Shown: piece by piece, positions 1 through 64,000 of the stretch
Layout: the number at the start of each line of letters is the position of its first letter
Position numbering within the stretch: the stretch's first letter is position 1
Sequence record: OQ990039
Direction: 5' to 3' (one strand)
DNA: 64,000 nucleotides
Source of the DNA: Escherichia phage SUT_E420
The notes under the pieces: generated by a model
Databases searched by the model: none
What the model saw: the letters and a program-made list of their open reading frames with translations, nothing else
What the model was told of the DNA's origin: nothing
Program-made: the position numbers and the translations under genes

Positions 1-71
1 ACGAAAGAAACGTTTGTCTATTCCGAAATCAATAACATCTACTGTGTTAACGTAGGGTCTTGATACTTCCA

Positions 72-554
72 TTACTTCTTACCTCCAGTAGCTAGGGAAG
101 TAATTAAGTCCATGTAGTTTTGATCCCCAGCTCCAGCAATAATATTATTCTGGATGTTGGTCTGGTTAGCTGGAGTACGGGCTGCTGCCTTCACTTTCTC
201 CAATTCTACCATCATTTTCATTTCTTCCATTTTCATTTTATGTGCTTTCCAGAGAATATCCATAATATCTTGGTCAGAACCCATGCCAGTTTCTTCCAGT
301 TCCTCTAGTTTACGCTTGATAACCTCATCTAGAACACCAAATAAACGATCTCTGTTACGGAATCCACTCTCCATAAAAATATCGTTTAAGTAATTCTTAA
401 CTTCACTACGATTCATAATATCTCGGAAAGCAATTTCGGACATCCCAAGACTACGTGCGGCAGAAGGCACATCGCTGCCGCACTGTAAATACGCTTCAAT
501 TACATCCATCCCTTCAGGGGACATAAGATCTGGTACTAATACATCATTTGCCAT
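72..554 (-). CDS. hypothetical protein, possible helix-turn-helix
   Basis: 160-aa ORF co-oriented with and just downstream of the pb5-like gene; segment [20 protein letters not shown] looks HTH-like; no family assigned. Confidence 0.5.
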
Positions 555-564
555 ATTTCCTCCT

Positions 565-2664
565 TTAGGTAAGGCGTTGAATTATAAGTTTAATATTTGG
601 TAAGCATGCTTTCATGCCAATTATATTGCTCATAGAGGATTCTAACCAAATAGAGATATTATTATTTCCATCATTTCTCATATAATATGTTAGAGTATAG
701 TAACCCGTTTGACCTACTGATCCCGGCAACCCAGATACCCAGTACGGAGTTGGAGTATACCCAGCAGCCTGTAATTTACAAGCNNNNNNNNNNNNNNNNN
801 NNNNNNNNNNNNNNNNNNNNNNNNNNNNNNNNNNNNNNNNNNNNNNNNNNNNNNNNNNNNNNNNNNNNNNNNNNNNNNNNNNNGTTTGACCTACTGATCC
901 CGGCAACCCAGATACCCAGTACGGAGTTGGAGTATACCCAGCAGCCTGTAATTTACAAGCATTTACTACAGTACCTTTAATAGTAAAAAATGGTACATAT
1001 TCTCCTGCAGGTAGGGACAATATTTGGTGAAGTTTTTTATCGATAGTATTGCCACCCATTCTGAACCTACTATCTCCATATTCGGCGCCTTTAGATAGCA
1101 TTTCCGTAGGATTAAAGCAGCCAATACCTCCTGCAGACAACCATGTGTCATCCAGGAACTCCATAGTACATACAATTGCGCCATTTCTACTACTATTAAG
1201 ATCTAGTCCCACGGTGCCAACATGCACGGAACCATTACCCTGAAATACTATGTTACCAGATAGTACAGTACTTCCGCTACCACCTAGAAGTCTTAAAGGT
1301 AAAAGATTCTCACTCCAAACATCTCCATAATTGCTGCCTATTTTTGGAGGATTACTAGAAACATACCAAGATGCTGAAGGTAAAAAGTTATAAATACTAA
1401 CTACATTAGTATTTAAACCACCAACGTTACCACCTTTAATACTTGGTGCGTTATTGCTTTCCGTAGTGGGCAGCCCAAATGTTGCTATGCCAGAAACTCC
1501 AGTAGAGGGGGCACCCATACTCAAGTTACACCCAACATCACGAAAATCAGCTCTGCTACCTACATTAAAGTTTTTCTCAACAAAGTTAATAAACTTCCAT
1601 GACGTATTATTAACATTAACCCCTTTAATAATAAACTCTCTTGGGCTAAGTTTAATATCATTGCCAGTAAATAGCCCACTATCAATACTGTATCCTGAGC
1701 CATTGTATACTAGATTGGTAACATACCAAGTAATTTTAGATGGATAAATACCGAGGTGCTCACTATATATACCTATAGGCCCATTAGCAGCATCATTCGG
1801 ATCACCCATACTTTCCCAATAAGCATAGTTAGTGGGATCAGCACGTGCGAAACCTACAGAGTACTTAGGAGCCGAGGGATTGCTAGGGTTATCTATAAAG
1901 TTAAGAGCCCCAGAACTAGAAGCACCGTGCACAGCTCCAGCAGTGGTATAGTTAGGCCCTTCCATACCGTAAAGAACTCTATTGCAAGATCTACCACGAA
2001 CATATATGGCGTTAAATCCAAAGTTTCTAGCTCCGGGATGCCTAACGTAGTCGCTAGGGATAGTTATGGATCCTGAGCTGGGCACAATATATCCTGAACC
2101 ATCCCAGGCAGACTTATAAAGAGCGGCACCACCTAAGTACATTGCACTAGATGCAAATCCTCTACGCCCACTAAAGGCGCCAAACATATGCTGACATCCA
2201 GTACCATCTCTAAGCTTCTGGGGAATAGTTCCACTAGTTCCACTGTTAAAATAACCTACATCAAGGGATAGATCAGCACTAGCTGTTATTTGTGTTTTTA
2301 AGCCACCCTGGGACATGACCTGTGGATTTATAATTCCGTACGCCTTAGCACCTACCCCCATAGACATACCGGATAACATATGTCTAGAGCCATCTGAGAA
2401 CTCAATCTCCGTCAGCACAACTCTATTAGGATCATTATTATGTAACTGGGTAATTCTGCTAGGCATATCAGACCAGTAGTAATCTCCAGCACCTTGATCT
2501 AGCCTTAACCCTGTGGAGTGAGTTTCTGTTATGATAACATGGGGCATATCTGAATGGAATATGGTCTGAGAGTCAGGATTAATATGTTGATTAGTATCTC
2601 CGCCACTACCCCTGCGCAGAGAGAGTATAGATTTATTATTTAGCTTGCCAGCGAAAAAACTCAT
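565..2664 (-). CDS. oad: receptor-binding tail protein, pb5-like
   Basis: 699-aa Gly-rich ORF divergent from llp-type lipoprotein gene; includes about 59 artefactual residues from N-gap 782-883 plus duplicated flank, so true length is near 640 aa. Confidence 0.75.
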
Positions 2665-2683
2665 AAGTTCTCCAAAAATTTAA

Positions 2684-2712
2684 TTGCCTATATTGCTATA
2701 ATTCTGTATAAT
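2684..2712 (+). promoter_or_regulatory. sigma70-type promoter for llp (-35 TTGCCT, 17 bp, -10 TATAAT)
   Basis: TTGCCT at 2684-2689 and TATAAT at 2707-2712, followed by AGGAGA Shine-Dalgarno and ATG at 2744. Confidence 0.6.
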
Positions 2713-2743
2713 AGTATTATAAATTAAACATAGGAGAATGTAA

Positions 2744-2977
2744 ATGAAAAAATTATTTTTAGCTATGGCAGTGGTACTTCTTTCGGCTTGCTCTACTTTT
2801 GGTCCTAAAGATATTAAATGTGAGGCCTACTATGTACAAGATCATGTGAAATATAAGGCTAATGTTTTTGATAGGAAAGGGGATATGTTTTTGGTGTCAC
2901 CAATTATGGCCTATGGGTCTTTTTGGGCTCCCGTAAGCTACTTTACTGAGGGGAATACATGTGAGGGAGTTTTCTAA
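2744..2977 (+). CDS. llp: Llp-like lipoprotein (receptor-blocking superinfection exclusion)
   Basis: 77 aa; signal peptide MKKLFLAMAVVLLSAC with lipobox LSAC; divergent from receptor-binding protein gene. Confidence 0.8.
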   Translation: MKKLFLAMAVVLLSACSTFGPKDIKCEAYYVQDHVKYKANVFDRKGDMFLVSPIMAYGSFWAPVSYFTEGNTCEGVF

Positions 2978-3238
2978 GTAAAAACGACCTTAGTAACTAT
3001 CACCACTTAAGATAATCCTAGCGCAGAATTAGTCCAGGATGCCACACAAGACACTAGGGAAGGTATAATAAGAATATTTATACTAATCACTGCAATTGCT
3101 AGGGTATTCCAAATACCATACTCATAGGAGCATGAAAGATATGTCAAATAAAAGAAAGAACAGACGTGGAGAAGTGTACGAAGCGTGGGTTAATATTTAC
3201 GGATTTGGTTTTGTATTATTCTTAATCTTCGTAGGTTT

Positions 3239-3424
3239 TTGGTTAGCAGCTATGGCGGGGTGGCTATAATGGAATGGGTAATTATTGGCATATTCGTCTT
3301 ATTGATACTTCTCTTTGCAGGCTTACGTGTAATAGATACCTCTGTAACCCAAACAGAGATTAAATTAATGCAGTTGAGCAATAGATTATCTAGAATTGAA
3401 ACTTTATTAGAGGAGCGTAAATAA
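3239..3424 (+). CDS. small membrane protein (TM helix plus coiled coil)
   Basis: ORF with MEWVIIGIFVLLILLFAG hydrophobic N-terminus; likely true start at internal MEWVII (about 3269). Confidence 0.5.
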   Translation: MVSSYGGVAIMEWVIIGIFVLLILLFAGLRVIDTSVTQTEIKLMQLSNRLSRIETLLEERK

Positions 3425-3531
3425 TGGAATGGGTAATTATTGCACTACTGGGGATTGTGATTATTGGGCAATGTATCTTAGATAATCACTTAGCTAGAAT
3501 CGAAACCTTACTATCGGAGAAACATAAATGA
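3424..3531 (+). CDS. small membrane protein, paralog of preceding ORF
   Basis: 35-aa ORF MEWVIIALLGIVIIG... starting at TAATG overlap with upstream stop; ends ...IETLL-like as upstream paralog. Confidence 0.35.
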   Translation: MEWVIIALLGIVIIGQCILDNHLARIETLLSEKHK

Positions 3532-3722
3532 TGGAAGTGGCAATTACACTAATGGTAATATTAGTCTGGGTAATCCTCATTGTCTCTCGTATCGTGTATC
3601 TCCGCCTAAAAACTCTAGAAGCCCAGGTAAAACAACAACAAGTTATTCTAGAAAAGCTAGTACTACTGCAACGTTGTGATAGCACCCGTATTCTGCAAAT
3701 TGAGAGGGAATTAGATGTTTAG
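3528..3722 (+). CDS. small membrane protein
   Basis: 64-aa ORF, hydrophobic N-terminus ITLMVILVWVILIV, start overlaps upstream stop (ATGA). Confidence 0.5.
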   Translation: MMEVAITLMVILVWVILIVSRIVYLRLKTLEAQVKQQQVILEKLVLLQRCDSTRILQIERELDV

Positions 3723-3960
3723 TATTATAATTGCTTTTATTATCGGGATACTCGCGGGAGTTTTCGGGACGACTGCGGCAATCAATAAGCATCGGGAATA
3801 TATTGCGGGAGTGACGCGGGAGATTGCGGAAAGGGAGCGGAAGTTTGACGAGAAACGTGCGGAGTTTGAGCGAGAGTGGTCGGATGGATCTCGGGCGTCG
3901 CGGAAGAGATTCCGGGAGTTCAGACCAGAACACAGGTTTGATGACCCTTCTATGCGCTAA
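3715..3960 (+). CDS. small membrane protein with basic/acidic C-terminal tail
   Basis: 81-aa ORF, N-terminal TM segment IIIAFIIGILAGVFG, overlapping start with upstream ORF. Confidence 0.5.
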   Translation: MFSIIIAFIIGILAGVFGTTAAINKHREYIAGVTREIAERERKFDEKRAEFEREWSDGSRASRKRFREFRPEHRFDDPSMR

Positions 3961-4062
3961 TTCGACTTTTGTCAAATTTCATAAGATTACACATGGAGGT
4001 GTGTCCAGTGGCTCCCCAGATGAGAATGAGTCTCATTACCGCCCGGTACTTAGCAAGCTAAT

Positions 4063-4095
4063 AGTCACGGCATGTTATCATTACACACCGTGACT
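4063..4095. terminator. hairpin between convergent genes (possible bidirectional terminator)
   Basis: 8-bp stem AGTCACGG/CCGTGACT with 17-nt loop between the end of the plus-strand small-gene array and the dmp-like gene. Confidence 0.35.
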
Positions 4096-4111
4096 ATTTC
4101 AACTTTAATTA

Positions 4112-4846
4112 TTACGCAACTTTTAATTTCTCAATATATTGTTGCGGGCTGCAACTATATTCTGCGCGTTCTTCCTCGGTCATACTTTCCCAACATAATT
4201 TCAAACGATCAGCTAGGAACTGATAATCATTATCATCATCGAGAGATTCATCGATAAAGGTTTCACCTATCAATGCAACGCCGATTGATAGAATATCGTT
4301 AATGGCTTGCGCGTCCAGCGTTTTAAATCCGTATGATGCCGCCGCTGATAGCACGCCTTTATGATCGTCAATCATTGTAAAGTCAGCGTTTGGATATAAT
4401 TGTTTAAATAATTCAAAATAATACGATTTATAAATGGCGTCTTTGCTGTGGTATATCTCGCTAACTTTATCAGCTTCAAAATATTTGTGTAGTGTATCGC
4501 GGGAAAATACACGGATATTACTATCACCACGACCGCGCAACCCTTGTTTACGCAAATAATAATAGTCCGACTTGCTCATTAGTCGAGCGGTGCAAATAAT
4601 GTTTAAAGTATTTGCATCATTCATACATTGGCGCATATATTCAACCAATGGCAATAAAGTATCTTGCATTATTAAATGATGTTTGCAGGCTTCATTTTTA
4701 TACTTATTTAAATCTAAATTGCCCTCACTATCAAAGCAAGGCGCTACACGATGGAAAGAATTAATGATAGTGCCGTCTAAATCCCAAATCATGACGCGGG
4801 AAATATGCGGGAAATTACGGGAAATATTCATAATAGCTTTATTCAT
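4112..4846 (-). CDS. dmp: HAD-family 5'-deoxyribonucleotidase, Dmp-like
   Basis: 244 aa; DLDGT HAD phosphatase motif near N-terminus; size matches T5 pre-early Dmp. Confidence 0.7.
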   Translation of the reverse strand: MNKAIMNISRNFPHISRVMIWDLDGTIINSFHRVAPCFDSEGNLDLNKYKNEACKHHLIMQDTLLPLVEYMRQCMNDANTLNIICTARLMSKSDYYYLRKQGLRGRGDSNIRVFSRDTLHKYFEADKVSEIYHSKDAIYKSYYFELFKQLYPNADFTMIDDHKGVLSAAASYGFKTLDAQAINDILSIGVALIGETFIDESLDDDNDYQFLADRLKLCWESMTEEERAEYSCSPQQYIEKLKVA

Positions 4847-4925
4847 TTGTTACGTTCTCCATTAAAGGGATTTAGTTTATCCAGCATTACCCGCTATTTA
4901 TAAGCGGGTAATAATAAATCAACTA

Positions 4926-5318
4926 TTAAAGACCATAAGCCAACGCATCAGCAATAAAACTAATATCCTCACCTGATACATGGGAACGAATACCCGCGCA
5001 GGTATATACCTTTGCGCTCGCTAGCTGATCATCAAGGCAAGCGAGGCAAGGCGCGACAACTGCAAAGGCTAGGCCGGATTTTACTGCGTCGATGATAATC
5101 GTTTCTTGTTTCACCGTGTCAATATAAACGCCTTTTGCTTTAATATGGCTTGTTAGTTTGCCTTGCATATATGCAAATGTTGTAACCTGCATCGCATCAT
5201 TGAAATCTAACAATTCATCAATAACGTGCCACGCCTCGACGTGATAACGTTCACCATTAGAATAAACCAGAACAATGGAAGACTGAGCGCGATCGAATGG
5301 AATATTTTGCTTTTTCAT
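4926..5318 (-). CDS. hypothetical protein
   Basis: 130-aa ORF co-oriented with dmp-like gene, short intergenic gap. Confidence 0.5.
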   Translation of the reverse strand: MKKQNIPFDRAQSSIVLVYSNGERYHVEAWHVIDELLDFNDAMQVTTFAYMQGKLTSHIKAKGVYIDTVKQETIIIDAVKSGLAFAVVAPCLACLDDQLASAKVYTCAGIRSHVSGEDISFIADALAYGL

Positions 5319-5356
5319 ATTTATAAAACCCCAATTAGTTTAATAATGGATTTAAA

Positions 5357-5704
5357 TTATTTGATAATAATCTGCATCTGGTACGGCGTTAATTCACCGT
5401 TTACGGGTAGATTATTATCACTTAGCCACTCATAAAAAGCGCTATCGTCATCAAAAGGAACAACATCATTATCACGGTAATCTACGGAAATAACGCCATC
5501 AGTATTAGTTTTAGCGGCTAGGATAGGCCCGAAGCTGTAAACTTTATCAGATTCCATTTCATCCGGTGAAATNNNNNNNNNNNNNNNNNNNNNNNNNNNN
5601 NNNNNNNNNNNNNNNNNNNNNNNNNNNNNNNNNNNNNNNNNNNNNNNNNNNNNNNNNNNNNNNNNNNNNNNNGAAGTGAGCACGGCTAAACATGATATGA
5701 TCAT
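5357..5704 (-). CDS. hypothetical protein (N-terminus obscured by N-gap)
   Basis: ORF runs into N-gap 5572-5672; annotated N-terminus is not trustworthy. Confidence 0.4.
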   Translation of the reverse strand: MIISCLAVLTXXXXXXXXXXXXXXXXXXXXXXXXXXXXXXXXXXISPDEMESDKVYSFGPILAAKTNTDGVISVDYRDNDVVPFDDDSAFYEWLSDNNLPVNGELTPYQMQIIIK

Positions 5705-6134
5705 TTTAGTCGATTGTCATACTGGCTATTGCGGGGAAGGGAATACCGAGGAATACTTTGTTCCTGCTGGTACGGATCTGGACGCTTTCGCTCATGAAAT
5801 GGCTATTGATAATGCTTCTCGTTTTGGTAGCGATGGCTATGAAGACGAAGAAACTGGCGAATGGTATGAAAATGAAAACGTATATGCTGGCCTTTATCAT
5901 TATCAATTAAGTAAATCCGGCACATATGTAAACGGCGGCGATCCTATTAATTCCGTCATGAAATTAATTATTAAATATGGTGGCGTCGAAATAATTGATA
6001 ATAAAGCGGTAATATACGCAAATCGATTAAAACAGCTTGTTTATATTCCTGATAATACCCGATGGGAGGAATACGCTGTTTTACATGATGAATTAAAACG
6101 ATGTTTCAATGTTGAATCCTTACAGGTAGTTTAA
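5676..6134 (+). CDS. hypothetical protein
   Basis: 152-aa ORF starting right after N-gap; true start may lie in the gap. Confidence 0.5.
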   Translation: MSTAKHDMIILVDCHTGYCGEGNTEEYFVPAGTDLDAFAHEMAIDNASRFGSDGYEDEETGEWYENENVYAGLYHYQLSKSGTYVNGGDPINSVMKLIIKYGGVEIIDNKAVIYANRLKQLVYIPDNTRWEEYAVLHDELKRCFNVESLQVV

Positions 6135-6238
6135 TGTAAAGTTTTGTAAAGGTCGCCTTTTATGGTGGCCTTTTTTGTTATAATGCTTTTACACCAAAAC
6201 GGTGGATTAAAAATTTCCCAAAAATTTGGAGGCTTAAA

Positions 6239-6469
6239 ATGGTTGCTTACTCTTCTGCTACTCATCTGTTCACCGCTCAAGGCTGGGTATCTAACCGCGC
6301 CATTATTCATGAAATGGTGCAGGAGTTCGGCATTGCTAAAACTTATAACACCATCCAAGAACTATACAACGCCGATAAAATCGATCAGCAAACGGCGGGC
6401 TTTTTGCTGGACACGCTGAAAGCGGAACACTGTACTAAAAAACAAGCTGCAAAAATTGTTTTAATGTAA
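6239..6469 (+). CDS. hypothetical protein
   Basis: 76-aa ORF with upstream GGAGG-like ribosome-binding site. Confidence 0.5.
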   Translation: MVAYSSATHLFTAQGWVSNRAIIHEMVQEFGIAKTYNTIQELYNADKIDQQTAGFLLDTLKAEHCTKKQAAKIVLM

Positions 6470-6519
6470 TTAGTAACGGGGGATATTATATCCCTCACTG
6501 ACTAGGAGAATAAAAAAAA

Positions 6520-6669
6520 ATGGTTATTTTTCGAGCTATTCTGGCGGGTATCTTGGGCGCTATTTTATCGTTGTTTGCAATAGCTTTTGGCGTTCACGCC
6601 GTTATTATTGGCGCTGGCATTGCTGCGTTTTCTTATCTGCTGGGCTGCATGACTAGTAAAGGAGAATAA
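6520..6669 (+). CDS. small membrane protein (49 aa)
   Basis: Below ORF-track cutoff; AGGAGA ribosome-binding site then ATG; entirely hydrophobic; stop followed directly by next gene. Confidence 0.4.
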   Translation: MVIFRAILAGILGAILSLFAIAFGVHAVIIGAGIAAFSYLLGCMTSKGE

Positions 6670-6671
6670 AA

Positions 6672-6884
6672 ATGATCCGCAACGTTTCCCTTGCACGTTC
6701 GAAAGGCTTTAAGCTGGTGGATGTTAACACGTTCGAGCGGGAAGATTGTAAAATCGAATATGTAGCACGTAACAAAAATGCCTTTCGTGTTACCGAGAAA
6801 AAATTTGATAAGCGCGGCAACGTGATAGCTGAAACAGTTAAACACTTTGCCACCTTTTACGCTGCGTTTCGTGGGGTACTATGA
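6672..6884 (+). CDS. hypothetical protein
   Basis: 70-aa ORF, AGGAGA ribosome-binding site upstream. Confidence 0.5.
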   Translation: MIRNVSLARSKGFKLVDVNTFEREDCKIEYVARNKNAFRVTEKKFDKRGNVIAETVKHFATFYAAFRGVL

Positions 6885-7126
6885 AAAGCGTTATTGTTAT
6901 TATCCTTGCAATGGCTGGCGGTTTTATCGCCACCTTATTTAAAAATGACCCCATTTCATTGGGGATCTTTATGCTTTTATCTGGCTATCTAATCGGGAGG
7001 CTAACAAATGATTCAGCAAATTAAAACGGCTTTTCGTTTTTGGGGCGTCCTGCCTTCAATTGGTTTTATTCTGATAATTATTAGTCAGCTAATGATCATC
7101 GGCGGAACTATTTGGGAGCTATGCAA

Positions 7127-7471
7127 ATGATAATTTATGAAGGCAATCGTTTTGTTGCTAATTGCCGCCCAGCATTATTAGCAAACTATTTAAATCAGCT
7201 TTCCCCAGCTTATAAGGGCGTTATTAATATTTATGAGGGCAAGGCACATTATAAAATTAATGCGGTCGTTGCCCGTGAACTAGCGTTTCAATTTTTGACC
7301 TTTGCATCTTGTGACGTTCAGGTTATGGGTGAAGCATTAATTGCAGAAAATGAAGATGATTTTATTAATATTTTCCGCAAGGTATGTACCGAGCGCCTGA
7401 TAATGAAAGGCGCATATATTCAATCCACTGCGGATAGTATTGAAACAGCGTTTCGAAAGGTGGCGCAATGA
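7127..7471 (+). CDS. hypothetical protein
   Basis: ORF 7112-7471; likely start at MIIYEGNRF (ATGA overlap with a small upstream membrane ORF). Confidence 0.5.
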   Translation: MIIYEGNRFVANCRPALLANYLNQLSPAYKGVINIYEGKAHYKINAVVARELAFQFLTFASCDVQVMGEALIAENEDDFINIFRKVCTERLIMKGAYIQSTADSIETAFRKVAQ

Positions 7472-7572
7472 GATTATATATTTTCGTTGGTAATAGTAAG
7501 GCCGCTAATGATTCCGCTGGTGGCGATAACATTCGCCACTATTGGCAAAAATATATTTACTAGGGAGTTATT

Positions 7573-7767
7573 ATGAGTAATAAAATAGTTGTAACCAAGA
7601 TCAGTACAATGGTTGATGTTTTTTACGTGCCAGATACGCCGGAGAATCGGCAAGCGGTCGAGCGTGGCGAATATGATAAAGTGATTTATGATCACGATGG
7701 TTATTATCAGTATTTGGTGGATTCCTACGGGGAGGAGGAAAAAATCACGCATCGACTACCAGACTAA
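7573..7767 (+). CDS. hypothetical protein
   Basis: 64-aa ORF with AGGGAG ribosome-binding site; last gene before non-coding repeat region. Confidence 0.5.
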   Translation: MSNKIVVTKISTMVDVFYVPDTPENRQAVERGEYDKVIYDHDGYYQYLVDSYGEEEKITHRLPD

Positions 7768-8051
7768 TAATCACGGGGCGCAACTATCAGGGAGTGCCCC
7801 CAATTTTCAAATGAGAATGATTCTCATTTAACCGCGCCCGCGATGGTTAGCCTGCTAATGATTAGGGTGTTACGTGTCGCCTTGTGTGATCGTTAGCTCG
7901 CTAACTAATTTCTAAGCCTCCTCCAATTTTACCCGTGTTTTAGTATCCCCAACAAAATTAAACGCGTTAGAATGCGTTTGAGAGCGTTTTAGCTGTATAT
8001 TAGAATTATTCACTGCATAGGAATACTGTATATTTATACAGTAGGATAAGC

Positions 8052-8133
8052 TGTTGATAAGTCTGTTGATAACGCCTCAAAATGGCTAGGATTTTGTCAA
8101 GTCAAATCGTGCTGTTGATAAGTCTGTGGATAA
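8052..8133. repeat. cluster of four DnaA-box-like 9-mers
   Basis: TGTTGATAA at 8052, 8064, 8113 and TGTGGATAA at 8125 (reverse complement of TTATCCACA), all in direct orientation. Confidence 0.6.
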
Positions 8134-8149
8134 CTTAAATAATAGTGTT

Positions 8150-8330
8150 TCTCACTTCCATTCTTAAATACGAATCAGTATCATTCGCATTTCACTATCT
8201 AACTAATAATCATTCCACTTTTTAAATGAGAATCGTTTCACTTCCTGAATAATTCTCACTTCCATTCTTAAATGCGAATTATTATCATTCACATTCCGCT
8301 TTTTAAATGAGAATGATTCTCATTATCATT
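8150..8330. repeat. direct repeats and palindromes (GAGAATGATTCTC family)
   Basis: TTCTCACTTCCATTCTTAAAT(A/G)CGAAT occurs twice; palindrome AAATGAGAATGATTCTCATT at 8305-8324; similar palindromes near 7811 and 4024. Confidence 0.6.
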
Positions 8331-8366
8331 CGTATTCAGGCAAGCAGGGCAATTGCCCTGCGCTTT

Positions 8367-8968
8367 TGTGCAAATCCGACATTTGCCCCCATGGATTACG
8401 CGTGGGCGTGTATGTGCGAATCCGACAATTTTTGGTAGTGTGCAAATCCGACCCGAAAAATTTTTATAATGTGCGGATCCGACAATGAATTTTCCTAAAA
8501 ACTCCAGCAATCCGATGCTGCGCATCAATCCTGTGGAATTAACTAGAATATGTGCAAATCCGACATGGGTTTATTTGTGCGAATCCGACAAGATTTTTGT
8601 GACTTCGATTGGAGAGTGTGTGATTGTAAGAGTTTGGGGAGAAGTTGAGAGATCGAGAAAAATTTGAGGGAACTGCGAGAGGGGCGCATGTTTGGTGCGT
8701 AGCACCTGATTTGCGGGGATTTTGGGGAAGAGTTGAGAAGATTTGGGTTAATTTGAGATTAGTGCAGATAAAGTAAAATCTTATTAGCTAAATGGGGCAA
8801 AATAGCTTGACAAGTGAAAGTTTCTGTGGCTCTAAAAACTCAGGCAATCATGGGCCTTCGGCCCGAAATAATGCTGCCATTTTCAAGAGATTATATGTTC
8901 CTAAAAACTTAGGCAATTGTGCAAATCCGACCATAAATTTCTAGAAACACAATGTGCAAATCCGACAG
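8367..8968. repeat. dispersed 15-mer repeat family TGTGC(A/G)(A/G)ATCCGAC(A/C), about 8 copies
   Basis: Copies near 8367, 8413, 8439, 8470, 8551, 8576, 8928, 8954 in non-coding DNA; irregular spacing. Confidence 0.65.
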
Positions 8969-9503
8969 TAATTTCTGGAAATGTGTTTTCAAAAAATGTC
9001 TCCTAGAAATAACCGCCCTCCCCATAACCGCCCTGTATTAAACCGCCTAGTATATGTTCCTAGAAACTTAGGAGAACCGCCCTAGAAAGAGTGAGTATTT
9101 CGTGAGAACTCTGGAGTTTCTAGGAAAGTGTTGTGCCATCCTAGCAGATGAGCGGCAACAGGTGTATCATCTTGAATGTAAATTATGTGGTCAAAAGTTT
9201 TACTTTTATTTTAAATATAAGATCCCCCAGGGTTCTCATATAGAGCTTTGCCCCCGCCAGAAGGTCTCGTGATGTTTCTAGCAATTTATATTAAATTACT
9301 TATTAACTTGTCCTGTCGCTCCGTATCCTCCGCTACAAGTTAGTAATTTTAAATTACTGAACCACCACACCTTCTGTGTGGCAACTCTAAATGGTTAATT
9401 CTATTAACTCATAGAGTTATGATAACATACATTTAGCTATCTGTCAACGAGAGTTTGTATTTGAGTCTCGGTACAGGTATTGTGCACCGAGACATGCAGG
9501 ATC

Positions 9504-10388
9504 TTACAGTAACTCTTGGTATGCTTTTTGGTACGCCTCAGTGTCAGTAGGTGTATCTTTTGCTAGTGCAATTAGTTCATCTGTTATCTGAATGTTCGTA
9601 TTATAACGTGTGTGGAACTCGTTAGGAATTTCTAGGTATCTATTGATGAATGCTGCAGCAAGCGGTGTGACTAAACCAATCTCTAGAGATAGCTTAACTT
9701 GTTTTTCGTAGATTAAATATTGAGAATCAGATGGGGTTGGTGGGGTTACATCAATTTTCTCGGGTTCTTTTTCTGGAAGCAATGGATTATTATATAATGC
9801 TTCATCTGGAAGCACAGATTTACGCTCTTTAAATATATAAGTTTCTAGATCCGATGCTTTAGATCCTGAGTATACCGCAAAGATGCTAGCTTTACCCTGT
9901 GATGCCCTAACTGGTAAATAACTAGTAGGATAGCTTCTTAATGCATCATGGAATGGACTTCCTGAGTACTTGTATGTATCTCCATAGAGATCATCAATAT
10001 TCATTCGTTCATCTTCAAAGATGTGAAATGACTTAAATGGTGGAATGGTGAAGTATTCCATCTGTAACCCATAAACTAAGAAACGATGTGCATATGCACT
10101 GATTTTTAAGACTGTGAATGCTTTTTCACCTTCTTTATGGGCGTTGCCTTTTGAAGTAACTTGGTAACGTTTACAAAACATCTCTACTAGACGTTTCTCA
10201 TTAATACTAAGGGTGGAGTACAGTCGTCCACTTAATCCTATAAGTGCATCGAACATAAATGCTAGTTTATCTTTTTCTTCCTGGGTTAGTTCAGGAAATG
10301 GAAGTACTTTAGCATCAGGAACACTATTATTTTTCTTAGGTTTTGTTTTACCAGCGTTTTGTCTTAGTTTATCTTTAAAGTTATACAT
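9504..10388 (-). CDS. hypothetical protein
   Basis: 294-aa ORF, first gene of the long minus-strand block. Confidence 0.55.
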   Translation of the reverse strand: MYNFKDKLRQNAGKTKPKKNNSVPDAKVLPFPELTQEEKDKLAFMFDALIGLSGRLYSTLSINEKRLVEMFCKRYQVTSKGNAHKEGEKAFTVLKISAYAHRFLVYGLQMEYFTIPPFKSFHIFEDERMNIDDLYGDTYKYSGSPFHDALRSYPTSYLPVRASQGKASIFAVYSGSKASDLETYIFKERKSVLPDEALYNNPLLPEKEPEKIDVTPPTPSDSQYLIYEKQVKLSLEIGLVTPLAAAFINRYLEIPNEFHTRYNTNIQITDELIALAKDTPTDTEAYQKAYQELL

Positions 10389-10465
10389 TATTATCTCCCA
10401 TTTTTAAGGTCTGGATGACCTTCTTTTTATTTTAGAGCCTCCGTAGAGGCTCATGTATTAGAGGA

Positions 10466-11080
10466 TTAGCTACCTCTCTTATCTTCATTAATAGCAGCTC
10501 CCAACGCCTCCATAATAGCATCCTCTAAACTTCCATGTTTACCAGGATTATTAAAATGAATAGTACAAACAGAACTCCTAGAAACTCCAGCATCCGCAGG
10601 TGCTACGCTTCGCATATCAGATTCAAAAGCTTCTTGAGTATGTTTTAGCTGTACAGATGGGCCGTAATCTTCCACAAACTTATATGACTGCGTACTACTT
10701 ACCACACCCCCACAAGGAATATTGTGCATATCCGACATTAATCTTTTATCGGAGTTATTCAGCATTGCGATTGGTCCGGACGGCCATGAATCTCGAATAG
10801 TTACTGGAGCACTAGGACGGTTCACCTCAGTCTTCACGAGTTTATAACCAGCGTCTATTAGTGCATTAATCAGGTTATCAGCCGGGATGCGAGCCGTGCC
10901 AAAAATCTTACGAGCATCTTCGAGCTTACTCTCAAGATCTTTACAGGCTTTAAGGTCGGTGTGTGCAAATGTTAGCTTCATAGATTTGAATTGTACAGTA
11001 GCAGTTAAATCTTTAAAGCTGTAATCCCATGTGTTCAGTTCATGGTCTGGTACTACTTGAATAGGCTGTTGTGTAAACAT
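10466..11080 (-). CDS. hypothetical protein
   Basis: 204-aa ORF. Confidence 0.55.
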   Translation of the reverse strand: MFTQQPIQVVPDHELNTWDYSFKDLTATVQFKSMKLTFAHTDLKACKDLESKLEDARKIFGTARIPADNLINALIDAGYKLVKTEVNRPSAPVTIRDSWPSGPIAMLNNSDKRLMSDMHNIPCGGVVSSTQSYKFVEDYGPSVQLKHTQEAFESDMRSVAPADAGVSRSSVCTIHFNNPGKHGSLEDAIMEALGAAINEDKRGS

Positions 11081-11265
11081 TATTTATTCTCCAGTTTGTC
11101 TAACAGTTTATGGGCTGCTAGATTATATTGTTTAAGTTCACGGTTAAGGATTTGGTTCTCACACTTTAACTCTAGATTCTTGTTGTTAAGAATGTTGCAG
11201 ATTAGTAGAAGTGCTAGTATTAGTAACAGAGAACCTACGAGCATTAAAAGAAAAAGAGTTTCCAT
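11080..11265 (-). CDS. small membrane protein
   Basis: 61 aa, hydrophobic N-terminus LLMLVGSLLLILALLLI. Confidence 0.45.
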   Translation of the reverse strand: METLFLLMLVGSLLLILALLLICNILNNKNLELKCENQILNRELKQYNLAAHKLLDKLENK

Positions 11266-11498
11266 TATTTGATTCCCATGTAACGTTTAAGATATACGAT
11301 GAAGTCTTCTGCTGTATGCTCTACACTACCTTGAGCTACGAATAGCTTGAGAGCTTCACGTTGTAGTTTGAGCCCCGCTACCTCACCACGTAATTTTACT
11401 ACATCTTCTGCTAATTCTCTGGCTCTACGCATAATAGCAAAAGATACAAGTACTACGATGAATAACATAACTACTAAAATAATTGCTATGATTTCCAT
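11265..11498 (-). CDS. small membrane protein
   Basis: 77 aa, TM segment IIAIILVVMLFIVVLVSFAI. Confidence 0.45.
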   Translation of the reverse strand: MEIIAIILVVMLFIVVLVSFAIMRRARELAEDVVKLRGEVAGLKLQREALKLFVAQGSVEHTAEDFIVYLKRYMGIK

Positions 11499-11776
11499 AC
11501 TAACATCCAGCTTTTATCACACATTTGGGCATGATCTATCAATTCATTCATTGATGTATTGTTATCATAAATGCACTCTAGTATATACCTTCTGTCAAAT
11601 TCGTCAACCAAATATTCTACGTTATTTATTACTACTTTATACAGATCTGGGACTAGAGAGCATGTATTTGGTATGGGGCGGCTGCTTAATTCTATTTCAT
11701 TATAGCCCCATGTTGTTTTAAATAGTTTGTTACTAAGTGCTGCTAATGGATTTGACCATATAATATAGCTACTCAC
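11486..11776 (-). CDS. hypothetical protein
   Basis: 96-aa ORF overlapping neighbours by a few codons. Confidence 0.45.
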   Translation of the reverse strand: MSSYIIWSNPLAALSNKLFKTTWGYNEIELSSRPIPNTCSLVPDLYKVVINNVEYLVDEFDRRYILECIYDNNTSMNELIDHAQMCDKSWMLVWKS

Positions 11777-12215
11777 TATTTATCTCCATTCTTAACTTTG
11801 AAAACTTATTATACCAAACTATATGATTATCGTCAATTACAAATTTATGATAACATGCTGGTACGGTATAAGTTCCATAATCCGTGACACGCTGCACAAC
11901 CTTGTGTGCGCACAGTCGACAACCATGCCCTTCTAAATGAGATCTAGCAGTTTGCCAGTAATAACCATCATGATCTGGACAATAGATCTCGACTTGCTGT
12001 TGCATTGTTTTATAATTTACATGCTCATATCCAAAGAAAGCTCCATGAACTGCAACAGCTTTCTTGATAAATATAATATTTAGTGCTTCTTGTTGAAAGT
12101 CGGGATGTAGCTGCTTAATCTTGGTTCTATTAATAGACCCATCCGATTTGATAAACCTATTTATTGGGAAGTTGTTAGCTTCCTCGATTAATAATTCATT
12201 TATTTTATCACGCAT
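11769..12215 (-). CDS. hypothetical protein with Cys/His cluster
   Basis: 148 aa; CPDHDGYYWQTARSHLEGHGCRLCAHK suggests a metal-binding site. Confidence 0.5.
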   Translation of the reverse strand: MRDKINELLIEEANNFPINRFIKSDGSINRTKIKQLHPDFQQEALNIIFIKKAVAVHGAFFGYEHVNYKTMQQQVEIYCPDHDGYYWQTARSHLEGHGCRLCAHKVVQRVTDYGTYTVPACYHKFVIDDNHIVWYNKFSKLRMEINSE

Positions 12216-12216
12216 G

Positions 12217-12435
12217 TTACTTATTAAATAACTTATTTAGTTTGCAGTATAAGTCTTTTGCTTGTTCTTCGGATAGCCAAATAATATTGGGGGATGTTCC
12301 TCCACCTTTTTGAGCTAATCGTACTGTTTTATTTTTGCTTATTTCACAGGTTACAGCAGATTGATCTTCCGTAGGGCTATATCTAGCCTTTAGGTAGTTA
12401 TCTAATGTTTTCATACTAAGTTCCTTGAAACACAA
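12217..12435 (-). CDS. hypothetical protein
   Basis: 72-aa ORF. Confidence 0.45.
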   Translation of the reverse strand: MCFKELSMKTLDNYLKARYSPTEDQSAVTCEISKNKTVRLAQKGGGTSPNIIWLSEEQAKDLYCKLNKLFNK

Positions 12436-12468
12436 AAGGTCAGAACAATTAAGTCCTGGCCTCTAGAA

Positions 12469-12906
12469 TTAGTGGAGTTGTTTACCACTTCTTAAAATAG
12501 TGGCCGTTTCCATAAGATTTAACGTTATATCACGCTTTTTGATTTGTTTGTCCAGTTCATCGGTACGTTTGCCAATGTAAGCGTTAATAGCCATATTCAT
12601 AGCTGAGGCGAGATCTTCTTTGGTTATCTCTTCATTATCTAAAGCTAATTTAGCTAAAGAATCGAAAGTACTAGAAAGTCCTATAAGATCTGAGGTTTCA
12701 CTGGCCAAAATAGGGTTAATATTATCTATTGTTACTTCCAACATAGAGTTAACAATATCTTCTCCGTCTACTAGACCAGATTCAATATTACTCTCCCATT
12801 CCTTCATCTGCTCCAGCAATGGATTTTTCTTTTCTGTCATGGTAGAGGTTTCCTGTGTCAGTTGGTAAGAAAGCCGATTGAGCTTTAGGTGGATGTTGTT
12901 TAGCAA
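12469..12906 (-). CDS. hypothetical protein
   Basis: 145-aa ORF; N-terminus overlaps upstream gene, true start probably an internal Met near 12840. Confidence 0.45.
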   Translation of the reverse strand: MLNNIHLKLNRLSYQLTQETSTMTEKKNPLLEQMKEWESNIESGLVDGEDIVNSMLEVTIDNINPILASETSDLIGLSSTFDSLAKLALDNEEITKEDLASAMNMAINAYIGKRTDELDKQIKKRDITLNLMETATILRSGKQLH

Positions 12907-13249
12907 TCCAGTTAAGAATCAGTACACGACTAGGAACAATATCGGTATTATACCAGAAATCATGAACCCATTGACGAGCATCCTCAAACTTACCAAATTT
13001 ATACGCTTTCTTGAACAATTCAAACCCAAAACAATCTGGTGTAAAATCTACTTCACGATATTGAATTACTTTAGAACCAGTTAAATCTTGGATAGCTGCA
13101 TTAATTTCTGTATGGGAGAATTTTGTTTCGTGAAACTTATTAAAGAATCGGTAGTTGAAACGTCCGTTCGTTTCGACAAATAACTGGATAAAGAGATCGT
13201 TAAATTGGTTATCAAACCAGTAATTCTGTAGTTGTTGTAGTGCTGTCAT
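12788..13249 (-). CDS. hypothetical protein
   Basis: 153-aa ORF. Confidence 0.5.
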   Translation of the reverse strand: MTALQQLQNYWFDNQFNDLFIQLFVETNGRFNYRFFNKFHETKFSHTEINAAIQDLTGSKVIQYREVDFTPDCFGFELFKKAYKFGKFEDARQWVHDFWYNTDIVPSRVLILNWIAKQHPPKAQSAFLPTDTGNLYHDRKEKSIAGADEGMGE

Positions 13250-13446
13250 TTACGAACTCCGTTAATTGCCACGATGATGCCTTCGTACATAAAAGGAAGT
13301 AGTTTAGAAGTGTAGAAGATATTTTCCGTTATTCCTAGATGTCGAAAAAGTATATTAAATAATGCTGTTAGAAATACAATCTGAGGCAGTAATACAAAAT
13401 ACTCAGTTACAATCTTTGGTGCCTGATAAACAAGACGTTTTATCAT
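13246..13446 (-). CDS. small membrane protein
   Basis: 66 aa, hydrophobic. Confidence 0.45.
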   Translation of the reverse strand: MIKRLVYQAPKIVTEYFVLLPQIVFLTALFNILFRHLGITENIFYTSKLLPFMYEGIIVAINGVRK

Positions 13447-13545
13447 TGTTTTTAAGTCTCCTTATTACTTTGGCCTGCTCCACAATAATAAAAACTGCGA
13501 GCACTAATAGTGCTAGTAGCCCCGCAGTAATTGGTACTAAATCAA

Positions 13546-13872
13546 TCATGGGAGACGCCATACGTAATTAGCTGTCTGTAGGATCTTAGGTGTGTCATCA
13601 TGATACATTACTACAGACTTTGGTGAATAACTATCAGCTAGTTCTTTACGAATCATTTCACACTCTTCACCAGTATCAATATTTTTAACTATCACTTTCA
13701 TATTAAGTGGTGTTAATACAGAAAGTGGTTTCCAAGAGTCCTCAATCTCAATTCCTACCTTTTTCTCAATTATCATGAGAACTTCCAATGTATCATCTGG
13801 AATACTAATATTATTATTCACAAACTGTAATATCTCATGTAAGGTATTTAATTCATTAAAATTAAGCTTCAT
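13546..13872 (-). CDS. hypothetical protein
   Basis: 108-aa ORF. Confidence 0.5.
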   Translation of the reverse strand: MKLNFNELNTLHEILQFVNNNISIPDDTLEVLMIIEKKVGIEIEDSWKPLSVLTPLNMKVIVKNIDTGEECEMIRKELADSYSPKSVVMYHDDTPKILQTANYVWRLP

Positions 13873-14107
13873 CTTTAATAATATCCTCTACCATATCACA
13901 AGACTGTTGCAATTCATCAGCAATACGTTTAACATCGGTTTTTGTTACTTTACCGATTAGCATTACCAGTAACATAGAAAAGATAATAAAAGGTACTGGA
14001 ATAACAAATAATGCTACCTTAGCTACATTCTTTGGTGTCCATGTATGGTACTTAGTAACTAGTACACCAACCACAACTAAATAAAATGCGAGAATAAACA
14101 TCATCAT
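13862..14107 (-). CDS. small membrane protein
   Basis: 81 aa, two hydrophobic segments. Confidence 0.45.
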   Translation of the reverse strand: MMMFILAFYLVVVGVLVTKYHTWTPKNVAKVALFVIPVPFIIFSMLLVMLIGKVTKTDVKRIADELQQSCDMVEDIIKDEA

Positions 14108-14385
14108 TTTTTAATCTCCGTAATTATCTGTGCACGCATTACTTTATTAGGTAGTTTTGTATTCCCAGCTATTGCTTCAATATTGTTTAGTTTTTCTTTT
14201 AGAATATCTGAGCGTCTTTGCGTTAGCTCAATATCTTGTTCTTGTTCTATTAAGCGACAGTGGAGTCCACTATTAGTAATACGCATACTCTCCATATTTT
14301 TTCGTATGCTTACAATACCAATAACCCCACCAATCGCTGCTAGTGTCATAAGCACTAGCAGTCCAATAAGAATTTCTATAATCAT
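14104..14385 (-). CDS. membrane protein with coiled coil
   Basis: 93 aa, N-terminal TM IIEILIGLLVLMTLAAIGGVIGIV. Confidence 0.45.
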   Translation of the reverse strand: MIIEILIGLLVLMTLAAIGGVIGIVSIRKNMESMRITNSGLHCRLIEQEQDIELTQRRSDILKEKLNNIEAIAGNTKLPNKVMRAQIITEIKK

Positions 14386-14807
14386 TTGTCCGTTACTCCA
14401 TTACTACATTTAATGTAGGGGCTTACAGTTTCGTAGAATTTAATCTTGACTAAAGATCCGTTAACTGCTCTACAAAATCTCTTACCCTCTTCAATTTGAA
14501 GTTTGGCCTCAATTGAATCTTCCATTTTGTAGGCATCTACTACTTCAACCCCAGAATCTTTAGATAAGGCTTCATCTAGTTTTATTTGCCTGAGCACAAG
14601 GTCTACTTCTGCAAGCATTATTTTATGTTTTGATAGTAACTTATTGCTTTCTGCCCTAGCTTTAATTTCTGGACTGATATGTTCCTCTATTACAACTTCC
14701 TTCACTTCGTCACGTTGATTAAGTATATAGTCGGTAACACCAATCGATATTGCTAAAGAAAGCAGCGAGTTAACTGCTATAGTATAGAAAAATTGGCCAT
14801 TAGTCAT
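14382..14807 (-). CDS. membrane-anchored hypothetical protein
   Basis: 141 aa, N-terminal hydrophobic segment. Confidence 0.5.
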   Translation of the reverse strand: MTNGQFFYTIAVNSLLSLAISIGVTDYILNQRDEVKEVVIEEHISPEIKARAESNKLLSKHKIMLAEVDLVLRQIKLDEALSKDSGVEVVDAYKMEDSIEAKLQIEEGKRFCRAVNGSLVKIKFYETVSPYIKCSNGVTDK

Positions 14808-15076
14808 TATTTCTTACCTTTCAGTTGCTTAACTTCACGCTCAAAAGATGCTGCACGACGTTCGGCAGTTGCCTGATGCTCTTTCGCAAAACGTGCTTCC
14901 TGTTTTGCGAGGTTGAACGCCATAGCATTCTTATTCAGAGAATCATACATCTTTTTCATTGCCGGAATAGACATCTTCATGAGCTGACCCTCAAAACCCT
15001 GCATGTCGAGGAGAATTGCCAGAACGTTAGCCATTTCATTTTTAGTCATGTTTTCCATTAGAATTTCCTCTCTCAT
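14807..15076 (-). CDS. hypothetical protein
   Basis: 89 aa, preceded by promoter at 15091-15119. Confidence 0.5.
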   Translation of the reverse strand: MREEILMENMTKNEMANVLAILLDMQGFEGQLMKMSIPAMKKMYDSLNKNAMAFNLAKQEARFAKEHQATAERRAASFEREVKQLKGKK

Positions 15077-15090
15077 TAATTTATGAACTT

Positions 15091-15119
15091 ATTATACAGA
15101 ATTTTAAGGCTTAAAGCAA
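15091..15119 (-). promoter_or_regulatory. T5-early-type sigma70 promoter (-35 TTGCTT, 17 bp, -10 TATAAT)
   Basis: Plus strand shows ATTATA then 17 bp then AAGCAA; conserved leader ATAAATTGA...GAGG before start codon. Confidence 0.6.
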
Positions 15120-15136
15120 CTGAATTTTTTAATTAC

Positions 15137-15745
15137 TTACCAATCGTTAACAACGCCGGAGAACTCAGAAGCAAAAACCTTTTCAAATTTCTCTGCAATT
15201 TCAGGATGATCTTTGCAGATCAGCTCAATACATGCTTCTGGAGTCATTCCTTCATCTTCAGGATCACCGTAGTATTTGTCCCAAAGATCATCAGGGATGA
15301 TATGCTCCGCCAAATCTTGGAAAGAGATTAACTGATAACGTTCTGCTTCCTCAGCGATAAGAATTTCGCACAGATCTTTATCTATATCGCTACGATAATC
15401 CGCAATTAATAGGGCATTGCAAGCATGGCATTCCCAGACCATCAAACGTTCAGAGATAGGATTAGACTTATCTTGAACGTAAGACTGGAACAAGGTTCGG
15501 AAAGTTGCCTTAACTTGTTCNNNNNNNNNNNNNNNNNNNNNNNNNNNNNNNNNNNNNNNNNNNNNNNNNNNNNNNNNNNNNNNNNNNNNNNNNNNNNNNN
15601 NNNNNNNNNNNNNNNNNNNNAAACGTTCAGAGATAGGATTAGACTTATCTTGAACGTAAGACTGGAACAAGGTTCGGAAAGTTGCCTTAACTTGTTCAAA
15701 CTTATCTGCTGCTGCGAAAACTAGAGCTTTATCAACTTTGTTCAT
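15137..15745 (-). CDS. hypothetical protein (inflated by N-gap 15521-15620 and duplicated flank)
   Basis: 202-aa ORF contains X run and repeated 25-aa segment; true length about 143 aa. Confidence 0.45.
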   Translation of the reverse strand: MNKVDKALVFAAADKFEQVKATFRTLFQSYVQDKSNPISERXXXXXXXXXXXXXXXXXXXXXXXXXXXXXXXXXXEQVKATFRTLFQSYVQDKSNPISERLMVWECHACNALLIADYRSDIDKDLCEILIAEEAERYQLISFQDLAEHIIPDDLWDKYYGDPEDEGMTPEACIELICKDHPEIAEKFEKVFASEFSGVVNDW

Positions 15746-15775
15746 TTTGATTCCTTCTCATCAATTTATAAAGTA

Positions 15776-15804
15776 ATTATACAGAAACTTAGGCATTTTA
15801 GCAA
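15776..15804 (-). promoter_or_regulatory. T5-early-type sigma70 promoter (-35 TTGCTA, -10 TATAAT)
   Basis: Hexamers 17 bp apart; overlaps a 10-bp inverted repeat AGGCATTTTA/TAAAATGCCT. Confidence 0.6.
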
Positions 15805-15912
15805 ATAAAACTTTTAATTAAAATGCCTAATCCTGTACCAATAGCAATACAAATGATTATAAGTATTGCTATCGCTTGTATAATTCGTTTAATAATAGCC
15901 TCAGCTATATAC

Positions 15913-16503
15913 TCAGACATTTATATCACCACGCAATACAGCAGCTACGTCTTCCCCTATTTGTAATACCTCGCCGGTAGTACAATTAACTACTCTATCG
16001 TAACTAGTAAACTTACCAGACACAATATCTTCTAGTGGAATTGGAGTTTTACTCATTTCAAATGAGACATTGATATAACGTGGATCACGTAGAGAAGTAG
16101 TATGTACGTGTCCGTGAATATTTAGTTTGCCACGAAGTTCATTAGGGTGCAAAGGGCAGTGAGATAGCCAAAACTTTTTGCCACCTCCAGTCTGTTTACC
16201 TAGAGCCTGAATATCGTCATAAACTTCCGCCAAGTCCCTAATGCTCAGTCCCTGACGTTCTGCATCATGATTACCCATAATCAGTTGATTAGGAACATTG
16301 TGGATAACCGACTTTAATTTAGCTAGACCTTCACGACCTACTGCAATATCTCCTAGCAAAATAAGTTTTGTTCGTTTACCAATATGCTTGGACAAAGTAT
16401 CTAGAATATACTCATCGTGCTCTTTCATGTTCTTAAACCACGGACGGAAACGTAACGCTCCAGGGTGGTCTAGGTGCAAGTCTGACCAGAATTTAACTTT
16501 CAT
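15913..16503 (-). CDS. calcineurin-like metallophosphoesterase
   Basis: 196 aa; DLHLD, GNHD and GHVH metal-binding motifs. Confidence 0.7.
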   Translation of the reverse strand: MKVKFWSDLHLDHPGALRFRPWFKNMKEHDEYILDTLSKHIGKRTKLILLGDIAVGREGLAKLKSVIHNVPNQLIMGNHDAERQGLSIRDLAEVYDDIQALGKQTGGGKKFWLSHCPLHPNELRGKLNIHGHVHTTSLRDPRYINVSFEMSKTPIPLEDIVSGKFTSYDRVVNCTTGEVLQIGEDVAAVLRGDINV

Positions 16504-16792
16504 TACTCTTTTCCTTATTCTGTATTAAACTATCAACCCAAGAGGTTAACACTTTGGTTTTAAACTCCTCGGAAGTCTCTCCTTCCTTAAGGTCTACCTC
16601 ATTAAGATAGGTAGTAAGCCTTGTTTCTACCTCTATTTCAGTAGGAGAATTAAAACAAAAATTGACTGCTATCCCAGAATATATTACCCCCGTATCTCCT
16701 TTGACGAAAGTATTAACTAATGCCCTCCAACGAAGGGCATCAATACGCATTGCTCGTAATTCTTCTCGTACTTCTTTCATTCTATCATTCAT
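16493..16792 (-). CDS. hypothetical protein
   Basis: 99-aa ORF. Confidence 0.5.
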   Translation of the reverse strand: MNDRMKEVREELRAMRIDALRWRALVNTFVKGDTGVIYSGIAVNFCFNSPTEIEVETRLTTYLNEVDLKEGETSEEFKTKVLTSWVDSLIQNKEKSNES

Positions 16793-17667
16793 TAAAGAAT
16801 CCTCTGTACACCACAGCTATCTTCCCGGAGTGTAGTAAATGTGGTGATTTTGCCCGTTTCATCATTAACTTGCGCAACCGTCAACTGCCCGTTGAAAACA
16901 CCGCCAGTATCAAGGTAAACACGGTTTTTATAAAGAAGTGGGTAAGGTACTCCAGTATGCCCATGAAACACGAAATCTACCCCTTTAACTTCTGGCACTT
17001 CTACCATATATTTTTCTTTAAATCCTGAATAACGCTGGAAATACGGGTGTTCCTCACCATTTTTGGACAAGTAGAAGCCTATTTCTTGGATTACATCTCG
17101 ATCCCATAAATATGGTTCAATATGGTATCCAGGATGGTCATGTGGGTCTTCCTTAGCTGCTTCTACTTGTGCAATAAGATTATCCCATACTGGGGTTTCT
17201 ACTTCATTACCACATTCTTTGTACGTAAAAGGTACACCACCATGAACAACACCATACTTCTTACCACGATGCCTAACAGTTAGGAATACTGGCATTTTTT
17301 CAGCCATATCTTCGGCGATATTTTTAATGGTGTCTGCATCCAGCTCTTCCATAGCCCATATACCACCGTTATACATCCAATTAGCCCAATCTCCTGCAAT
17401 CATAAATTGGTCGTGATTACCACGGACACTGATAAAATGTGGATTATACAGGAATTTGGCTAAAACTTGTAGGTTTTGTGTGCCTCGGTCAATTAAGTCA
17501 CCAACACATACTAAGCAATCTTTCTTGCTATTATACCCAGCTAATTTCAACGCATCTTCCAGCAAATCATTGCATCCATGAATATCACCAACGAAAAACA
17601 AGTTGGCATCATCTGGCACTACTAGAGTTTTATGTACATTAAATTCTTTTTTCATAATTATTCCCAA
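16792..17667 (-). CDS. serine/threonine protein phosphatase (PPP family)
   Basis: 291 aa; GDIHGC, GDLIDRG and GNHD motifs. Confidence 0.8.
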   Translation of the reverse strand: MGIIMKKEFNVHKTLVVPDDANLFFVGDIHGCNDLLEDALKLAGYNSKKDCLVCVGDLIDRGTQNLQVLAKFLYNPHFISVRGNHDQFMIAGDWANWMYNGGIWAMEELDADTIKNIAEDMAEKMPVFLTVRHRGKKYGVVHGGVPFTYKECGNEVETPVWDNLIAQVEAAKEDPHDHPGYHIEPYLWDRDVIQEIGFYLSKNGEEHPYFQRYSGFKEKYMVEVPEVKGVDFVFHGHTGVPYPLLYKNRVYLDTGGVFNGQLTVAQVNDETGKITTFTTLREDSCGVQRIL

Positions 17668-17903
17668 ATAACAGTTAAAATAGTTGTGCCATACTCATTA
17701 GATAGTTGGAGAGTATAACCCTCTTTATAGAGGGCTTTTATAGCTTCATAACTAATTTCATCACGATTAAACTGTACAAAAGAACCTCCAATCTCCACAG
17801 AAGAAACTATTCTCTTTTTAACATACTTATATGGTTTCTTTCTGCTCTTAAGAATTGCAGCTCTATTTATCCTAGCTAAACGTTTTGCTTGTTCCGCTAA
17901 CAT
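17658..17903 (-). CDS. hypothetical protein
   Basis: 81-aa ORF. Confidence 0.45.
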   Translation of the reverse strand: MLAEQAKRLARINRAAILKSRKKPYKYVKKRIVSSVEIGGSFVQFNRDEISYEAIKALYKEGYTLQLSNEYGTTILTVIWE

Positions 17904-18036
17904 TTAATTATCTCCAGTGGTTAGTATGCTTCTCAGCTTCCTCATCGTTAGGCTCAAAGACAACATGGCAGTCAACTGCTTCCCAAAAAGCCTCACGGAT
18001 TAAAGAGTTTTTAGCTGAAATGTCTAATTCTCCCCA

Positions 18037-18285
18037 CTATTCTAAAGTCTCTAGGTCTGTATCAACTTCGGTATCACAGCCAACCAGCCCCAAAGAGACA
18101 ACAATAGTAACGCGATCTTCACGCTGTTCGGGATAAACATCAGCATATTCCCAAGCAGCTTCTTCAACATAATATTGTTGTTCCTTTTCTGGAAGTGACT
18201 TATACTTTTCTTCTGTAATACCCATCTCAACGGCGCGAGTACCACAAACTACATTGTTATTAATAATTAGATATGCATAGTTCAT
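18037..18285 (-). CDS. hypothetical protein
   Basis: 82-aa acidic ORF. Confidence 0.45.
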   Translation of the reverse strand: MNYAYLIINNNVVCGTRAVEMGITEEKYKSLPEKEQQYYVEEAAWEYADVYPEQREDRVTIVVSLGLVGCDTEVDTDLETLE

Positions 18286-18427
18286 CGTAATACTCCTATT
18301 TCTTGAGTGGCAAAGATGTCCATTAATATGGCTAAAATCCCTGCAAAGATAGGTGGCGTAAGCATATTAATGGCTCTCTTATCAATTTATATAAGTATTA
18401 TACCAAAATTTTTAGCAAAAAGCAAGT

Positions 18428-18459
18428 AAAATAAAAGCCTGATCTGCTAAGATCAGGCT
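18428..18459 (-). terminator. rho-independent terminator (bidirectional hairpin)
   Basis: Stem AGCCTGATC/GATCAGGCT with T-runs on both sides, just downstream of redoxin gene. Confidence 0.65.
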
Positions 18460-18466
18460 TTGTTTA

Positions 18467-18757
18467 TTAGTCCTCTGGATTATCATCCAGGAAATTTTTA
18501 ATAGCTTCGTGCATAGTTTCTTTACGAAGCTGACGTCCAATCAAAATATGGTTAGCTTCTACTCGACCATTAGGTAAGCGATCTGCCAGAACTACTACAG
18601 GAACTTGGCGCACACCAAATTTCTGCATTAATTCTGTATTATCAGTCTCTTTATGGATTTCCAAATTATAGTCATTGACTACTTTATCAAATACTGGCTC
18701 AAACATTTTGCAAGGATTGCAAGTGGAACCTTTTAATAGGTATACTAATTTACTCAT
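18467..18757 (-). CDS. thioredoxin/glutaredoxin-like redoxin
   Basis: 96 aa; CNPC active-site-like motif near N-terminus; plausible ribonucleotide reductase electron donor. Confidence 0.55.
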   Translation of the reverse strand: MSKLVYLLKGSTCNPCKMFEPVFDKVVNDYNLEIHKETDNTELMQKFGVRQVPVVVLADRLPNGRVEANHILIGRQLRKETMHEAIKNFLDDNPED

Positions 18758-19181
18758 AGTTATTAATGGCCTCTAAGAAGTTTTTCATAGTTTTTACGGT
18801 TGCGGTGCTCAGATCAAGATTTACACCCAAACACTCGGTTAATGCTTCCTGATAAGGAGCTTTTAATCTGCCTTCCGGGACTTCTACCTTCTTATATTCT
18901 TTATTTTTGACCTTTTTAATCATAGTCTCTAGTACAAGAAGCGGTAATTTAGCACCTTCAATATCAGTACCCAAAAGTTCAGTTAAAATTTTATTAAGAT
19001 CAAGACGAGTTAACTTTTTGCCCTTAGACATAGATGCACCTACCTTTGTATCAATAGATTTTTCCGCTTTCTTTTCGAGCTTTTTGTACTCAGGAGAGTC
19101 ATGATCACGGAGTGCAATGTTTAGCTCGTAATGTGGTATACGAAAATGTTCCGCCATTTGAGTATAGAAACGATCAGACAT
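18750..19181 (-). CDS. hypothetical protein
   Basis: 143-aa ORF. Confidence 0.5.
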   Translation of the reverse strand: MSDRFYTQMAEHFRIPHYELNIALRDHDSPEYKKLEKKAEKSIDTKVGASMSKGKKLTRLDLNKILTELLGTDIEGAKLPLLVLETMIKKVKNKEYKKVEVPEGRLKAPYQEALTECLGVNLDLSTATVKTMKNFLEAINNYE

Positions 19182-19256
19182 AATATATACCTCTCTTAAC
19201 TAATTTATGTATATATTATATAATAACTAGGGCTAAAAGTCAACTACTTTTTTATC

Positions 19257-19673
19257 TTAATCTACTGCATGTATAAATTTTTTCCTAACTAGATACATAG
19301 TTATTGGGTAAATTGAGTACATAAGTATCGGGGAGAAAAGGGTGAAATACGCTGTAACTCCCCCAGCTAACATCAAAGGTATTAATGCTAGAGTAAGGGC
19401 CATAAGAATCATACCGAATGAAACAGCCAAAGCTATGGATATAGGATTCTCTAGTTCCATCCATAACCAACAATATTTCGTATCTCTATGGCAATTGCAT
19501 TTACAAACGCCGAATGAACCCATAATTATATACTCTAGTCCGTGAATAACCTTTATTAATAAGCTATTTCGGGTAGTTAATGCAATGATAGTAAAGACTA
19601 TCATTAAAACGAATACTACTAGACTTATTTTCCAGATACCTAGCAGCATCATAGTGAATAGTTCTGCAAACAT
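19257..19673 (-). CDS. multi-pass membrane protein
   Basis: 138 aa, several hydrophobic helices. Confidence 0.5.
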   Translation of the reverse strand: MFAELFTMMLLGIWKISLVVFVLMIVFTIIALTTRNSLLIKVIHGLEYIIMGSFGVCKCNCHRDTKYCWLWMELENPISIALAVSFGMILMALTLALIPLMLAGGVTAYFTLFSPILMYSIYPITMYLVRKKFIHAVD

Positions 19674-19885
19674 GGCTTTCTCCTATCTTCAAAAANNNNN
19701 NNNNNNNNNNNNNNNNNNNNNNNNNNNNNNNNNNNNNNNNNNNNNNNNNNNNNNNNNNNNNNNNNNNNNNNNNNNNNNNNNNNNNNNNNNNNNNNCTAGA
19801 CTTATTTTCCAGATACCTAGCAGCATCATAGTGAATAGTTCTGCAAACATGGCTTTCTCCTATCTTCAAAAATTATTAAAGCCCC

Positions 19886-19917
19886 CTTTGCCTAAAAAGG
19901 CGGGAATATTCCCGCCT
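19886..19917 (-). terminator. rho-independent terminator after endolysin gene
   Basis: Stem AGGCGGGA/TCCCGCCT, followed on the minus strand by TTTTTAGG. Confidence 0.65.
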
Positions 19918-19927
19918 CAGTTATTAA

Positions 19928-20341
19928 TTAAACTAGTTCGACATGACCGCCATCATAGGTACCACGTTTTATTTCGTCGTGATAATCTCCCGAAGCATTC
20001 CAATCAGCACCAAAACGAAGTTTAATGCCTAGTTCTTTACCCGCTTGTTCAAAAGCCTTTTTAACTGCCCAAAATGCTTCTAAATCATTCCAATCAATTT
20101 TGCCATTAATGTATGGAGCAAAATCAAGGGCATCCCCAGTAATATGCTTGCTTTTACTAGGATCTTTTAAAAATGAAGTACCATTAGCAATATTCTGGGC
20201 ACTTTGTGCTACTGTACGAATACCCTGTACGATCGTGAAATCATATGGAGATAATTCTAAAGCTCTACGAGCTACTTTTTGTAGCTCTGGCTTAACGGTA
20301 GCTAATTGTTTTTCGCTATTTTTACCAAATTTAAAACTCAT
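19928..20341 (-). CDS. lys: endolysin, L-alanyl-D-glutamate peptidase (M15-like)
   Basis: 137 aa; size and content match T5-type endolysin; immediately downstream of holin gene with overlapping stop/start. Confidence 0.8.
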   Translation of the reverse strand: MSFKFGKNSEKQLATVKPELQKVARRALELSPYDFTIVQGIRTVAQSAQNIANGTSFLKDPSKSKHITGDALDFAPYINGKIDWNDLEAFWAVKKAFEQAGKELGIKLRFGADWNASGDYHDEIKRGTYDGGHVELV

Positions 20342-20994
20342 ATTGATCTACCTAAAGATCTCTGTTGTGGGGAACAGAGCTTTGTTAAATATTCCTTAAA
20401 TTTCTCAGAATCGGCTGCATCTACAGGATTATCTTTCCAAGCAATACCAATATATCCAGCATAGATATTGTTTAGATTGAAATATGGACAAGTGTATATG
20501 TAATTAAAAGTAACGTTCTTAAACGCAGGTATATTTAACCCCGTATATTTATTTACTCTTACACTTAAATCCGATGCGTAGTTAAAGCCCTCTAAGTGAC
20601 GTCTGTATAGCTCAGACGTTTTATTTACTGCTTTATCGGCCAAGTCAGCCCTATCTAATTGCGCATTGCTTTCCCATGCAATAATGTTAGAATAATCATT
20701 AATGGCATCGGGTTTATACTTGACTACAAAAACAGCATCCGCACCCGTTTGAGAAAAGAGTACCATGCTCTTTTCTCTAGCTACATTAGGAAAGTTATCT
20801 ATCCTTTGAGTTTGAACATCCTGTAGAACCGCAGACGTGGAGAAAGTCTTTAAGAATGACATCACCTCGCTAGTATTACTAACAAATAAGAAAATAATGA
20901 TAGCAACTAAGATAGTTAGCAGACGTTTAAGAAGTGATGCTGGATCTTTCGCTTCTTGGAGCAGTACCGTTAATAATTGTAAGAACTTTTCCAA
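20338..20994 (-). CDS. holin
   Basis: 218 aa, N-terminal TM segment, directly upstream of endolysin; apparent TTG start preceded by GAGGAGG. Confidence 0.7.
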   Translation of the reverse strand: MEKFLQLLTVLLQEAKDPASLLKRLLTILVAIIIFLFVSNTSEVMSFLKTFSTSAVLQDVQTQRIDNFPNVAREKSMVLFSQTGADAVFVVKYKPDAINDYSNIIAWESNAQLDRADLADKAVNKTSELYRRHLEGFNYASDLSVRVNKYTGLNIPAFKNVTFNYIYTCPYFNLNNIYAGYIGIAWKDNPVDAADSEKFKEYLTKLCSPQQRSLGRSI

Positions 20995-21018
20995 TTGTAA
21001 CCTCCTCTAACCAGTACC

Positions 21019-21047
21019 ATTATACTAATTTTGGAGGAAAATTACAA
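21019..21047 (-). promoter_or_regulatory. candidate promoter for holin-endolysin (-35 TTGTAA, -10 TATAAT)
   Basis: ATTATA then 17 bp then TTACAA on plus strand; weaker -35 than other promoters. Confidence 0.4.
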
Positions 21048-21106
21048 TGTGTTTTTAAAGATTTTCTTTGGAGCACAAAATTTTGTCGTTGTCAAGAAGA
21101 ATTTTA

Positions 21107-21140
21107 GATAAAAGAAAAGCCAGGGTTGTTAAACCCTGGC
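21107..21140 (-). terminator. rho-independent terminator
   Basis: Stem GCCAGGG/CCCTGGC, then TTTTCTTTT on the minus strand, downstream of ClpP-like gene. Confidence 0.65.
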
Positions 21141-21150
21141 TTAAAACTAC

Positions 21151-21750
21151 TTACTCTTCTTTATGCTCCTCTGATTGAGGTAACTGGGCTTTATTATACT
21201 GCTCAGATCGATATTTTGCCAAGATTTCAATACGCTTATGGATTTCTTTGCTATCTAGATAGATATTTTTGTTGTCTTTTACCATCTCATCGATTTCGTC
21301 TATTGAGAAAAACGGATAGTAGACATCTAGCATCATATCTTCTACGAACTTGTTGTAAGATTCATAGGCTTTCTTGATTTCTTGACCCTTCTCACAGAAT
21401 CCTCCAGAGAACGTGTGTCCCATTAGCGTAGCATGTGGATGTACTACCCACCCATGACAGGATAGGAAAATTGTGCAGTAAGCAGAAGCACTAGGACCAA
21501 CCAGATGTCCTATAACTGTTCCACGGCAATTAGCAATTAAGTTAGATAACTGTGCAGCAGTATCAACATAACCACCAGGGCCATTAATCATCAGATTAAT
21601 TTCGTCGTCCTCATTTGCTTGCATAAGTACCATTGATAAATCACGGTATTCATCCGGCGGGCCTAATTCTTCATCAAAGAAAAAGGTATACTCATTAGAT
21701 TGGCGAATGGAGTGAAACAGGTTAGTCTTTTCTTCTTTTTTATTAGTCAT
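21151..21750 (-). CDS. ClpP-like serine protease (S14 family)
   Basis: 199 aa; LMINGPGG motif similar to the ClpP INSPGG signature. Confidence 0.6.
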   Translation of the reverse strand: MTNKKEEKTNLFHSIRQSNEYTFFFDEELGPPDEYRDLSMVLMQANEDDEINLMINGPGGYVDTAAQLSNLIANCRGTVIGHLVGPSASAYCTIFLSCHGWVVHPHATLMGHTFSGGFCEKGQEIKKAYESYNKFVEDMMLDVYYPFFSIDEIDEMVKDNKNIYLDSKEIHKRIEILAKYRSEQYNKAQLPQSEEHKEE

Positions 21751-21762
21751 AGTGATCCTTGA

Positions 21763-22515
21763 TTATCCAACTAGTGGTTCTAGCTCTAAGTCACAGAAGT
21801 TATAAACTTCTAGTTTAAGGTTATTGATACCATCGAATTTATTAACTAATTCGTGAGTAATATATTTTGCAGGAATACCACTTTCAGATGGATGATCTGA
21901 TTTAATAGTGAACTTCTGCTCAGCGGGTACTACATTTACTATCAAAGAATCCATATCTAAATGGTTTGTTTCTCTGAGTAACTCTCCTTCATTGGGGAAT
22001 CTAACATCTGTTATTACGGCGACATCTGGGTCGTCTTTAGCGATGGATTGCTCCAGAATTATGAGCCAAATGCGTTCATGCACCAGCTGCCTTCCTAGCT
22101 CTGTCCCTACGAGCTGTAACATTTTTCTCGGAGAAATAAATAAGCTATAAAGACCGTCTTCTTTATTCTCTGATATAAGTTGTTGAGGATTAAGATATTT
22201 TTCCTCAAAAATAGGCCAAACGTACGAGAAGTCTTCAAACTTATCGATACCGTACTTAAACCACACATCCCTGGCTCGTTCCAACTGAGATTGTGTGACC
22301 GTAAACCATTGGTCAATCTCTTTTCCCCTGCGCTCTCCTAGAAACTCTGGAGTTACACCGAGGATTACGGATGCAAGTTCATAAACGGGCTTAGCAAAAC
22401 TATAACGACGAGATAAACACGTTGGATACGTGTCATTACACCAATCGATAATTAATTTTGCAACGGTATCTTTTCCCGAACCAGCTTCACCATGTAAACC
22501 GACTAATACTGACAT
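21763..22515 (-). CDS. dnk: deoxynucleoside monophosphate kinase
   Basis: 250 aa; P-loop GLHGEAGSGKDT at N-terminus; size consistent with T5 dNMP kinase. Confidence 0.7.
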   Translation of the reverse strand: MSVLVGLHGEAGSGKDTVAKLIIDWCNDTYPTCLSRRYSFAKPVYELASVILGVTPEFLGERRGKEIDQWFTVTQSQLERARDVWFKYGIDKFEDFSYVWPIFEEKYLNPQQLISENKEDGLYSLFISPRKMLQLVGTELGRQLVHERIWLIILEQSIAKDDPDVAVITDVRFPNEGELLRETNHLDMDSLIVNVVPAEQKFTIKSDHPSESGIPAKYITHELVNKFDGINNLKLEVYNFCDLELEPLVG

Positions 22516-22868
22516 TAATCTTTCCTATTGTTAATTGGTGGATAGTAAACTAAGCAACGTTTTTCTTGTAAATCTTGACGATAGAAGCAGACCATACCAG
22601 TCAGTCGTGAAATGTAAGAGTAAACTGCTTCCTCACATTTTGCTTTTGCATTCCAATCTTTGTATGGTATAACAACTACTACGCCATCTTCTCCATTTGT
22701 AGCTAATTTCTTTTCAAACTTAAAGTCAAAGCTACAAGGTTGAAGTCCTTTAGGCCAGTCTACATGAGCTTGCTTTAACTCATGAGATGGCTCTGGTTTT
22801 ATTTCTTCTGCACAGCCTGTGATTGTGATTGTGGCTGCGAGCAGTACTCCAAGTTTCCAGTTAAACAC
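22515..22868 (-). CDS. lipoprotein, o-spanin-like
   Basis: 117 aa; signal peptide plus lipobox ITGC; start overlaps end of upstream membrane/coiled-coil protein. Confidence 0.5.
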   Translation of the reverse strand: MFNWKLGVLLAATITITGCAEEIKPEPSHELKQAHVDWPKGLQPCSFDFKFEKKLATNGEDGVVVVIPYKDWNAKAKCEEAVYSYISRLTGMVCFYRQDLQEKRCLVYYPPINNRKD

Positions 22869-23248
22869 GCTAATCTTTCCTCGAACTCTTTATTCTGCTT
22901 TTTAGCAATCAATGTTACCAATCCAGGTTTTGCAGCGATAACATCTTGACGACTAAGAGCTTTATCTAGCTGCTTAATCTTTTTGTCTAGATCTGCTTGA
23001 GAAATATTATTCATCGTGAAATACTGATTCATTCTAGTCTCACGAAGTTCACTTTCAGCTTTCACCTTATTAAGGGAAGTCTCTAGAGAAGAGATCTTTT
23101 TAGTAGCTACTGCAAGATCTCCCGCTAAAGTCTCCACTTTATCTACTAAGTGATAAGCACCGAATCCGATGCCTATCGCTAGACCTGCTCCCAGGATATA
23201 CCACTTACCGTGCCATATTCCTGAAAGAAGTTTTTGTATCAAATCCAT
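22799..23248 (-). CDS. membrane-anchored coiled-coil protein, i-spanin-like
   Basis: 149 aa; N-terminal TM then long coiled coil; overlaps downstream lipoprotein gene. Confidence 0.5.
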   Translation of the reverse strand: MDLIQKLLSGIWHGKWYILGAGLAIGIGFGAYHLVDKVETLAGDLAVATKKISSLETSLNKVKAESELRETRMNQYFTMNNISQADLDKKIKQLDKALSRQDVIAAKPGLVTLIAKKQNKEFEERLACLTGNLEYCSQPQSQSQAVQKK

Positions 23249-23903
23249 GCGCTGCTAACCTGTCTTTATCTGATACTTTAATCATATCAGGCTCACCAGT
23301 TCCTAGTACTCCAAAGATATACTGTTCGAGAACTTGGTGTAAACGGTATAAGTTACTTTCAATTTCCTGCCACGGAATACCTGATTGATGGAAACGAATG
23401 TTAGTCTGAATCACGAAGTTACGAACATCATCGTTATCGTTCTTTTTAATACCTTTCACATATGCAATCGGTACACGCAGTTCGGATAAGATACGTTCTG
23501 CTTTAGGTTTTGCTTCCGCGAGCAAATCACGCATTGTTTCACGAACATCTCCGCGACTCTTATCCATTAAATAAGAGCGAGCATGCAATCCCATCTCTTC
23601 CATTTTATCGAACATAGTGTCGAGGTTGAACGTTTTGAAGCTAAATGCTGGATGCCAGCAGTACAGCTCGTGTAACCAGTAAACTTCACCTGCAACAAAT
23701 AGTGGGTTTACAAAATATTCGAAATCACCACGGAAAGATAGCGAACCATCACGAAATACCTGGCGAGTATGCACAATGTTCTTTTCTGCATCATCGGTTA
23801 CTTTGACCAGCAACTCTTCAGTTTTACGTTCCCAAACACGATCTGGGTCGAACAAACTGTTCTGCAAGTCATACACATCGGCGAACTTAGAAATAATCCT
23901 CAT
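23205..23903 (-). CDS. hypothetical protein
   Basis: 232-aa ORF preceded by promoter 23935-23963. Confidence 0.55.
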   Translation of the reverse strand: MRIISKFADVYDLQNSLFDPDRVWERKTEELLVKVTDDAEKNIVHTRQVFRDGSLSFRGDFEYFVNPLFVAGEVYWLHELYCWHPAFSFKTFNLDTMFDKMEEMGLHARSYLMDKSRGDVRETMRDLLAEAKPKAERILSELRVPIAYVKGIKKNDNDDVRNFVIQTNIRFHQSGIPWQEIESNLYRLHQVLEQYIFGVLGTGEPDMIKVSDKDRLAAHGFDTKTSFRNMAR

Positions 23904-23934
23904 ATTTAATCCTCTTGCCTCAATCTATAAACAT

Positions 23935-23963
23935 ATTATACAAAAGTTTGGGCATCTAAGTAA
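23935..23963 (-). promoter_or_regulatory. T5-early-type promoter (-35 TTACTT, -10 TATAAT)
   Basis: Hexamers 17 bp apart, conserved leader motif. Confidence 0.5.
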
Positions 23964-23965
23964 CT

Positions 23966-24013
23966 AAAATTTTATTATAAAAATAGCCCAGTCGCAAAAG
24001 TGCAGGCTGGGCT
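23966..24013 (-). terminator. rho-independent terminator (bidirectional)
   Basis: Stem AGCCCAG/CTGGGCT with T-rich flanks. Confidence 0.55.
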
Positions 24014-24057
24014 TTGTCATTATTTGCTTTTGCTAGTAAGTTGATTTAGTATCAATC

Positions 24058-24438
24058 TTATGTAATATTAGTTTCTCTAGCTTTGCGTAGTACCCCTGCG
24101 TTTCTCCACAATTTGATGTCGGCAACTGTTTCTTTATATGGAGCAATGGTAGAACCAATTGGGCCAGCAACTAATAGTCCAAAGAACCCTACAATACGCA
24201 TGTAGAACAAGCATTCTTTGGCTGTCATATTATTTACTGCTTTTTTCTGCTTTTCATCTTTAAACTTCTGTTCTTGATCATCAATACGTAGATACTTAAC
24301 AAACCATTCAGCAGAATGTTCATCCAAATGTCTAATAATAGCTATCGCATATCCAGCACCGATTAAAAACCAAGTTGTAACAAGAATTAGTAATATAGTC
24401 ATATTATCTCCAGTTATGGCTAGCAGCCACCTCACCAC
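24058..24438 (-). CDS. membrane protein
   Basis: 126 aa, two or three TM helices. Confidence 0.5.
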   Translation of the reverse strand: MVRWLLAITGDNMTILLILVTTWFLIGAGYAIAIIRHLDEHSAEWFVKYLRIDDQEQKFKDEKQKKAVNNMTAKECLFYMRIVGFFGLLVAGPIGSTIAPYKETVADIKLWRNAGVLRKARETNIT

Positions 24439-24512
24439 TTACCGCACTAAGGGGCACGACTCCCTTATCCGTAACAGTTGCAGGTGACGCAACTCGGTCC
24501 TACGCGAGTTCT

Positions 24513-24797
24513 TTAGGTATTCTGCATTTCAGCTTTAAATTTTTTCATATTACGAGTCTTTCTATAAAAGAAAAACACAGATGTTGGGCCTAGAAGAATA
24601 TCCACAATAAATATCATAGATCTAGCACATCTGAGTAATGTTTTATCATCAAGAGGAGGCAGATCTAACGGTCGAGTTTTATGTATAACGTATAATATTA
24701 CATCTTTATTCTTAGAAATATACAGATCATCAACCAAGCTGTAAATAGCTACTATAGATCCAATGACGAACCAAAGGGCAAATGGAGAGATAATCAT
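24513..24797 (-). CDS. membrane protein
   Basis: 94 aa, hydrophobic. Confidence 0.45.
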   Translation of the reverse strand: MIISPFALWFVIGSIVAIYSLVDDLYISKNKDVILYVIHKTRPLDLPPLDDKTLLRCARSMIFIVDILLGPTSVFFFYRKTRNMKKFKAEMQNT

Positions 24798-25090
24798 TTC
24801 AGATCCTTTTCATTAATTAGAATATTAGTAAACAGTGGAGTAACTCCTAGACTCATAGTAGGTCCAAACGTATTCATGGCTACCCACAATTGCATAGTAA
24901 TCATCCCATCTTTAATCTCTGGATCTTTATATTCTTCGATACGTTTTTTAGCAAAGGCAACTACATCTGGAGTACTACCGTTCTTTACAACATGATCATG
25001 CCAAAACTGAGCGTTTTCACTCCGTAGGAATGTTAAAACATCCTTAGTTGCTGGAATCTGCACTATGCTATTGATGTTTAGTCTTTTCAC
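24794..25090 (-). CDS. hypothetical protein
   Basis: 98-aa ORF. Confidence 0.45.
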   Translation of the reverse strand: MKRLNINSIVQIPATKDVLTFLRSENAQFWHDHVVKNGSTPDVVAFAKKRIEEYKDPEIKDGMITMQLWVAMNTFGPTMSLGVTPLFTNILINEKDLK

Positions 25091-25664
25091 GTTCTTCTCT
25101 CCGACGTTTAGATTCTTTCATCATATGAGCTGCTACAACTTCGTGGTAGTAGTCATTAATGTTATCTTCTGGCAAGAAATGCTTAATAGTCTCTAGCTGA
25201 CAAATAACTCGATGAAGATGGTTATTTGGTAGACACAATTTTATGCCTGCAACAAATCCAGAGAAGCCTGGAACACTGAACATGGGTTGGGCTTCTACTC
25301 TACCTTCAGGGTTGATATTAAGCTCAATTGAGATACCCATTTTCATACTATAAAGCTGGCAATATTCTCCATTACCAGACCTTGACCNNNNNNNNNNNNN
25401 NNNNNNNNNNNNNNNNNNNNNNNNNNNNNNNNNNNNNNNNNNNNNNNNNNNNNNNNNNNNNNNNNNNNNNNNNNNNNNNNNNNNNNNGTTGATATTAAGC
25501 TCAATTGAGATACCCATTTTCATACTATAAAGCTGGCAATATTCTCCATTACCAGACCTTGACCAAACAGTGAAATCCTCATCAATTTGATCTTGGATTT
25601 CTGTAATTGCAAATTTAATTCTAGGGTCTAAATTATTCATCTTCACCTTCAAAGTCGCAATCAT
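25068..25664 (-). CDS. hypothetical protein (inflated by N-gap 25388-25487)
   Basis: 198-aa ORF with X run and duplicated segment; true length about 139 aa. Confidence 0.45.
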   Translation of the reverse strand: MIATLKVKMNNLDPRIKFAITEIQDQIDEDFTVWSRSGNGEYCQLYSMKMGISIELNINXXXXXXXXXXXXXXXXXXXXXXXXXXXXXXXXXXSRSGNGEYCQLYSMKMGISIELNINPEGRVEAQPMFSVPGFSGFVAGIKLCLPNNHLHRVICQLETIKHFLPEDNINDYYHEVVAAHMMKESKRRREEREKTKHQ

Positions 25665-25998
25665 AACGACAAGTAAAAGAACTGGAGCTATTAGTACGTT
25701 GGGTGGTTATTTCACCGCGTTTGCTAATAGTAATGGCTGGAGTAGAGAAGTTTTTATTAGTATAGATTTCTACTTTACCATTACGTTCCTTAACATCACG
25801 AACTTTACCATACTCGGTAATAATGCCGTTCTGTTGGACTTTAACATTACCATTTTTCATAGAAACTTTGGTAGACGCCAGAGAACCGAAACTAACTGCG
25901 GAGATCATCAGTGCAATAATAAACTTATTCATCTTCATCCTCCCCACTACAATCACGACATACATCATAATCATTGAAAGAACGTTCGTGAGCTTCAC
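25633..25998 (-). CDS. secreted/periplasmic protein
   Basis: 121 aa; signal-peptide-like FIIALMISAVSFGSLAS. Confidence 0.45.
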   Translation of the reverse strand: MKLTNVLSMIMMYVVIVVGRMKMNKFIIALMISAVSFGSLASTKVSMKNGNVKVQQNGIITEYGKVRDVKERNGKVEIYTNKNFSTPAITISKRGEITTQRTNSSSSFTCRYDCDFEGEDE

Positions 25999-26206
25999 AC
26001 CACCAAGAACAAGAATCGCAGAGGAACATTTCGGTTTTCTCCAGTGCTTGACCTAAAAGATCATCAGCTTCCTCAGCAGTAATCTTCAATCCGCACACAT
26101 CTGCCACACGTTCTTTAATTAAACGACCTGCTTCGTGGTAAGACATACAGGTTCCAGCAACATCATGCTCAAGAACATGAACAGCACAGTCTAGACGAGT
26201 TTTCAT
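25925..26206 (-). CDS. Cys-rich small protein
   Basis: 93 aa; CDSCSWWCEAH and CRDCSGEDEDE clusters. Confidence 0.45.
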   Translation of the reverse strand: MKTRLDCAVHVLEHDVAGTCMSYHEAGRLIKERVADVCGLKITAEEADDLLGQALEKTEMFLCDSCSWWCEAHERSFNDYDVCRDCSGEDEDE

Positions 26207-26236
26207 TTCAAACCTCTCTCATCAATTTATAAACAT

Positions 26237-26265
26237 ATTATAGCAAGAAAAGAGAGGTTTAGCAA
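26237..26265 (-). promoter_or_regulatory. T5-early-type promoter (-35 TTGCTA, -10 TATAAT)
   Basis: 17-bp spacer; leader TCATCAATTTATAAA on plus strand. Confidence 0.6.
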
Positions 26266-26282
26266 ATGAATTATTTCAGAAT

Positions 26283-26630
26283 TTAGTCATAGCACCACCA
26301 TAACCCACGCTTACGCATGTCATGATCGCGATTATAGTCGTAATTTTCTGGATCTTTCATCACGCGGTGAAGTTCTTGACGATTCCCTTGACGAACCATT
26401 TTATTAGAGTGCCACTTAACATTCTTACTAATGGAATTCCAGTTATAACCATCCTTTTTCTCATTACGAATGGTTGCTTCCTTCATTTCTTTTTTGATGT
26501 CGTCCCAGGATTTGGCATAAATAACACGAATCCAGTAGCCATTTTCTTTGAAGAAAGAATATTCTTGAGAGAAGTGTTCTTTAGACTTCCACCACTGATC
26601 ACCAGATTGTTTACGATAAGTACGGCTCAT
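26283..26630 (-). CDS. hypothetical protein
   Basis: 115-aa basic ORF. Confidence 0.5.
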   Translation of the reverse strand: MSRTYRKQSGDQWWKSKEHFSQEYSFFKENGYWIRVIYAKSWDDIKKEMKEATIRNEKKDGYNWNSISKNVKWHSNKMVRQGNRQELHRVMKDPENYDYNRDHDMRKRGLWWCYD

Positions 26631-26700
26631 ATTACCTCCATTAAGTCTTTTAAATTAACCTAATGTGGATGAATTTTATTATACATATATTATGTACCTT

Positions 26701-26741
26701 TATACAGAAAAACCCCAGACTACTTATTCAATAGCTGGGGT
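26701..26741 (-). terminator. rho-independent terminator
   Basis: Stem ACCCCAG/CTGGGGT, then TTTTCTG on the minus strand. Confidence 0.5.
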
Positions 26742-26751
26742 TTGTTATTAA

Positions 26752-27066
26752 TTACAGATCGGGGCGTTCATCTTCGGAATAGCCTGAGCTGATTCCTTCT
26801 CCGAATCCTACAAAGCCATCAAATTCATCATTTGAGATGCCCATAATCATTGCTTCCATTTTCCTAATCTCCGAAATTTTCATGCCTGCTTTACTATTCT
26901 TATAATATTTGCGAGGGTTCCCGCACATCCAACAAGAACAGATGCAAGGAGTAGTAGTGATAATACCTAACCGCTTAGGGCTTTCTTCATGTGGAAAGAC
27001 TGTCCAATACTTCTTGCGGTTGTTCTTCACACGTTGCCGGTGATGGCGTCTTAATGCTCGATCCAC
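26752..27066 (-). CDS. Cys-rich small protein
   Basis: 104 aa; CICSCWMC motif. Confidence 0.45.
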   Translation of the reverse strand: MDRALRRHHRQRVKNNRKKYWTVFPHEESPKRLGIITTTPCICSCWMCGNPRKYYKNSKAGMKISEIRKMEAMIMGISNDEFDGFVGFGEGISSGYSEDERPDL

Positions 27067-27394
27067 ACATTTCTCCTAAAACTTGGGAGATAAANNNNNN
27101 NNNNNNNNNNNNNNNNNNNNNNNNNNNNNNNNNNNNNNNNNNNNNNNNNNNNNNNNNNNNNNNNNNNNNNNNNNNNNNNNNNNNNNNNNNNNNNTGCTGA
27201 CCACCTTCGATTTGAGGGGCGACTTCCACTTTGACTTCACGGAAGGCTTCGGGATCGAATTGTGGTGTGATACCTTCTAGATCTTCAACTAGAACTTTCT
27301 GTTTAAGTTCACCGTTGTCGGAGTATAGCTGAATAATCTGATTTTCATGAACAAGGTTAATTACGCCAGATTTAAGATTTTGATATGCTTTCAT
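26987..27394 (-). CDS. hypothetical protein (interrupted by N-gap 27095-27194)
   Basis: ORF crosses N run; C-terminal part unreliable. Confidence 0.35.
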   Translation of the reverse strand: MKAYQNLKSGVINLVHENQIIQLYSDNGELKQKVLVEDLEGITPQFDPEAFREVKVEVAPQIEGGQXXXXXXXXXXXXXXXXXXXXXXXXXXXXXXXXXXFISQVLGEMCGSSIKTPSPATCEEQPQEVLDSLST

Positions 27395-27436
27395 TAGATC
27401 TCCCCGATGTTAGAATTTGGCTCAGCTATTTATTCT

Positions 27437-27631
27437 TTATACTTTTCCATAGTATACGGAAACTGTCTTACCAGTTTGGTTCATGACATATGCTACTTCA
27501 TCTTCTTTTAAAAAGATGGCTTGGTCTACTCCAACTATAGCCAATCTTTTATTTCTAGGATTAAAGCTTACACTTTTGCCTGTATGAATCTGTTCCCCAT
27601 TCTTGGCTGACATTATTTTAATTGTTAACAT
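27437..27631 (-). CDS. hypothetical protein
   Basis: 64-aa ORF. Confidence 0.45.
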   Translation of the reverse strand: MLTIKIMSAKNGEQIHTGKSVSFNPRNKRLAIVGVDQAIFLKEDEVAYVMNQTGKTVSVYYGKV

Positions 27632-27668
27632 AGCTGCTCCTAAAGTTAGCTATCTCTAGCTCTTTTAA

Positions 27669-27744
27669 TGGTAGTTAGTAGTGGATTTGAACCACTGTAG
27701 TCGCTCCGTATGAAGGAGGTGCATAACCACTCTGCCAACTAACT
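27669..27744 (-). tRNA. tRNA, anticodon CAT (Met or Ile2)
   Basis: Acceptor AGTTAGT/ACTAACT, anticodon loop TTCATAC, T-arm AGTGG-TTCAAAT-CCACT, CCA encoded. Confidence 0.7.
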
Positions 27745-27911
27745 AGTTAATTCTTTATAGGTTAGATCTAGAAGATCTTTCTTACTGATAAGTCCTTCTC
27801 TATATTGGTCAATAAACATATCTATTCTAGAGTTCTCTGAGACTTCTATATCAGAAAGTTCAGCAAATATTTTTGCAAGTTTATCAATATCTTCCATACA
27901 TAACCTTAATT

Positions 27912-27988
27912 TGGTACTCCGGGAGGGATTTAAACCCCCGATCTCTCGGTTATCAGCCGAGTGCTTTAGATCGCTAAGCTACCGAAGC
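27912..27988 (-). tRNA. tRNA-Ile (anticodon GAT)
   Basis: Acceptor GCTTCGG/CCGGAGT, anticodon stem CTCGG/CCGAG with loop CTGATAA, CCA encoded. Confidence 0.7.
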
Positions 27989-27989
27989 A

Positions 27990-28217
27990 TTAACATTTTG
28001 CAGCAGAACGTTTGCCATTTCTAGGTGCACCTGGAAGTCGTGCACGTTCTGCCATTCTTCGCTTAATCTTTGAGATATTTTCTAGTGTTTGTTCTTCAGG
28101 CTTAATACCTGAAACACTACACCACTGATTACCATCCCATGCGGTAATGATCATAACACCATTACTCATGATCTTTTCTGTAAAAGTAATCCTCATTATA
28201 GCAACTCGTCTAAGCAA
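27990..28217 (-). CDS. hypothetical protein
   Basis: 75-aa ORF; probable start at internal Met. Confidence 0.35.
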   Translation of the reverse strand: MLRRVAIMRITFTEKIMSNGVMIITAWDGNQWCSVSGIKPEEQTLENISKIKRRMAERARLPGAPRNGKRSAAKC

Positions 28218-28489
28218 GAGGTATATTTAAGTTTACCATCTTTATCTACTTTGATTTCGACTTCCGCTCGTGGTACTTGACGAACTACACCATGAATCAT
28301 CTTATAGCGAATGCCTTTAGCTGGTTCATGCTCTTTTGGAAATACTTGCTTAACCGTTACTACCTTAAAACCCTCACGCGGTGTTAACACTACTACTTGA
28401 TCACCTTCTTTGATCTTCCAAGAGCCAGGAAATTCATAGGTATAGCGTTGACCACCAGTTTGGAACACAACAGAAAGATAACGTTTCAT
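28196..28489 (-). CDS. hypothetical protein
   Basis: 97-aa ORF downstream of promoter 28520-28548. Confidence 0.5.
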   Translation of the reverse strand: MKRYLSVVFQTGGQRYTYEFPGSWKIKEGDQVVVLTPREGFKVVTVKQVFPKEHEPAKGIRYKMIHGVVRQVPRAEVEIKVDKDGKLKYTSCLDELL

Positions 28490-28519
28490 TTGGCTTCCCT
28501 CTCATTAATTTATATAAAT

Positions 28520-28548
28520 ATTATAACAATAAATAAGAGAGAAAGCAA
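28520..28548 (-). promoter_or_regulatory. T5-early-type promoter (-35 TTGCTT, -10 TATAAT)
   Basis: 17-bp spacer, conserved leader. Confidence 0.6.
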
Positions 28549-28556
28549 ATGAATTT

Positions 28557-28724
28557 TTAATAAAGTTTAGTCACTTCATAAACTATACTACGAGATTCTT
28601 TATTACGTTCTATTAAATTAGAATATGCTTTTTCAGCTTCATTTTTAGTATTAAAGTCTATAACGTGGGAGGTATTCGCTCTATTTGATTGACTATACCA
28701 GATAACTACTAATAATTTAAACAT
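28557..28724 (-). CDS. hypothetical protein
   Basis: ORF 28557-28751 trimmed to internal Met because upstream part overlaps tRNA. Confidence 0.4.
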   Translation of the reverse strand: MFKLLVVIWYSQSNRANTSHVIDFNTKNEAEKAYSNLIERNKESRSIVYEVTKLY

Positions 28725-28738
28725 AATAGTCCTTAAGT

Positions 28739-28825
28739 TGGTGCTGGGCACAGGATTCGAACCTGTAACGGGATTACTCCTCCTGATTACAAATCAGGTG
28801 CATTCAACCATTCTGCCAACCCAGC
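28739..28825 (-). tRNA. tRNA, 84 nt with long variable arm, apparent anticodon TGT
   Basis: Perfect acceptor GCTGGGT/GCCCAGC, T-arm ACAGG-TTCGAAT-CCTGT, anticodon stem CCTGA/TCAGG with loop TTTGTAA; 15-nt variable region atypical for Thr. Confidence 0.55.
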
Positions 28826-28990
28826 AGAACCCGTTATTTCAACGGGATTTCTTTTTCAATAACAGGAGACTTATCAGTCATAACCGCCATTGCCATTTGT
28901 TGTAGAAATTCAAAGGTGAAGGCTACACGTTCTTCACCAATCTCTACTTCTACACGTTTCTTTTGTTTATCGATCTTGACTTTTAGGTTA

Positions 28991-29242
28991 TCAGCCATTA
29001 GAGAGTACAGTACTGGTAGTTGGCAATACTACAGATGAAGCAACAGTGTTTAAATGCTTTCTCCAGTCTAGGTTAAATTGTTTTCGAAACTCTTCATAAG
29101 GTTCTTCTGGATAAAAGCTAAAACCTCCTTTCTCATCATTCAGGATAACAGAGCCGTCAGTTTGTTCGTATGCTCGGTATGTTTCTCCAATAACAATAAC
29201 TCGTTTTTCGGTACTTTTATTACGAAACTCAAAAACGTGCAT
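28991..29242 (-). CDS. hypothetical protein
   Basis: 83-aa ORF. Confidence 0.45.
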   Translation of the reverse strand: MHVFEFRNKSTEKRVIVIGETYRAYEQTDGSVILNDEKGGFSFYPEEPYEEFRKQFNLDWRKHLNTVASSVVLPTTSTVLSNG

Positions 29243-29258
29243 AATGTTTCCTTAAAGT

Positions 29259-29334
29259 TGGAGCGGCTAGAGGGAATCGAACCCTACTCAGCGAGGCTTG
29301 GAAGGCCTGCGGCACAACCCGTGTGCTTAACCGC
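29259..29334 (-). tRNA. tRNA-Gly (anticodon TCC)
   Basis: Acceptor GCGGTTA/TAGCCGC, anticodon loop CTTCCAA, T-loop TTCGATT, CCA encoded. Confidence 0.7.
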
Positions 29335-29342
29335 TTATTGTT

Positions 29343-29418
29343 TGGCTGGAGAAGGAGGAATCGAACCTACCATTAACGGAGTCAAAGGCCGTTGTGCTAA
29401 CCGTTACACTACTCTCCA
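29343..29418 (-). tRNA. tRNA-Gln (anticodon TTG)
   Basis: Acceptor TGGAGAG/TTCTCCA, anticodon loop CTTTGAC, CCA encoded. Confidence 0.65.
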
Positions 29419-29424
29419 ATTATT

Positions 29425-29500
29425 TGGCTGGGATGCCACGGATCGAACGTGGAACCTTCGGAGTCAGAGGCCGACGATCTGCCAATTGATCTACATCCCA
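29425..29500 (-). tRNA. tRNA-Gln (anticodon CTG)
   Basis: Perfect acceptor TGGGATG/CATCCCA, anticodon loop CTCTGAC, T-arm CCACG-TTCGATC-CGTGG. Confidence 0.65.
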
Positions 29501-29512
29501 ATAATTTTTATT

Positions 29513-29707
29513 CTACGGAAAAATTGTTGTTGGCTCAGATTCTTCCAAACGTTTGCCTTCATGATCAACACGAATAACGCCGCATCCTTCGCAAATCACA
29601 ACTGCACCATAACCTTCTTTGACCTCAGCTTCTGTAATCAAACCAGAAAGATCACCAGTATCTTTACCCCACATATCAATGGAGCATTGTTTGCAGAAAT
29701 CAGCCAT
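29513..29707 (-). CDS. small zinc-ribbon-like protein
   Basis: 64 aa with CxxC (CKQC) and CEGC pairs; sits between tRNA genes. Confidence 0.5.
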   Translation of the reverse strand: MADFCKQCSIDMWGKDTGDLSGLITEAEVKEGYGAVVICEGCGVIRVDHEGKRLEESEPTTIFP

Positions 29708-29732
29708 ATTTTATTTCCTATTTAAGTTAATT

Positions 29733-29809
29733 TGGGGTGGCTAGTGGAATTCGAATCCACATAGGCCTGATTCACAATCAGGATCATTAACCAATTATGA
29801 TATAGCCAC
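29733..29809 (-). tRNA. tRNA-His (anticodon GTG)
   Basis: Perfect acceptor GTGGCTA/TAGCCAC, anticodon stem CCTGA/TCAGG with loop TTGTGAA, CCA encoded. Confidence 0.75.
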
Positions 29810-30175
29810 AATTGAAAACTCGCAGGGTTAGCGAAACCTTCCTCAATTAGCATGTTCTAGAATACTAATCAAGTTATCTCCTATTGCACGCAGCTCAAGA
29901 CGAGTACGAATTTTCAATTGTGGCGGCTCTCAGAAACTCTTCTACTCTAGTCTTAGCAGCTTACTCCCGAACGCATGTCGGGGAAGTCTTACTAAGCGCA
30001 TCAAATAGCACCGTTACACTTTGAGCCATTGGTGTATCAAGAAGCAGAAGGACTTGAACCTTCACGAGATAGACCATTTATCTCAGCCGCTTTATGAGGT
30101 ATGTTGCAGGGAGTGGATGTTCCCTATAAACCTTTTAGGCAGCCCCGTCTACCGATTCCGGCATACTTCAGGATT

Positions 30176-30270
30176 TGGAGGTAGGTAAGGGGATCGAACC
30201 CTTACACCGTATCACTACGATCAACCGATTTCAAGTCGGAGTCCAGCGCCAGCCATTGGATTGACCTACC
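30176..30270 (-). tRNA. tRNA-Ser (anticodon TGA), class II
   Basis: 92 nt; perfect acceptor GGTAGGT/ACCTACC, anticodon loop CTTGAAA, long variable arm, CCA encoded. Confidence 0.75.
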
Positions 30271-30282
30271 ATATAAATTGTT

Positions 30283-30373
30283 TGGCGGAAGAGGAGAGAT
30301 TTGAACTCTCAAGCCGTTTTACCAGTCAGCCACTTTCCAAGCGGTTTTCGTCGCCAATTCGATTTGCTCTTCC
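30283..30373 (-). tRNA. tRNA-Ser (anticodon GGA), class II
   Basis: 88 nt; perfect acceptor GGAAGAG/CTCTTCC, anticodon loop TTGGAAA, T-arm GAGAG-TTCAAAT-CTCTC. Confidence 0.7.
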
Positions 30374-30485
30374 AATAATAAGATGATGCCTCTATCACAC
30401 CAGGCAGTTACGCCTCGCTGGGATTCGAACCCATTAAAACAGCTCAACCGAGATAGTAGGTTTAATTTACTCTGACCATCAAATT

Positions 30486-30562
30486 TGGTGCGTGACAAGG
30501 GATTCGAACCCTCAAAACCCGACTTCTAAGGACGGTATGTATGCCAATTCCATCAATCACGC
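30486..30562 (-). tRNA. tRNA, anticodon TAG (Leu-type anticodon on a 74-nt class I body)
   Basis: Acceptor GCGTGAT/GTCACGC, T-arm GAGGG-TTCGAAT-CCCTT; anticodon stem has one mismatch, so identity is tentative. Confidence 0.5.
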
Positions 30563-30567
30563 ATGTT

Positions 30568-30646
30568 TGGTGGAGAATAACGGAATCGAACCGTTCTGAT
30601 GTCCTCGGTGCAAGCGAGGTGTCCACTCCATGCAGACCCATTCCCC
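30568..30646 (-). tRNA. tRNA-Ala (anticodon TGC)
   Basis: Acceptor GGGGAAT/ATTCTCC, anticodon stem CCTCG/CGAGG with loop CTTGCAC, CCA encoded. Confidence 0.75.
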
Positions 30647-30884
30647 AAATTCTTTAGTTTACTAAGGCTATTAGCTCGGCGTAACTACAGCACCTTCGCT
30701 TCAAGCGGAAGGAACCGCGTCATCTCGCAAACCCGATACACTATTCAGTTGCCGCTGAACCTAGTGGACTAATCTAGAACTTCTCCCGAATCGTAGGGAT
30801 CGTGCTTTTTGGCAGCCAGTCCTAGGTCGAGCTAATACCTTAGTGAACTATGATGAGGATTTCTCCTCATCAATTTATATAAAT

Positions 30885-30913
30885 ATTATAACAAGAAATT
30901 AAGCATTAAGCAA
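30885..30913 (-). promoter_or_regulatory. T5-early-type promoter (-35 TTGCTT, -10 TATAAT) reading into tRNA cluster
   Basis: 17-bp spacer; no protein gene immediately downstream, only leader and tRNAs. Confidence 0.55.
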
Positions 30914-30931
30914 CTGCGTTTTTCTTGAAAT

Positions 30932-31010
30932 TGGTAGATCGCCTGGGACTCGAACCCAGAACCTTCCGATTAAAAGTCGGATGCTACTAAACCTATTGAG
31001 CTAGCGATCT
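30932..31010 (-). tRNA. tRNA-Lys (anticodon TTT)
   Basis: Perfect acceptor AGATCGC/GCGATCT, anticodon stem TCCGA/TCGGA with loop CTTTTAA, T-arm CTGGG-TTCGAGT-CCCAG. Confidence 0.8.
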
Positions 31011-31199
31011 ATTAGTAACCATTATACACTTCCTTAATAGAGTGGACTTTTAAGTAAGGGTGATTAGTACTAAACTCTACCATTACTTCATCCCAATTTT
31101 TACCATAATGAGCGAGTAAGGATTTTGATGTATTCTTACCTAACCGTTTGTCACTTACTACTAATCGAAATACTTTCATTTCGAAATCCTCTATTAAAA

Positions 31200-31277
31200 T
31201 GGAAGCGGGTGCAGGAATCGAACCTACCTCTTTCTAGCTTATGAGACTAGCGATCTCTACCAGAGATCTAACCCGCA
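31200..31277 (-). tRNA. tRNA, anticodon CAT (Met or Ile2)
   Basis: Anticodon stem CTAGT/GCTAG with loop CTCATAA; position 1-72 unpaired, which may indicate an initiator-like tRNA. Confidence 0.6.
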
Positions 31278-31283
31278 ATTGTT

Positions 31284-31359
31284 TGGTCAGTGCGGCAGGA
31301 CTCGAACCTGCGACCCGAAGCATCCAAGGCTCCCACGCTACCAACTGCGCTACGCACTG
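31284..31359 (-). tRNA. tRNA-Pro (anticodon TGG)
   Basis: Perfect acceptor CAGTGCG/CGCACTG, anticodon loop CTTGGAT, T-arm GCAGG-TTCGAGT-CCTGC. Confidence 0.75.
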
Positions 31360-31368
31360 TTAATTCTT

Positions 31369-31566
31369 TTATTGTGGAGGAATATTAATAATTCGTCCGT
31401 CTACACAATAAACGGTACTAGGAATTGTACTATATATGTAGAAATTCTTTATATTACTCTCTCCGCCACAGAAATTTTTAGCAAATTCATACTCTTTATT
31501 AATGGTTGAGTCAAGTTTAAAACAACCAGTAAGTAGGAATACAGACAGCAGTAAAACTTTTTTCAT
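31369..31566 (-). CDS. small lipoprotein
   Basis: 65 aa; signal peptide MKKVLLLSVFLLTGC with lipobox LTGC. Confidence 0.55.
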   Translation of the reverse strand: MKKVLLLSVFLLTGCFKLDSTINKEYEFAKNFCGGESNIKNFYIYSTIPSTVYCVDGRIINIPPQ

Positions 31567-31598
31567 TTTGCTTTCCTTCTCAACACTTTATAAGGTAT

Positions 31599-31627
31599 AT
31601 TATACAGAGAATTAAGCATAATAGCAA
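31599..31627 (-). promoter_or_regulatory. T5-early-type promoter (-35 TTGCTA, -10 TATAAT)
   Basis: 17-bp spacer; drives lipoprotein gene and downstream tRNAs. Confidence 0.6.
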
Positions 31628-32019
31628 ATGAATTTTTAATAAATTTACTTATTGTGTAGGCCACCTGGAGGCTACCAACCCCACGGCTGACAAAGAAGTT
31701 TGCGAGACCTCTCTTAAGTGCCAGAATAGACCCGCCGATCTATCGGAACCTACATAATAAGTAAACTTTATAGTGTCATTCTAGACAGGACTCGAACCTG
31801 TTATCACTTGTGCGGACTTACGAGAACCATTCTTTCACTCGAATCGAACGAGCTTCTGCCCTCGCCAAGCTGGTTTCCCCATCAACCACGCTAGAATGTT
31901 TGATTGTTTTCAGTGCAAGAGTCCGAGTCTTGGACACGACCGCTTCGCAAGTACATAGGCAGCTTATCATGAGTCAGCACTTCCGAATTGCTAGCTCCGT
32001 GTTCTGCACTGAAATTTTA

Positions 32020-32367
32020 TTAGTTTAACCGTAAAGTATTATCTACTTCACCCTTAATTGTTCGGCATTCTTCTGGGATTGCTGGTGTAGCCTTATATTC
32101 CCACCATTCAGAACCGTCGTATTCACCACGTTCTAACCAAGTTCCATCAGTAAACCACACGTTACCATAAAGCAATTGCCCACCGAAACCAGAATCATAT
32201 TTAAAGTCTAGATTATTTAGAAAATCTTCAATATCTTTTTCTGTATAACCTACGGGTAACACCCAAACTTCTTTGTCCCCATAATAACCGAATTCTATCT
32301 TAATACACTTAACTTCAGAATTAATATTCTTTAAGGCAAGTAACAATTCTTCTTTAGCATTAATCAT
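32020..32367 (-). CDS. hypothetical protein
   Basis: 115-aa ORF. Confidence 0.5.
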   Translation of the reverse strand: MINAKEELLLALKNINSEVKCIKIEFGYYGDKEVWVLPVGYTEKDIEDFLNNLDFKYDSGFGGQLLYGNVWFTDGTWLERGEYDGSEWWEYKATPAIPEECRTIKGEVDNTLRLN

Positions 32368-32393
32368 AGCATATTTCTCGTACTAGTTTAATT

Positions 32394-32470
32394 TGGCGCG
32401 ACCGATGGGATTTGAACCCACATTCCCTCCCGTGACAGGGGAGTACCATTACCAAGCCAGCCCCGGTCGC
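32394..32470 (-). tRNA. tRNA-Asp (anticodon GTC)
   Basis: Perfect acceptor GCGACCG/CGGTCGC, anticodon stem CTCCC/GGGAG with loop CTGTCAC, CCA encoded. Confidence 0.8.
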
Positions 32471-32479
32471 ATAATTCAT

Positions 32480-32665
32480 TTACTCAGCTTTGAGTTTTTC
32501 AATAGCTGCATTAAGTTCTTTAAGAAACTTTTTTCGTACATTAAGACGGTTGAGACTTACTAGTATATCATGTTTAAGTTCTTCGATGTATTTCTTCTCA
32601 ACTTCAATATTGTTGATAGTGCTATCACGATGAACTTCTAGCTGTGCAATTACATTCTTGGACAT
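32480..32665 (-). CDS. hypothetical coiled-coil protein
   Basis: 61-aa ORF. Confidence 0.4.
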   Translation of the reverse strand: MSKNVIAQLEVHRDSTINNIEVEKKYIEELKHDILVSLNRLNVRKKFLKELNAAIEKLKAE

Positions 32666-32767
32666 GCTTGTTTCCTCAGTTATTAATGAAAATGGTATCT
32701 GTGACTGAATTCGATGTCAGCAATGATAGCTGGTTGGCTACCGGTTTACTTAACTCTACACAGAATT

Positions 32768-32850
32768 TGGCGGGCCGTGTAGGATTCGAACCTACGTTGT
32801 CTTTCGACATGGATTAACAGTCCACCGCCAAACCGCTTGGCTAACGACCC
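32768..32850 (-). tRNA. tRNA-Asn (anticodon GTT), 80 nt with 13-nt variable region
   Basis: Acceptor GGGTCGT/ACGGCCC, D-stem GCCA/TGGC, anticodon loop CTGTTAA, T-arm GTAGG-TTCGAAT-CCTAC. Confidence 0.65.
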
Positions 32851-33002
32851 TAAATTTATATTGCTGACTAGGATTTTCACCTAGACGGAGTTAGCACCGT
32901 AGCGTGTAGCGGCATACCTCTCCAAACCGTGCCTCATCTTTCAATTACGGAGACAGTGTTCCTACGCGTGCCTGAATTGATTTAACAACTCTTTCAGCAA
33001 AT

Positions 33003-33078
33003 TGGACGACCGCATGAGATTTGAACTCACATAAAAAGGATTTGCAATCCTTCGCCTAAGCCATTCAGCCAACGGTCG
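33003..33078 (-). tRNA. tRNA-Cys (anticodon GCA)
   Basis: Acceptor CGACCGT/GCGGTCG, anticodon stem AAGGA/TCCTT with loop TTGCAAA, CCA encoded. Confidence 0.75.
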
Positions 33079-33126
33079 ATTTATCTTGTTCTGTCATGTT
33101 GCTTCTCCAGTTCAATTTATGTAATT

Positions 33127-33155
33127 ATTATACAGAACTTTTGGAAACTAAGCAA
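33127..33155 (-). promoter_or_regulatory. T5-early-type promoter (-35 TTGCTT, -10 TATAAT)
   Basis: 17-bp spacer; immediately upstream of tRNA-Cys. Confidence 0.6.
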
Positions 33156-33420
33156 CTACATTTTTTAAAAATTTGATGCCTTTCTTTTTCTTCTTATATT
33201 TCCACGTTAAGGGATTCTGTCGATTATGAACGCTTGAGATCTTTGTCTCGTCAAAGTTCTTCAATATCATGTAATCACAGGATAATTGTTCTAATGGAAT
33301 GTGATCACCGTCAAAAGCGTATACATAAGGCTGTTGACTAGCACGATAATGATAGACTTTGTTAATTCTACGTTTCAGCAACTTATCCGCGCAGTAAATA
33401 AAGAAGTTTTCAGGATGCAT
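33148..33420 (-). CDS. hypothetical protein
   Basis: ORF 33148-33435 trimmed to ATG at 33420 with GAGGGAG ribosome-binding site; C-terminus overlaps promoter. Confidence 0.45.
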   Translation of the reverse strand: MHPENFFIYCADKLLKRRINKVYHYRASQQPYVYAFDGDHIPLEQLSCDYMILKNFDETKISSVHNRQNPLTWKYKKKKKGIKFLKNVVA

Positions 33421-33437
33421 CAGCAGCTCCCTCAATT

Positions 33438-33512
33438 TGGTGCACCCTGTTCGTATCGAACGAACCTCTCAAGCTCTTCAGGCAAGCGCTAATCCATCTC
33501 AGCTAAAGGTGC
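33438..33512 (-). tRNA. tRNA, probable Phe (anticodon GAA)
   Basis: Acceptor GCACCTT/AGGGTGC, T-arm GTTCG-TTCGATA-CGAAC; anticodon loop CTGAAGA if stem tolerates two mismatches. Confidence 0.5.
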
Positions 33513-33518
33513 AAATTT

Positions 33519-33595
33519 TGGCAAACCTACTAGGACTCGAACCTAGACCGTACGGTTTTGGAGACCGACATGCTGTCCAGTAACACTCTAGGAAT
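33519..33595 (-). tRNA. tRNA-Trp (anticodon CCA)
   Basis: Anticodon stem CGGT/ACCG with loop CTCCAAA; perfect T-arm CTAGG-TTCGAGT-CCTAG; acceptor has two U-U mismatches. Confidence 0.55.
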
Positions 33596-33603
33596 GCAGG
33601 AAT

Positions 33604-33680
33604 TGGCGTCCTGTGCGGGGATCGAACCCGCAAATCCTACCTTGAAAGGGTAGTGACTTTACCAGTTTGTCTAACAGGAC
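33604..33680 (-). tRNA. tRNA-Glu (anticodon TTC)
   Basis: Perfect acceptor GTCCTGT/ACAGGAC, anticodon stem CTACC/GGTAG with loop CTTTCAA, T-arm GCGGG-TTCGATC-CCCGC. Confidence 0.8.
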
Positions 33681-33687
33681 TTAAATT

Positions 33688-33778
33688 TGGTGTTGGATGA
33701 TGGAGTCGAACCACCCGAGACCCTTCCGAGTCGGCAGATTTACAGTCTGCTTCGCTACCTCTACGATACTAATCCAAC
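33688..33778 (-). tRNA. tRNA-Tyr (anticodon GTA), class II
   Basis: 88 nt; perfect acceptor GTTGGAT/ATCCAAC, anticodon stem GCAGA/TCTGC with loop CTGTAAA, long variable arm. Confidence 0.8.
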
Positions 33779-33842
33779 ATATTTAAAAGTATTCAAATAC
33801 TAGTTTAAACACTTTTAGATATGTTTCCAAATTAGATAACTA

Positions 33843-33870
33843 TTATATCAAGTTTTATGGCACTGAGCAA
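33843..33870 (-). promoter_or_regulatory. candidate promoter (-35 TTGCTC, 16 bp, -10 TATAAT) upstream of tRNA-Tyr
   Basis: Overlaps hairpin CACTGAGCAAG/CTTGCTCAGTG that follows the upstream gene. Confidence 0.45.
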
Positions 33871-33906
33871 GTCAAATTTTAAAGAACTTGCTCAGTGCTG
33901 TATTAG

Positions 33907-34182
33907 TTAGTCGAACTTAGGAGCGACAGTTAAGGAGAATGGAAGTTCGAAAACTTCTTCGCCCTCATCACTAACAGTAATTACACGACCTTTAAGTTCA
34001 GACATTGAAATATCAATATCAGCTTTTGCATCTGGAGCCATGCCAGCTTCAATACATTTAGCTTTAACTTCCGGCAGAAGTTCTACATCGTAGAAATAAA
34101 GCCATTCAATCTCACCTTCCCAGCCTTCCCAGGATTTACAGATTGCACTTTCAATACCAGTTGCTATAACACGATTTTGCAT
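33907..34182 (-). CDS. hypothetical protein
   Basis: 91-aa ORF. Confidence 0.5.
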   Translation of the reverse strand: MQNRVIATGIESAICKSWEGWEGEIEWLYFYDVELLPEVKAKCIEAGMAPDAKADIDISMSELKGRVITVSDEGEEVFELPFSLTVAPKFD

Positions 34183-34212
34183 TCGTTAACTCCTTCATCA
34201 ATTTATATAACT

Positions 34213-34242
34213 ATTATACCAGAAATTTAAAGCAAAAGGCAA
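34213..34242 (-). promoter_or_regulatory. T5-early-type promoter (-35 TTGCCT, 18 bp, -10 TATAAT)
   Basis: Conserved leader TCATCAATTTATATAA on plus strand. Confidence 0.5.
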
Positions 34243-34272
34243 GTACATTTTTAAAAATTCTGTTTGGAGGAG

Positions 34273-34479
34273 CTAAACTCCAGATTCTTCAGCTAAGTCT
34301 AGGCTAATAAGAGATATAGCCATAATTGCTGCTCCGTGTTCTCTTTCTCCTGTCTCTTTAGCTAGGGTTATAATATCAAGAAATTGCTTATGAAAGTCTG
34401 CAACCTCTTGAGTCATACCTGCCTCAGCAATCATGCCTTTAAGCATGAAACGTTGTGCGGTAATTTCGGGATTAGCCAT
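34273..34479 (-). CDS. hypothetical protein
   Basis: 68-aa ORF. Confidence 0.45.
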   Translation of the reverse strand: MANPEITAQRFMLKGMIAEAGMTQEVADFHKQFLDIITLAKETGEREHGAAIMAISLISLDLAEESGV

Positions 34480-34654
34480 GTTGTTTCTCCAGTTTCATGT
34501 TTAATAGTCTACAAATAAAATCAATGTCTTCATCTGTGCCTAGATCTCTATCTTCAAGAGTTGCCTTGAAGTTTTTCGTCAATTCCATGAGGATAACTTC
34601 TCTAGAACGACGTGTTGGCGGAGGTGGATGTCTATACATCTTATTTCCTTAAGT

Positions 34655-34731
34655 TGGTAGGGGTGGTGGGATTCGAACCCACAAAACCTGAATTTTAAGT
34701 CCAGTACCTATACCAATTCGATTACACCCCC
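34655..34731 (-). tRNA. tRNA, anticodon TAA (Leu-type anticodon on a 74-nt class I body)
   Basis: Acceptor GGGGGTG/CACCCCT, anticodon stem CTGGA/TTCAG with loop CTTAAAA, T-arm GTGGG-TTCGAAT-CCCAC. Confidence 0.55.
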
Positions 34732-34832
34732 ATGTAATCAGTTTATTAGTTGATACATATTATAGCCTAGTGAAAATCCTACTACTAGTCCCACAAACCA
34801 ACCAATATAATAATCTTTTAGTTTCACAGGTA

Positions 34833-35018
34833 TTATCCTCGTTCAATATCTAGGGAAACACCGCAGTTAGGATTAATACCTGTACCGTTGCAATTTGAAC
34901 AAATCCAGATATTGCAAAAAGTATCTCCTGCTTCTGCATCAGAACTTTCACCAATTCCCCTACACTCAGGGCAGGCACATTCTTCTAGCTCTTGCTTGAG
35001 TTCTTGAAACTTGGACAT
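34833..35018 (-). CDS. Cys-rich small protein (zinc-binding-like)
   Basis: 61 aa; CACPECRG and CSNCNG motifs. Confidence 0.5.
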   Translation of the reverse strand: MSKFQELKQELEECACPECRGIGESSDAEAGDTFCNIWICSNCNGTGINPNCGVSLDIERG

Positions 35019-35027
35019 ATAGTCTCC

Positions 35028-35216
35028 TTAGTCAATTACTTTTGAGGCTTCAAGGGAGTCGATATAGTATACGTTTTCTACCATAATCATATAATCTGCC
35101 ACTTTATCCATAGCTTGGGCCTCAGAGGTAGCTCTGGCTAACCTATATCCTTTTTTATATTCATCCGGGTATTCTCTATCTTGAATAAATACAACATAAA
35201 CTATGTATAATTCCAC
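35028..35216 (-). CDS. hypothetical protein
   Basis: ORF 35028-35363 trimmed: N-terminal part overlaps two tRNA genes; GTG start after AGGGG ribosome-binding site. Confidence 0.4.
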   Translation of the reverse strand: MELYIVYVVFIQDREYPDEYKKGYRLARATSEAQAMDKVADYMIMVENVYYIDSLEASKVID

Positions 35217-35236
35217 TTGTAATCCCCTAATTAAGT

Positions 35237-35314
35237 TGGTGGCTCCCCGAGGATTCGAACCTACGTACCTTCCGGTTATGAGCCGGGTGCTCATACCATA
35301 TGAGCTTGAGAACC
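35237..35314 (-). tRNA. tRNA, anticodon CAT (Met or Ile2)
   Basis: Acceptor GGTTCTC/GGGAGCC with G-U pairs, D-stem GCTC/GAGC, anticodon loop CTCATAA. Confidence 0.55.
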
Positions 35315-35320
35315 AGAATT

Positions 35321-35409
35321 TGGCGGAAGAAGTGGGAATCGAACCCACAAGGCTATATTTCAAACCGACAGATTAGCAATCTGCTGCAATACCGTTATGC
35401 TATTCTTCC
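35321..35409 (-). tRNA. tRNA-Ser (anticodon GCT), class II
   Basis: 86 nt; perfect acceptor GGAAGAA/TTCTTCC, anticodon stem GCAGA/TCTGT with loop TTGCTAA, T-arm GTGGG-TTCGATT-CCCAC. Confidence 0.75.
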
Positions 35410-35430
35410 GAATTTATAAGATATATTATA

Positions 35431-35949
35431 TTAGAAATTTAGCTTCATAGCAAGAAAATTTTTCAAGTTTTCGGTAGACATCTCATCCACATCTACGGGA
35501 GAAACAAAGCCGTTTAATTTTCTAGCAAATTTTTCACCCGCAGGATCGTTGTCTCCGACAGCTACCAATTTAAAAGGTAATAATTTCAGTTGCTTTAATA
35601 ACGCTTTTCCTGGAGAAGAACCTAACATTGCCAGGGCTGGATAACCAGCGTTATGTAGCGCAACTGCCTTAAATACAGATTCAGCGATCAATACTACTTT
35701 TTCATCTCCATTGAGAGTTTCTAGTCCCCATACACACTGGGTAGTAGAATAAGTAAAATATTTAGCTTCAAAGGGACACTTACCATGACCTTTTGGAGCA
35801 GAAGGATTATACGTCTGATAGCCTCGCAACATCCCGGAGAAGTCATACAACGGGACTGTTAGCCATCCTTCCGGACTTAACCAGCAATGATATTTATCTG
35901 TATCAAATCCTCTGGATAAGAGGTGCTGTGTTAGCTCATCAACATTCAT
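35431..35949 (-). CDS. Toprim-domain protein
   Basis: ORF 35431-36000 trimmed to MNVDEL start with GAGAGG ribosome-binding site; VVLIAESVFKAVAL and GDNDPAG resemble the Toprim E and DxD motifs. Confidence 0.55.
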   Translation of the reverse strand: MNVDELTQHLLSRGFDTDKYHCWLSPEGWLTVPLYDFSGMLRGYQTYNPSAPKGHGKCPFEAKYFTYSTTQCVWGLETLNGDEKVVLIAESVFKAVALHNAGYPALAMLGSSPGKALLKQLKLLPFKLVAVGDNDPAGEKFARKLNGFVSPVDVDEMSTENLKNFLAMKLNF

Positions 35950-35979
35950 ATTTGGTTCCTCTCTCAAATTTATAGATAT

Positions 35980-36008
35980 ATTATACAGAGAATTTAGCAT
36001 TCAAGCAA
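35980..36008 (-). promoter_or_regulatory. T5-early-type promoter (-35 TTGCTT, -10 TATAAT)
   Basis: 17-bp spacer, conserved leader. Confidence 0.6.
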
Positions 36009-36124
36009 TCAAATTTTTTAACTTTTTAGAGGAAAATCATAGGGCACTTAAGGGTAGCAGATAAGTGGGGAGGACCAAAATTTGTGACCCCACTAAAAAT
36101 CCGGGGGCAATTTTTAAAGACCCC

Positions 36125-36153
36125 TTGACATTTTCGCTGGGGTAGTGTAAAGT
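36125..36153 (+). promoter_or_regulatory. sigma70-type promoter (-35 TTGACA, 17 bp, -10 TAAAGT)
   Basis: Consensus -35, starts the only plus-strand operon inside the minus-strand block. Confidence 0.55.
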
Positions 36154-36215
36154 ATATGTTATGGATGAGTGATCAAAGAGACACACATTTTCTATATACT
36201 AGGAGGTGTCAAAAT

Positions 36216-37205
36216 ATGACAGAAGAAGTAGCTAAGAGTCCTGAGACCGTCGCTAGCGTTGCAGCAGAACTGCACCGTCACGAGGAATCAGATAAGAAAA
36301 AGTGGGAGAAGGTCAGAGCCTACGAAGAAAAACATCGTGAACACGATGATGAAGAAGAAGATGACGATGATGAACATTGTCATAAATATGGAAAACATAA
36401 AATGCAAGAACCAGTAAACGTATTCACTAGTGGCTTCCCTGGCCTACTGGGTGGTTACCCAGCAAACGCAGGTGCTTTCGGTGGTGAAGGTATGGGACTA
36501 TTCGGAGCTATCCTAATCGGTGCTCTATTAACCGGCGGATTCGGTGGTTTCGGTGGATTCGGTGGACGTGGTGTAGTTGGTGAAGGTACCGCAGTTGATG
36601 CAGTACTTCAGAACCAAGATACCGCTAGTATTCTAGCAGCTATCAACACTACTCGTACAGAGGCTAACCAGGGTACTGGAGCTGTTTTAAGCGCAGTTAA
36701 CAATGGTTTTAGCCAGACAACCCAAAACCAGAGCCGTGATACTCAGTCTGTACTAACTACGATCTACGGTACAGGTGCTAATCTGTCTAATCAGATCTGC
36801 CAGGAAACTCGCAACGTTATTCAGGGTCAGTTCGATCTTTCTCGCCAGATTGATCAATCTTTCGCAGCTAACCAGATAGCTCGTGCACAAGATAAGTTTG
36901 ATTCTGCACAGATCGCTTTCCAGCAGACTTTACAAACTAATAACCAGTTTGCCGCTGTTCAGGCTCAGATGTGTGCTAACCAGAACTCTCTGGAACGTCA
37001 GATCGCTGAATGTTGCTGTGAACTTCAGACTGCGATCGCTGGTGTAACTACTGCGCGTATCCAGGATGAGTTAGACGCATGTCGCCTACGTGAAGCAATC
37101 GCTGCGGGTAGCGGTGCTAACGGTCAGGTAATTAATCAAATCGCTTTAAGTCTTGGTGCTATCACTCAGACTCTGGCTGGTCTGCAGGCTAAACTGCCGG
37201 CTTAA
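36216..37205 (+). CDS. glycine-zipper membrane protein with acidic N-terminus and Q/N/T-rich C-terminal half
   Basis: ORF 36156-37205 trimmed to MTEEVAK start after AGGAGG; DDEEEDDDDEH run, GxxxG-rich hydrophobic GMGLFGAILIGALLTGGFGGFGGFGG, low-complexity tail, C-terminal CCC. Confidence 0.55.
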   Translation: MTEEVAKSPETVASVAAELHRHEESDKKKWEKVRAYEEKHREHDDEEEDDDDEHCHKYGKHKMQEPVNVFTSGFPGLLGGYPANAGAFGGEGMGLFGAILIGALLTGGFGGFGGFGGRGVVGEGTAVDAVLQNQDTASILAAINTTRTEANQGTGAVLSAVNNGFSQTTQNQSRDTQSVLTTIYGTGANLSNQICQETRNVIQGQFDLSRQIDQSFAANQIARAQDKFDSAQIAFQQTLQTNNQFAAVQAQMCANQNSLERQIAECCCELQTAIAGVTTARIQDELDACRLREAIAAGSGANGQVINQIALSLGAITQTLAGLQAKLPA

Positions 37206-37226
37206 TATTAAGGGGAGGAGCCCATT

Positions 37227-37643
37227 ATGAGTAAATATGGTTTTGTAAATAACGGACTTAATCAAAGTATGGGCTCCCAGCAGCCCATTCCGGGTCTGGA
37301 TAACCCCTACTTACAACAGTTGCAACAGCGTTTAGCAGAAGCGCAACAGATGCAGCAACAACTCCAGCAAAACCCTGGAAGTGTGAGTCCTATGCAAATG
37401 ATGCAGCAAATGAGCGGGCAGTCGCAAATGCCTCAACAAATGCAGCAACAGGTGCCTCAGCAGCAAGTTCAGCAACAAACCCAACAACCGCAGGTTTCTG
37501 CGGAAGGACAGGCAGTACTAGCCCTTTTCGAAGACTTCGCAAAGACAGAGGATGGGAAACAGCTTGTATCACTTATGGGTAAGTTTAATAGCTTCTGCCA
37601 AAGCCAAGTTGCAAAAGCTCAAAATGGGGGTAGTAACTCCTAA
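37227..37643 (+). CDS. glutamine-rich low-complexity protein
   Basis: 138 aa, about one third Gln (QQLQQ, QQMQQQ repeats); GGAGG ribosome-binding site. Confidence 0.5.
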   Translation: MSKYGFVNNGLNQSMGSQQPIPGLDNPYLQQLQQRLAEAQQMQQQLQQNPGSVSPMQMMQQMSGQSQMPQQMQQQVPQQQVQQQTQQPQVSAEGQAVLALFEDFAKTEDGKQLVSLMGKFNSFCQSQVAKAQNGGSNS

Positions 37644-37652
37644 GGAGGAAAT

Positions 37653-37847
37653 ATGTGTTGCAGAAAATCTGTTTCGTGCTGCCCAGTGCCTGTAGCACGT
37701 TGTTGCTCTCCAGCAATGTTTACGCAAATACCGGCGTTCAATCCCTTTGCCTTTAAGCCTACTCTTATCCTGCCCCCTAGAGTAGATTTTCAGTCAAGAT
37801 TGGCCTCCCGTATGGGTGGTTGCTGTACACCGAGAGTATGGTTCTAA
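37653..37847 (+). CDS. Cys-rich small protein
   Basis: 64 aa with MCC, SCC, RCC and GGCC Cys pairs; AGGAGG ribosome-binding site. Confidence 0.45.
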   Translation: MCCRKSVSCCPVPVARCCSPAMFTQIPAFNPFAFKPTLILPPRVDFQSRLASRMGGCCTPRVWF

Positions 37848-37859
37848 ACCAAAAACAAA

Positions 37860-37894
37860 AGCCCCTGCCGAAAGGTAAGGGGCTTTTTCTTTTG
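37860..37894 (+). terminator. rho-independent terminator of plus-strand cassette
   Basis: Stem AGCCCCT/AGGGGCT followed by TTTTTCTTTTG; second copy after the N-gap is an artefact. Confidence 0.8.
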
Positions 37895-38071
37895 CCTTAA
37901 ATACAGAAAANNNNNNNNNNNNNNNNNNNNNNNNNNNNNNNNNNNNNNNNNNNNNNNNNNNNNNNNNNNNNNNNNNNNNNNNNNNNNNNNNNNNNNNNNN
38001 NNNNNNNNNNGAGTATGGTTCTAAACCAAAAACAAAAGCCCCTGCCGAAAGGTAAGGGGCTTTTTCTTTTG

Positions 38072-38115
38072 CCTTAAATACAGAAAAGCCCGCGCTCTCG
38101 TAGGAAACGCGGGCT
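38072..38115 (-). terminator. rho-independent terminator after SPFH gene
   Basis: Stem AGCCCGCG/CGCGGGCT, then TTTTCTGTATTT on the minus strand; convergent with the plus-strand terminator. Confidence 0.7.
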
Positions 38116-38139
38116 TGGTTCGAAGATTACGTGTAACTA

Positions 38140-39087
38140 TTACTTGTTACGCATATCCATGATCATTTGACCATCGTAGCCAGTACCTACCACAGTCTGA
38201 GGTACACCACCTTGATACTTCTGAGCACGGATCATTTCAACTTCCAGTTGTTTCCAACGAATCATTTCAGGAGTAATGGTACGTTGCAATGCGGCGTTAG
38301 CTTCAGCTTCTTTCTTAGCTGCGTACAGTTTAGCATCTGCGTCACGTTCATTAGCAATAGCTTGGTTGTTACGAGCTTCACGATCTGCTTCTGCTTGTTT
38401 AACTTTTTGCTGTGCTTCCTGTTCAACGCGAGCAAGTTCAGCTTTCGCAGCATTAACTTGCTCTTCACGAACTTTGGTATTCTGTACCTGTTCCATGATT
38501 ACTGGCGGCAAGGTAATATCCTGAAGGAATACCTGCTTAACTGTGTAACCATATGGGCGCGCATACTCTTCAACTTCCTGTTGAATTGCAGTTTGCAATT
38601 GAGCCTGAATTTTAGCATCAAATAAATCTTGTGCTTTAGGTACAGACTTACCAAACTCACGAATAGTAGACAGTAATTTTTCAGTTACATACTTGTCTAG
38701 TGCCTGATCCTGAGTACCTGCGTTAATACGGTTAATCGGTGCTTTAGAACCATCAAACTGCAACATAACAGTCAGGTCAACAGTGGATTTAAACTTATCC
38801 TGGCTAGGAACCTGAAGTTTATCTAATTTTACAGCAATATCTTTTGTACTAAAAGTATCGAAAGATGCAAACGGGTTTACAAGATGGAAGCCCGGCAATA
38901 CTGGATTAGGGTCTACTTTACCCAGGAATGTTTGGGTTTTAACCGTACCATCAGAAACAATAGTATATGAATTAAAAGCTAGGATTAAACCTGCTAAACC
39001 AACTACAGCACCAATACCCCAACGTTTAATAGTACGAATTACTTTCTGCTCAGAAGTCAGTTCTTTCATATTTTTAGTAGCAAACAT
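38140..39087 (-). CDS. SPFH/band-7 (stomatin/prohibitin/HflK-C-like) membrane protein
   Basis: 315 aa; N-terminal TM WGIGAVVGLAGLILAF, band-7-like core, long Ala/Gln/Glu-rich coiled coil. Confidence 0.65.
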   Translation of the reverse strand: MFATKNMKELTSEQKVIRTIKRWGIGAVVGLAGLILAFNSYTIVSDGTVKTQTFLGKVDPNPVLPGFHLVNPFASFDTFSTKDIAVKLDKLQVPSQDKFKSTVDLTVMLQFDGSKAPINRINAGTQDQALDKYVTEKLLSTIREFGKSVPKAQDLFDAKIQAQLQTAIQQEVEEYARPYGYTVKQVFLQDITLPPVIMEQVQNTKVREEQVNAAKAELARVEQEAQQKVKQAEADREARNNQAIANERDADAKLYAAKKEAEANAALQRTITPEMIRWKQLEVEMIRAQKYQGGVPQTVVGTGYDGQMIMDMRNK

Positions 39088-39121
39088 ATATTTCCTTTGT
39101 TTTAGTTACAGTTAATAAAAT

Positions 39122-39196
39122 TGGCCGAGGTGACAGGATTCGAACCTGCATAAAGGAATTTAGAAGACTCCTGCCTCTCCCTTAGACTACACCCCG
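39122..39196 (-). tRNA. tRNA-Arg (anticodon TCT)
   Basis: Acceptor CGGGGTG/CACCTCG, anticodon stem GGAGT/ATTCC with loop CTTCTAA, T-arm GCAGG-TTCGAAT-CCTGT, CCA encoded. Confidence 0.7.
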
Positions 39197-39993
39197 TTTA
39201 AGTATTTTTAAGAACTCTCGTAAAAACTCTTAAAAATACAGACGATACCGGGAGAGTCATAAGTCTCACTCATTAAGTATTTCAAGACAAAATACAGTAA
39301 CGTCTATTATTTTCCAGTTTAAGTCAGGGTGACTTAGTGGTTATGTCCTGCGGTATATTGAGGACTCGGTTAGGCTTGGGGTCATGACTTCCCACCTTTT
39401 GCTGCTACTCAACAGGAGTTATCGCGAATTACCTGTGCTATTGTGCACCATTAGTGACATCTCTCATGTCAGCATTTCCCACTTTGTGGATAGCTTGAAA
39501 AACTACTCCGATATGGAGAAAGAACTTCACTATCCTAGAATACCTTCTAAAGTTCTTCTTTAGCCTGGACATAGTTAAATCGTAATAAAACTATTCAGCA
39601 GACTGGTTGGTTAGTCTGGAACCAACTACCGCGTGGTTTAGGCAGTGCGCAACTAACCTCGGAAGCTTTTATGTTAAAAGCATCAGTTATCCAGTTCTTA
39701 CCGACCGTAGGATTCGAACCTACATCTTCCACCAGTTACGGCTTGATAATACCAATTATACTAGGACGGCAGTGTTACTACATAAGTGATTTCCACACCC
39801 CACTATTTATAAATCAGAGAAGAGTTTAGGGGAGAGGTTTCAGACGCCTCATTTTACACGTTCTAGCCACTAACCGGGATTGCCGCCCCCTGTGTACTAG
39901 TTTTACAACTAACCCACCGACTCTATTCAATGCGCTCCGGTTGGGATTCTGCACTCAGCGTAATCGGCTCGCTGTTCCCTAATTTATGAATAT

Positions 39994-40022
39994 ATTATAC
40001 AGAATTTATAAGCATTTAGCAA
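39994..40022 (-). promoter_or_regulatory. T5-early-type promoter (-35 TTGCTA, -10 TATAAT)
   Basis: 17-bp spacer; no protein gene for about 900 bp downstream, so transcript is a long leader or ncRNA plus tRNA-Arg. Confidence 0.6.
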
Positions 40023-40030
40023 ATGAATTT

Positions 40031-40465
40031 TTAGAAAAATTCACTAGCAATCAAAGCAGTTGTTTTACCGTCATAACGTCCGGGAAATTCTGCCTTAATA
40101 GTTTTCATTAATAGAGCTTTGGTAATACCTGGGTTTAATTTAACCAGTTCTGCAAAATACTCACGAATCTGAACCTCAGTCAGTTGACTTGGCTGATACT
40201 CTTGCAGCATGGAATAAAGCAGTTGCTCATAGTCTACATCAGTAGGAACTTCCATACCAACTTTAATAGCGCGTTGTTTTGCATTTTCTAGAGCCTTAAT
40301 CTGAGCTTTCAGATAGGCTACGAACTCGGTTCGAGTAACAATGTCTTTATCAATACGTTGCAGATCACCAATCATGGTCTGAAGATTAAGTGCCCGTTCC
40401 TTATCACCGTGAGTACGTGCTAGACTAAGTAGTCCACGAAGGGTCATTAGAATATTTTCACCCAT
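40031..40465 (-). CDS. hypothetical protein
   Basis: 144-aa ORF; start overlaps stop of a small upstream ORF (TAATG). Confidence 0.5.
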   Translation of the reverse strand: MGENILMTLRGLLSLARTHGDKERALNLQTMIGDLQRIDKDIVTRTEFVAYLKAQIKALENAKQRAIKVGMEVPTDVDYEQLLYSMLQEYQPSQLTEVQIREYFAELVKLNPGITKALLMKTIKAEFPGRYDGKTTALIASEFF

Positions 40466-40635
40466 TATTTCATCCCCAATGCTTGGTTAAAAGATTGTTC
40501 TGTCATAACTGCTGAGACTTTGGCGAAATCAAACTTTTTAGGGTTCGTAGTTATTTCAGCAACGTTAGAAGTTTTAACAGTTTTCGTAGTACGAATACCG
40601 CGAGTGTTAACACCAATAATTACAACTGATTTCAT
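40465..40635 (-). CDS. small hypothetical protein (56 aa)
   Basis: Below ORF-track cutoff; MKSVVIIGVNTRG...; GAGG ribosome-binding site after promoter 40667-40695. Confidence 0.35.
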   Translation of the reverse strand: MKSVVIIGVNTRGIRTTKTVKTSNVAEITTNPKKFDFAKVSAVMTEQSFNQALGMK

Positions 40636-40666
40636 ATTTCGCTTCCTCTCATTAATTTATGAAAGT

Positions 40667-40695
40667 ATTATACAGAAATTTAAGTAGCTAAGCAA
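40667..40695 (-). promoter_or_regulatory. T5-early-type promoter (-35 TTGCTT, -10 TATAAT)
   Basis: 17-bp spacer, leader CTCATTAATTTATGAAAG. Confidence 0.6.
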
Positions 40696-40703
40696 GTAAA
40701 TTT

Positions 40704-41171
40704 TTAAGTTTTAGTGACAACAGGTTTATAGAATGTATGTCCCTTAATCTTAGTTGTTTTCTTAAACTTCTTTGTCCAGTAAGGTTTATCTTTACCACTA
40801 TGGAAGTATAGTGCTCCATATGTAGGATCTTGTGGTAAATCAACGTAGTATATCACTCTAGCTAAATTCTTAGCGGTTTGCCAAGCCTCATCAGTTTTAT
40901 CAACTTTTGGTCTCTTAGATACCCAAGAGAACTGGTTAGACTGATATACTACTTTACAGTAGGAATCTGGGAATTTACCGGAGTTTACACGGTTTTTAGT
41001 AACATGTGCAATCGCCGTCATTCCCTTTATGCCCTCACCACGACTTTCGAAATAGATATTTTTAGCAATGCAATCTATTTCTTTTGCATCGTGCGATGCC
41101 TGACTACTAAAGCTGAAGGTAAGGGCAGCTACTAAAAGCAAAGCTGCCTTCATTCTTTTTACTCCTGCCAA
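40704..41171 (-). CDS. secreted SleB-like cell-wall hydrolase
   Basis: 155 aa; signal peptide ending SQA; YFESRGEG, KNRV, SYCKVV and QFSW match the SleB/CwlJ signature. Confidence 0.6.
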   Translation of the reverse strand: MAGVKRMKAALLLVAALTFSFSSQASHDAKEIDCIAKNIYFESRGEGIKGMTAIAHVTKNRVNSGKFPDSYCKVVYQSNQFSWVSKRPKVDKTDEAWQTAKNLARVIYYVDLPQDPTYGALYFHSGKDKPYWTKKFKKTTKIKGHTFYKPVVTKT

Positions 41172-41476
41172 TCATATTCAACACGATTGGGATTTTCTTT
41201 ATACCCTAAGTCAAGCAAATCATTACGCATATTTTGCTTAGCTACTGGGTTCGAGGTTACTAGTACCACTTTCTTTGGTCTCTGCCCAAATTCTAAGAGT
41301 AAACGAAGAATTTGATAACCTTCCATACCATCTACAGCCAAGTCATTATCCATATAAACGAAATGGCCGGTGGTATCAGTTTTATTCAGAAACTCTACAG
41401 CGGCTTCTGGGGTTCGAATGATAATGTCCATTCCGTGAAGATTACGCACATCATCAATCAAAATATGAAAAGTCAT
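41159..41476 (-). CDS. stand-alone CheY-like receiver-domain protein (tentative)
   Basis: 105 aa; ILIDDV, YMDNDLAVDGMEGYQIL and VVLVTSN resemble receiver-domain acidic pocket, phospho-Asp and Thr positions. Confidence 0.4.
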   Translation of the reverse strand: MTFHILIDDVRNLHGMDIIIRTPEAAVEFLNKTDTTGHFVYMDNDLAVDGMEGYQILRLLLEFGQRPKKVVLVTSNPVAKQNMRNDLLDLGYKENPNRVEYDWQE

Positions 41477-41506
41477 AATAGCCTCGTTTCATCAATTTAA
41501 AAATAT

Positions 41507-41535
41507 ATTATACAGATAACTTAGTAACTTAGTAA
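41507..41535 (-). promoter_or_regulatory. T5-early-type promoter (-35 TTACTA, -10 TATAAT)
   Basis: 17-bp spacer, leader TCATCAATTTAAAAA. Confidence 0.5.
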
Positions 41536-41926
41536 ATTAGCAAATACATTTTTAAATTGTGAAACTAGTAAACCGATAAACAGCCTAGAGGCGCCACAGG
41601 CCATATCTTATGAGCCATGTACCTTTGATCTAGGGTTTGAATCATCAACGAATACTTTGCATCTTTTAGCTTTAGAAGTTTAGAAGTTTGAGTTCTTTAA
41701 ACTTTTCAGCTTTCATACTTAAATGTTGATCTTTGAAGTTGTGTCGGTAATATCAACGACGCTTTGTTCTTACGTGTCAGCTTAAAAGGCTGGTGTAATA
41801 AACATAATCTCCAATAGATTATACTTTATAGTATGGTCAGCGGTCTTATTTAACCCCGTATTTCAACCGCTGCTGCGAGGTAAGATGCTTGGGCTTTCGT
41901 CTACCGATTTACTAGCTTTTAAATTA

Positions 41927-42565
41927 TTACTCTACTTCAATGAAGGTAGAGGCGTTAGACTCGGACAGAACAAAGTCAACATTTGTTGCAAAGTCCTGGT
42001 ATTCCTCGTCATGCTGCTTAATCAACTTCTCCAGTTCCAGCGGATCAATCAAGAATGGAGTATTCTTGAGTTCCAGCAGGTTGAGTTGCATTTTAACTTC
42101 ATCTTCGGAAGTTTTCTTATCACGGGTAGCCATGCTATCCTGCAAACGCTCATATTTAGCATCAAACTGTGCTTTCTGCGTATTAAACTTAACCGTAGCG
42201 GCATGGAACTGCTTACGCATGTTAGCCAGCAGTTGAGCTTTAAGCTCCATAGAACGCTTAGCTTCAATTGCTTCCGCAACAGTCATTTTACGAGAACCGA
42301 TCTCAACGATTGTTTCTGCATTGCTCTTAATCAGAGCAGATTTAATACGATCACGCTGAGACATCATATCCAGCAGAGACTGGAAATCAGTCTTAATACG
42401 AGTAGACAGATCAGCTACTTCGATTGCAGCGCCAACTACAACCTGGTTTTTATCCTTACCTTCACCAACAGCGATCAGAAGCTGCTGTTCAGTAGCTTTA
42501 CGGATTTTAGCTTCCAGAGATTTGATAGTTGCTAGAGCGCGAGTTTTAGAAATACGAGTAGTCAT
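41927..42565 (-). CDS. hypothetical coiled-coil protein
   Basis: 212-aa ORF. Confidence 0.55.
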   Translation of the reverse strand: MTTRISKTRALATIKSLEAKIRKATEQQLLIAVGEGKDKNQVVVGAAIEVADLSTRIKTDFQSLLDMMSQRDRIKSALIKSNAETIVEIGSRKMTVAEAIEAKRSMELKAQLLANMRKQFHAATVKFNTQKAQFDAKYERLQDSMATRDKKTSEDEVKMQLNLLELKNTPFLIDPLELEKLIKQHDEEYQDFATNVDFVLSESNASTFIEVE

Positions 42566-42618
42566 TATTTGTTTCCTTATATGAGGTTTGAGATTTGAAT
42601 TTGTTTAAAGTTGGTCTA

Positions 42619-42801
42619 TTACAGACCAATTGCCAGCAGAGTGCGCAGAACAGTATCGTTACTGTTATCAATTTTAGGATTAGCACGATTTAGCAGATCA
42701 AAGATTTTCTGGACACCTGATTGACGTTCAGCCATACGACGGATACCCAGATTACGAGTAGCTTTCTTACCATTTTTACGAACATTTTTAGATACTGGCA
42801 T
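42619..42801 (-). CDS. small basic protein
   Basis: 60 aa, Lys/Arg-rich. Confidence 0.45.
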   Translation of the reverse strand: MPVSKNVRKNGKKATRNLGIRRMAERQSGVQKIFDLLNRANPKIDNSNDTVLRTLLAIGL

Positions 42802-42841
42802 ATTTGTTTTCCTTTTATTGTTTTCTCAAATTTATGAATAT

Positions 42842-42870
42842 ATTATACAGAATTTTGGAGCCGGAAGCAA
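42842..42870 (-). promoter_or_regulatory. T5-early-type promoter (-35 TTGCTT, -10 TATAAT)
   Basis: 17-bp spacer, leader CTCAAATTTATGAATA. Confidence 0.6.
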
Positions 42871-42871
42871 A

Positions 42872-43573
42872 TCAAATTTTCATTTTTTCGATCATAGCTG
42901 CAACACAATAGCTTTCAACTAAGGCATCAAATGCAGGATCATGCTTAACCGGATAGATCCCATAACGAATGGTGTCCATCTTCTCCATTTTAGCTTTTGC
43001 CCAGCTAATACCTTCAGCCTCTAGATCTTTGTAACTATAATCAGCTTGCATCCAGAGATTACGAAGAGATCGAACATTGCCCAAATTCCAGAATTTCCAC
43101 GGAACTACCTCTTCATTGGTTCCAGCATGGAATGTGTTTGCAGAGTAGATAGTCATATCAAACTCTGGGCCATTACCATAATACAAAGCATTTTCGCCTA
43201 GAGCCAACTCCATAATATTTTGAGCCATAGAGAAGGCAGCATAGTTTGAGCCAAATTTATTAGTGCAATGATGTTTACCATTTTGGAAGGCAATCAGTTT
43301 TGGATTACGTTCCTTCATAGCTTCCATAATGTGAATAGCAGACGGGCTATTTTTAGCTTGATCCATCCAGAATGCTAGAGTAGATGCTGTAACTTTAGCA
43401 CCAGAATTAAGCTGATCTTGTACATCCAAAGTAACAAATACTAGATCAGGGTCTTTATCAATTCCATGCATAGCCACAAAAGCGAAAGAAGGCATTGCGA
43501 TATGAGTAGTACCACAATCTCCTGGAGTTCCCAGAGATTCAATATCTAGCATACCAAATGGTTTTACTTTCAT
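42872..43573 (-). CDS. DnaQ-like 3'-5' exonuclease (DEDD family)
   Basis: 233 aa; LDIESLG (Exo I), YGNGPEFDMTIY (Exo II) and KHDPAFDAL (Exo III) motifs. Confidence 0.6.
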   Translation of the reverse strand: MKVKPFGMLDIESLGTPGDCGTTHIAMPSFAFVAMHGIDKDPDLVFVTLDVQDQLNSGAKVTASTLAFWMDQAKNSPSAIHIMEAMKERNPKLIAFQNGKHHCTNKFGSNYAAFSMAQNIMELALGENALYYGNGPEFDMTIYSANTFHAGTNEEVVPWKFWNLGNVRSLRNLWMQADYSYKDLEAEGISWAKAKMEKMDTIRYGIYPVKHDPAFDALVESYCVAAMIEKMKI

Positions 43574-43601
43574 AAGTTATCCTTTATTGTGTAGAAAACT
43601 A

Positions 43602-43838
43602 TTAAAGAGCTGTCTCTTTAATAGACTCCCACTTCTTGGGGTCTTTAAAACCAGGGAGCATATCCTCACTGACATCCCAGTTCTCTTCCATAGAGAAGTC
43701 GGGCCATTCATCCCAACTACCTTCCAACTCTTCATAACAGGTATCCATTACCTCATGACTAGAAAGTCGTGTATAATCCCTAGCTGACTTATGGGTGGTA
43801 GCACGGTTAAAATCATTCTTTGCCACAAAATTACGCAT
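43602..43838 (-). CDS. hypothetical acidic protein
   Basis: 78-aa ORF. Confidence 0.45.
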   Translation of the reverse strand: MRNFVAKNDFNRATTHKSARDYTRLSSHEVMDTCYEELEGSWDEWPDFSMEENWDVSEDMLPGFKDPKKWESIKETAL

Positions 43839-43839
43839 A

Positions 43840-43871
43840 GTTTCTCCAAATAAGAGGGGCTTTCGCCCCCT
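43840..43871 (-). terminator. candidate rho-independent terminator
   Basis: GC stem GAGGGGC/GCCCCCT between two co-oriented genes. Confidence 0.45.
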
Positions 43872-43879
43872 GATTTAAA

Positions 43880-44095
43880 TCACTTGCCCAGCAGTTTAAG
43901 GATATTTTCCATAATAGTTTGGGCAGATTTTTCACTCTTGTTGGTTTCAGCCAACTTTAAAGCGAGTTCTTCCTGCTGTTTCTGAATATCAGCTGCGATT
44001 TTTTGATCAGCCTCAATACGAGCTTGAAGCTCATCAGTGATAGTGGTAAAGGAAGCAACGATTTCAGTAACAGAACGTGGTTTCTTAGAGAACAT
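43880..44095 (-). CDS. hypothetical coiled-coil protein
   Basis: 71-aa ORF. Confidence 0.45.
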   Translation of the reverse strand: MFSKKPRSVTEIVASFTTITDELQARIEADQKIAADIQKQQEELALKLAETNKSEKSAQTIMENILKLLGK

Positions 44096-44159
44096 AAAAA
44101 ATATCCTTGATTAGTTAGAGAATTAGTGGATTGTAGGGGCTTCTGCCCCTATTTATCTA

Positions 44160-44675
44160 TTACTTCGCTTTACGCTTGCGAGCTGGTTTAGCAGATTTAC
44201 GAGCAGAATCACCAGTGAACTTAATGCCTACACCGTAACACAGAGCGCGAACATTATCTTTACTATACTCTACGCCAAAGATATTTGGCTTAACAGAACC
44301 AAACTGTCCACGAGTATCGCGCAATACATCTGCTGTTGGTTTACGCTTCTGGTTAACTGCCTTCTCGTAGTCTTTCATAGACATACCATTACGAGAGAAC
44401 AATTCAGCCCCAGCGTTGAAACTCAAAGATACTGGGACAGATTTGTGGCCGTAATTTTCTACATACATAACCATTTTGTAGGATTTACGGGTGGCATTTT
44501 TAGCTTTAGGCTTCTTACGAATCGGAGCCGGATTATTCAATGCTTGCGCAGCCTGAGCATCGGTAGGATGCTTACGCAGGTGACGTTCCAGACGAGCTTT
44601 GCGATTAGCCTCGGTCTGCGGGAAAGTTTTAACTGCCGGGGCTGCTTGAGTTTTTGCGTTTTTCTGCTTAGCCAT
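44160..44675 (-). CDS. basic protein, possible nucleic-acid binding
   Basis: 171 aa, Lys/Arg-rich at both ends. Confidence 0.5.
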   Translation of the reverse strand: MAKQKNAKTQAAPAVKTFPQTEANRKARLERHLRKHPTDAQAAQALNNPAPIRKKPKAKNATRKSYKMVMYVENYGHKSVPVSLSFNAGAELFSRNGMSMKDYEKAVNQKRKPTADVLRDTRGQFGSVKPNIFGVEYSKDNVRALCYGVGIKFTGDSARKSAKPARKRKAK

Positions 44676-44713
44676 TATTTGTTTTCCTTTTTGTTTATCA
44701 ATTTATGAAGTAT

Positions 44714-44742
44714 ATTATACGAGAATTTGAAGCGTTTAGCAA
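44714..44742 (-). promoter_or_regulatory. T5-early-type promoter (-35 TTGCTA, -10 TATAAT)
   Basis: 17-bp spacer. Confidence 0.6.
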
Positions 44743-44750
44743 ATGAATTT

Positions 44751-45200
44751 TTAATTTATTAACTGTAAGCTTCTTTTAATTTCAGACCTTACTTGCATCA
44801 AAAGGACTCCTAAAGTATTATCCCCGATGCCTCGGCAAACACCCCAATATGTATCTCCCCAGGTATTTCCTTCGATCAAAGTTGCATTTTCTGTTGCTAA
44901 CAGTTTATCTCTTAAATCAGGAATTGCAAACTTTAATCGTAAAAGCTCTAGCATTACATCATCTTTTACTTTATCCCAGTCAGAGCGTAGGGTTAATTTA
45001 CGTCCTCTACGTTTAGCAACTCCTGCATTTAGGGAGCGGAGTACATGAGCTACATCATCTTTTTGGTCGGATTTCATAGCCTGAAAAGCATGTTCTACAG
45101 TATCAGCATGCCATATCTCATTTAGATATTCGAAAGTAATTGGTGATAAATAAAAGTTAGATAAGAAACTATAAGTACCTTTAAATTCAGTAATCTTCAT
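44751..45200 (-). CDS. NADAR-domain protein (YbiA-like, DUF1768)
   Basis: 149 aa; FLSNFY, EHAFQAMK, W..VKDDVM, LRLKF and GDTYWG...LGVLLMQVR follow the YbiA/NADAR pattern. Confidence 0.75.
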   Translation of the reverse strand: MKITEFKGTYSFLSNFYLSPITFEYLNEIWHADTVEHAFQAMKSDQKDDVAHVLRSLNAGVAKRRGRKLTLRSDWDKVKDDVMLELLRLKFAIPDLRDKLLATENATLIEGNTWGDTYWGVCRGIGDNTLGVLLMQVRSEIKRSLQLIN

Positions 45201-45481
45201 TTTTTACGCCCCGCATCTTTAGCCTCCTCGGCTGTATAGATATACTGATAAGCCCCTTTGGAGTAGGCTGGAGCAGTACACATTTTCTTACGCTCAATCT
45301 CTTCTTGAGCTTTTCTTTCGCGTTCCGCTAATTCTTCGTCCAAATAAACTAAACGTTGTTCTGGAGGAGGTGGAAGACGTGTTTCTGGCTCGCCAATATT
45401 AGCCTTTCTTATTTGACGAGGTGATTGTGCACGTTTTCTCAATGGTTTAAATCCTAATGAATTTGAGTTATAGATCCGCAT
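45197..45481 (-). CDS. small basic protein
   Basis: 94-aa ORF. Confidence 0.45.
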   Translation of the reverse strand: MRIYNSNSLGFKPLRKRAQSPRQIRKANIGEPETRLPPPPEQRLVYLDEELAERERKAQEEIERKKMCTAPAYSKGAYQYIYTAEEAKDAGRKK

Positions 45482-45508
45482 AAAGCCCTCCTCACTTTCA
45501 ATACGAAT

Positions 45509-45537
45509 ATTATACTAAATTATAGGGCTTTAAGCAA
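45509..45537 (-). promoter_or_regulatory. T5-early-type promoter (-35 TTGCTT, -10 TATAAT)
   Basis: 17-bp spacer. Confidence 0.6.
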
Positions 45538-45558
45538 GAGAATTTTTTAATTTATTTA

Positions 45559-46047
45559 TCACATCTCAGCCATTTCAGCTTCAGTAATAACTGTATTACA
45601 TAAGGCGTCTACAGCCTCATTACCACTAATACCAGAATGTCCTTTAACCTTAATAAAGGTAGGGTTAGTATTATGAAAGTTGATATACTGCTGTGTTAAT
45701 TTAAATGCTTCCTGCCAAAGTTCTAGATTAAGAGGAACTTCACCATCTGCTTTCTTCCAGCCTTTCCTTTGCCAAGAAAACATCCAACTTTCCATGCCAT
45801 TTTTGCAATAAGCAGAGTCAGTATAGATAGCAATTGGTCTATTATCTTTTTTAACAGACCAACGTAGGGCTTCTACGATAGCTGTGAGTTCCATCTCATT
45901 ATTTGTAGTTTTAGGATTATAACCAGATTTAGAACCTAAACGATCGTCGTTATCATCATAGACAATAAAACCCCAAGCACCTGGACCTGGATTAGACTTA
46001 CAAGCACCATCTGTGTAAATGTGGAAAACCGACATTATACCTCCCAA
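45559..46047 (-). CDS. rnh: ribonuclease H (RNase HI-like)
   Basis: 162 aa; IYTDGACKSNPGPGAWGF N-terminal motif and YTDS, GHSG regions typical of RNase HI. Confidence 0.8.
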   Translation of the reverse strand: MGGIMSVFHIYTDGACKSNPGPGAWGFIVYDDNDDRLGSKSGYNPKTTNNEMELTAIVEALRWSVKKDNRPIAIYTDSAYCKNGMESWMFSWQRKGWKKADGEVPLNLELWQEAFKLTQQYINFHNTNPTFIKVKGHSGISGNEAVDALCNTVITEAEMAEM

Positions 46048-46316
46048 CTAATTTTAAGACCCATGTCTACAAAGGCGGCTTCTCGGTAGTATTGAGAGAG
46101 ATGATACCCCTTATCCGATAAGGTTTTTAGTACCGATTTAGCGGCTCCTGGCATTTCTCTAGGATTATATAGCCACCTAGCGTAAGGATTATCTCGAATA
46201 ATTACTTCTGTATTTCCAGACTTAGCAGCTTCTACAATCTTTTCTTCTATAAACTTTAGAAAAGCGGGTACTTCTGTTAATCCTGCAAGTTCTTGGGCTT
46301 CTTTGGCTGAAATCAT
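46035..46316 (-). CDS. hypothetical protein
   Basis: 93-aa ORF. Confidence 0.45.
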   Translation of the reverse strand: MISAKEAQELAGLTEVPAFLKFIEEKIVEAAKSGNTEVIIRDNPYARWLYNPREMPGAAKSVLKTLSDKGYHLSQYYREAAFVDMGLKISWEV

Positions 46317-46516
46317 GGCTTTTCACCTTCTGCTACACTTCTGGTTTTTGGTGGGATGGGAGGGTTAGGTTTTATAGCCGCTAATTCCCTATCTAAGAAT
46401 TCCTCTATTGCTCTATCTACAAAGTAGTCATAGGGTAAATGATAATGTTCTGATAGAGTAAGAAGTTTGTGCTCTTGGCTTTCTGTTAAATAAACTTTCT
46501 TTCTAAAGAGTCCCAT
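46313..46516 (-). CDS. hypothetical protein
   Basis: 67-aa ORF. Confidence 0.45.
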   Translation of the reverse strand: MGLFRKKVYLTESQEHKLLTLSEHYHLPYDYFVDRAIEEFLDRELAAIKPNPPIPPKTRSVAEGEKP

Positions 46517-46542
46517 ATGTGTATCTCCAATCTATAAAATAT

Positions 46543-46571
46543 ATTATATTTAAATTTCACTAAATAAGCAA
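46543..46571 (-). promoter_or_regulatory. T5-early-type promoter (-35 TTGCTT, -10 TATAAT)
   Basis: 17-bp spacer. Confidence 0.55.
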
Positions 46572-46588
46572 ATGAAATTTAAATATAA

Positions 46589-46604
46589 TAGCCCCGAAGG
46601 GCTA
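46589..46604 (-). terminator. rho-independent terminator after thyA
   Basis: Hairpin AGCCCC-GAA-GGGGCT just downstream of thyA stop, T/A-rich flank. Confidence 0.55.
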
Positions 46605-46610
46605 TTTAAA

Positions 46611-47465
46611 TTACACAGTGAATGGATATGCAATAGCAGGATGGTGTTCGTAACCACGAACAGTAAAATCATCCTTATTTACCCAGGTCAATACATCCTC
46701 CAGAGTTCGGATATTTGGATTGATTTCTAGAGTAGGAGGTGCAAAGGGTTCACGATCAAATTGCTTATGCTCCATCAAAACATTATACTGATCCTCATAG
46801 ATATGAAGATTGATAATCTTCTGGCGTGCAATCCCTGGTTTAAGGCCTGTAATCTGTGCCATTAATGCTAGAAGCGTATAGCACTGAACCATGTTAAATA
46901 CTTGGCCTAACAGGAAGTCATTAGATCTCTGGAAAGAGTTCAGATATAATGTATCTCCCAAAATAGAGAACTGATGAGTATGCATACATGGACGTAAGCA
47001 ACCCTTTGAGAACTCCCCCGGATTCCAGAAGGTTAGAATTTCCCCACGATCATCAATGCCCTTTTTCAGATTATGATAAATCTTGGCTAGTTGGTCAAAC
47101 ATAAGACCATCGGAATTAGTCCACTGACGTCCTTGAACACCATAGACTCGTCCCATATCATCCTCACCTTTACGGTATGGATTGTCTAGCCAAGCTAAGT
47201 TTTCATTTGCATTAGCATTCCATGTGTTAACACCAATAGCGCGGAATTGTGCTGCTGAATCATACCCACGTAGATACCCAATCATTTCCATTATTGCTTG
47301 TTTTGCAAACGCCTTACGAGTAGTAATAAGTGGGAATTCACCTGCACCTACGTTAAAAGTAAAATCTGCATCAATAATGGTGAGGCAACGAACCCCTGTT
47401 CTGGGATTCGTTACCCACTGACCTTCTGATAGAATACGTTTTCCAACTTCTATATACTGATCCAT
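46611..47465 (-). CDS. thyA: thymidylate synthase
   Basis: 284 aa; full-length ThyA-like sequence including catalytic-Cys region (CMHTHQF). Confidence 0.85.
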
Positions 47466-47998
47466 TAATAAGTAACCAATTCCTGTACAAATCGCAGGCT
47501 GTTATCACTGTTTGCGCCAGTTGCGTAAACTAAACGAGTAGATTCATAGTTGTAATCTAGAATCGTATTATCCAGATATACATCTGCCTCTAGTTTTTGA
47601 TTACTAAAGATTGTGGATACAAAAGCACTTTCAATATGACCATATTGATACATTTCTAGAAGAAGGTTAGCACCACCTAGAACTACTGTCTGCTGATCTT
47701 TCAGAAATGTAGGTAAAGCATCCCCAATCTTAGAAATTGGGGTGTAAATATCATGTGTAATATCATCTGGCAGTGGACGATCAGCACGAATAAATAGGTC
47801 AGAAGCTCCAATCATACGTTCTCTAACGGCGTATGGAAGAGCTAAATAAGTACCCGCACCAATGATGATGTTATCTGGATTCAACACGTCCAGTTGAGAA
47901 TAGAAAGCATCTAGTTCTTCTTTGAAGGAACCCCATGGAAGTTTACCGCGGAGGCCGAACTCCCCATTCGGCCCAACTGCATACATTGCTGTAATCAT
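47465..47998 (-). CDS. frd: dihydrofolate reductase
   Basis: 177 aa; [15 protein letters not shown]... start, adjacent to thyA with overlapping stop/start. Confidence 0.75.
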
Positions 47999-49140
47999 AA
48001 GAAATCTCCAAATTCATTACCCAGATCTTTCAGAGTATCAGTAGAGGTCTCAGTTACCTGACCTACACGGTAGGCTGCACCAATCTGGATTTCTTGTGGA
48101 GCAGGCTGTAGAGAAGTAGTATCCAACCAGTTCATAATCCACGGAATAGGGTTTTTGGTGATTACTGGTAAATGACTAGGCCATTCTACACCGATGTGCA
48201 TAAATGCATTACGTCCCACAAAATACAGATATTCTTCTAGAAGTTCTGCATTCAAGCCAATCAGACTACGACCTTTGAAAATGAAATGACCCCATTCAAT
48301 TTCAGTTTTCAGAGTTTTCAGGAGCTGTGCTGGTGCTTTAGCCACTGCTTCATCTACCAGATCTTTGTCAAATTGCTGAAACATAATCTGGATGATTGCT
48401 TTGGACATCTGAGTGTGCAGAGCTTCATCTTTAGCGATTAATTGCAGATTTTTAGCAATACCTTGCAGAATATCGTTCTCTGCTAATGCAAAGGTACATG
48501 CAAAGGATGCGTAAAACTGCATTGCTTCCAGACCATAGATCGCAAAGTAAGCGTCTAATAGTTTAGCCTGAGTTTCACGTTTAACTTCAGGGAACTCAGT
48601 TTCTGGATATGTATTGTCGCCACGATGATCGCGTACTGCGATGAAATACTGACCTAACTGGTACAGTTCATCGAATAGTTCAACAGAATCAGCGATGCGC
48701 GCGAATGCTTCTTGGTTTTTGGTTACAGAATCAATAAATTCTGCTGGATCAGTCAGCACATTACGAATAATATTGCTATAAGCACGACTATGCAGGTCTT
48801 CAAAATAGCTCCACTGTTTGAGCATACCTTCCAATTCTGGACGACTTACAAGCGGCATAATAGCTGCTTCAGGGGCACGACTAATAAAGGAATCAGTTTG
48901 AGTTTGCCATGCTAAGTTCAGGAGTGTAATTTCCTGAATTTCTCGTGGGAGATTAGGCCATTGTTTCTTATCTGCTTCCAGACTGATTTCAGTTTCAGTC
49001 CAAAATTGAGAGCGCTGCAGAAGTGCCAGACGTTCTAGTTCTGGATGTGCTACACGTACATAATCTGCGATACCGAGAGAATCTCCCAGGAAAAGGTCGG
49101 CGTTAGTATGATCCCAATTCAGGTTTAGTAAAGTAGTCAT
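47995..49140 (-). CDS. nrdB: ribonucleotide reductase small subunit
   Basis: 381 aa; di-iron/tyrosyl-radical region (EAMQFYASFACTFALAE) and conserved C-terminus. Confidence 0.85.
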   Translation of the reverse strand: MTTLLNLNWDHTNADLFLGDSLGIADYVRVAHPELERLALLQRSQFWTETEISLEADKKQWPNLPREIQEITLLNLAWQTQTDSFISRAPEAAIMPLVSRPELEGMLKQWSYFEDLHSRAYSNIIRNVLTDPAEFIDSVTKNQEAFARIADSVELFDELYQLGQYFIAVRDHRGDNTYPETEFPEVKRETQAKLLDAYFAIYGLEAMQFYASFACTFALAENDILQGIAKNLQLIAKDEALHTQMSKAIIQIMFQQFDKDLVDEAVAKAPAQLLKTLKTEIEWGHFIFKGRSLIGLNAELLEEYLYFVGRNAFMHIGVEWPSHLPVITKNPIPWIMNWLDTTSLQPAPQEIQIGAAYRVGQVTETSTDTLKDLGNEFGDFL

Positions 49141-49171
49141 TGATTTTCCTCTTTCTCACTATTTCAGGAAT

Positions 49172-49200
49172 ATTATAGCAAATCTGGTAGCGATTAGCAA
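49172..49200 (-). promoter_or_regulatory. T5-early-type promoter for nrdB (-35 TTGCTA, -10 TATAAT)
   Basis: 17-bp spacer. Confidence 0.55.
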
Positions 49201-49206
49201 GTAAAA

Positions 49207-49689
49207 TTATAAACTATCAAGCTCCAATAGTTTAGCATCGCGCCATTCTATAGCATCCTCTAATTCTTTGAATGTTTTAGTATGTTTTACACCTTTTCTA
49301 GCAATCTGGACTTGGTAAGATCCGCTTGCTTTTTGGTGTATATTCTTAATACCTAACTTATTGTCTTTGTGCGCTCCGACATTCTTTCCATTGTTAAATC
49401 TATCAGATGCTAATAAATTAATTGCTCTATTATCATGACGTATTCTGTTGTCATGGTCTACTTCTTTTGGAATGTATCCATGAGTGATATAGAATGCTAG
49501 GATATGTGCATAGTATTTTTTACCCCTTACTTGCATTACTATATACCCTGAGCATTTTTCTAGAGAACCTGCTTCTTTGCCAGCAAACTTAGTATTAAAG
49601 GATTTATCTTCTCTAGGTTTGTGGGTAAAGATTCCAGTTTCTGGATTATAGTCAAATAACCCAGCTATTTCTTTATATTTTTCTTCCAT
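49207..49689 (-). CDS. HNH homing endonuclease
   Basis: 160 aa; HNH motif VDHDNRIRHDNRAINL; inserted between nrdA and nrdB. Confidence 0.7.
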   Translation of the reverse strand: MEEKYKEIAGLFDYNPETGIFTHKPREDKSFNTKFAGKEAGSLEKCSGYIVMQVRGKKYYAHILAFYITHGYIPKEVDHDNRIRHDNRAINLLASDRFNNGKNVGAHKDNKLGIKNIHQKASGSYQVQIARKGVKHTKTFKELEDAIEWRDAKLLELDSL

Positions 49690-49721
49690 AATCTAAAATT
49701 ACAGCTATGATAGGCCTAATA

Positions 49722-49739
49722 AAGGGGCTTTCGCCCCTT
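49722..49739 (-). terminator. hairpin, probable terminator after nrdA
   Basis: Stem AAGGGGC/GCCCCTT with 4-nt loop, 5 bp downstream of nrdA stop. Confidence 0.5.
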
Positions 49740-49744
49740 ATTTA

Positions 49745-52078
49745 TTATAATTGACAACCACCGGATGCACATCCAGCAGCAGCTTCTTCACCTGCACCTC
49801 CACCATTTGCAGTATTGAAGTTTGCATAGTAGAAAGTTTTCCACCCATACTTAACAGCAGTCATGAAATCACGAACTACTACTGGGCCAGGAATGATTTC
49901 ATTCTCAAACTTGGTGTAGTCATAGTACATATTCGTACTGATAGACTGACTGAAGAATTTCTGCATAGTTGCTACCCACTTGATCCACTCGATACGATCT
50001 ACATCATAAGCCAGTTTATAGCTCATTAACGTTTCCCAATCGGTTGCACCTGGAGCAATTGCAATTACTTTATTTACTGCACTACCCTTGATAGATACAA
50101 TCTTACGAGGTGGTTCGATAGAGTTAGTAACACCTAACAGAACAGAAGAACTTTCTCCCGGCATCTGAGCAGTCAGAACAGAGTTACGCATACCATATTT
50201 CAGAATATCTGCACGCAGAGACTCCCAATCCATTTCTAGACCTACGGATACCAGTTCATCAACAGTTTTCTTGTACGTGTCGATTACCAGAATTCCTTTA
50301 GATGGTTTAGTACGATCAAACCACTCACATGCACCCTGTTCTTTAGCTAGGCGTACAGAGGCTTTATGCAGGAAGTAAGACAGTTTTTCAGCCTCACGGT
50401 GAATCCAGTTACGAGCTTCAATACCTTCATAAGCCAGACCTTCTGCTGCCATTGCACCTGCTGCGTTCATCAGGCCAATACCAACATTACGACGTTTCTT
50501 AGCCGTATATTCCATAGTTGGGAACGGATAATCCTGAATTTCAATAATTGTATCAACGAATTTCAGAAGGATGTAGCAAGTTTTTTCCCACTCAGCCAGA
50601 GATTCCATGCGTCCAAGTACAACACCGCCTAAGTTACACAGAGATACTTCACCAATATCCTCCGGCTTCATTTGATCAAGTTGTTCTTTTGTTTTATACA
50701 GTTCCGTGATATGATGGAACGGGCGTGTAGGCTGAGTAATTTCAACACAAAGGTTTGTCATACGGATCGGATCAAGGAAGTTACCGTGACGATTAGATTC
50801 CCCGATGTGATGAGCATACATACGTCCTGTTTCCATTCGGATACGTAGCCAAGTATCTAGGATTTCTTTTGCAGAGACTTTAGGAGCTGCTGGAACTGTT
50901 TTTCCTTCGTGGTCGATCTTTGTAAGAGATGCCACACGTTTCTCCGCTGCCACGTAGATTTCTTCAAATTTAGCCTCGTCATCACTATAAAACGCTTCAT
51001 GAACTTCTGGAGCATAGAAGTATGACATTAGCGTAATATCTTCGTTTTTAAGATAACGTTTTAACAAAAGATTGTTAAAGCTCAGAGAATAGTCCATCTT
51101 ATCGATTTTATTCTCATCTGTAGCACGTTGTTGCTTAACCTGCATCAATTGAATGATTTCAGGGTCGAAGTACGTATAAGACACTGTGGCAGAACCACCA
51201 CGAGTTTGCTGAGTATTGGCCTTTACTGAGCGGTCAATGTGTCGATAATATGGCAGTTTTCCGGAATGCGGGAATGCCCCATTTCGCACCGGATCAGCAA
51301 TTGATCGGCTTTCAAGATGATACCCGATTCCCGCTCTGGCTGCGACCATTTTGAAGACGATGTGCTCGGCGGTGTCGATTGAATCCAACGTGTCAGTGGA
51401 ATCCACGAGGCAGCAACTAGCAAATCCACGGTCACTAGAGCGCAGACCAACCAGTGGCGGCGTAGGAATGTTGATTTTGTGGAGTGACATTGCGTTGTAG
51501 AGGTCGATTGCATCTAGAATTGTCCAGTTAGGTTGAGATAACATCGCCATTGCCATACCCATGTAGGCAAACTGCGGAGTTTCATAGATTTCACCAGTGG
51601 CTATGTTACGACGGGAATACTTATCAAAGAACTGTTTCAGCCCACCACTAGTAAAAAGACGGTCACGATCATGGTCGATAACCTGATTCAGAGCTTCAAA
51701 TTGCTCATCGGTAATCCATGCACTCATGTCTTCCCATGCACCTACGCTAACCATATGGTCATGGAAGAAGCGCAGAGAAGGTGGTTCGAAGGAATCATAG
51801 AGGCGTTTACGCATTTGCGCAAGACGTAATTCCTTTGCTGGCACATCATATGCTGGATTATCTTTGATAAGACTTTCAGCAGCTTTAATTAATGCATCCA
51901 TCAGAGTGTCGGAATCTACAACCCCTTTAGGCAGAGTTTTTTGAGCAGCCATAGTAATGGCTGACCAACTTACATCAACTGTTTTGCAACCATACTCCGC
52001 CCAACCATTGAGTTTTTCAGGAGCAAAGTCTTCTACAGTACCGTCACGTTTAATTACTTTTTCAATGCGATGGCTCAT
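49745..52078 (-). CDS. nrdA: ribonucleotide reductase large subunit
   Basis: ORF 49745-52183 trimmed to MSHRIEKVIKRDGT (ATP-cone start) after AAGGAA ribosome-binding site; CNLG and catalytic regions present. Confidence 0.85.
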   Translation of the reverse strand: MSHRIEKVIKRDGTVEDFAPEKLNGWAEYGCKTVDVSWSAITMAAQKTLPKGVVDSDTLMDALIKAAESLIKDNPAYDVPAKELRLAQMRKRLYDSFEPPSLRFFHDHMVSVGAWEDMSAWITDEQFEALNQVIDHDRDRLFTSGGLKQFFDKYSRRNIATGEIYETPQFAYMGMAMAMLSQPNWTILDAIDLYNAMSLHKINIPTPPLVGLRSSDRGFASCCLVDSTDTLDSIDTAEHIVFKMVAARAGIGYHLESRSIADPVRNGAFPHSGKLPYYRHIDRSVKANTQQTRGGSATVSYTYFDPEIIQLMQVKQQRATDENKIDKMDYSLSFNNLLLKRYLKNEDITLMSYFYAPEVHEAFYSDDEAKFEEIYVAAEKRVASLTKIDHEGKTVPAAPKVSAKEILDTWLRIRMETGRMYAHHIGESNRHGNFLDPIRMTNLCVEITQPTRPFHHITELYKTKEQLDQMKPEDIGEVSLCNLGGVVLGRMESLAEWEKTCYILLKFVDTIIEIQDYPFPTMEYTAKKRRNVGIGLMNAAGAMAAEGLAYEGIEARNWIHREAEKLSYFLHKASVRLAKEQGACEWFDRTKPSKGILVIDTYKKTVDELVSVGLEMDWESLRADILKYGMRNSVLTAQMPGESSSVLLGVTNSIEPPRKIVSIKGSAVNKVIAIAPGATDWETLMSYKLAYDVDRIEWIKWVATMQKFFSQSISTNMYYDYTKFENEIIPGPVVVRDFMTAVKYGWKTFYYANFNTANGGGAGEEAAAGCASGGCQL

Positions 52079-52220
52079 TTGGCTTTCCTTTTTATAGTTA
52101 TCAGGATTTAAGGAATATTCTACTTTATTATCGGTCATTAGGCAAATAAAATTTTCTGATAGAAAAGGCCCGAGTATTTTCATACCCAGGCCCTGTATAT
52201 TACCAGTCTAGCTTTTTAGC

Positions 52221-52511
52221 TTATTCAATTACTTTAGCTCTAGCTACTTCTTTTAATAGAATATCTATGGAGGTGCTCAGCTCGTTATAATTGAATGGTT
52301 TATTTGGATTTGAGGTTACAATTTTCCACGCTAGGGTTGTCTTAGGACTTTCTTCCCCTTCCTTACGTGTAATCATATTAGCAGCACTCAGTGAAGTACG
52401 ATGTATTTTAGTTTTACGGCTCAGATGAACGACGTTTCCCATATTACACCTTCCCCATGTCTTTAAAAATATCATAGAATGCTTTAGACTCAACAGAACG
52501 AACGTTATCAA
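52221..52511 (-). CDS. hypothetical protein
   Basis: 96-aa ORF overlapping phoH end. Confidence 0.4.
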   Translation of the reverse strand: MITFVLLSLKHSMIFLKTWGRCNMGNVVHLSRKTKIHRTSLSAANMITRKEGEESPKTTLAWKIVTSNPNKPFNYNELSTSIDILLKEVARAKVIE

Positions 52512-53205
52512 TCAATTCGATCATTGAGAATGGGGCATTTTCGTATTTTTCATAGACTTCCATAAGGAGTGCTAGACCTGAGTCACCTTTAATGTCTTTC
52601 TGAGCTATATCTCCGCAGATAATTAAACGGCAGTCTTGTCCTACACGAGTTAGGAGACAAATCATTGCCTCAACGGAAATATTCTGAGCTTCATCGACAA
52701 TTACATAGGAGTTGTTGAAAGTTCTGCCACGAGCATGTTCGACAGCCAAAAATTTAATTTTCTGACGTTCGACATATCCTTTATACGCATGATCGCCGAT
52801 GGCCCATTTCATACCATCAGCTATTGGCTCCAACCAAGGCTCTAGCTTTTCCGCTAGATCACCAGGAAGCATACCAAGAGACTTACCTAGAGGTTCATTA
52901 GGACGTACGAGAATCACTTGCTCAATATCTGAGTGAATGTCTGCGAGTTCCTGAGCTGCAAGAACGGACGGAATAAAGGTTTTACCAGTACCTGGCTCAC
53001 CGATACCCACAGTCACTGTGTTGTTCTTGATCATATTGATATATGATTTTTGCTCGCGGTTTTTACCTACTAGGGATTTAGCAACTGGGTTAGCGTAATC
53101 ATTAGAAAAATCAGCCTGAATTACGTTATTCTCATATTTGTTGCCACGCTTTCTTGAACCATTACGGTTCTCTCTTTTTTGACGTGCTTTTCCCATAAAT
53201 AACAC
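52444..53205 (-). CDS. phoH: PhoH-like ATPase
   Basis: 253 aa; Walker A GEPGTGKTF and Walker B-like IVDEAQN. Confidence 0.8.
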   Translation of the reverse strand: MLFMGKARQKRENRNGSRKRGNKYENNVIQADFSNDYANPVAKSLVGKNREQKSYINMIKNNTVTVGIGEPGTGKTFIPSVLAAQELADIHSDIEQVILVRPNEPLGKSLGMLPGDLAEKLEPWLEPIADGMKWAIGDHAYKGYVERQKIKFLAVEHARGRTFNNSYVIVDEAQNISVEAMICLLTRVGQDCRLIICGDIAQKDIKGDSGLALLMEVYEKYENAPFSMIELIDNVRSVESKAFYDIFKDMGKV

Positions 53206-53269
53206 TCCTATAGTGTACTTCGCTAACAGAGGATCAACAAAAAGATCTTGTTTATCAACTTACAAATAT

Positions 53270-53298
53270 ATTATACCAATATATACAGTAAAAAGCAA
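53270..53298 (-). promoter_or_regulatory. T5-early-type promoter for phoH-nrdA operon (-35 TTGCTT, -10 TATAAT)
   Basis: 17-bp spacer, in divergent intergenic region. Confidence 0.55.
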
Positions 53299-53490
53299 CT
53301 ACAATTTTAAATAAGCCTATGATATTGCATTTAAATAAAAAATTTGCTTGCTTTTAACGTGAGATGTGTGATACTAGATAATCATTTTATATCGCGTGCA
53401 CGAGTGTGTGATTATACAATTTTTAATAGAGATTGGCAAATAAAATTTTTTGACTCAGATCATGTTACAGAACTTTATAGTAAAATATTG

Positions 53491-53519
53491 TTGACATCCG
53501 CCCTCGAATGAGTTATAAT
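53491..53519 (+). promoter_or_regulatory. consensus sigma70 promoter for nrdD (-35 TTGACA, 17 bp, -10 TATAAT)
   Basis: Perfect hexamers; GAAGGAG ribosome-binding site follows. Confidence 0.7.
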
Positions 53520-53548
53520 AGTAGTCTTAGTTAGAGAAGGAGAGTATA

Positions 53549-55423
53549 ATGAATCGCAATGAAGAACTAAAGTATAAAGAAATGCAGGCGTTAATTAGAA
53601 ACTGCAAAGAGATTATCGAAGGGTCAGCAGATGAAGAGCTGCTGTTTAATAATGCTAATAAACCCTCAGAACGTTTCCCTACACAAAGGGATATGCTTGC
53701 AGGTGAATTGAGTAAGTATCTGATTCTAGAAGAAATGCCAATTCAGATTCGAAATGCTCATATGATTGGGGATATTCATTTCCATGATGCTGATTATGCT
53801 GCATTAGGCATGACTAACTGTTGTCTGGTAGCTTTGGAAGATATGTTGAAGAATGGTATGAAGGTTGGTAATGCTGAAATTAGCACTCCAAACTCTATCA
53901 CTACTGCGGCGGCTATTACTGCTCAGATTATCACTCAGGTTAGCTCCCATCAGTATGGTGGTACTTCTGTAGACCGCCTTGATGAAGTATTAGCCCCTTA
54001 TGTTCGTAAATCATATGACAAAAATCATGCGTTTGCAAAACGTTGGACTAAGGATGAAGCCAAAGCATCCGTAATGGCTACGGAGATGACTGAAAAGGAA
54101 GTCTATGACGCTTGTCAGGGTTTAGAATATGAAATCAATACCATGTTCAACTCTAACGGTCAGAGTCCATTTATTACCTTTGGTTTTGGTCTAGGAACTT
54201 CTTGGGAAGCACGTCTAGTACAGAAAGCAATACTGAAAGTACGCATGGATGGTTTAGGTATCAATAAACGTACAGCTATCTTCCCGAAACTGGTATTTGT
54301 ACTTCGTGATGGTGTTAACATGAAACCAGGAGATGTTAATTATGACATCAAGAAGTTAGCTATGAAATGTACTGCTGAACGTATGTATCCAGATTATATC
54401 AGCTATGACAAAGTTGTAGAAGTTACTGGAGACTATAAAGTTTCTATGGGCTGTCGTTCATTCCTAGCTGCTACAGAAGATGGTGAAACTGCCGGTCGTA
54501 ATAACTTAGGTGTTGTTTCTGTAAACTTGCCTAGAATTGCTATCGAAGCTGAAGGAAATATTGACCTATTTTTTGATTTGCTTGAACTGCGTGTGGATAC
54601 AGCGTTAAAAGCATTGGAGTGGAGAGTTGATCGCTTAAAATACATCCAAGCTAAAGCTGCACCCATCCTCTATATGTCAGGAGCCTTTGGGTTACGCTTG
54701 GAGCCTGATGAATATGTATTCGATCATTTCTATAATCGTGCTTCTGTATCTCTAGGGTATATTGGCTGCCATGAAATGCTACAGTTCATGTTTGGCAAAG
54801 ATATAGACACAATGTCCGAGACCTGCATCAAGTTTGTTCAGCGTGTATTGCAGTACATGCGGGATAGAGTCGATCAGAAGAAGGAAGAAACTAAGTTAGG
54901 TTATAGCCTGTATGCTACACCATCAGAATCCCTATGTGATCGCTTTTGTCGTCTAGACCGTGAATATTTCCCGGAACATGAAGATATTCTGTCCAAAGGA
55001 TACTACACTAACTCTCACCACCTTGATGTGGAACGTAAAGTTGCTCCTAACGTGAAATTTGATTATGAATCTAACTTTACTCCGATTGCTTCTGGTGGGT
55101 GTATTTCCTACGTAGAATTACCGGATATGAAACGATTCCCAGATGCACTGGAATGGGTTATTAATTATGCTGCTAGTAAGGTTCATTACTTCGGTATTAA
55201 TACTCCAGTGGATTCTTGCGGTAAATGTGGATTCTTAGGTGAAACAATAGCATCCGAAGATGGATTTAAGTGCCCTATCTGTGGTAATCATGACCCCGAA
55301 ACTCTTGAAGTAACTCGTCGAGTTTGTGGGTATCTTGGAAATCCGGGTGCTCGTCCATTTAACCCCGGCAAACAGCACGAGGTGATGGGCAGAGTGAAAC
55401 ATCAGGATATTCGAGCTAAATAA
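53549..55423 (+). CDS. nrdD: anaerobic ribonucleoside-triphosphate reductase
   Basis: 624 aa; C-terminal glycyl-radical motif RVCGYLG and Cys cluster CGKCG...CPICG. Confidence 0.8.
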   Translation: MNRNEELKYKEMQALIRNCKEIIEGSADEELLFNNANKPSERFPTQRDMLAGELSKYLILEEMPIQIRNAHMIGDIHFHDADYAALGMTNCCLVALEDMLKNGMKVGNAEISTPNSITTAAAITAQIITQVSSHQYGGTSVDRLDEVLAPYVRKSYDKNHAFAKRWTKDEAKASVMATEMTEKEVYDACQGLEYEINTMFNSNGQSPFITFGFGLGTSWEARLVQKAILKVRMDGLGINKRTAIFPKLVFVLRDGVNMKPGDVNYDIKKLAMKCTAERMYPDYISYDKVVEVTGDYKVSMGCRSFLAATEDGETAGRNNLGVVSVNLPRIAIEAEGNIDLFFDLLELRVDTALKALEWRVDRLKYIQAKAAPILYMSGAFGLRLEPDEYVFDHFYNRASVSLGYIGCHEMLQFMFGKDIDTMSETCIKFVQRVLQYMRDRVDQKKEETKLGYSLYATPSESLCDRFCRLDREYFPEHEDILSKGYYTNSHHLDVERKVAPNVKFDYESNFTPIASGGCISYVELPDMKRFPDALEWVINYAASKVHYFGINTPVDSCGKCGFLGETIASEDGFKCPICGNHDPETLEVTRRVCGYLGNPGARPFNPGKQHEVMGRVKHQDIRAK

Positions 55424-55430
55424 GCTAATC

Positions 55431-55465
55431 AGCCGGGTTGCTAGTCGACCTGGCTTTTATTTTAT
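55431..55465 (+). terminator. candidate rho-independent terminator after nrdD
   Basis: Imperfect stem AGCCGGG.../...CCTGGCT followed by TTTTATTTTATTT. Confidence 0.45.
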
Positions 55466-55494
55466 TTGCTTTCAGCCAAAAATTTATATATAAT
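55466..55494 (+). promoter_or_regulatory. T5-type promoter (-35 TTGCTT, 17 bp, -10 TATAAT)
   Basis: Followed by AGATTTATAAATTTGAGAGGAG leader, closely resembling T5 early promoters. Confidence 0.7.
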
Positions 55495-55522
55495 AGATTT
55501 ATAAATTTGAGAGGAGAAAGGT

Positions 55523-55903
55523 ATGGAATTAAAGCCCTATATAGTTGAGTCTACATGTGGTGGTTTCCATCTTGGCGTAGACGATCTTAGAGAAGCTATT
55601 TTTGCATCTACTGGAGATTATTCCCATCTAGAGGGTATTGGATATTCATCAATTATTGGTGATTGGGTAGAAACAAATCTAGATGTATCACCATATAACT
55701 CAGATTGCTTGTTTGACGAGGATGAGGATGAAATAAAGTATGATATTGAATTTGTTTATAATAGAGTATTAAAAGTATACCAACGTAATCCCGAGGGATA
55801 CGAAGATATTACTAAAGGTATTAAACAGTATCTTAAAGATGTATACTATAATTTTTCTGATGAAGACCTAGAAACAGTTGCAGTGGAGTTTAATAATGGC
55901 TAA
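55523..55903 (+). CDS. hypothetical acidic protein
   Basis: 126-aa ORF. Confidence 0.5.
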   Translation: MELKPYIVESTCGGFHLGVDDLREAIFASTGDYSHLEGIGYSSIIGDWVETNLDVSPYNSDCLFDEDEDEIKYDIEFVYNRVLKVYQRNPEGYEDITKGIKQYLKDVYYNFSDEDLETVAVEFNNG

Positions 55904-56102
55904 GAATGTAAAACATCTTAAATATCGCTTAATTTACAATGGACGTATGGAAACAGAAGACCTGGCCCAATTAGCTATTAATTCTAACGAGGTTACAGTG
56001 CGTGCGCTGGCAATTGAAAAGTTGCGTGCCTCTTATGAAAATCGTGTTATGGAACTAGAGGAGAAACTTTATGGCATTCTCGAAGCCGATGCTACCAGAT
56101 AA
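55878..56102 (+). CDS. hypothetical protein
   Basis: 74-aa ORF, probable start at MAKNVKH. Confidence 0.45.
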   Translation: MQWSLIMAKNVKHLKYRLIYNGRMETEDLAQLAINSNEVTVRALAIEKLRASYENRVMELEEKLYGILEADATR

Positions 56103-56292
56103 GGGTTTAAACGCCGCTTTGGAAAACGCATTAATGCAGCACTGGGAAACTGGCTATAAGGATGGTGTTGAATCCTGCGCTACTATGCTAGAAGTTATTG
56201 CTAATACCTTAATGGAGAAAGGCAATAAAGAATTAGCTGAGCTATTAGACAGTATTGGGCAAAACTTCAGAGAACAGGTGAAAAATGCGTAG
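56071..56292 (+). CDS. hypothetical protein
   Basis: 73-aa ORF. Confidence 0.45.
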   Translation: MAFSKPMLPDKGLNAALENALMQHWETGYKDGVESCATMLEVIANTLMEKGNKELAELLDSIGQNFREQVKNA

Positions 56293-57100
56293 ATTAATTG
56301 TTATTAGCGGTGCAGGTTTGAGTGTTGAAAGTGGTGTACGAGCTTTTCGTACTGATACTGCTAGTGGTAAAGCATTGTGGGATGATTATGATCTAGAAGA
56401 AGTATGTAATATTCATGCCTTTCGTGGTAATTTTTATCATAAAACCCATATGTTTTACAACAAGCGTCGTGAAGAGCTAAAAACTGTTGAACCCAATCTT
56501 GCGCATTTGCGTATCGGTGAATGGTATAAACAATATCCAGGTCAAGTAGTAAACTTGACTACCAACGTTGATGACCTTATTGAGCGTTCTGGCGTTCCAC
56601 ATAATGACATTCTACACATTCATGGATATTTAAAAGAGGTTGTTGTAGCTGATAGCTACAATAGTAGCAATAAACGGATTATTGATGTAGGATACAATTC
56701 TATTGATCCAGATGATTATAAATGGGTTAAACCTAATGTAATCTTCTTTGGAGAGCATGCTCCAGCATATGCGGAGATGTACAATGTTTTTGATGGTATT
56801 ACCAGTCAAGATATGATCATTGTGGTTGGTTGCTCTAACCAAGTAATTAACTTCTACTGGGAATTATTTCCTGTTCTTAATTTGACTGCTGCCAAGCTAA
56901 TGGTTGTTAACTACTATGATAGTGCCCTAGCGGCGGAACCGAGCTATCAAGGTATGACTCGTAGTGAGATGTACCAGCTGGAAGAACGCGGTATCCCTTA
57001 CTGGGGTAAAGGTGCGGTAGATGCTTTCAGTGATCCTGATTTTATTGCTCGTGTAGAAGCTCATTTAGGGGGTAGACCTTATGTGTCAGGAAATAAGTAA
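56285..57100 (+). CDS. Sir2-family NAD-dependent protein (deacylase/ADP-ribosyltransferase fold)
   Basis: 271 aa; GAGLSVESGVRAFR (NAD-binding GAG..SG.P.FR), TTNVDDL and HIHG motifs; no zinc-ribbon Cys pairs seen. Confidence 0.7.
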   Translation: MRRLIVISGAGLSVESGVRAFRTDTASGKALWDDYDLEEVCNIHAFRGNFYHKTHMFYNKRREELKTVEPNLAHLRIGEWYKQYPGQVVNLTTNVDDLIERSGVPHNDILHIHGYLKEVVVADSYNSSNKRIIDVGYNSIDPDDYKWVKPNVIFFGEHAPAYAEMYNVFDGITSQDMIIVVGCSNQVINFYWELFPVLNLTAAKLMVVNYYDSALAAEPSYQGMTRSEMYQLEERGIPYWGKGAVDAFSDPDFIARVEAHLGGRPYVSGNK

Positions 57101-57593
57101 TACTCCAATTATTTTTCTAGACATTGATGGGGTGCTCAATTCGAGCATCTCCCACTATCATGCACCTGATGATGAAAAGATTTTCTTTGGAAGTGATTGG
57201 GTTTTCAAACCGCTTCTCAAGGCTTTTCAGGACTTTATTCGTCCTTCTCCAATAATGATTGTTGGAGTATCATCTTGGTTCTCTGTCAGAAATGAGATGG
57301 AGAACGTTCAGATTATGACCGGATTAGGCCTTATCGATCGTTTTCTTGGTACAACGGATTTTACTGGTGGTGGATTATCTAGGGGTAATTCTGTTCTTCG
57401 CTTCGTTGAAAAGCATAAGCTCAAACATTGGTGTGTGCTTGATGATGCGGGTGCTATGATGTATCAGTATCCAACGGTTATAGTCAACGGTAGGACTGGT
57501 ATAAATCTTCAAGATTTAAAAGCTGTTAGCTATATGCTAGAATTTAGCCCAGATCTTGAAATGTGTAAATCCTTACAACAATTTAAGGTGTAA
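57081..57593 (+). CDS. HAD-superfamily hydrolase
   Basis: 170 aa; FLDIDGVL motif I at N-terminus, later LDDAG; start overlaps Sir2 gene end. Confidence 0.6.
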   Translation: MCQEISNTPIIFLDIDGVLNSSISHYHAPDDEKIFFGSDWVFKPLLKAFQDFIRPSPIMIVGVSSWFSVRNEMENVQIMTGLGLIDRFLGTTDFTGGGLSRGNSVLRFVEKHKLKHWCVLDDAGAMMYQYPTVIVNGRTGINLQDLKAVSYMLEFSPDLEMCKSLQQFKV

Positions 57594-57595
57594 AT

Positions 57596-58024
57596 ATGTT
57601 CAATAATGTATTCTCTAAAGAAGCTAACCCAATTTTGGTTAACTTTTGGCGTACTCTTCCAGCTAGCCTGTATAATGAGGCTATTAACTCTTTGAAAATA
57701 TGGTGTGAGAATAACGAAATCTACTTTGCTTTTAAAGATGATATTGATGAAGCCCCCTGTATTGGTTTAATTGTTCAGGTAGAGGAGGGTCTTGAAGAGA
57801 TTGTCGGCTGGAAAGAGTTAGATGAAATGGGCTTAGTTTTTGCGTTAAACTATAAGCTGTTTATGCCTGCTAAGCATCGCCTCGTTGTTAACTATAAAAC
57901 TAGTGAATCTCCTGGTTTTCAAGTTAATGAACGTTACGGTTGGTCTTACTCACCAGAAGAAGTGAATGATGGTATCCAAAAACTTCGCCGTTTCGGGTAT
58001 ATGATCCCAGGTTTAACTGCTTAA
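57596..58024 (+). CDS. hypothetical protein, paralog A
   Basis: 142 aa; similar to next ORF (PCIG core, ELD..E..MGL, FALNYKLF, C-terminal PGL). Confidence 0.5.
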   Translation: MFNNVFSKEANPILVNFWRTLPASLYNEAINSLKIWCENNEIYFAFKDDIDEAPCIGLIVQVEEGLEEIVGWKELDEMGLVFALNYKLFMPAKHRLVVNYKTSESPGFQVNERYGWSYSPEEVNDGIQKLRRFGYMIPGLTA

Positions 58025-58033
58025 GGAGGCAGA

Positions 58034-58423
58034 ATGGAACAAGTATATTGGCGTCAGATTGACCCTAGTTTGGTGAAACGTGCGGAGAAGCTGCTACAAC
58101 GTTGGTTGGGGGTAAGACAAGCCTCCTTCACTTTTCCTGAGCAGCAAATAGATGATCCATGCATTGGCGTTTTCCTGTCTGGATACGCCAGGGAATGGGA
58201 ACTGGATTGGAATGAGTTGTCTGCTATGGGTTTAATTGTTGCCCTAAATTTCTCTTTGTTCCATCCACGTGGTTTTGCCATATGTCGTGTGCCGGATGAT
58301 GGTTGTTCGCCCCATCTTTTACAGGTGGAAAATGATATTTGGGAGTACACTCCAGATATTCTCAAAGAAGCTAAAGAACAATTAAACCGTGTTGGGATAT
58401 ATGTTCCGGGATTAAATGACTAA
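58034..58423 (+). CDS. hypothetical protein, paralog B
   Basis: 129 aa; tandem duplicate of preceding ORF. Confidence 0.5.
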   Translation: MEQVYWRQIDPSLVKRAEKLLQRWLGVRQASFTFPEQQIDDPCIGVFLSGYAREWELDWNELSAMGLIVALNFSLFHPRGFAICRVPDDGCSPHLLQVENDIWEYTPDILKEAKEQLNRVGIYVPGLND

Positions 58424-58449
58424 TGATTTTTATTAGCTGAACTCTGATT

Positions 58450-58475
58450 ACCGAGTCATTTTGGCTCGGTTTTAT
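58450..58475 (+). terminator. rho-independent terminator
   Basis: Stem ACCGAG/CTCGGT followed by TTTTA. Confidence 0.5.
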
Positions 58476-58517
58476 CCGTACTCAAGACCAATGATAGCAC
58501 CATCCGGAAAATTTTAC

Positions 58518-58546
58518 TTGCAGGATGCTCAAAATCTTGATATAAT
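58518..58546 (+). promoter_or_regulatory. sigma70-type promoter (-35 TTGCAG, 17 bp, -10 TATAAT)
   Basis: Followed by about 500 nt without a convincing ORF before the helicase-like gene. Confidence 0.55.
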
Positions 58547-59045
58547 ATTTATATTGAATTGAGAGATATTAGTAAAAATTGATTTTGCTAATTTTTCTTG
58601 TTTACAATCCGCGATACGGAACAGTTAGGCTGCCCAATTAAGGGTTGTTTTAACTGTTACGTGTTAGTTTTTAAACAAATAGTTAATAGAATACTTAGCG
58701 ATCTGCGTCCCGTAGGAACCCTGGTAAGGCCTCGAAGCAACCTAGATAGAGGTGGTTGTGAAGTGAGACGGGAGGAGTGAAAAACTCCGAGACGTGATTC
58801 TGTAAGTTATATTGCATCTAGTATGAGCTAGTACATGAAGCATTAGGTGAGCAAATCTGGCTTAGCGGCCATCCTCAAGGATTTGTGCGGTATAGCAAAG
58901 CAGCAGCGCAGCGTGAAAGTGGAAGTTGCCACCCCACTTCAGTATTTGCGATTAATTTGTTGAGAAATTGACAGTAACAGTTGTTCTATTCTTTCTGAAT
59001 AGTCCTAAAGAAAACTTATTTCATTTCCAACACAGGAGTATTGTT

Positions 59046-61460
59046 GTGTTCTCAATCCTACAAGGTCATGCAGGATTTCATCGCGATTTAGCCACAGGCA
59101 ATTGGCGAGAAGTTAAAGCAGAAGACTATCTTTTTGCTAAAAGATTTTCCTCAAAGCATCCTGAAGGTAAACCAGCTTCAATGCCCTTCAAGTTTGATGT
59201 AATTGATGAAGTTGATCCTCAAACCCTAGTAGAAATGCTTCCTCTTATGAGACGTTTAACGTCTGACCCTCATATCGTTGCGGTACGAGGTCGATGTCTT
59301 ACACCTAAAAATAATGTGCGACGTAAGAAGGGCAACTTTAATGTATCTAACCCAAGTCATATAATTGCAATGGACGTGGATGGTATTGTAGATACAGGTG
59401 GTTGCAACAAGTTTGATCTTGTTGGCATGGCTCGACATATTATTAGAATGTTAAATAGTATTAGTGAGGATATGTTTCCTCTTGATGCAGGGTTTATCGC
59501 TCATGCATCGTCTTCGGCTGGGCTNNNNNNNNNNNNNNNNNNNNNNNNNNNNNNNNNNNNNNNNNNNNNNNNNNNNNNNNNNNNNNNNNNNNNNNNNNNN
59601 NNNNNNNNNNNNNNNNNNNNNNNNATGTTAAATAGTATTAGTGAGGATATGTTTCCTCTTGATGCAGGGTTTATCGCTCATGCATCGTCTTCGGCTGGGC
59701 TAAAACCAGGTATCCGAATGCACTTAATACTAGAATCTAATGTTAAAGTAACTCAGGGTCAAATCAAATTCTTATTTACATCTATCAACGAAAGTAGTAG
59801 ACAAAAGTATGGCTTTGATATTGCCGACTTAGCTTATTACTCTTCCGTACAGCTCCACTATTTTGCAGATCCGTTATTTACCGATGGTATAGTAGATCCG
59901 TTTAAAGCGGAGGGTGCTTCACGTCTGGTATTTGTTAAGGGTTCTAAAGTAAATTTACCCAATAATCTGGTTGACTATGAAACAACTAGAGGTGAGTTTA
60001 AGGAGGAGTTTTACTCTTTACTCGATCAAATTAAAGGTAAAAAAGCTGCCTCTGATAAAGTAGAGGAAACTATCAGCGAACTAGAAGAAGCTGAGGATGG
60101 AGTGTATCTACGTATCATACCTAAACTCTATCACAGAGCCTTAGAGGATGGTGTTGATTTTGCATGGCTAGAAAAAGAAATCCGTCCAGCCTTATCAGAA
60201 TATATTGCAACTAAAGATAACAGTCGCAATATTCAAGATTACTTTAATAACGGTCGTAAACAGGCTCTGAAAGCATTTGTTAATAATTCTAAACGTGATA
60301 TACCTGATGTTTTAAAGGGTATTCCACTTAAAAAGCTAGAAACTAATTCTCTAGAAACTGATAACTTCTTGAAATTAAATACTGTACCACCAGAAGGTTA
60401 TATGACTTTTGTAAAAGCAAGTCTAGGTACAGGTAAAACTACAGCGGTTGTGCGTTGGTTAGATTCAGGAGTTATTAAAGGTAATTTCTTAGCAATTACC
60501 AATACTAGAGCACTGGTATCTTCAAATGCCAAGAAATTTAGTGCAGGACAATATGATAAGTCTGTAGATATGCTTAATTTTAAGCGGGGTGCTATTGACC
60601 GTATGTCCACAACTATTCACTCTTTGCATAAATTCAAGAGTTTTATTGGTCAAATTGATGCAATCTTTATCGATGAATGTGATGCAGTAATGAATGACCT
60701 ATTATTCGCCCCGGTTGTTAAACAACGTCGCGAGTGTATTCAGGTTCTTCGGGATATTCTTGCAACTGCAAAAATCATTATATTATCTGATGGGGATATT
60801 AGTGCAGAAACAATTGAAGCATATGGTTCTTTGATTGAGTTTGATAAACCAGTAGCATTTTATAACCATCACCGTAAAATGCTATCAAAAGCTCATGCTT
60901 ATGAGTTCCCGGATGAATCCAGTATTTGGGTTGCACTTCAGACTTCTCTAGAGATGGGTGAGAAATCTATCCTAGTATCTGACTGTGGGCCGGATGAACT
61001 GAATGAGAAGGGTATGGCATTGCGTCGTAATACGGGTGCGTTAGTTAAGGAAATCCACTCAAANNNNNNNNNNNNNNNNNNNNNNNNNNNNNNNNNNNNN
61101 NNNNNNNNNNNNNNNNNNNNNNNNNNNNNNNNNNNNNNNNNNNNNNNNNNNNNNNNNNNNNNNGATATTAAGAAGTGTTCAAATGTCACTATCAAACCAT
61201 TCATAGAAGCTCTGAAAGGTAAGAAGAAAGATTTCTTCCTTAAAACAGGTCAGAGTGCTAACCCAAAATATGCCAGAATGTATCTTGGTATGATGGGTAT
61301 TGGTAAGGATATGAACACTGAAAATATTGTAGACTGGTACAGAACCTATTGTAAAATCGAGTGTATGCCAATCCCCTATAAGTTTATGACTGATGAGGAG
61401 AAACATATGCATGATGAAGCAATGGCAGAGCTAGGTGCTAGAAATGACAGTGAAGAATAA
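59046..61460 (+). CDS. P-loop NTPase, helicase or replication-initiator-like
   Basis: ORF 58968-61460 trimmed to GTG after ACAGGAG; Walker A SLGTGKTT and Walker B IFIDECDAV; contains two N-gaps so length is inflated. Confidence 0.55.
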   Translation: MFSILQGHAGFHRDLATGNWREVKAEDYLFAKRFSSKHPEGKPASMPFKFDVIDEVDPQTLVEMLPLMRRLTSDPHIVAVRGRCLTPKNNVRRKKGNFNVSNPSHIIAMDVDGIVDTGGCNKFDLVGMARHIIRMLNSISEDMFPLDAGFIAHASSSAGXXXXXXXXXXXXXXXXXXXXXXXXXXXXXXXXXXMLNSISEDMFPLDAGFIAHASSSAGLKPGIRMHLILESNVKVTQGQIKFLFTSINESSRQKYGFDIADLAYYSSVQLHYFADPLFTDGIVDPFKAEGASRLVFVKGSKVNLPNNLVDYETTRGEFKEEFYSLLDQIKGKKAASDKVEETISELEEAEDGVYLRIIPKLYHRALEDGVDFAWLEKEIRPALSEYIATKDNSRNIQDYFNNGRKQALKAFVNNSKRDIPDVLKGIPLKKLETNSLETDNFLKLNTVPPEGYMTFVKASLGTGKTTAVVRWLDSGVIKGNFLAITNTRALVSSNAKKFSAGQYDKSVDMLNFKRGAIDRMSTTIHSLHKFKSFIGQIDAIFIDECDAVMNDLLFAPVVKQRRECIQVLRDILATAKIIILSDGDISAETIEAYGSLIEFDKPVAFYNHHRKMLSKAHAYEFPDESSIWVALQTSLEMGEKSILVSDCGPDELNEKGMALRRNTGALVKEIHSXXXXXXXXXXXXXXXXXXXXXXXXXXXXXXXXXXDIKKCSNVTIKPFIEALKGKKKDFFLKTGQSANPKYARMYLGMMGIGKDMNTENIVDWYRTYCKIECMPIPYKFMTDEEKHMHDEAMAELGARNDSEE

Positions 61461-61677
61461 AAAATGGGAAACAAGGAAGTTTCCAGTAAAAGAACGTAAA
61501 GTTCCTGTTTACGACACTTCGGAAAAGCTATGTAGGGTGGTACCGCATAGATTAGCTGGCATCCCTAACATATCCGAGTGGTTACTTAAACAACGGAAAA
61601 CAAACGTGTCTCTTCGTATCGGCTTTGAATTAGATAAAGTCTATGCTGAACTTGCTTCTTTACTCAAGGAATCGTAA
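61435..61677 (+). CDS. hypothetical protein
   Basis: 80-aa ORF overlapping the end of the helicase-like gene; apparent GTG start. Confidence 0.4.
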   Translation: MLEMTVKNKKWETRKFPVKERKVPVYDTSEKLCRVVPHRLAGIPNISEWLLKQRKTNVSLRIGFELDKVYAELASLLKES

Positions 61678-61685
61678 AAATTTAT

Positions 61686-61714
61686 TTGCATAGTGCAAAA
61701 AATTTCTGTATAAT
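61686..61714 (+). promoter_or_regulatory. T5 P_N25-like early promoter (-35 TTGCAT, 17 bp, -10 TATAAT)
   Basis: TTTATTTGCAT...TTTCTGTATAATAGATTCATAAATTTGAGAGAGGAGTTTAAATATG is near-identical to the T5 P_N25 promoter and leader as I recall them. Confidence 0.8.
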
Positions 61715-61745
61715 AGATTCATAAATTTGAGAGAGGAGTTTAAAT

Positions 61746-62450
61746 ATGGCTGGTTCTCGTAGAAAGAAACATATCCATGAAATCCCGGATGAAGTCTTTA
61801 AAAAGGTTATAGAGCATCTGGAGAACGGTGGTACCAAGAAAGCAGCATGTGAAATGCTCGGCGTATCATCCAATCCAACTATGGAAAGGATGATTGAAGA
61901 ATGGCAAGACCGCCAGATTCAAGTGGCTGAAATGAAGAAAAAGAAACGTGGCACACTCATTGAAGGCATTGAGTTAGCTAACGTTATTGAACAGTATTTG
62001 TCTGGTGATTCTTTTGAAGAAATTGCCGATCGTAATTACCGCTCTGTAGCAATGGTTAAATCTGTTCTGGAACGATATGGTGCTCTGCTTCGTTTGAATG
62101 ATATTGTAGATCCATTGAATCCTCCAATTATTCCTGATGATGCTGTAGCAGAAGAATTTGCAGTTGGTGAGCTTGTTTGGGTTCCTGGATACCAGTGTAT
62201 CGGTGAAATCAAAAAAGCAATGGATAACCCTGTTGGTTGTTACCGTGTATGGCTTCTATCAGAAGGCAAACAACAGAACGTTCATTATATGAATTACGAG
62301 CTGGCTTCTGTTAAACATCTGGAAAAGTTAGGGGTAGACGTAAAATCTCTAGGATATAAGTGGACTCGTGAAGAAATTATTACGTTGATTAACGAAGCTG
62401 TTAAGGCTGCCCTGAAACTTGATAAAGAAAAAGGAAAACGCCGTGAGTAA
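61746..62450 (+). CDS. helix-turn-helix protein downstream of P_N25-like promoter
   Basis: 234 aa; KKAACEMLGVSSNPTMERMIEEW looks HTH-like; strong GAGAGGAG ribosome-binding site. Confidence 0.6.
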   Translation: MAGSRRKKHIHEIPDEVFKKVIEHLENGGTKKAACEMLGVSSNPTMERMIEEWQDRQIQVAEMKKKKRGTLIEGIELANVIEQYLSGDSFEEIADRNYRSVAMVKSVLERYGALLRLNDIVDPLNPPIIPDDAVAEEFAVGELVWVPGYQCIGEIKKAMDNPVGCYRVWLLSEGKQQNVHYMNYELASVKHLEKLGVDVKSLGYKWTREEIITLINEAVKAALKLDKEKGKRRE

Positions 62451-62694
62451 GCTAACAGATTTGCTTAAAGATGGGGAAGTAAAAACTCTATATCGTAGAA
62501 GCTGGGATAATGACAATAATGGCTTAGTGTTACTAACTTTAGACGCTGACTCAGATGTAGTTACCCAACATACCTGGGTAGCTGGTAATTATCCCTATAG
62601 TGAGGTTGTTACGTTAACAGTATGCGAAGCTATTGCTGACGATTGGGAGATTGCCAGCATTGATGATATGCTTGCTGTTGGCCTGGTGGAGTAA
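62446..62694 (+). CDS. hypothetical protein
   Basis: ORF 62419-62694 trimmed to GTG overlapping upstream stop. Confidence 0.4.
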   Translation, partial: SKLTDLLKDGEVKTLYRRSWDNDNNGLVLLTLDADSDVVTQHTWVAGNYPYSEVVTLTVCEAIADDWEIASIDDMLAVGLVE

Positions 62695-62711
62695 CTACAG
62701 AAAAATTTCAG

Positions 62712-62740
62712 TTGCTTAATCCTATAATTCTTGATATAAT
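62712..62740 (+). promoter_or_regulatory. T5-type promoter (-35 TTGCTT, 17 bp, -10 TATAAT)
   Basis: Upstream of ORF 62798-63208. Confidence 0.65.
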
Positions 62741-62797
62741 ATTCTCATAGTTTGAAAGAACTATTCTGTTTAATTCTTAATTAAGGAAATATAAAAT

Positions 62798-63208
62798 ATG
62801 ACTACTCCAACTCAGTGGACTGATGAACTGTTCGAAAAAATGTCTTCCGAATACGTTGCTCGTATGGAGCAATTCCCAGAGGATGAACGTCCGGGTGTTA
62901 GCATGGAAATTGTTAGCGAAATTGCTCAGGAAAATGGTGTAACTCCGAACGGTTTTCGTATGAAGTTGACCAAAGCAGGTGTATATATCAAGAAAGCTGC
63001 TGGCTCTGCTTCTAAATCTAGTGCATCTACTGGAGAAAAAGCTTCTGGTGGTTCTCGCACTTCCAAAGCCCAAGCTCATGCCGATCTTCGTTCAGCATTC
63101 TCTGATGCTGGCCTAGCACCAGATTTTCTGGATGATGCAATTATCGACAAACTGACCGGTAAAGCGGCTGCTCATCTGGCAGAAGCAATCCGAGCTATCA
63201 CTAAGTAA
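62798..63208 (+). CDS. hypothetical protein
   Basis: 136-aa ORF. Confidence 0.55.
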   Translation: MTTPTQWTDELFEKMSSEYVARMEQFPEDERPGVSMEIVSEIAQENGVTPNGFRMKLTKAGVYIKKAAGSASKSSASTGEKASGGSRTSKAQAHADLRSAFSDAGLAPDFLDDAIIDKLTGKAAAHLAEAIRAITK

Positions 63209-63244
63209 TTTTTAGATAAATCCACCAACAAAAGGAACACAGTT

Positions 63245-63541
63245 ATGACCAAAGCTGAAATTATCGCACAATGTGAAAAATTTGGTGAGTTTTATCTTCA
63301 TTACGAGAAACTTCGTCAGAAAGGAACCACGTACCTTCAGGGTACGATGGAATTTGATCCAGCCCAAGATAAATATCTGGCTGAGCGTATTAAACGTGAA
63401 CGTATTCGTAAAGCGAAAGATGATGAGATCCTTGTCTTCTCTCGTACTAATGATAGCTTCCGTTTTATTCCTGTCGAGAAAGTCCGTCGTGTGACTAGCC
63501 TCCAATCAGAGTTAGATCGTGCTTCTCCAGTAGGCCGATAA
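63245..63541 (+). CDS. hypothetical protein
   Basis: 98-aa ORF with AAAGGAA ribosome-binding site. Confidence 0.5.
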   Translation: MTKAEIIAQCEKFGEFYLHYEKLRQKGTTYLQGTMEFDPAQDKYLAERIKRERIRKAKDDEILVFSRTNDSFRFIPVEKVRRVTSLQSELDRASPVGR

Positions 63542-63551
63542 GAAACCAATT

Positions 63552-63580
63552 AGCCCCTATATGGGGCTTTTTGTGTATTT
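63552..63580 (+). terminator. rho-independent terminator
   Basis: Stem AGCCCC-TATAT-GGGGCT followed by TTTTTGTGTATTT. Confidence 0.7.
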
Positions 63581-63591
63581 GGGATATGTAA

Positions 63592-63900
63592 ATGAGCGAA
63601 CAGGTAAATCAAAACTATGAAGGACACGTTGATGACCAGTCCATCATACTTTGGGAGAAGGAGGGGGAACAAGTAAGATTAACAGTATCTGAATTTCGTG
63701 GGAATCTATACATGGGTATTCGTTACTGGCTTCTTGATATTAATGATGAATGGTTTCCAACGAAATCTGGCTTCTCTTTTCCTTACACCCTAGAAACAAC
63801 ATCACAGCTTTTCTATGCGTTTACACAGATTCTTAGCGAATCTGAGGTTTTACATGAAGTACAGAAACGAGCTGAAGAACTCAAAGCCAAGAATGCCTAG
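63592..63900 (+). CDS. hypothetical protein
   Basis: 102-aa ORF. Confidence 0.5.
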   Translation: MSEQVNQNYEGHVDDQSIILWEKEGEQVRLTVSEFRGNLYMGIRYWLLDINDEWFPTKSGFSFPYTLETTSQLFYAFTQILSESEVLHEVQKRAEELKAKNA

Positions 63901-63919
63901 TTCTTGGCTTTTTCTTTAT
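63885..63919 (+). terminator. rho-independent terminator
   Basis: Stem AGCCAAGAA/TTCTTGGCT followed by TTTTTCTTTAT. Confidence 0.75.
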
Positions 63920-63927
63920 AAATGTAT

Positions 63928-63956
63928 TTGCTTTCAACTCAGTTTTGTTATATAAT
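63928..63956 (+). promoter_or_regulatory. T5-type promoter (-35 TTGCTT, 17 bp, -10 TATAAT)
   Basis: Followed by ATTTATATAAATTAATGAGAGGG leader at the window edge. Confidence 0.65.
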
Positions 63957-64000
63957 ATTTATATAAATTAATGAGAGGGTTGCAAAGTGAAAAAGATAAG

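What the first reader, a model, noticed from the sequence alone, without database searches (positions are those of the whole stretch)
39197..39993. About 800-bp ORF-poor structured region downstream of a strong promoter
The promoter at 39994-40022 is followed by about 800 bp with no convincing ORF (only a 60-aa plus-strand ORF overlapping a tRNA-like T-arm), then tRNA-Arg. The region has moderate GC, many short inverted repeats and one tRNA-like element (about 39699-39775, T-arm GTAGG-TTCGAAT-CCTAC, imperfect acceptor). It may encode a stable non-coding RNA or a degenerate tRNA array.
Basis: seen in the sequence. Interest (0 to 1): 0.55.

Follow-up and report, generated by a model that had tools for sequence, protein, structure and literature searches.

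The report
Large structured RNA (RNAX) of T5 phages
This stretch is the rnaX gene of T5-like phages, a roughly 790-base non-coding RNA long annotated only as a "stable RNA with unknown functions"; comparison with relatives shows it is an elaborately folded molecule that carries a transfer-RNA look-alike with no anticodon.

Summary
The window is a T5-like phage (Tequintavirus). Positions 39197-39993 on the minus strand match the annotated gene rnaX ("RNAX, stable RNA with unknown functions") of phage T5. It lies between the early promoter P16-17 and tRNA-Arg(UCU).

No reading frame in the stretch survives in relatives. Rfam matches only one tRNA-like element (39699-39770), so this is not a tRNA array.

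About 40 distinct homologues come from two Demerecviridae subfamilies plus the genus Sugarlandvirus. They support many helices through compensatory base changes:
- a 13-bp helix that clamps the 5' end;
- a four-way junction (39803-39633);
- a 12-bp long-range helix within that junction, carrying the tRNA-like domain;
- a chain of 3' hairpins ending in a roughly 16-bp hairpin just before tRNA-Arg.

The tRNA-like domain keeps its acceptor, D and T arms but never has a 7-nt anticodon loop. Peripheral domains are swapped, inserted or lost between phages. The gene lies inside the viable T5 st0 deletion.

The RNA is absent from bacterial genomes and from Rfam (no GOLLD, ROOL or Y RNA match). The gene is therefore already known; its architecture appears undescribed and its function is still open.

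The parts
39994..40022 (-). Sigma-70 type early promoter (TTGCTA, 17-nt spacer, TATAAT), equivalent to T5 promoter P16-17. The inferred transcription start is at about 39987.
   Evidence: Consensus scan, 10 of 12 positions. The homologous T5 position carries the annotated promoter P16-17.
39197..39987 (-). The rnaX (RNAX) transcript body, from the inferred start to the 5' end of tRNA-Arg.
   Evidence: 100% identical to T5_ev212 and homologous to annotated rnaX of T5 (AY543070), DT571/2 and BF23. No minus-strand terminator lies inside it.
39809..39987 (-). 5' domain closed by helix P0 (39987-39975 pairs with 39821-39809, 13 bp). The interior (39974-39822) is a variable domain.
   Evidence: RNAalifold on 19 sequences. 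In T5 and other short forms the interior is missing and P0 is a plain hairpin with a 6-9 nt loop. Its inner pairs covary (GAGAG/UUCUC versus GAUG/CAUC).
39633..39803 (-). Conserved core: a four-way junction closed by helix P3 (39803-39800 GUGG pairs with 39636-39633 CCAC).
   Evidence: P3 covaries: ATGG/CCAT in bobsandoy, ACGG/CCGT in DU_PP_V, GTGG/CCAT in SB13. For the whole core, 94.4% of cells are paired against 31-41% in slid controls, and 18 pairs change on both sides.
39682..39790 (-). Long-range helix P1 (39790-39777 pairs with 39695-39682). It has 12 pairs with conserved G.G (39781/39691) and C.C (39786/39686) mismatches, and it carries the tRNA-like domain at its tip.
   Evidence: All cells are paired and 6 of 12 pairs show compensatory double changes. 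The helix is kept with further compensatory changes in DU_PP_V.
39699..39770 (-). tRNA-like domain with acceptor, D arm (G18G19) and T arm (GGUUCGAAUCC). In place of an anticodon arm it has a 3-bp stem with a 6-nt loop, and no CCA is encoded.
   Evidence: Rfam tRNA 35.5 bits with the anticodon arm skipped. Acceptor, D and T stems covary. In relatives the anticodon-arm position holds a tetraloop hairpin or a long two-part stem, never a 7-nt loop. The domain is replaced by an unrelated hairpin domain in four Epseptimavirus loci.
39665..39681 (-). Hairpin H2, directly 3' of P1.
   Evidence: Covariation at two pairs (CG/GC; UA/CG/AU).
39641..39658 (-). Hairpin H3 of the junction (GGUUAGU-UGCGC-ACUGCC). 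It is enlarged to a domain of about 70 nt in Klebsiella phages.
   Evidence: UG/CG/UA, and GC to AU in SB13, phiR201 and AAS21.
39606..39626 (-). Hairpin H4 (GUUGGUU/AACCAAC).
   Evidence: One compensatory pair, GC to AU.
39506..39558 (-). Extended hairpin H5 (39558-39545 pairs with 39540-39519), followed by small hairpin H6 (39518-39506).
   Evidence: In H5, the pair 39546/39539 is AU, GC or UA, and the pair 39545/39540 is AU or CG.
39396..39471 (-). Hairpin H7 (39471-39455) and interrupted stem H8 (39454-39443 pairs with 39408-39396, with an inner stem 39436-39432 paired to 39416-39412).
   Evidence: H7 has three covarying pairs. H8 is mostly invariant.
39345..39395 (-). Hairpins H9 (39395-39391 pairs with 39380-39374) and H10 (39365-39360 pairs with 39351-39345).
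   Evidence: Several pair types occur at 39394/39375, 39393/39378, 39363/39347 and 39362/39348.
39314..39340 (-). Fully invariant hairpin block CCACUAAGUCACCCUGACUUAAACUGG (H11).
   Evidence: Identical in 25 distinct sequences although the flanks vary. Partly kept in DU_PP_V.
39285..39305 (-). Hairpin H12.
   Evidence: The pairs change AU to GC, GC to UG or UA, and AU to CG.
39202..39239 (-). Terminal 3' hairpin of about 16 bp, ending 5 nt before tRNA-Arg. It is the inferred 3' cap of the processed RNA.
   Evidence: RNAalifold on 25 sequences, all cells paired. It stays attached to the RNAX 3' end where genes separate RNAX from tRNA-Arg, and it is conserved in DU_PP_V and Sugarland.
39122..39196 (-). 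tRNA-Arg(UCU), co-transcribed. RNase P cleavage at its 5' end would create the RNAX 3' end.
   Evidence: ARAGORN and Rfam. The processing step is inferred.

Best explanation
The region is rnaX, a non-coding gene of T5-like phages whose product is a multi-domain structured RNA of about 790 nt that acts as RNA.

**Shown here (about 0.9)**
- It is transcribed in the minus direction from a strong early promoter.
- It has no conserved reading frame.
- It folds into at least a dozen helices that relatives maintain by compensatory substitutions. U.G pairs place the structure on the transcribed strand.
- Its anatomy, 5' to 3', is:
  1. a 13-bp helix (P0) that begins at the first transcribed base and closes an optional 5' domain;
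  2. a conserved four-way junction (P3/P1/H2/H3), in which a 12-bp stalk (P1) displays an anticodon-less tRNA-like domain with intact acceptor, D and T arms;
  3. a chain of hairpins that includes an invariant block;
  4. a terminal hairpin of about 16 bp.

**Inferred, biogenesis (about 0.6)**
- The RNA is co-transcribed with tRNA-Arg and released by RNase P cleavage at the tRNA 5' end.
- The paired 5' end and the 3' hairpin protect it from RNase E and 3' exonucleases, which would explain why it is a 'stable RNA'.
- RNase P may also nick it at the tRNA-like domain, with P1 and P3 holding the two pieces together.

**Inferred, function (about 0.3)**
- It acts in trans as an accessory scaffold or decoy.
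- The tRNA-shaped elbow and the invariant junction sequences would engage a tRNA-recognising host or phage factor, such as a processing or modification enzyme or a tRNA-targeting defence protein.
- This would place it functionally beside the large phage RNAs of tRNA islands (GOLLD, ROOL).
- It is dispensable under laboratory conditions.

The overall confidence of 0.55 blends these three layers.
For: **Identity and synteny**
- The stretch is homologous and syntenic to annotated rnaX.
- The promoter is confirmed.

**Non-coding**
- All six ORFs of 42-60 aa carry frameshifts or stops in relatives, including T5 itself.
- None has a Pfam hit. The only PHROG hit is a family of 45-aa sequences of unknown function, whose ORF carries a stop in two relatives.

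**Structure**
- RNAalifold predicts 15 of 30 pairs with compensatory changes.
- In the curated core structure 93-94% of cells are paired, against 31-42% when partners are slid. There are 17-18 pairs with double changes against 0-4 in the slid controls, and 0 of 500 shuffles reach the observed values on most measures.
- P3 covaries in three lineages.
- The 3' hairpins covary.
- The P0 domain is inserted or deleted exactly at a hairpin loop.

**Strandedness**
- Frequent U.G and G.U pairs in P1, the acceptor and the D stem would be A.C on the other strand.

**Conservation as one unit**
- A covariance model finds exactly one copy in the window (179 bits) and a homologue in Pectobacterium phage DU_PP_V, which belongs to another subfamily (87.8 bits). 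DU_PP_V has the same layout of promoter, gap, pseudo-tRNA and tRNA-Arg.
- The RNA core is more than 95% identical between the window and T5, while the neighbouring YqeY-like protein is only 59% identical.

**Restricted to these phages**
- No copy was found in one genome from each of 185,579 bacterial and archaeal species.
- No copy was found in 5,426 E. coli genomes.

**Dispensable**
- rnaX lies inside the viable T5 st0 deletion.

**Analogy**
- GOLLD and ROOL are large phage RNAs near tRNA islands, and GOLLD sometimes has tRNAs inside its linker region (PMC12286853).
Against: - No expression or end-mapping data were available here. 'Stable RNA' rests on the depositors' annotation.
- Folding energy is not better than shuffled sequence (z = -0.79).
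- Covariation comes from about 25-40 distinct, related and recombining sequences. The structure was partly derived from those same alignments, and R-scape was not run.
- Several helices (P0 outer part, H8, H11, 39604-39562, 39307-39238) are invariant or too little sampled, so they are unproven.
- The tRNA-like domain is replaced in some Epseptimaviruses and the peripheral domains are mosaic. The tRNA mimic therefore cannot be essential to whatever the RNA does.
- No partner has been identified. The neighbouring YqeY-like gene does not co-occur with the tRNA-like domain.
- The gene is dispensable in the laboratory.
Confidence: 0.55

Rival explanations
1. It is a cis-acting leader. The structured RNA would exist to control processing, stability or expression of the downstream tRNA-Arg and the SPFH/band-7 gene, and would have no function of its own once cleaved off.
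For: It is co-transcribed with tRNA-Arg and the SPFH gene, with no terminator between them. The terminal hairpin abuts the tRNA in Tequintavirus and DU_PP_V.
Against: In Epseptimavirus, Sugarlandvirus and phage AAS21, one to several protein genes lie between RNAX and tRNA-Arg, yet the RNA, including its terminal hairpin, is kept. A four-way junction with invariant loops and a tRNA-like domain is far more than a processing signal would need.
Confidence: 0.15
2. It is a string of independent small structured RNAs or mobile RNA modules. Several sRNAs would be cut out of one precursor, each module with its own role, rather than one large RNA.
For: Modules are exchanged, inserted or lost independently between phages. 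All covarying helices are local to a module (P0, P3 and the hairpins), and no covarying contact between modules was found (one search was too noisy to show one). T5 annotates several other small misc_RNAs in the tRNA island.
Against: The order of conserved elements, from promoter to terminal hairpin, is kept across two subfamilies. Variable domains sit at hairpin tips, as in other large RNAs.
Confidence: 0.15
3. It is a decayed tRNA array: pseudogenes with no function, left over in the tRNA island.
For: It lies in a tRNA island, contains one tRNA-like element that different annotators call pseudo-tRNA, tRNA-OTHER, Ser or SeC, and is dispensable.
Against: Only one tRNA-like hit appears at E<=10. 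Non-tRNA helices covary. Blocks of 15-30 nt are invariant across genera. The tRNA-like domain keeps its D and T arms by compensatory change while consistently lacking an anticodon loop, which is selection for shape rather than decay.
Confidence: 0.04
4. It is a Y-RNA-like molecule: a stem plus a tRNA-like domain that binds a Ro60/Rsr protein of the host, as with Deinococcus Yrn1 or Salmonella YrlA.
For: The architecture resembles Yrn1: flanks pair into a stem that carries D, a short 'anticodon' arm with a 6-nt loop, and a T arm (PMC4201824). Most lineages have GUCGAA or GCCGAA just 5' of P1, which resembles the GNCGAAN0-1G Rsr motif. Salmonella, a host of many of these phages, has Rsr.
Against: The window and all Tequintaviruses have GUGGAA, and the trailing G of the motif is missing elsewhere. 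There was no Rfam Y RNA or YrlA hit. No TROVE-domain protein is found among the six large ORFs of the window. By my own knowledge, E. coli K-12, the classic host, lacks rsr. A 5-base motif is expected by chance about once in 1 kb.
Confidence: 0.05
5. It is a very divergent member of GOLLD or ROOL.
For: It has the same setting (phage, tRNA island), a similar size, variable and conserved halves, and an embedded tRNA-like element.
Against: No match to either Rfam model at E<=10 in the window, nor at E<=1 in nine relatives.
Confidence: 0.05
6. It encodes one or more small proteins (for example the 45-aa ORF 39595-39732, which matches phrog_19105).
For: Several genome records annotate short CDSs here, and one ORF matches a PHROG family.
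Against: Every ORF is interrupted in some relatives. There are no Pfam hits. The PHROG ORF overlaps the T arm, P1, H2 and H3, whose conservation is explained by pairing, and it has a GTG start with no evident ribosome-binding site.
Confidence: 0.02

Closest known systems
rnaX (RNAX) of bacteriophage T5, BF23 and DT571/2 (GenBank AY543070, AY734508, AJ604530, KM979355)
   Same: It is the same gene. The sequences are homologous (93% to T5 over the shared part, 96% to DT571/2). It sits in the same place, between promoter P16-17 and tRNA-Arg(UCU), on the same strand.
   Different: The window's copy carries an extra 5' domain of about 150 nt inside helix P0 that T5 lacks, so it is 791 nt against 719 nt. 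The database entries give only a span and 'unknown functions'. No structure, family model or paper describing it was found here.
GOLLD and ROOL RNAs (large ornate RNAs of phages and prophages)
   Same: They are large (about 580-800+ nt) non-coding RNAs encoded by phages next to tRNA islands. Their function is unknown, and ROOL is reported non-essential. GOLLD has a conserved part, a variable part, and sometimes tRNAs inside it (PMC12286853).
   Different: RNAX shows no detectable similarity to either Rfam model. Its hosts are enterobacteria and its phages are lytic Demerecviridae. Whether it forms oligomers is unknown.
Bacterial Y RNAs (Deinococcus Yrn1, Salmonella/Mycobacterium YrlA)
   Same: They combine a stem formed by distant strands with a tRNA-like domain that has D and T arms. 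The Yrn1 'anticodon' loop also has 6 nt. One YrlA is cut by RNase P (PMC4201824).
   Different: There is no Ro60/Rsr gene nearby. The Rsr-binding motif is not met in the window. YrlA has the permuted arm order T, acceptor, D. RNAX is 4-8 times longer, and there is no Rfam hit.
Stable RNAs of the phage T4 tRNA cluster (species 1 and 2, rnaC/rnaD), cited from my own knowledge
   Same: They are non-tRNA stable RNAs of unknown function, co-transcribed with phage tRNAs and released by tRNA-processing enzymes. They are dispensable.
   Different: The T4 RNAs are about 120-140 nt. No sequence comparison was made here.
tRNA (Rfam RF00005) and pseudo-tRNA
   Same: The element 39699-39770 passes the Rfam tRNA gathering score and has canonical D-loop and T-loop sequences.
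   Different: It has no 7-nt anticodon loop in any lineage, carries conserved acceptor mismatches, encodes no CCA, and is embedded in a covarying long-range helix.

Membership tests
T5 rnaX (RNAX) | Sequence homology to the annotated rnaX span | tested here: met
   blastn gives 93% identity to AY543070 and 96% to DT571/2 over window 39197-39826, and the matched features are annotated rnaX.
T5 rnaX (RNAX) | Position between early promoter P16-17 and tRNA-Arg(UCU), on the same strand | tested here: met
T5 rnaX (RNAX) | Accumulates as a stable RNA in infected cells | not testable with these tools
   This rests only on the depositors' annotation. No paper with the data was found.
tRNA (RF00005), for element 39699-39770 | Score above the Rfam gathering threshold | tested here: met
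   35.5 bits against a threshold of 29.
tRNA (RF00005), for element 39699-39770 | Anticodon stem with a 7-nt loop carrying an anticodon | tested here: not met
   cmscan skips 18 nt at this position. The comparative structure gives a 3-4 bp stem with a 6-nt loop in the window, a tetraloop hairpin in AAS21 and DU_PP_V, and a long two-part stem in Klebsiella phages. ARAGORN gives no call in the window and inconsistent calls (Ser-act, SeC-tca) in relatives.
tRNA (RF00005), for element 39699-39770 | Fully paired 7-bp acceptor stem and a usable 3' end (CCA encoded or added) | tested here: inconclusive
   G1.U72 (G.A in other lineages) and U5.U68 are conserved mismatches. The other five pairs are kept and covary. 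No CCA is encoded (AAGA follows).
Degenerate tRNA array | Several tRNA-derived units in series | tested here: not met
   Only one tRNA hit in 811 nt at E<=10. A covariance model of the core finds one copy.
GOLLD / ROOL | Match to the family covariance model | tested here: not met
   No hit at E<=10 in the window region, nor at E<=1 in nine relatives. Both models are in Rfam according to PMC12286853.
GOLLD / ROOL | Large non-coding RNA encoded by a phage next to a tRNA island | tested here: met
   A 791-nt RNA in a phage with at least 21 tRNA genes on the same strand.
GOLLD / ROOL | Homo-oligomeric cage assembly | not testable with these tools
   This needs cryo-EM or native gels of the transcript.
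Y RNA (YrlA / Yrn1) | Encoded within a few kb of a Ro60/Rsr (TROVE) gene | tested here: not met
   Neighbouring genes are YqeY-like and SPFH. None of the six ORFs of 330 aa or more in the 64-kb window has a TROVE domain. Shorter ORFs were not scanned.
Y RNA (YrlA / Yrn1) | GNCGAAN0-1G motif near the 5' end | tested here: not met
   The window has GUGGAAAUC. Other lineages have GUCGAA or GCCGAA but without the closing G. The motif definition is from PMC4201824.
Y RNA (YrlA / Yrn1) | tRNA-like domain with T and D arms attached to a stem | tested here: met
Y RNA (YrlA / Yrn1) | Bound by Ro60/Rsr | not testable with these tools
   This needs immunoprecipitation.
tmRNA | tRNA-like domain formed by the two RNA ends, plus a tag reading frame | tested here: not met
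   ARAGORN finds no tmRNA. The tRNA-like domain is contiguous and internal.

The most novel reading that the evidence does not exclude
RNAX may be a third, independent class of giant 'ornate' phage RNA of tRNA islands, beside GOLLD and ROOL. It is present in the classic, genetically tractable coliphage T5 and across Demerecviridae. In this reading its conserved four-way junction displays an anticodon-less tRNA mimic on a stalk. The RNA would work as an RNA-only or RNA-protein machine, either assembling into higher-order particles or trapping a tRNA-recognising host factor or defence nuclease. That would give a conditional advantage that laboratory deletions such as st0 do not reveal.
Probability: 0.3. 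Interest if true: 0.75.

Novelty: already known. Interest (0 to 1): 0.5.

Why it matters
The functions of large structured RNAs that phages encode beside their tRNA genes (GOLLD, ROOL) are a standing open question, and those RNAs occur mostly in poorly tractable systems.

RNAX is the same sort of object: a phage RNA of about 0.8 kb, heavily structured, tRNA-associated and dispensable in the laboratory. It occurs in T5, one of the best-developed E. coli phage models, and a viable deletion (st0) already exists.

The architecture worked out here gives precise targets for point mutations, pull-downs and cryo-EM:
- clamped 5' and 3' ends;
- a four-way junction;
- a tRNA mimic without an anticodon;
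- invariant junction sequences.

It would also correct routine annotation. Genome records currently label this stretch as tRNA-OTHER, tRNA-Sec or tRNA-Ser, as short hypothetical proteins, or leave it blank.

Tried and rejected
- **First viral-collection pattern scan.** It used one N too many and found nothing. The corrected pattern returned only the genomes already held plus two more.
- **Metagenome pattern scan.** Only 11 of the 120 loci were true homologues; the rest were chance 16-mers.
- **Bacterial genome scan.** It gave one chance match of 11 bits.
- **De novo helix ranking on a BLAST pile-up.** It was too noisy to reveal long-range contacts between domains.
- **Folding energy as evidence of structure.** Rejected, z = -0.79.
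- **Pairing of the junction sequence GGAA/UCGAA with the linker after H2 (UUCC/UCGC).** The two lineages need different registers, and the recombinant L193 breaks the pairing.
- **Pairing GGUGU with AACACU.** It is possible but untestable, because both sequences are invariant.
- **A link between the tRNA-like domain and the neighbouring YqeY-like protein.** The two do not co-occur.
- **Palindromic hairpin loops as kissing sites.** They are no more frequent than chance (inspection).
- **Origin of the tRNA-like domain from one of the phage's own tRNAs.** No close relative was found; the best match is 52 of 72 identical positions.
- **Literature searches for RNAX.** They found no description.
Full report
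**What the window is.** The finding region with its flanks (window 39100-40100) is 100% identical to Escherichia phage T5_ev212, and 575 phage records match it, mostly T5-like phages (Demerecviridae). The window carries 21 tRNA genes on the minus strand between 27.6 and 39.2 kb.

**Check of the observation.**
- A TTGCTA-17-TATAAT promoter lies on the minus strand at 40022-39994.
- Downstream, the longest complete ORF in 797 nt is 60 aa (39607-39789, plus strand). The stretch is among the 9% most ORF-poor tiles of the window.
- Rfam finds a tRNA-like element at 39699-39770 (35.5 bits, gathering score 29). Its anticodon arm is left unaligned and its acceptor stem is imperfect. ARAGORN does not call it.
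- tRNA-Arg(tct) follows at 39196-39122.
Only the impression of 'many inverted repeats' cannot be backed by thermodynamics, since the MFE z-score is -0.79.

**It is an annotated gene.**
- In T5 (AY543070 and the fragment AY734508), DT571/2 and BF23, the homologous stretch is annotated misc_RNA rnaX, 'RNAX, stable RNA with unknown functions'. It sits between promoter P16-17 and tRNA-Arg.
- Another T5 record (AY587007) marks only a pseudo-tRNA there.
- Other genomes label it tRNA-OTHER, tRNA-Ser, tRNA-Sec or tRNA-Pro, annotate short hypothetical proteins, or leave it blank.
- I found no paper that describes RNAX.
- Rfam has no family for it. Apart from the tRNA hit, nothing reaches E<=10 in the window or E<=1 in nine relatives.

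**Not protein-coding.**
- The six ORFs of 42-60 aa have no Pfam match.
- One of them (39595-39732, minus strand) matches phrog_19105, a family of 45-aa sequences of unknown function.
- Every ORF acquires frameshifts or stop codons in some relatives. In T5 itself two of them do: a -1 shift with 5 stops, and a -2 shift with 4 stops.

**Comparative material.** I collected homologous loci from four sources: IMG/VR through the neighbouring SPFH gene and a conserved motif, GenBank phages, metagenomes (11 true hits among 120 pattern matches), and a bacterial genome scan that gave only one chance match. They cover Tequintavirus, Epseptimavirus, Pantoea phage AAS21, Yersinia phage phiR2-01, Klebsiella Sugarlandvirus and Pectobacterium phage DU_PP_V (subfamily Mccorquodalevirinae).

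The RNA is mosaic:
- A 5' domain of about 150 nt is present in the window but absent from T5.
- Middle modules differ between lineages.
- Klebsiella phages enlarge one hairpin to about 70 nt.
- Some phages carry insertions of 150-250 nt.
- In Epseptimavirus, Sugarlandvirus and AAS21, protein genes separate the RNA from tRNA-Arg.

**The conserved core.** RNAalifold on 24 sequences showed that the tRNA-like element sits on a long-range helix, P1.
- The 5' flank 39790-39777 pairs with the 3' flank 39695-39682, giving 12 pairs interrupted by conserved G.G and C.C mismatches.
- All cells are paired, and 6 of the 12 pairs show double compensatory changes (AU/CG, CG/GC, GC/AU, UA/CG).
- A hairpin (H2, 39681-39665) follows directly and also covaries.
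- A second long-range helix, P3 (39803-39800 GUGG with 39636-39633 CCAC), closes the whole unit. It changes to ATGG/CCAT in phage bobsandoy, ACGG/CCGT in DU_PP_V and GTGG/CCAT in SB13.
- Together with hairpin H3 (39658-39641) this makes a four-way junction.
- On a 25-sequence alignment of the junction, 94.4% of cells are paired against 31-41% when partners are slid by 1-3 columns. Eighteen pairs change on both sides against 0-4 in the slid controls, and no shuffle of 500 reaches the observed values (the smaller model is).
- U.G and G.U pairs are frequent in P1, the acceptor and the D stem. The structure therefore belongs to the transcribed (minus) strand.
- A covariance model of the core finds one copy in the window (179 bits). 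It scores 87-92 bits in the variants without the tRNA-like body and 87.8 bits in DU_PP_V. In DU_PP_V, P1 is rebuilt with four further compensatory pairs while the G.G mismatch is kept.

**The tRNA-like domain.**
- Acceptor, D stem and T stem all covary. The Klebsiella and AAS21 D stems are fully compensated. The T stem occurs as GUAGG/CCUAC, GCAGG/CCUGC and GUGGG/CCCAC. T5 and DT571/2 repair or shift acceptor pairs 5-68 and 6-67.
- D-loop G18G19 and the T-loop GGUUCGAAUCC are conserved, so the elbow of the L-shape is under selection.
- The anticodon-arm position never holds a 7-nt loop. It holds a 3-4 bp stem with a 6-nt loop (window, Epseptimavirus), a 5-bp stem with a tetraloop (AAS21, DU_PP_V), or a long two-part stem (Klebsiella phages).
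- G1.U72 (or G.A) and U5.U68 are conserved mismatches. No CCA is encoded.
- In four Epseptimavirus loci the whole domain is replaced by an unrelated hairpin domain of about 45 nt, while P1, P3 and the junction sequences stay.
- The domain is therefore a shape mimic of tRNA, not a decoder, and it is not the indispensable part of the RNA.
- No phage tRNA is close to it.

**The rest of the molecule.**
- Helix P0 (39987-39975 with 39821-39809, 13 bp) begins at the inferred first transcribed base and closes the 5' domain. In T5-type short forms the same helix is a simple hairpin, and its inner pairs covary.
- Downstream of the junction several hairpins have compensatory changes: 39626-39606, 39558-39519, 39471-39455, 39395-39374, 39365-39345 and 39305-39285.
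- The block 39340-39314 is invariant in 25 distinct sequences.
- A hairpin of about 16 bp (39239-39202) ends 5 nt before tRNA-Arg. It stays with the RNA where genes intervene before the tRNA.
- Some predicted stems have too little variation to judge.
- No covarying contact between domains was found. My pile-up scan for such contacts was too noisy.

**How it most likely works.**
- Shown: it is a non-coding gene under strong selection for RNA secondary structure. It is conserved as a unit from promoter to terminal hairpin across Demerecviridae and is more conserved than its protein neighbour (the window and T5 share over 95% of the RNA core but only 59% of the YqeY-like protein). It was not found in one genome from each of 185,579 bacterial and archaeal species or in 5,426 E. 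coli genomes. It is dispensable for growth, since it lies inside the viable T5 st0 deletion.
- Inferred, biogenesis (about 0.6): early transcription from P16-17, release of the 3' end by RNase P at tRNA-Arg, and protection of both ends by P0 and the terminal hairpin, which would make it 'stable'. RNase P may also nick it at 39770/39771, with P1 and P3 holding the halves together, as happens for one YrlA RNA (PMC4201824).
- Inferred, function (about 0.3): an accessory trans-acting scaffold or decoy. Its tRNA-shaped elbow and invariant junction nucleotides would bind a tRNA-recognising factor. Which factor that is, I cannot say.

**Comparison with known systems.**
- The nearest in kind are GOLLD and ROOL: large phage RNAs next to tRNA islands of unknown function, with tRNAs sometimes inside GOLLD (PMC12286853). 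RNAX does not match their models.
- The core resembles bacterial Y RNAs in design, especially Deinococcus Yrn1 (stem plus D, 6-nt-loop arm and T). Most lineages carry GUCGAA or GCCGAA where Y RNAs have GNCGAAN0-1G. However, the window and all Tequintaviruses have GUGGAA. No TROVE-domain protein is found among the large ORFs of the window, and there is no Rfam hit. Membership therefore fails.
- It is not a tmRNA, not a tRNA array and not protein-coding.
- From my own knowledge, the T4 tRNA cluster also encodes two small stable RNAs of unknown function. These are a smaller analogue.

**Verdict.** What appears not to be described is its architecture and its distribution. Neither Rfam nor the papers I could search describe them. 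The function remains open. I score interest at 0.5. As a database fact the gene is ordinary. It is notable as a large, clearly structured, tRNA-mimicking RNA in a model phage, which could make the question of what such phage RNAs do experimentally accessible.

**Limits.**
- No expression data were available.
- Covariation rests on a few dozen related and recombining sequences, and the structures were partly derived from the same alignments.
- R-scape was not run.
- Several stems are unproven.

Noticed in passing
window 35240-35314 (-), 30180-30270 (-), 29262-29335 (-): The tRNA island holds further tRNA-like elements that ARAGORN does not call: Rfam tRNA at 40.3 bits, and tRNA-Sec model hits of 37.6 and 31.1 bits that fall below the gathering score. 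The T5 st0 record annotates the small misc_RNAs RNA2H, RNAIV and rna2 in its tRNA gene region.
   Followed up: partly
window 38140-39087 (-): The SPFH/Band_7 membrane protein downstream of tRNA-Arg has homologues of 75-80% identity in phage contigs of about 143-180 kb and about 90 kb that lack RNAX. This suggests lateral transfer between phage families.
   Followed up: no
window 40031-40465 (-): The YqeY-like ORF upstream of the promoter has only a weak Pfam hit (18 bits, below the cut-off) and is often annotated 'tRNA amidotransferase'. It is only 52-59% identical between some close Tequintaviruses, including T5, although the adjacent RNA core is more than 95% identical. Its presence does not track that of the tRNA-like domain.
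   Followed up: partly
loci L101/L161, L193, L054 (EPS7), L055 (Sugarland): Some natural recombinants have breakpoints inside the RNA. In L101/L161 the breakpoint lies in the T-loop and leaves an A.C mismatch in the T stem. L193 joins an Epseptimavirus-type 5' half to Tequintavirus-type H2/H3. EPS7 and Sugarland carry insertions of 150-250 nt next to a partial duplicate of the AUAGUGGG motif.
   Followed up: partly
window about 40033-39980, and matching sites in relatives: The promoter plus roughly the first 10-20 transcribed bases recur at several other places in T5-like genomes. They look like a repeated early-promoter cassette.
   Followed up: no
window about 2400-3800 and 6200-9600: These are other markedly ORF-poor stretches of the window. 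They may be related to the long non-coding region between the first-step-transfer and early genes described for T5 and BF23 (PMC10644984).
   Followed up: no
loci L161 1702-1856 and L178 1223-1377: The core covariance model gives weak full-length matches (22.5 bits, E about 0.004) elsewhere in the tRNA island of two metagenomic T5-like contigs, but not in the window. They may be a tRNA with paired flanks or a diverged second copy.
   Followed up: no
loci L051-L053, L092 (Epseptimavirus): An ORF of about 169 aa, or two smaller ORFs, is inserted between the RNAX terminal hairpin and tRNA-Arg. The ORF was not identified.
   Followed up: no

Follow-up and report, generated by a model that had tools for sequence, protein, structure and literature searches.

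A predicted anti-DarTG1 NADAR gene of the AdfN-Bas32 type in the T5-like Escherichia phage SUT_E420

A 64,000-nucleotide stretch of Escherichia phage SUT_E420 (sequence record OQ990039), referred to below as the window, was analysed around a gene for a 149-aa NADAR-domain protein. We propose, with a probability of roughly 0.85, that the product of this gene is an AdfN-Bas32-type NADAR ADP-ribosylglycohydrolase, carried by the phage as an orphan, which counters the host defence DarTG1 by clearing guanine-ADP-ribose from DNA. The gene, its domain, fold, catalytic residues, accessory distribution and near-identity to AdfN-Bas32 were computed here. The neutralisation of DarT1 and the rescue of phages were taken from the literature. 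An anti-DarTG1 function of this gene is thus already known, and papers from 2023-2025 describe both the mechanism and the family.

The gene was confirmed as an exact open reading frame, and the profile search against NADAR/DUF1768 that the earlier note had called for gave a clear match. The score for Pfam NADAR PF08719 was 78.8 bits (E=7.2e-22), where the gathering cut-off is 35.1. The match was nearly full-length, spanning residues 9-142 of the protein and positions 9-163 of the 163-position model. The protein also matched phrog_1017 with E=1.2e-44, and PHROG 1017 was listed as 'unknown function'. In a nucleotide search, 95 phage records were found to carry the 450-bp gene, with identities of 90-100%. 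Comparison with the Bas33 copy showed 17 synonymous differences and 1 non-synonymous difference, and comparison with the Bas32 copy showed 10 and 1. These ratios (17:1 and 10:1) are the signature of purifying selection on the NADAR protein. The profile matches, the conservation in 95 records and the excess of synonymous differences together indicated that the reading frame is a genuine gene subject to selection, as opposed to a chance ORF.

The identity of the protein with AdfN-Bas32 was established by comparison with the GenBank entries for Bas32 and Bas33. The window protein was identical at 148 of 149 residues to bas32_0066 (MZ501075.1), with T9 in the window and A9 in Bas32. It was likewise identical at 148 of 149 residues to bas33_0070 (MZ501074.1), with E104 in the window and K104 in Bas33. 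Positions 9 and 104 were both variable in the NADAR family in an alignment of 33 homologues. The two BASEL phages, Bas32 IrisVonRoten and Bas33 HildyBeyeler, belong to Tequintavirus, the same genus as the window phage, which is T5-like (Demerecviridae, Markadamsvirinae, Tequintavirus). The locus was syntenic in all three phages, lying downstream of RNase H and between the T5p088 homologue and the DUF7022 gene. Judged by its sequence, the window gene is a near-identical ortholog of AdfN-Bas32. PMC11825919, in the part that treats these proteins, calls the Bas32 and Bas33 NADARs identical; in GenBank the two proteins are distinguished by two residues (A9 vs T9 and E104 vs K104).

AdfN-Bas32 was named by Johannesman, Awasthi, Carlson and LeRoux (Nat Commun 2025, PMC11825919; preprint PMC11257639) as the NADAR of T5-like BASEL phages, and the following results are those of the sections of that paper on this protein. 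Plasmid-borne expression of AdfN-Bas32 neutralised the toxicity of DarT1 in E. coli cells that were not infected. Ectopic AdfN-Bas32 brought RB69, T5 and Bas25 back to full titre on DarTG1 hosts. It was without effect on DarTG2, which modifies thymidine, and T5 was not rescued from this system. The anti-DarTG function suggested for the gene at the outset was therefore upheld for DarT1/DarTG1, the guanine-modifying system, on the strength of the 148/149 identity to a protein that neutralises DarT1. It did not extend to DarTG2. The same sections describe no deletion in Bas32 or Bas33, no purified-enzyme assay and no catalytic mutant for the AdfN-Bas32 clade. Literature searches for a native-context test of a T5-like NADAR gene returned nothing beyond the original paper. 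The published support for the clade, as presented there, consists entirely of ectopic expression, and this counts against our reading.

The mechanism would run as follows. The gene would be expressed early in infection, probably from the candidate promoter in Table 1 jointly with the 94-aa ORF. In a host carrying the DarTG1 toxin-antitoxin defence, DarT1 would put ADP-ribose on N2 of DNA guanine. It was reported that DarT1 links ADP-ribose to the guanine N2 amino group in DNA and that NADARs hydrolyse this linkage (PMC11543638). The AdfN-type NADAR would hydrolyse the guanine-N2-ADP-ribose bond, a chemistry that we infer for the Bas32 clade. Replication-blocking adducts would thereby be removed, and phage DNA synthesis would proceed. 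The target would be the modification and not the toxin, and no other phage factor would be required. Protection would then be expected in the native phage as well.

The structure of the protein was predicted with AlphaFold2. Using the alignment of 33 homologues, the model reached a pLDDT of 97.3 and a pTM of 0.90, whereas the single-sequence run gave an unusable model with a pLDDT of 49.6. The fold was a YbiA-like alpha-helical core with small flanking beta-sheets. In a Foldseek search of the PDB, only NADARs were significant. E. coli YbiA (2B3W) was matched with a TM of 0.82 and E 5e-9, and the Phytophthora nicotianae NADAR with ADP-ribose (8BAU) with a TM of 0.77 and E 4e-6. The match to the G. 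lovleyi DarG1 NADAR (8BAT) was weak, with a TM of 0.53 and E 0.77.

Active-site residues were mapped by profile alignment to 8BAU and 2B3W together with the family alignment, where the chain numbering of 8BAU equals that of the paper plus 2. In a pairwise phmmer alignment to 8BAU, the catalytic Glu and Lys were out of register by three residues, and the profile alignment was used instead. The mechanistic residues described by Schuller et al. (PMC11543638) are E43, K50 and E125 of PnNADAR, equivalent to E88, K95 and the D171/E173 region in the E. coli C7 NADAR. These three corresponded to E36, K43 and E110 of the window protein, so that the catalytic residues sought in an alignment were all present. 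The residues that contact ADP-ribose in PnNADAR are K75, R79, D86, W89, D130 and W133 (PMC11543638). They mapped to K63, R67, D74, W75, D116 and W119, respectively. E36 and K43 lay within the motif TVEHAFQAMK, which was aligned to SSEQYFMKRK of 8BAU. E36, K43, E110, D116 and W119 were invariant in 33/33 aligned homologues. These residues, together with the in vivo phenotype of AdfN-Bas32, point to a guanine-ADP-ribose glycohydrolase activity of the window protein.

This invariance also bears on a different mode of action, in which DarT1 would be blocked by binding and not by catalysis, as with AdfA(R164H). Such a mode has a precedent, since another phage NADAR protein is described in PMC11825919 as needing no enzymatic activity, unlike the AdfN proteins studied in that account. 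However, the five residues are conserved throughout the 33 homologues, AdfN-T4 requires E36 and K43, and it showed no two-hybrid interaction with DarT1. We regard blocking by binding as extremely improbable, and hydrolysis of the adduct by the NADAR protein remains the preferred explanation.

The placement of the protein within the NADAR superfamily was examined by comparison with known members. E. coli YbiA was both the best structure match (PDB 2B3W) and the best sequence match, with ~42% identity over 128 aligned residues. Like the window protein, YbiA is a minimal core without an N-terminal extension and has the same catalytic Glu/Lys/Glu. In the window protein, residue 9 aligned to model position 9, and the YbiA-type Glu was kept as E110. 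Unlike the phage protein, YbiA is a housekeeping N-glycosidase of riboflavin intermediates whose operon is LexA-controlled. The similarity raises the possibility that the phage protein is a YbiA-like N-glycosidase, which would clear reactive intermediates of riboflavin biosynthesis or serve a similar metabolite damage control. The profile TIGR02464 (NCBIfam, riboflavin biosynthesis intermediates N-glycosidase) was in fact matched with E=2.9e-18. However, its score of 66.6 bits was below the curated cut-off of 73.7, so the window protein was not filed as a YbiA equivalog. No riboflavin genes were found nearby, and the neighbours were early DNA-metabolism genes. The published phylogeny, in the portion of PMC11825919 that covers this clade, also places AdfN-Bas32 outside the YbiA-like clade. 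In addition, the one-residue variant of the window protein counters DarT1 according to that source, whereas YbiA does not (PMC11125620). We consider a riboflavin-related role very unlikely.

The comparison with YbiA also limits what can be read from the sequence. YbiA removed guanine-ADPr in vitro, yet DarT1 toxicity in cells was not rescued (PMC11125620). Because YbiA has the same catalytic residues and ~42% identity but gives no DarT1 rescue, sequence alone would not predict in vivo activity. The in vivo competence of the window protein would accordingly be read from its published one-residue variant and not from identifiable sequence features.

DarG1, the DarT1-linked antitoxin of the BC4488 subfamily, was tried as an assignment and rejected. 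DarG1 proteins (E. coli C7; G. lovleyi 8BAT) belong to the same NADAR superfamily, and would share with the window protein the hydrolysis of guanine-N2 ADP-ribose and the neutralisation of DarT1. However, the traits that characterise them were absent in the window protein. These are an adjacent DarT1, the N-terminal beta1-beta2-alpha1 DNA-binding extension and the catalytic Asp (D171 in E. coli C7). DarG1 uses this Asp two residues upstream of the position of E110; in the window protein L108 occupies the site and E110 is retained. The low TM to 8BAT was a further ground for the rejection. The NCBIfam profile NF053876 'NADAR family anti-phage protein' was also rejected, as its 44.8 bits were far below the cut-off of 240. 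PADLOC gave no DarG-type match and a weak match to the candidate system PDC-M42C (E=5e-7).

AdfN-T4 (T4 gp30.3) was also compared. Like the window protein, it is an orphan phage NADAR with the equivalent Glu and Lys, which are coincidentally also numbered E36 and K43. It counters DarTG1 by stripping ADP-ribose from DarT1-modified DNA, and both residues are needed. However, AdfN-T4 belongs to another NADAR clade, in which a T4-type His replaces the conserved Glu that is E110 in the window protein. BLAST and PSI-BLAST seeded with AdfN-T4 missed the Bas32 protein, as stated in the search described in PMC11825919. The two also differ in their behaviour in cells. AdfN-T4 requires the context of a T-even infection and fails on DarT1 in uninfected cells, whereas AdfN-Bas32 succeeds there.

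Since other NADAR substrates are known, namely guanine-ADPr in RNA, cytidine-ADPr and riboflavin intermediates, the DarTG1 reading has to be weighed against a wider activity. The protein might be a broad nucleic-acid de-ADP-ribosylase, whose main targets would be the products of guanine- or cytidine-ADP-ribosylating toxins other than DarT1, on DNA or RNA, with DarTG1 one of several. NADARs including the YbiA type reverse guanosine-ADPr on RNA (PMC11833690), and NADARs reverse cytidine-ADPr (PMC12945103). The YbiA-type catalytic E110 of the window protein fits with this. Johannesman et al. also note, in the text of PMC11825919 on this point, that it makes no difference to an adduct-directed enzyme which toxin produced the adduct. 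However, the only phenotype reported for the Bas32 clade in that paper's account of it concerns DarT1/DarTG1, and a broader range would extend the main explanation without excluding it. We judge it unlikely that toxins other than DarT1 are the main targets. A related and more general proposal is that the T5-type AdfN may erase base-linked ADP-ribose in general, from both guanine and cytidine and in DNA as well as RNA, and would thereby protect against several ADP-ribosyltransferase defences beyond DarTG1. Its patchy presence would then measurably help to determine which natural E. coli and Salmonella strains the phage can infect. This proposal is tentative, and we would give it a chance well short of even. 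Clearance of guanine-ADP-ribose made by DarT1 is retained as the main reading.

The genomic context of the gene was examined next to that of T5 and its relatives, and the features are collected in Table 1.

Table 1. Positions of the NADAR gene and of nearby genes and promoter elements in the window
Feature	Position	Strand	Description
adfN-type NADAR gene	44751..45200	minus	ATG start, 149 codons + TAA; predicted orphan ADP-ribosylglycohydrolase, catalytic E36, K43, E110
94-aa ORF, T5p088 homologue, upstream of NADAR gene	45197..45481	minus	ORF call, T5 alignment
Candidate promoter of the two-gene unit	45509..45537	minus	TTGCTT-17-TATAAT; equals T5 'putative promoter' upstream of T5p088
Counterpart of T5 promoter P-H207	44714..44742	minus	TTGCTA-17-TATAAT; 8 nt downstream of NADAR stop
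DUF7022 gene	44160..44675	minus	full-length match, 256 bits; Lys/Arg-rich at both ends
71-aa ORF	43880..44095	minus	
233-aa ORF	42872..43573	minus	Pfam Rv2179c-like 3'-5' exoribonuclease, 33.2 vs cut-off 27 bits
271-aa SIR2-family protein	56285..57100	plus	Pfam SIR2, 86 bits

The gene had been assigned to the early region, and its surroundings agreed with this. It belonged to a run of early genes for DNA metabolism on the minus strand, with NrdA/NrdB, DHFR, thymidylate synthase and RNase H upstream of it, and the T5 promoter P-H207 had its counterpart directly downstream. This counterpart drives the next gene, which encodes the DUF7022 protein; a gene for an Rv2179c-like exonuclease also lies downstream. 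No DarT gene or ART domain was found among the neighbours (RNase H, the 94-aa ORF, DUF7022 and the Rv2179c-like exonuclease), and the NADAR gene was therefore classed as an orphan.

The stop of the 94-aa ORF overlapped the NADAR start by 4 bp (ATGA), and from the first codon of this ORF to the NADAR stop the gene's strand showed no terminator-like site. The 94-aa ORF itself had no Pfam or NCBIfam match. The element upstream of this ORF was missed by the consensus scan because its -35 hexamer matches at only 3/6 positions. Taken together, the overlap, the lack of a terminator-like site and the upstream element suggested that the 94-aa ORF and the NADAR gene probably form one early transcription unit with translational coupling.

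Some of the labels given to neighbouring genes in related phages were also found to be doubtful. The counterparts of the 233-aa ORF in EC148 and Bas33 are called 'metallopeptidase', which looks wrong because of the Rv2179c-like match. For the 71-aa ORF, the records of EC148 and several relatives give the label 'tail length tape-measure protein'. Given the place of this ORF in the early region and the lack of a Pfam match, the label is almost certainly an annotation artefact. A separate observation concerned the SIR2-family protein, which is encoded ~11 kb from the NADAR gene. It is a second NAD-linked enzyme and could be relevant to NAD/ADP-ribose conflicts between phage and host.

The relatives of the window phage were compared at two scales. 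The 2.1 kb around the NADAR gene were 100% identical in the Escherichia phages EC148, SUT_E1520, SUT_E520 and T5_ev212. For the stretch 40000..64000 of the window, SUT_E520 and SUT_E1520 were the best matches, with 100% identity over 99% of the query, and EC148 gave 98.2%. The window and EC148 (ON185585.1) were not collinear, as the offset was 717 at the NADAR locus and 201 at nrdD. This change indicated indels of about 0.5 kb between the two loci (53549-57100 region compared).

Alignment of the locus with T5 (AY692264) showed that exactly the 450-bp NADAR gene is absent from T5. Compared with T5, the gene is a clean presence/absence cassette, with the stretches 44676-44750 and 45197-45260 of the window at its two borders. 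The left indel junction fell within the final ~20 codons of the 94-aa ORF, whose C-terminus differed between NADAR-plus and NADAR-minus phages. The right junction lay immediately upstream of P-H207. T5 is reported, in the infection results of PMC11825919, to be sensitive to DarTG1 and to be rescued by AdfN-Bas32. This sensitivity fits the absence of the gene in T5. In nucleotide searches, the flanks matched ~441 phage records and the gene was found in 95. The NADAR gene is thus an accessory gene carried by about a fifth of T5-like genomes, a distribution that would be expected of a counter-defence cassette.

Public labels of the gene were inconsistent and mostly stale. They included 'GTP cyclohydrolase II', 'swarming motility protein YbiA', 'N-glycosidase', 'DUF1768' and 'hypothetical protein', and the first two arose from the riboflavin N-glycosidase reading. 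The label 'antitoxin-like enzyme' was found only in the record of Salmonella phage WP85. Since the mechanism and the family have been published, the finding raises no new biological question. It does give a supported replacement for the stale labels, namely anti-DarTG1 NADAR (AdfN). It also leads to a prediction: in contrast to T5, the window phage should be able to plate on hosts that carry DarTG1. Such a difference would be useful in choosing T5-like phages for therapy or biocontrol.

What the first reader, a model, noticed from the sequence alone, without database searches (positions are those of the whole stretch)
49207..49689. HNH homing endonuclease inserted between nrdA and nrdB
A free-standing HNH endonuclease gene sits exactly between the two ribonucleotide reductase subunit genes, flanked by a terminator-like hairpin. 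This is a classic position for a mobile homing endonuclease and marks a likely point of variation among relatives.
Basis: partly seen in the sequence, partly recalled or inferred. Interest (0 to 1): 0.45.

Follow-up and report, generated by a model that had tools for sequence, protein, structure and literature searches.

The report
Homing endonuclease gene between nrdA/nrdB
A small selfish nuclease gene sits between the two ribonucleotide reductase genes of this T5-like phage, present in about a tenth of related phages; it is real but ordinary, and GenBank records of relatives already annotate it as a homing endonuclease.

Summary
Confirmed and ordinary. The window is a T5-like phage, 100% identical here to Escherichia phages SUT_E1520 and SUT_E520. 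ORF 49207-49689 (-), 160 aa, lies between nrdA (49745-52183) and nrdB (47995-49140). It has an I-HmuI-type HNH_3 nuclease domain with the catalytic residues intact (D78, H79, N91, N100). A C-terminal AP2-type DNA-binding domain shows up with a family profile but not in a direct Pfam scan. The gene and a GC hairpin (49722-49739) form a 532-nt cassette (49209-49740). This cassette replaces the 34-nt native nrdA terminator found in relatives with an empty site. About 47 of roughly 440 T5-like records carry it, in both Tequintavirus and Epseptimavirus. HEG identity disagrees with flank identity: 92% against 81-84% for phiR2-01, and 76% against 89-92% for phC17. dN/dS is 0.02-0.16. Three other HNH-AP2 lineages (T5 hegH, AKFV33 orf096 and an EH3 type, 31-44% identical) occupy the same spacer at a second insertion point, after the nrdB promoter. 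About 44% of relatives are occupied overall. The position mirrors T4 mobE, but I found no detectable sequence homology to it. Cleavage site, nicking and expression route are inferred, not shown. Relatives' GenBank records annotate this gene as a homing endonuclease, and the nrdA-nrdB site was discussed in 2012 (PMC3326045).

The parts
49207..49689 (-). Free-standing homing endonuclease gene (160 aa). Residues about 1-45 form a conserved N-terminal 'YNPETG' beta region, about 45-105 the HNH_3 nuclease, and about 110-160 an AP2-type DNA-binding domain.
   Evidence: ORF. Pfam HNH_3 E=1.6e-8. PHROG 99 E=1e-49. Profile against PDB: I-HmuI and AP2/ERF. AF2 model pLDDT 89.7. Foldseek top hit 1u3e, probability 0.99.
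49390..49458 (-). HNH catalytic core DHDNRIRHDNRAINLLASDRFNN. D78-H79 is the metal ligand and general base, N91 is the structural Asn, and N100 is a metal ligand.
   Evidence: Translation. Alignment to I-HmuI D74-H75/N87/N96. D78, H79, N91 and L92 are invariant and N100 at least 90% conserved across 43 family members.
49210..49362 (-). AP2-type DNA-binding domain (three-stranded sheet plus helix, residues about 110-160), the presumed target-recognition module.
   Evidence: Profile hits to WRI1, TEM1 and ERF1 AP2 domains, E=1.7e-9 to 6e-3. Predicted strands 117-119, 125-131 and 134-140 and helix 143-159. Many family members carry PF00847. The domain is almost invariant among alleles: at most one substitution per allele across residues 110-160.
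49712..49739 (-). Cassette-borne hairpin (GGGGC-GAAA-GCCCC) with an interrupted U tract. It replaces the native nrdA intrinsic terminator and lies upstream of the HEG.
   Evidence: Empty sites instead have GGAGAUC-UUCG-GGUCUCC-UUUUUCUUU, and the phC17 allele has a different, stronger terminator at the same place.
49209..49740 (-). Extent of the insertion relative to empty-site relatives: 532 nt replacing 34 nt. The left junction follows nrdA-stop+TAAA and the right junction falls at the HEG stop codon before AATTTTAC-TTGCTA.
   Evidence: Alignments with NG_A1 and Sw2 (empty) and EPS7 and phC17 (occupied).
49172..49200 (-). nrdB promoter (TTGCTA, 17 nt, TATAAT, TG-extended). It is left intact immediately downstream of the HEG stop.
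   Evidence: It matches the promoter annotated in AKFV33 and T5 records. The 49141-49206 segment is 100% identical in EPS7 and phC17.
49745..49833 (-). The last ~90 nt of nrdA carry an Epseptimavirus-like allele (3-nt indel plus clustered substitutions) in HEG-bearing Tequintaviruses. This is a co-conversion-like tract.
   Evidence: Variable-site table. Beyond 49833 the window matches HEG-less Tequintaviruses again. The HEG-less Epseptimavirus Sw2 shares the indel-region allele.
49745..52183 (-). nrdA, the class Ia RNR large subunit (upstream flank).
47995..49140 (-). nrdB, the class Ia RNR small subunit (downstream flank).

Best explanation
This is a free-standing homing endonuclease gene of the HNH_3 + AP2 family (I-HmuI-like His-Me finger nuclease), carried as a 532-nt cassette of hairpin plus ORF in the nrdA-nrdB spacer of a T5-like phage. 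Three things are shown. The domain architecture has intact catalytic residues. The insertion is precise and substitutes for the native nrdA terminator. The gene is sporadically distributed across two phage genera, with HEG-versus-flank identity incongruence, a short co-conversion-like tract in the nrdA 3' end, and strong purifying selection. The mechanism is inferred. During co-infection with a relative whose spacer is empty, the protein binds through its AP2 domain and nicks or cuts near the nrdA stop/terminator. I-HmuI and T4 MobE both nick. Recombinational repair from the HEG-bearing genome then copies the cassette and a little flanking nrdA sequence into the recipient. The carrier is immune because the insertion removes or splits that sequence. 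Expression is probably low and depends on read-through of the cassette hairpin from nrdA transcripts. No sigma-70-like promoter precedes the ORF and there is no obvious Shine-Dalgarno sequence. T4 mobE is likewise promoterless and terminator-limited.
For: Nuclease and DNA-binding domains.
Presence and absence: 47 of 446 records hold the full region, and 43+4 records hold an orthologue by tblastn. A spread sample of 50 loci gave 28 empty and 5 of this type.
Exact junctions and terminator replacement.
Incongruence: against phiR2-01 the HEG is 91.7% identical while nrdB and nrdA are 81.1% and 84.2%. Against phC17 the HEG is 76.4% while the flanks are 89.4% and 92.4%.
Co-conversion-like tract at 49745-49833.
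dN/dS of 0.02-0.16 with dS up to about 1.0, and all 7 alleles examined intact.
No promoter-like site on the minus strand between the hairpin and the ATG.
Precedent: T4 MobE between nrdA and nrdB is promoterless, terminator-regulated, nicks nrdB of T2 and is inherited at high frequency with co-conversion (PMC2790892).
T5-like phage literature already calls the nrdA-nrdB HNH genes homing endonucleases and lists HEGs as the main source of genome differences (PMC3326045; PMC10644984).
Against: No biochemical or genetic test of this protein exists in what I could search. The cleavage site, nick versus double-strand break, and mobility are all inferred.
The co-conversion tract is short and one-sided. 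Its indel-region allele also occurs in the HEG-less Epseptimavirus Sw2. It therefore shows donor ancestry rather than a mapped cut site.
The hairpin's U tract is interrupted, so its strength as a terminator is unknown. A weak -10-like element (TATCAT here, TATAAT in EPS7) could give some independent transcription.
The Foldseek match to I-HmuI is only E=0.01 with TM 0.4. That is expected for a flexible multi-domain model, but it is weak taken alone.
Strong purifying selection is also compatible with a function that benefits the phage rather than pure selfishness.
Confidence: 0.85

Rival explanations
1. The gene is a domesticated or beneficial nuclease or DNA-binding protein. It would be kept because it helps the phage, for example by excluding co-infecting relatives through cutting their RNR region, or by modulating nrdA-nrdB expression through AP2 binding in the spacer. 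Its own spread by homing would be secondary.
For: dN/dS is very low (0.02-0.03 at dS about 0.5), which is unusual for a purely parasitic gene. The AP2 domain is almost invariant among alleles. The cassette supplies a replacement terminator, so operon architecture is preserved.
Against: Only about 10% of relatives carry the gene, and 56% do without any gene at this site. It therefore provides nothing essential. Competitor exclusion is the same molecular mechanism as homing. No evidence for a regulatory role was found.
Confidence: 0.1
2. The gene is ancestral and vertically inherited, and many lineages lost it by deletion. The patchy distribution would then reflect loss, not mobility.
For: The gene sits at exactly the same junctions in every carrier examined. 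This is also what vertical descent would give.
Against: Empty sites are not simple deletions. They hold a different, well-formed terminator that is shared with sites occupied by the T5, AKFV33 and EH3 gene types. HEG and flank identities are incongruent in both directions. The gene occurs in two genera on otherwise divergent backbones. HEG-bearing Tequintaviruses carry an Epseptimavirus-like nrdA 3' end.
Confidence: 0.03
3. The gene is a defunct, decaying endonuclease that persists only by linkage to essential RNR genes, like I-TevIII in T4.
For: Many phage HEGs are inactive. No activity data exist for this one. One relative (SB6) has a 298-nt internal tandem duplication that disrupts the gene.
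Against: All seven alleles examined are full length with no stops. The catalytic residues are conserved, and dN/dS is 0.02-0.16 at substantial dS.
Confidence: 0.02

Closest known systems
Phage T5 HegH (putative H-N-H endonuclease P-TflVIII, T5.095) and its AKFV33 orf096 and EH3-type relatives
   Same: All are HNH_3 + AP2-type free-standing endonuclease genes of 160-175 aa in the same nrdA-nrdB spacer of T5-like phages. They are sporadically present and annotated as homing endonucleases.
   Different: They are only 36-44% identical to the window protein. They are inserted about 60 nt further downstream, after the -10 of the nrdB promoter. There they replace the nrdB 5'UTR and abut or overlap the nrdB start codon. 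They keep the native nrdA terminator. The window type sits upstream of the promoter and replaces the terminator.
Phage T5 HegF (H-N-H endonuclease F-TflVI, T5.046)
   Same: It is the best T5 paralogue, 42% identical over 154 aa with the same architecture. Its name was transferred to this gene in the EPS7 and mar003J3 records.
   Different: It lies at a different locus in T5, next to the spanin genes. It is a paralogue, not an orthologue, so its specificity cannot be assumed.
I-HmuI (PDB 1U3E), the intron-encoded nicking HNH homing endonuclease of Bacillus phage SPO1
   Same: It shares the His-Me finger core with matching D-H...N...N residues. It is the top sequence-profile and Foldseek hit for the nuclease part, and it has an extended multi-domain build.
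   Different: I-HmuI is intron-encoded and uses a helix-turn-helix C-terminal domain (my own knowledge). This protein is free-standing and uses an AP2-type domain. Foldseek reports about 20% identity.
Phage T4 MobE
   Same: It is a free-standing HNH endonuclease gene in the same genomic position, between nrdA and nrdB. It is promoterless, limited by an intrinsic terminator, nicks the RNR gene of a HEG-less relative and is co-converted with its flanks (PMC2790892).
   Different: I found no detectable sequence relationship: BLASTP E=0.87 and hhalign probability 0.1%. MobE matches Pfam HNH (PF01844), not HNH_3, and has no AP2 hit in Pfam. This is convergent use of the same niche in an unrelated phage family.
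IPA-HNH homing endonucleases of ICP1-like phages (Barth et al. 2023, PMC10448857)
   Same: They combine an HNH nuclease with an AP2 domain and cluster next to essential genes, including ribonucleotide reductase.
   Different: They were defined on Vibrio phage ICP1 proteins. Direct homology to this protein was not tested here.

Membership tests
HNH_3 / I-HmuI-like His-Me finger endonucleases (Pfam PF13392) | Sequence match to the family model above the curated threshold | tested here: met
   HNH_3 scored 34.5 bits against a cut-off of 24.8, E=1.6e-8, residues 59-95. PHROG 99 scored E=1e-49.
HNH_3 / I-HmuI-like His-Me finger endonucleases (Pfam PF13392) | Catalytic Asp-His general base/metal ligand, plus the structural Asn and the metal-binding Asn | tested here: met
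   D78-H79, N91 and N100 align with I-HmuI D74-H75, N87 and N96. D78, H79 and N91 are invariant and N100 at least 90% conserved in 43 homologues.
HNH_3 / I-HmuI-like His-Me finger endonucleases (Pfam PF13392) | Beta-beta-alpha metal finger fold | tested here: met
   The AF2 model (pLDDT 89.7) has strands 76-79 and 92-95 followed by helix 97-102. The Foldseek top hit is 1u3e, probability 0.99, E=0.01. This rests on a predicted structure only.
HNH_3 / I-HmuI-like His-Me finger endonucleases (Pfam PF13392) | Metal-dependent DNA nicking or cleavage activity | not testable with these tools
   This requires a biochemical assay.
AP2/ERF-type DNA-binding domain (Pfam PF00847) | Sequence match to AP2 | tested here: inconclusive
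   A direct Pfam scan of the protein or of its C-terminal 51 aa gives no AP2 hit, even at E<=10. A 43-member family profile does hit solved AP2 domains (WRI1 1.7e-9, TEM1 4e-6, ERF1 6e-3) at positions 98-164. Many homologues carry PF00847.
AP2/ERF-type DNA-binding domain (Pfam PF00847) | Three-stranded antiparallel sheet packed on one helix | tested here: met
   The model has strands 117-119, 125-131 and 134-140 and helix 143-159. Foldseek hits the TEM1 AP2 domain at probability 0.89.
Free-standing homing endonuclease gene (functional class) | Sporadic presence or absence at one precise site among close relatives, with conserved flanks | tested here: met
   About 47 of roughly 440 records carry the gene, and the junctions are identical in window, EPS7 and phC17.
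Free-standing homing endonuclease gene (functional class) | Evidence of lateral movement: gene/flank incongruence and co-conversion of flanking markers | tested here: met
   HEG against flank identity is 92% versus 81-84% for phiR2-01 and 76% versus 89-92% for phC17. A foreign-type 90-nt nrdA 3' tract occurs in HEG-bearing Tequintaviruses. This evidence is suggestive, not experimental.
Free-standing homing endonuclease gene (functional class) | Site-specific cleavage of the HEG-less allele and nuclease-dependent super-Mendelian inheritance in mixed infection | not testable with these tools
T4 Mob endonucleases (MobE) | Sequence homology to MobE | tested here: not met
   BLASTP gave E=0.87 and hhalign gave probability 0.1%. 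MobE matches PF01844, not PF13392. Only the position and the likely regulation are analogous.
T5 F-TflVI (HegF) orthologue, as annotated in EPS7 | High identity and the same locus as T5 hegF | tested here: not met
   Identity is 42%. T5 hegF lies at 23245-23742 next to the spanin genes, not at nrdA-nrdB.

The most novel reading that the evidence does not exclude
The 106-nt nrdA-nrdB spacer of T5-like phages may be a contested landing pad shared by two guilds of related HNH-AP2 endonucleases. One guild (this gene) replaces the nrdA terminator and brings its own. The other guild (T5 hegH, AKFV33 and EH3 types) replaces the nrdB 5'UTR and supplies a new ribosome-binding site. The two were not seen together in one genome. 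The very strong purifying selection and the chimeric phC17 allele would then reflect ongoing competition and recombination between endonucleases, or a benefit to the phage in mixed infections, rather than the usual invade-and-decay cycle.
Probability: 0.3. Interest if true: 0.45.

Novelty: already known. Interest (0 to 1): 0.2.

Why it matters
The finding matters little beyond annotation. It correctly flags a mobile, variable point in T5-like genomes that can confuse comparative genomics and mark recombination boundaries. The identical gene in the SUT_E1520 and SUT_E520 records is labelled only 'hypothetical protein' and can now be named. For specialists in homing endonucleases there is modest value in three observations. 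Four related HNH-AP2 lineages use two distinct insertion points in one short spacer. Each substitutes for the regulatory element it destroys. This niche was reached independently of T4 mobE. That makes T5-like phages a convenient natural system for studying competition between endonucleases and AP2-domain target recognition. None of this is unexpected.

Tried and rejected
I tested or considered the following, and each was rejected or led nowhere.
- Paralogues in the window. tblastn with the HEG and with T5 HegA and HegC-HegH found only the gene itself.
- A single-sequence search of PDB gave nothing useful. A family profile was needed.
- A direct Pfam scan for AP2 in the C-terminal 51 aa, and for any domain in the N-terminal 60 aa, gave no hits.
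- Homology to T4 MobE was rejected.
- Orthology to T5 F-TflVI was rejected.
- A hairpin that sequesters the HEG start codon or RBS. Folding the 116-nt leader gave only the GC hairpin in the centroid structure, with z=-1.1, so there is no support for a larger regulatory structure.
- A dedicated sigma-70-type promoter for the HEG. None was found on the minus strand between the hairpin and the ATG.
- The idea that the last two nrdA codons (QL against TI or NL) are HEG-specific immunity changes. QL also occurs in T5 and EH7, which carry other endonuclease types.
- The idea that the enzyme makes the characteristic T5 genome nicks. Most T5-like phages lack this gene, so this is unlikely. That rests on my own reasoning from the distribution.
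- Literature searches found no experimental study of this gene.

Full report
**What is there.** The window region 48600-50300 is 100% identical to Escherichia phages SUT_E1520 and SUT_E520. It is 82-98% identical to many members of Demerecviridae, in the genera Tequintavirus and Epseptimavirus. On the minus strand the gene order is nrdA (49745-52183), a 160-aa ORF (49207-49689), nrdB (47995-49140), frd and thyA.

**The protein.** Pfam assigns HNH_3 at 34.5 bits against a threshold of 24.8. PHROGs assigns phrog_99 'HNH endonuclease' at E=1e-49. A word-indexed search found few close relatives. A profile search found more than 4,000 homologues, many carrying both PF13392 and PF00847 (AP2). I built a 43-sequence alignment of single-module homologues and searched it against PDB sequences.
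- Positions 43-108 hit I-HmuI (1U3E) at E=6e-7.
- Positions 98-164 hit plant AP2/ERF domains at E=1.7e-9.
- In that alignment D78-H79, N91 and N100 correspond to I-HmuI D74-H75, N87 and N96. D78, H79 and N91 are invariant and N100 at least 90% conserved in the family.

AlphaFold2 on this alignment gives a confident model with pLDDT 89.7. It has a beta-beta-alpha element at residues 76-102 and a three-strand-plus-helix C-terminal domain. Foldseek ranks I-HmuI first and AP2 domains next. The architecture is therefore an N-terminal beta region, an HNH nuclease and an AP2 DNA-binding domain. A direct Pfam scan does not detect AP2 in this protein, so that assignment rests on the profile and the predicted fold.

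**Anatomy of the insertion.** I compared the window with relatives whose spacer is empty (NG_A1, Sw2). Read on the minus strand, the native 106-nt spacer has four parts:
- the nrdA stop;
- an intrinsic terminator (GGAGATC-TTCG-GGTCTCC-TTTTTCTTT);
- the nrdB promoter (TTGCTA, 17 nt, TATAAT);
- a 5'UTR with its ribosome-binding site, followed by the nrdB ATG.

In the window, 34 nt containing the native terminator are replaced by 532 nt (49209-49740). This insert consists of a different hairpin (GGGGC-GAAA-GCCCC followed by UUUAUUAGG, 49712-49739) and then the ORF. The ORF's TAA stop runs directly into AATTTTAC-TTGCTA of the nrdB promoter. EPS7 has the same junctions. The divergent phC17 allele has the same junctions but carries a different, stronger terminator hairpin. 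No promoter-like site lies between the hairpin and the ATG on the coding strand, and I see no clear Shine-Dalgarno sequence in the sequence itself. A larger leader structure is not supported.

**Distribution.** Of 446 phage records matching the region, 47 contain the full HEG-bearing version. tblastn finds 43 records at 90% identity or more and 4 at 60-80%, with everything else below 60%. I then searched with the two flanks concatenated and sampled 50 loci evenly down the ranking:

| Spacer state | Loci in sample |
|---|---|
| Empty | 28 |
| This gene type | 5 |
| T5 hegH-sized insert | 11 |
| AKFV33 type | 2 |
| EH3 type | 3 |
| EH7 | 1 |

Representative loci show that these inserts are distinct HNH-AP2 lineages, 31-44% identical to one another and to the window protein. 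tblastn record counts for the other lineages are about 75 for hegH, 36 for AKFV33 and 34 for EH3. I did not check that every one of those matches lies at the nrd locus, and the database holds GenBank/RefSeq duplicates. About 44% of relatives are occupied by some endonuclease and about 10% by this one.

The other three lineages use a second insertion point. They sit immediately after the -10 of the nrdB promoter. They keep the native terminator and promoter, replace the 5'UTR, and abut or overlap the nrdB start codon. No record showed both insertion points occupied: there were 528 places in 526 records.

**Signs of mobility.** The gene occurs on both Tequintavirus backbones (window, E22, NBEco001, FFH1, phC17) and Epseptimavirus backbones (EPS7, SB6, phiR2-01).
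- Against phiR2-01 the HEG is 91.7% identical while nrdB and nrdA are 81.1% and 84.2%.
- Against phC17 the HEG is only 76.4% identical while the flanks are 89-92%.
- In HEG-bearing Tequintaviruses the last ~90 nt of nrdA (49745-49833) carry a 3-nt indel and clustered substitutions. These match Epseptimavirus sequence rather than HEG-less Tequintaviruses. Identity to the latter resumes beyond 49833.
- No such tract appears on the nrdB side. There the promoter/5'UTR is 100% conserved even between genera.

These patterns fit acquisition by gene conversion from an Epseptimavirus-like donor with a short co-converted flank. They do not map a cut site, because at least one HEG-less Epseptimavirus (Sw2) shares the indel-region allele.

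The gene is not decaying. All seven alleles examined are intact, and dN/dS is 0.02-0.16 at dS up to about 1. The phC17 allele differs mainly in its N-terminal half, while residues 76-160 are nearly identical. This suggests recombination within the gene.

**Mechanism.**
- *Shown:* the domain composition, the catalytic residues, the precise cassette, the patchy and incongruent distribution, and the selection.
- *Inferred from I-HmuI and T4 MobE* (PMC2790892; I-HmuI nicking is my own knowledge): the enzyme nicks or cuts the empty allele near the nrdA stop/terminator during co-infection. Repair then copies the cassette across. The carrier is immune because the insertion removes that sequence. Expression comes from read-through of the cassette hairpin from nrdA transcripts.
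- *Considered less likely:* a decaying remnant, pure vertical inheritance with loss, and a mainly phage-beneficial role.

**Comparison with known systems.** Other T5-like HNH genes in the same spacer are paralogous lineages with another insertion point. T5 HegF/F-TflVI, whose name was transferred to this gene in the EPS7 record, is a 42% paralogue at a different locus. T4 MobE occupies the same nrdA-nrdB niche and is likewise promoterless and terminator-limited. It shows no detectable sequence homology and belongs to another Pfam HNH family.

The presence of HNH homing endonucleases between nrdA and nrdB in T5-like phages, and the parallel with mobE, was already pointed out for AKFV33 and T5 (PMC3326045). 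HEGs are recognised as the main source of differences among T5-like genomes (PMC10644984). HNH-AP2 endonucleases next to RNR genes are described for other phages (PMC10448857).

**Verdict.** The feature is a known kind of element that is already annotated in relatives. Interest is low. The only mildly new points are the two insertion points with regulatory-element substitution, the four co-existing lineages, and the strong purifying selection.

Noticed in passing
window 46611-47998 (thyA 46611-47465, frd 47465-47998): The nucleotide-metabolism operon is mosaic. thyA in the window is an EPS7-like allele: 72-94% identity per 100 nt to EPS7, but only about 40-55% to NBEco001, FFH1, NG_A1 and Elw. 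The adjacent frd is Tequintavirus-like (82-100%) and only about 51-58% identical to EPS7. This implies a recombination breakpoint at the thyA/frd junction.
   Followed up: partly
window 49141-49206: The nrdB promoter and 5'UTR are 100% identical to EPS7 and phC17, although the flanking coding DNA is only 89-92% identical. This segment is exactly what the T5 hegH, AKFV33 and EH3 endonuclease types replace or abut. It may be conserved as a regulatory element, as their homing site, or both.
   Followed up: no
L003 (Salmonella phage vB_SenS_SB6) 2320-2915: There is an exact 298-nt tandem duplication (100% identical copies) inside the orthologous endonuclease gene, which splits it into two annotated 'homing endonuclease' ORFs. 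It could be a real rearrangement or an assembly artefact.
   Followed up: partly
window 27669-39196 and the whole window: The window spans the T5-type tRNA cluster, with 21 tRNA genes. It contains no homologue of the T5 endonucleases HegA, C, D, E, F or G, which populate that region in T5. Other endonuclease families, such as T5orf172/GIY-YIG, were not searched.
   Followed up: partly
L010 (Salmonella phage phC17) 4108-4664: This is a divergent allele of the same endonuclease, 78% aa identity. Its N-terminal half, upstream hairpin and neighbouring nrdA and nrdB ends are diverged. Residues 76-160 and the promoter are nearly identical to the window. It looks like a recombinant allele.
   Followed up: partly
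L016/L017 (Salmonella phages EH3, EH7), nrdA-nrdB spacer: A fourth HNH-AP2 endonuclease lineage, about 172 aa with a GTG start, is present in the spacer but unannotated in these two records. About 34 phage records carry it.
   Followed up: partly
window 49207-49689 versus the GenBank records OQ885479 and OQ990040: In the two records identical to the window (SUT_E1520, SUT_E520) no feature under the match carries an endonuclease or nrdB name. They are listed only as 'hypothetical protein' (x2), alongside a named nrdA.
   Followed up: no
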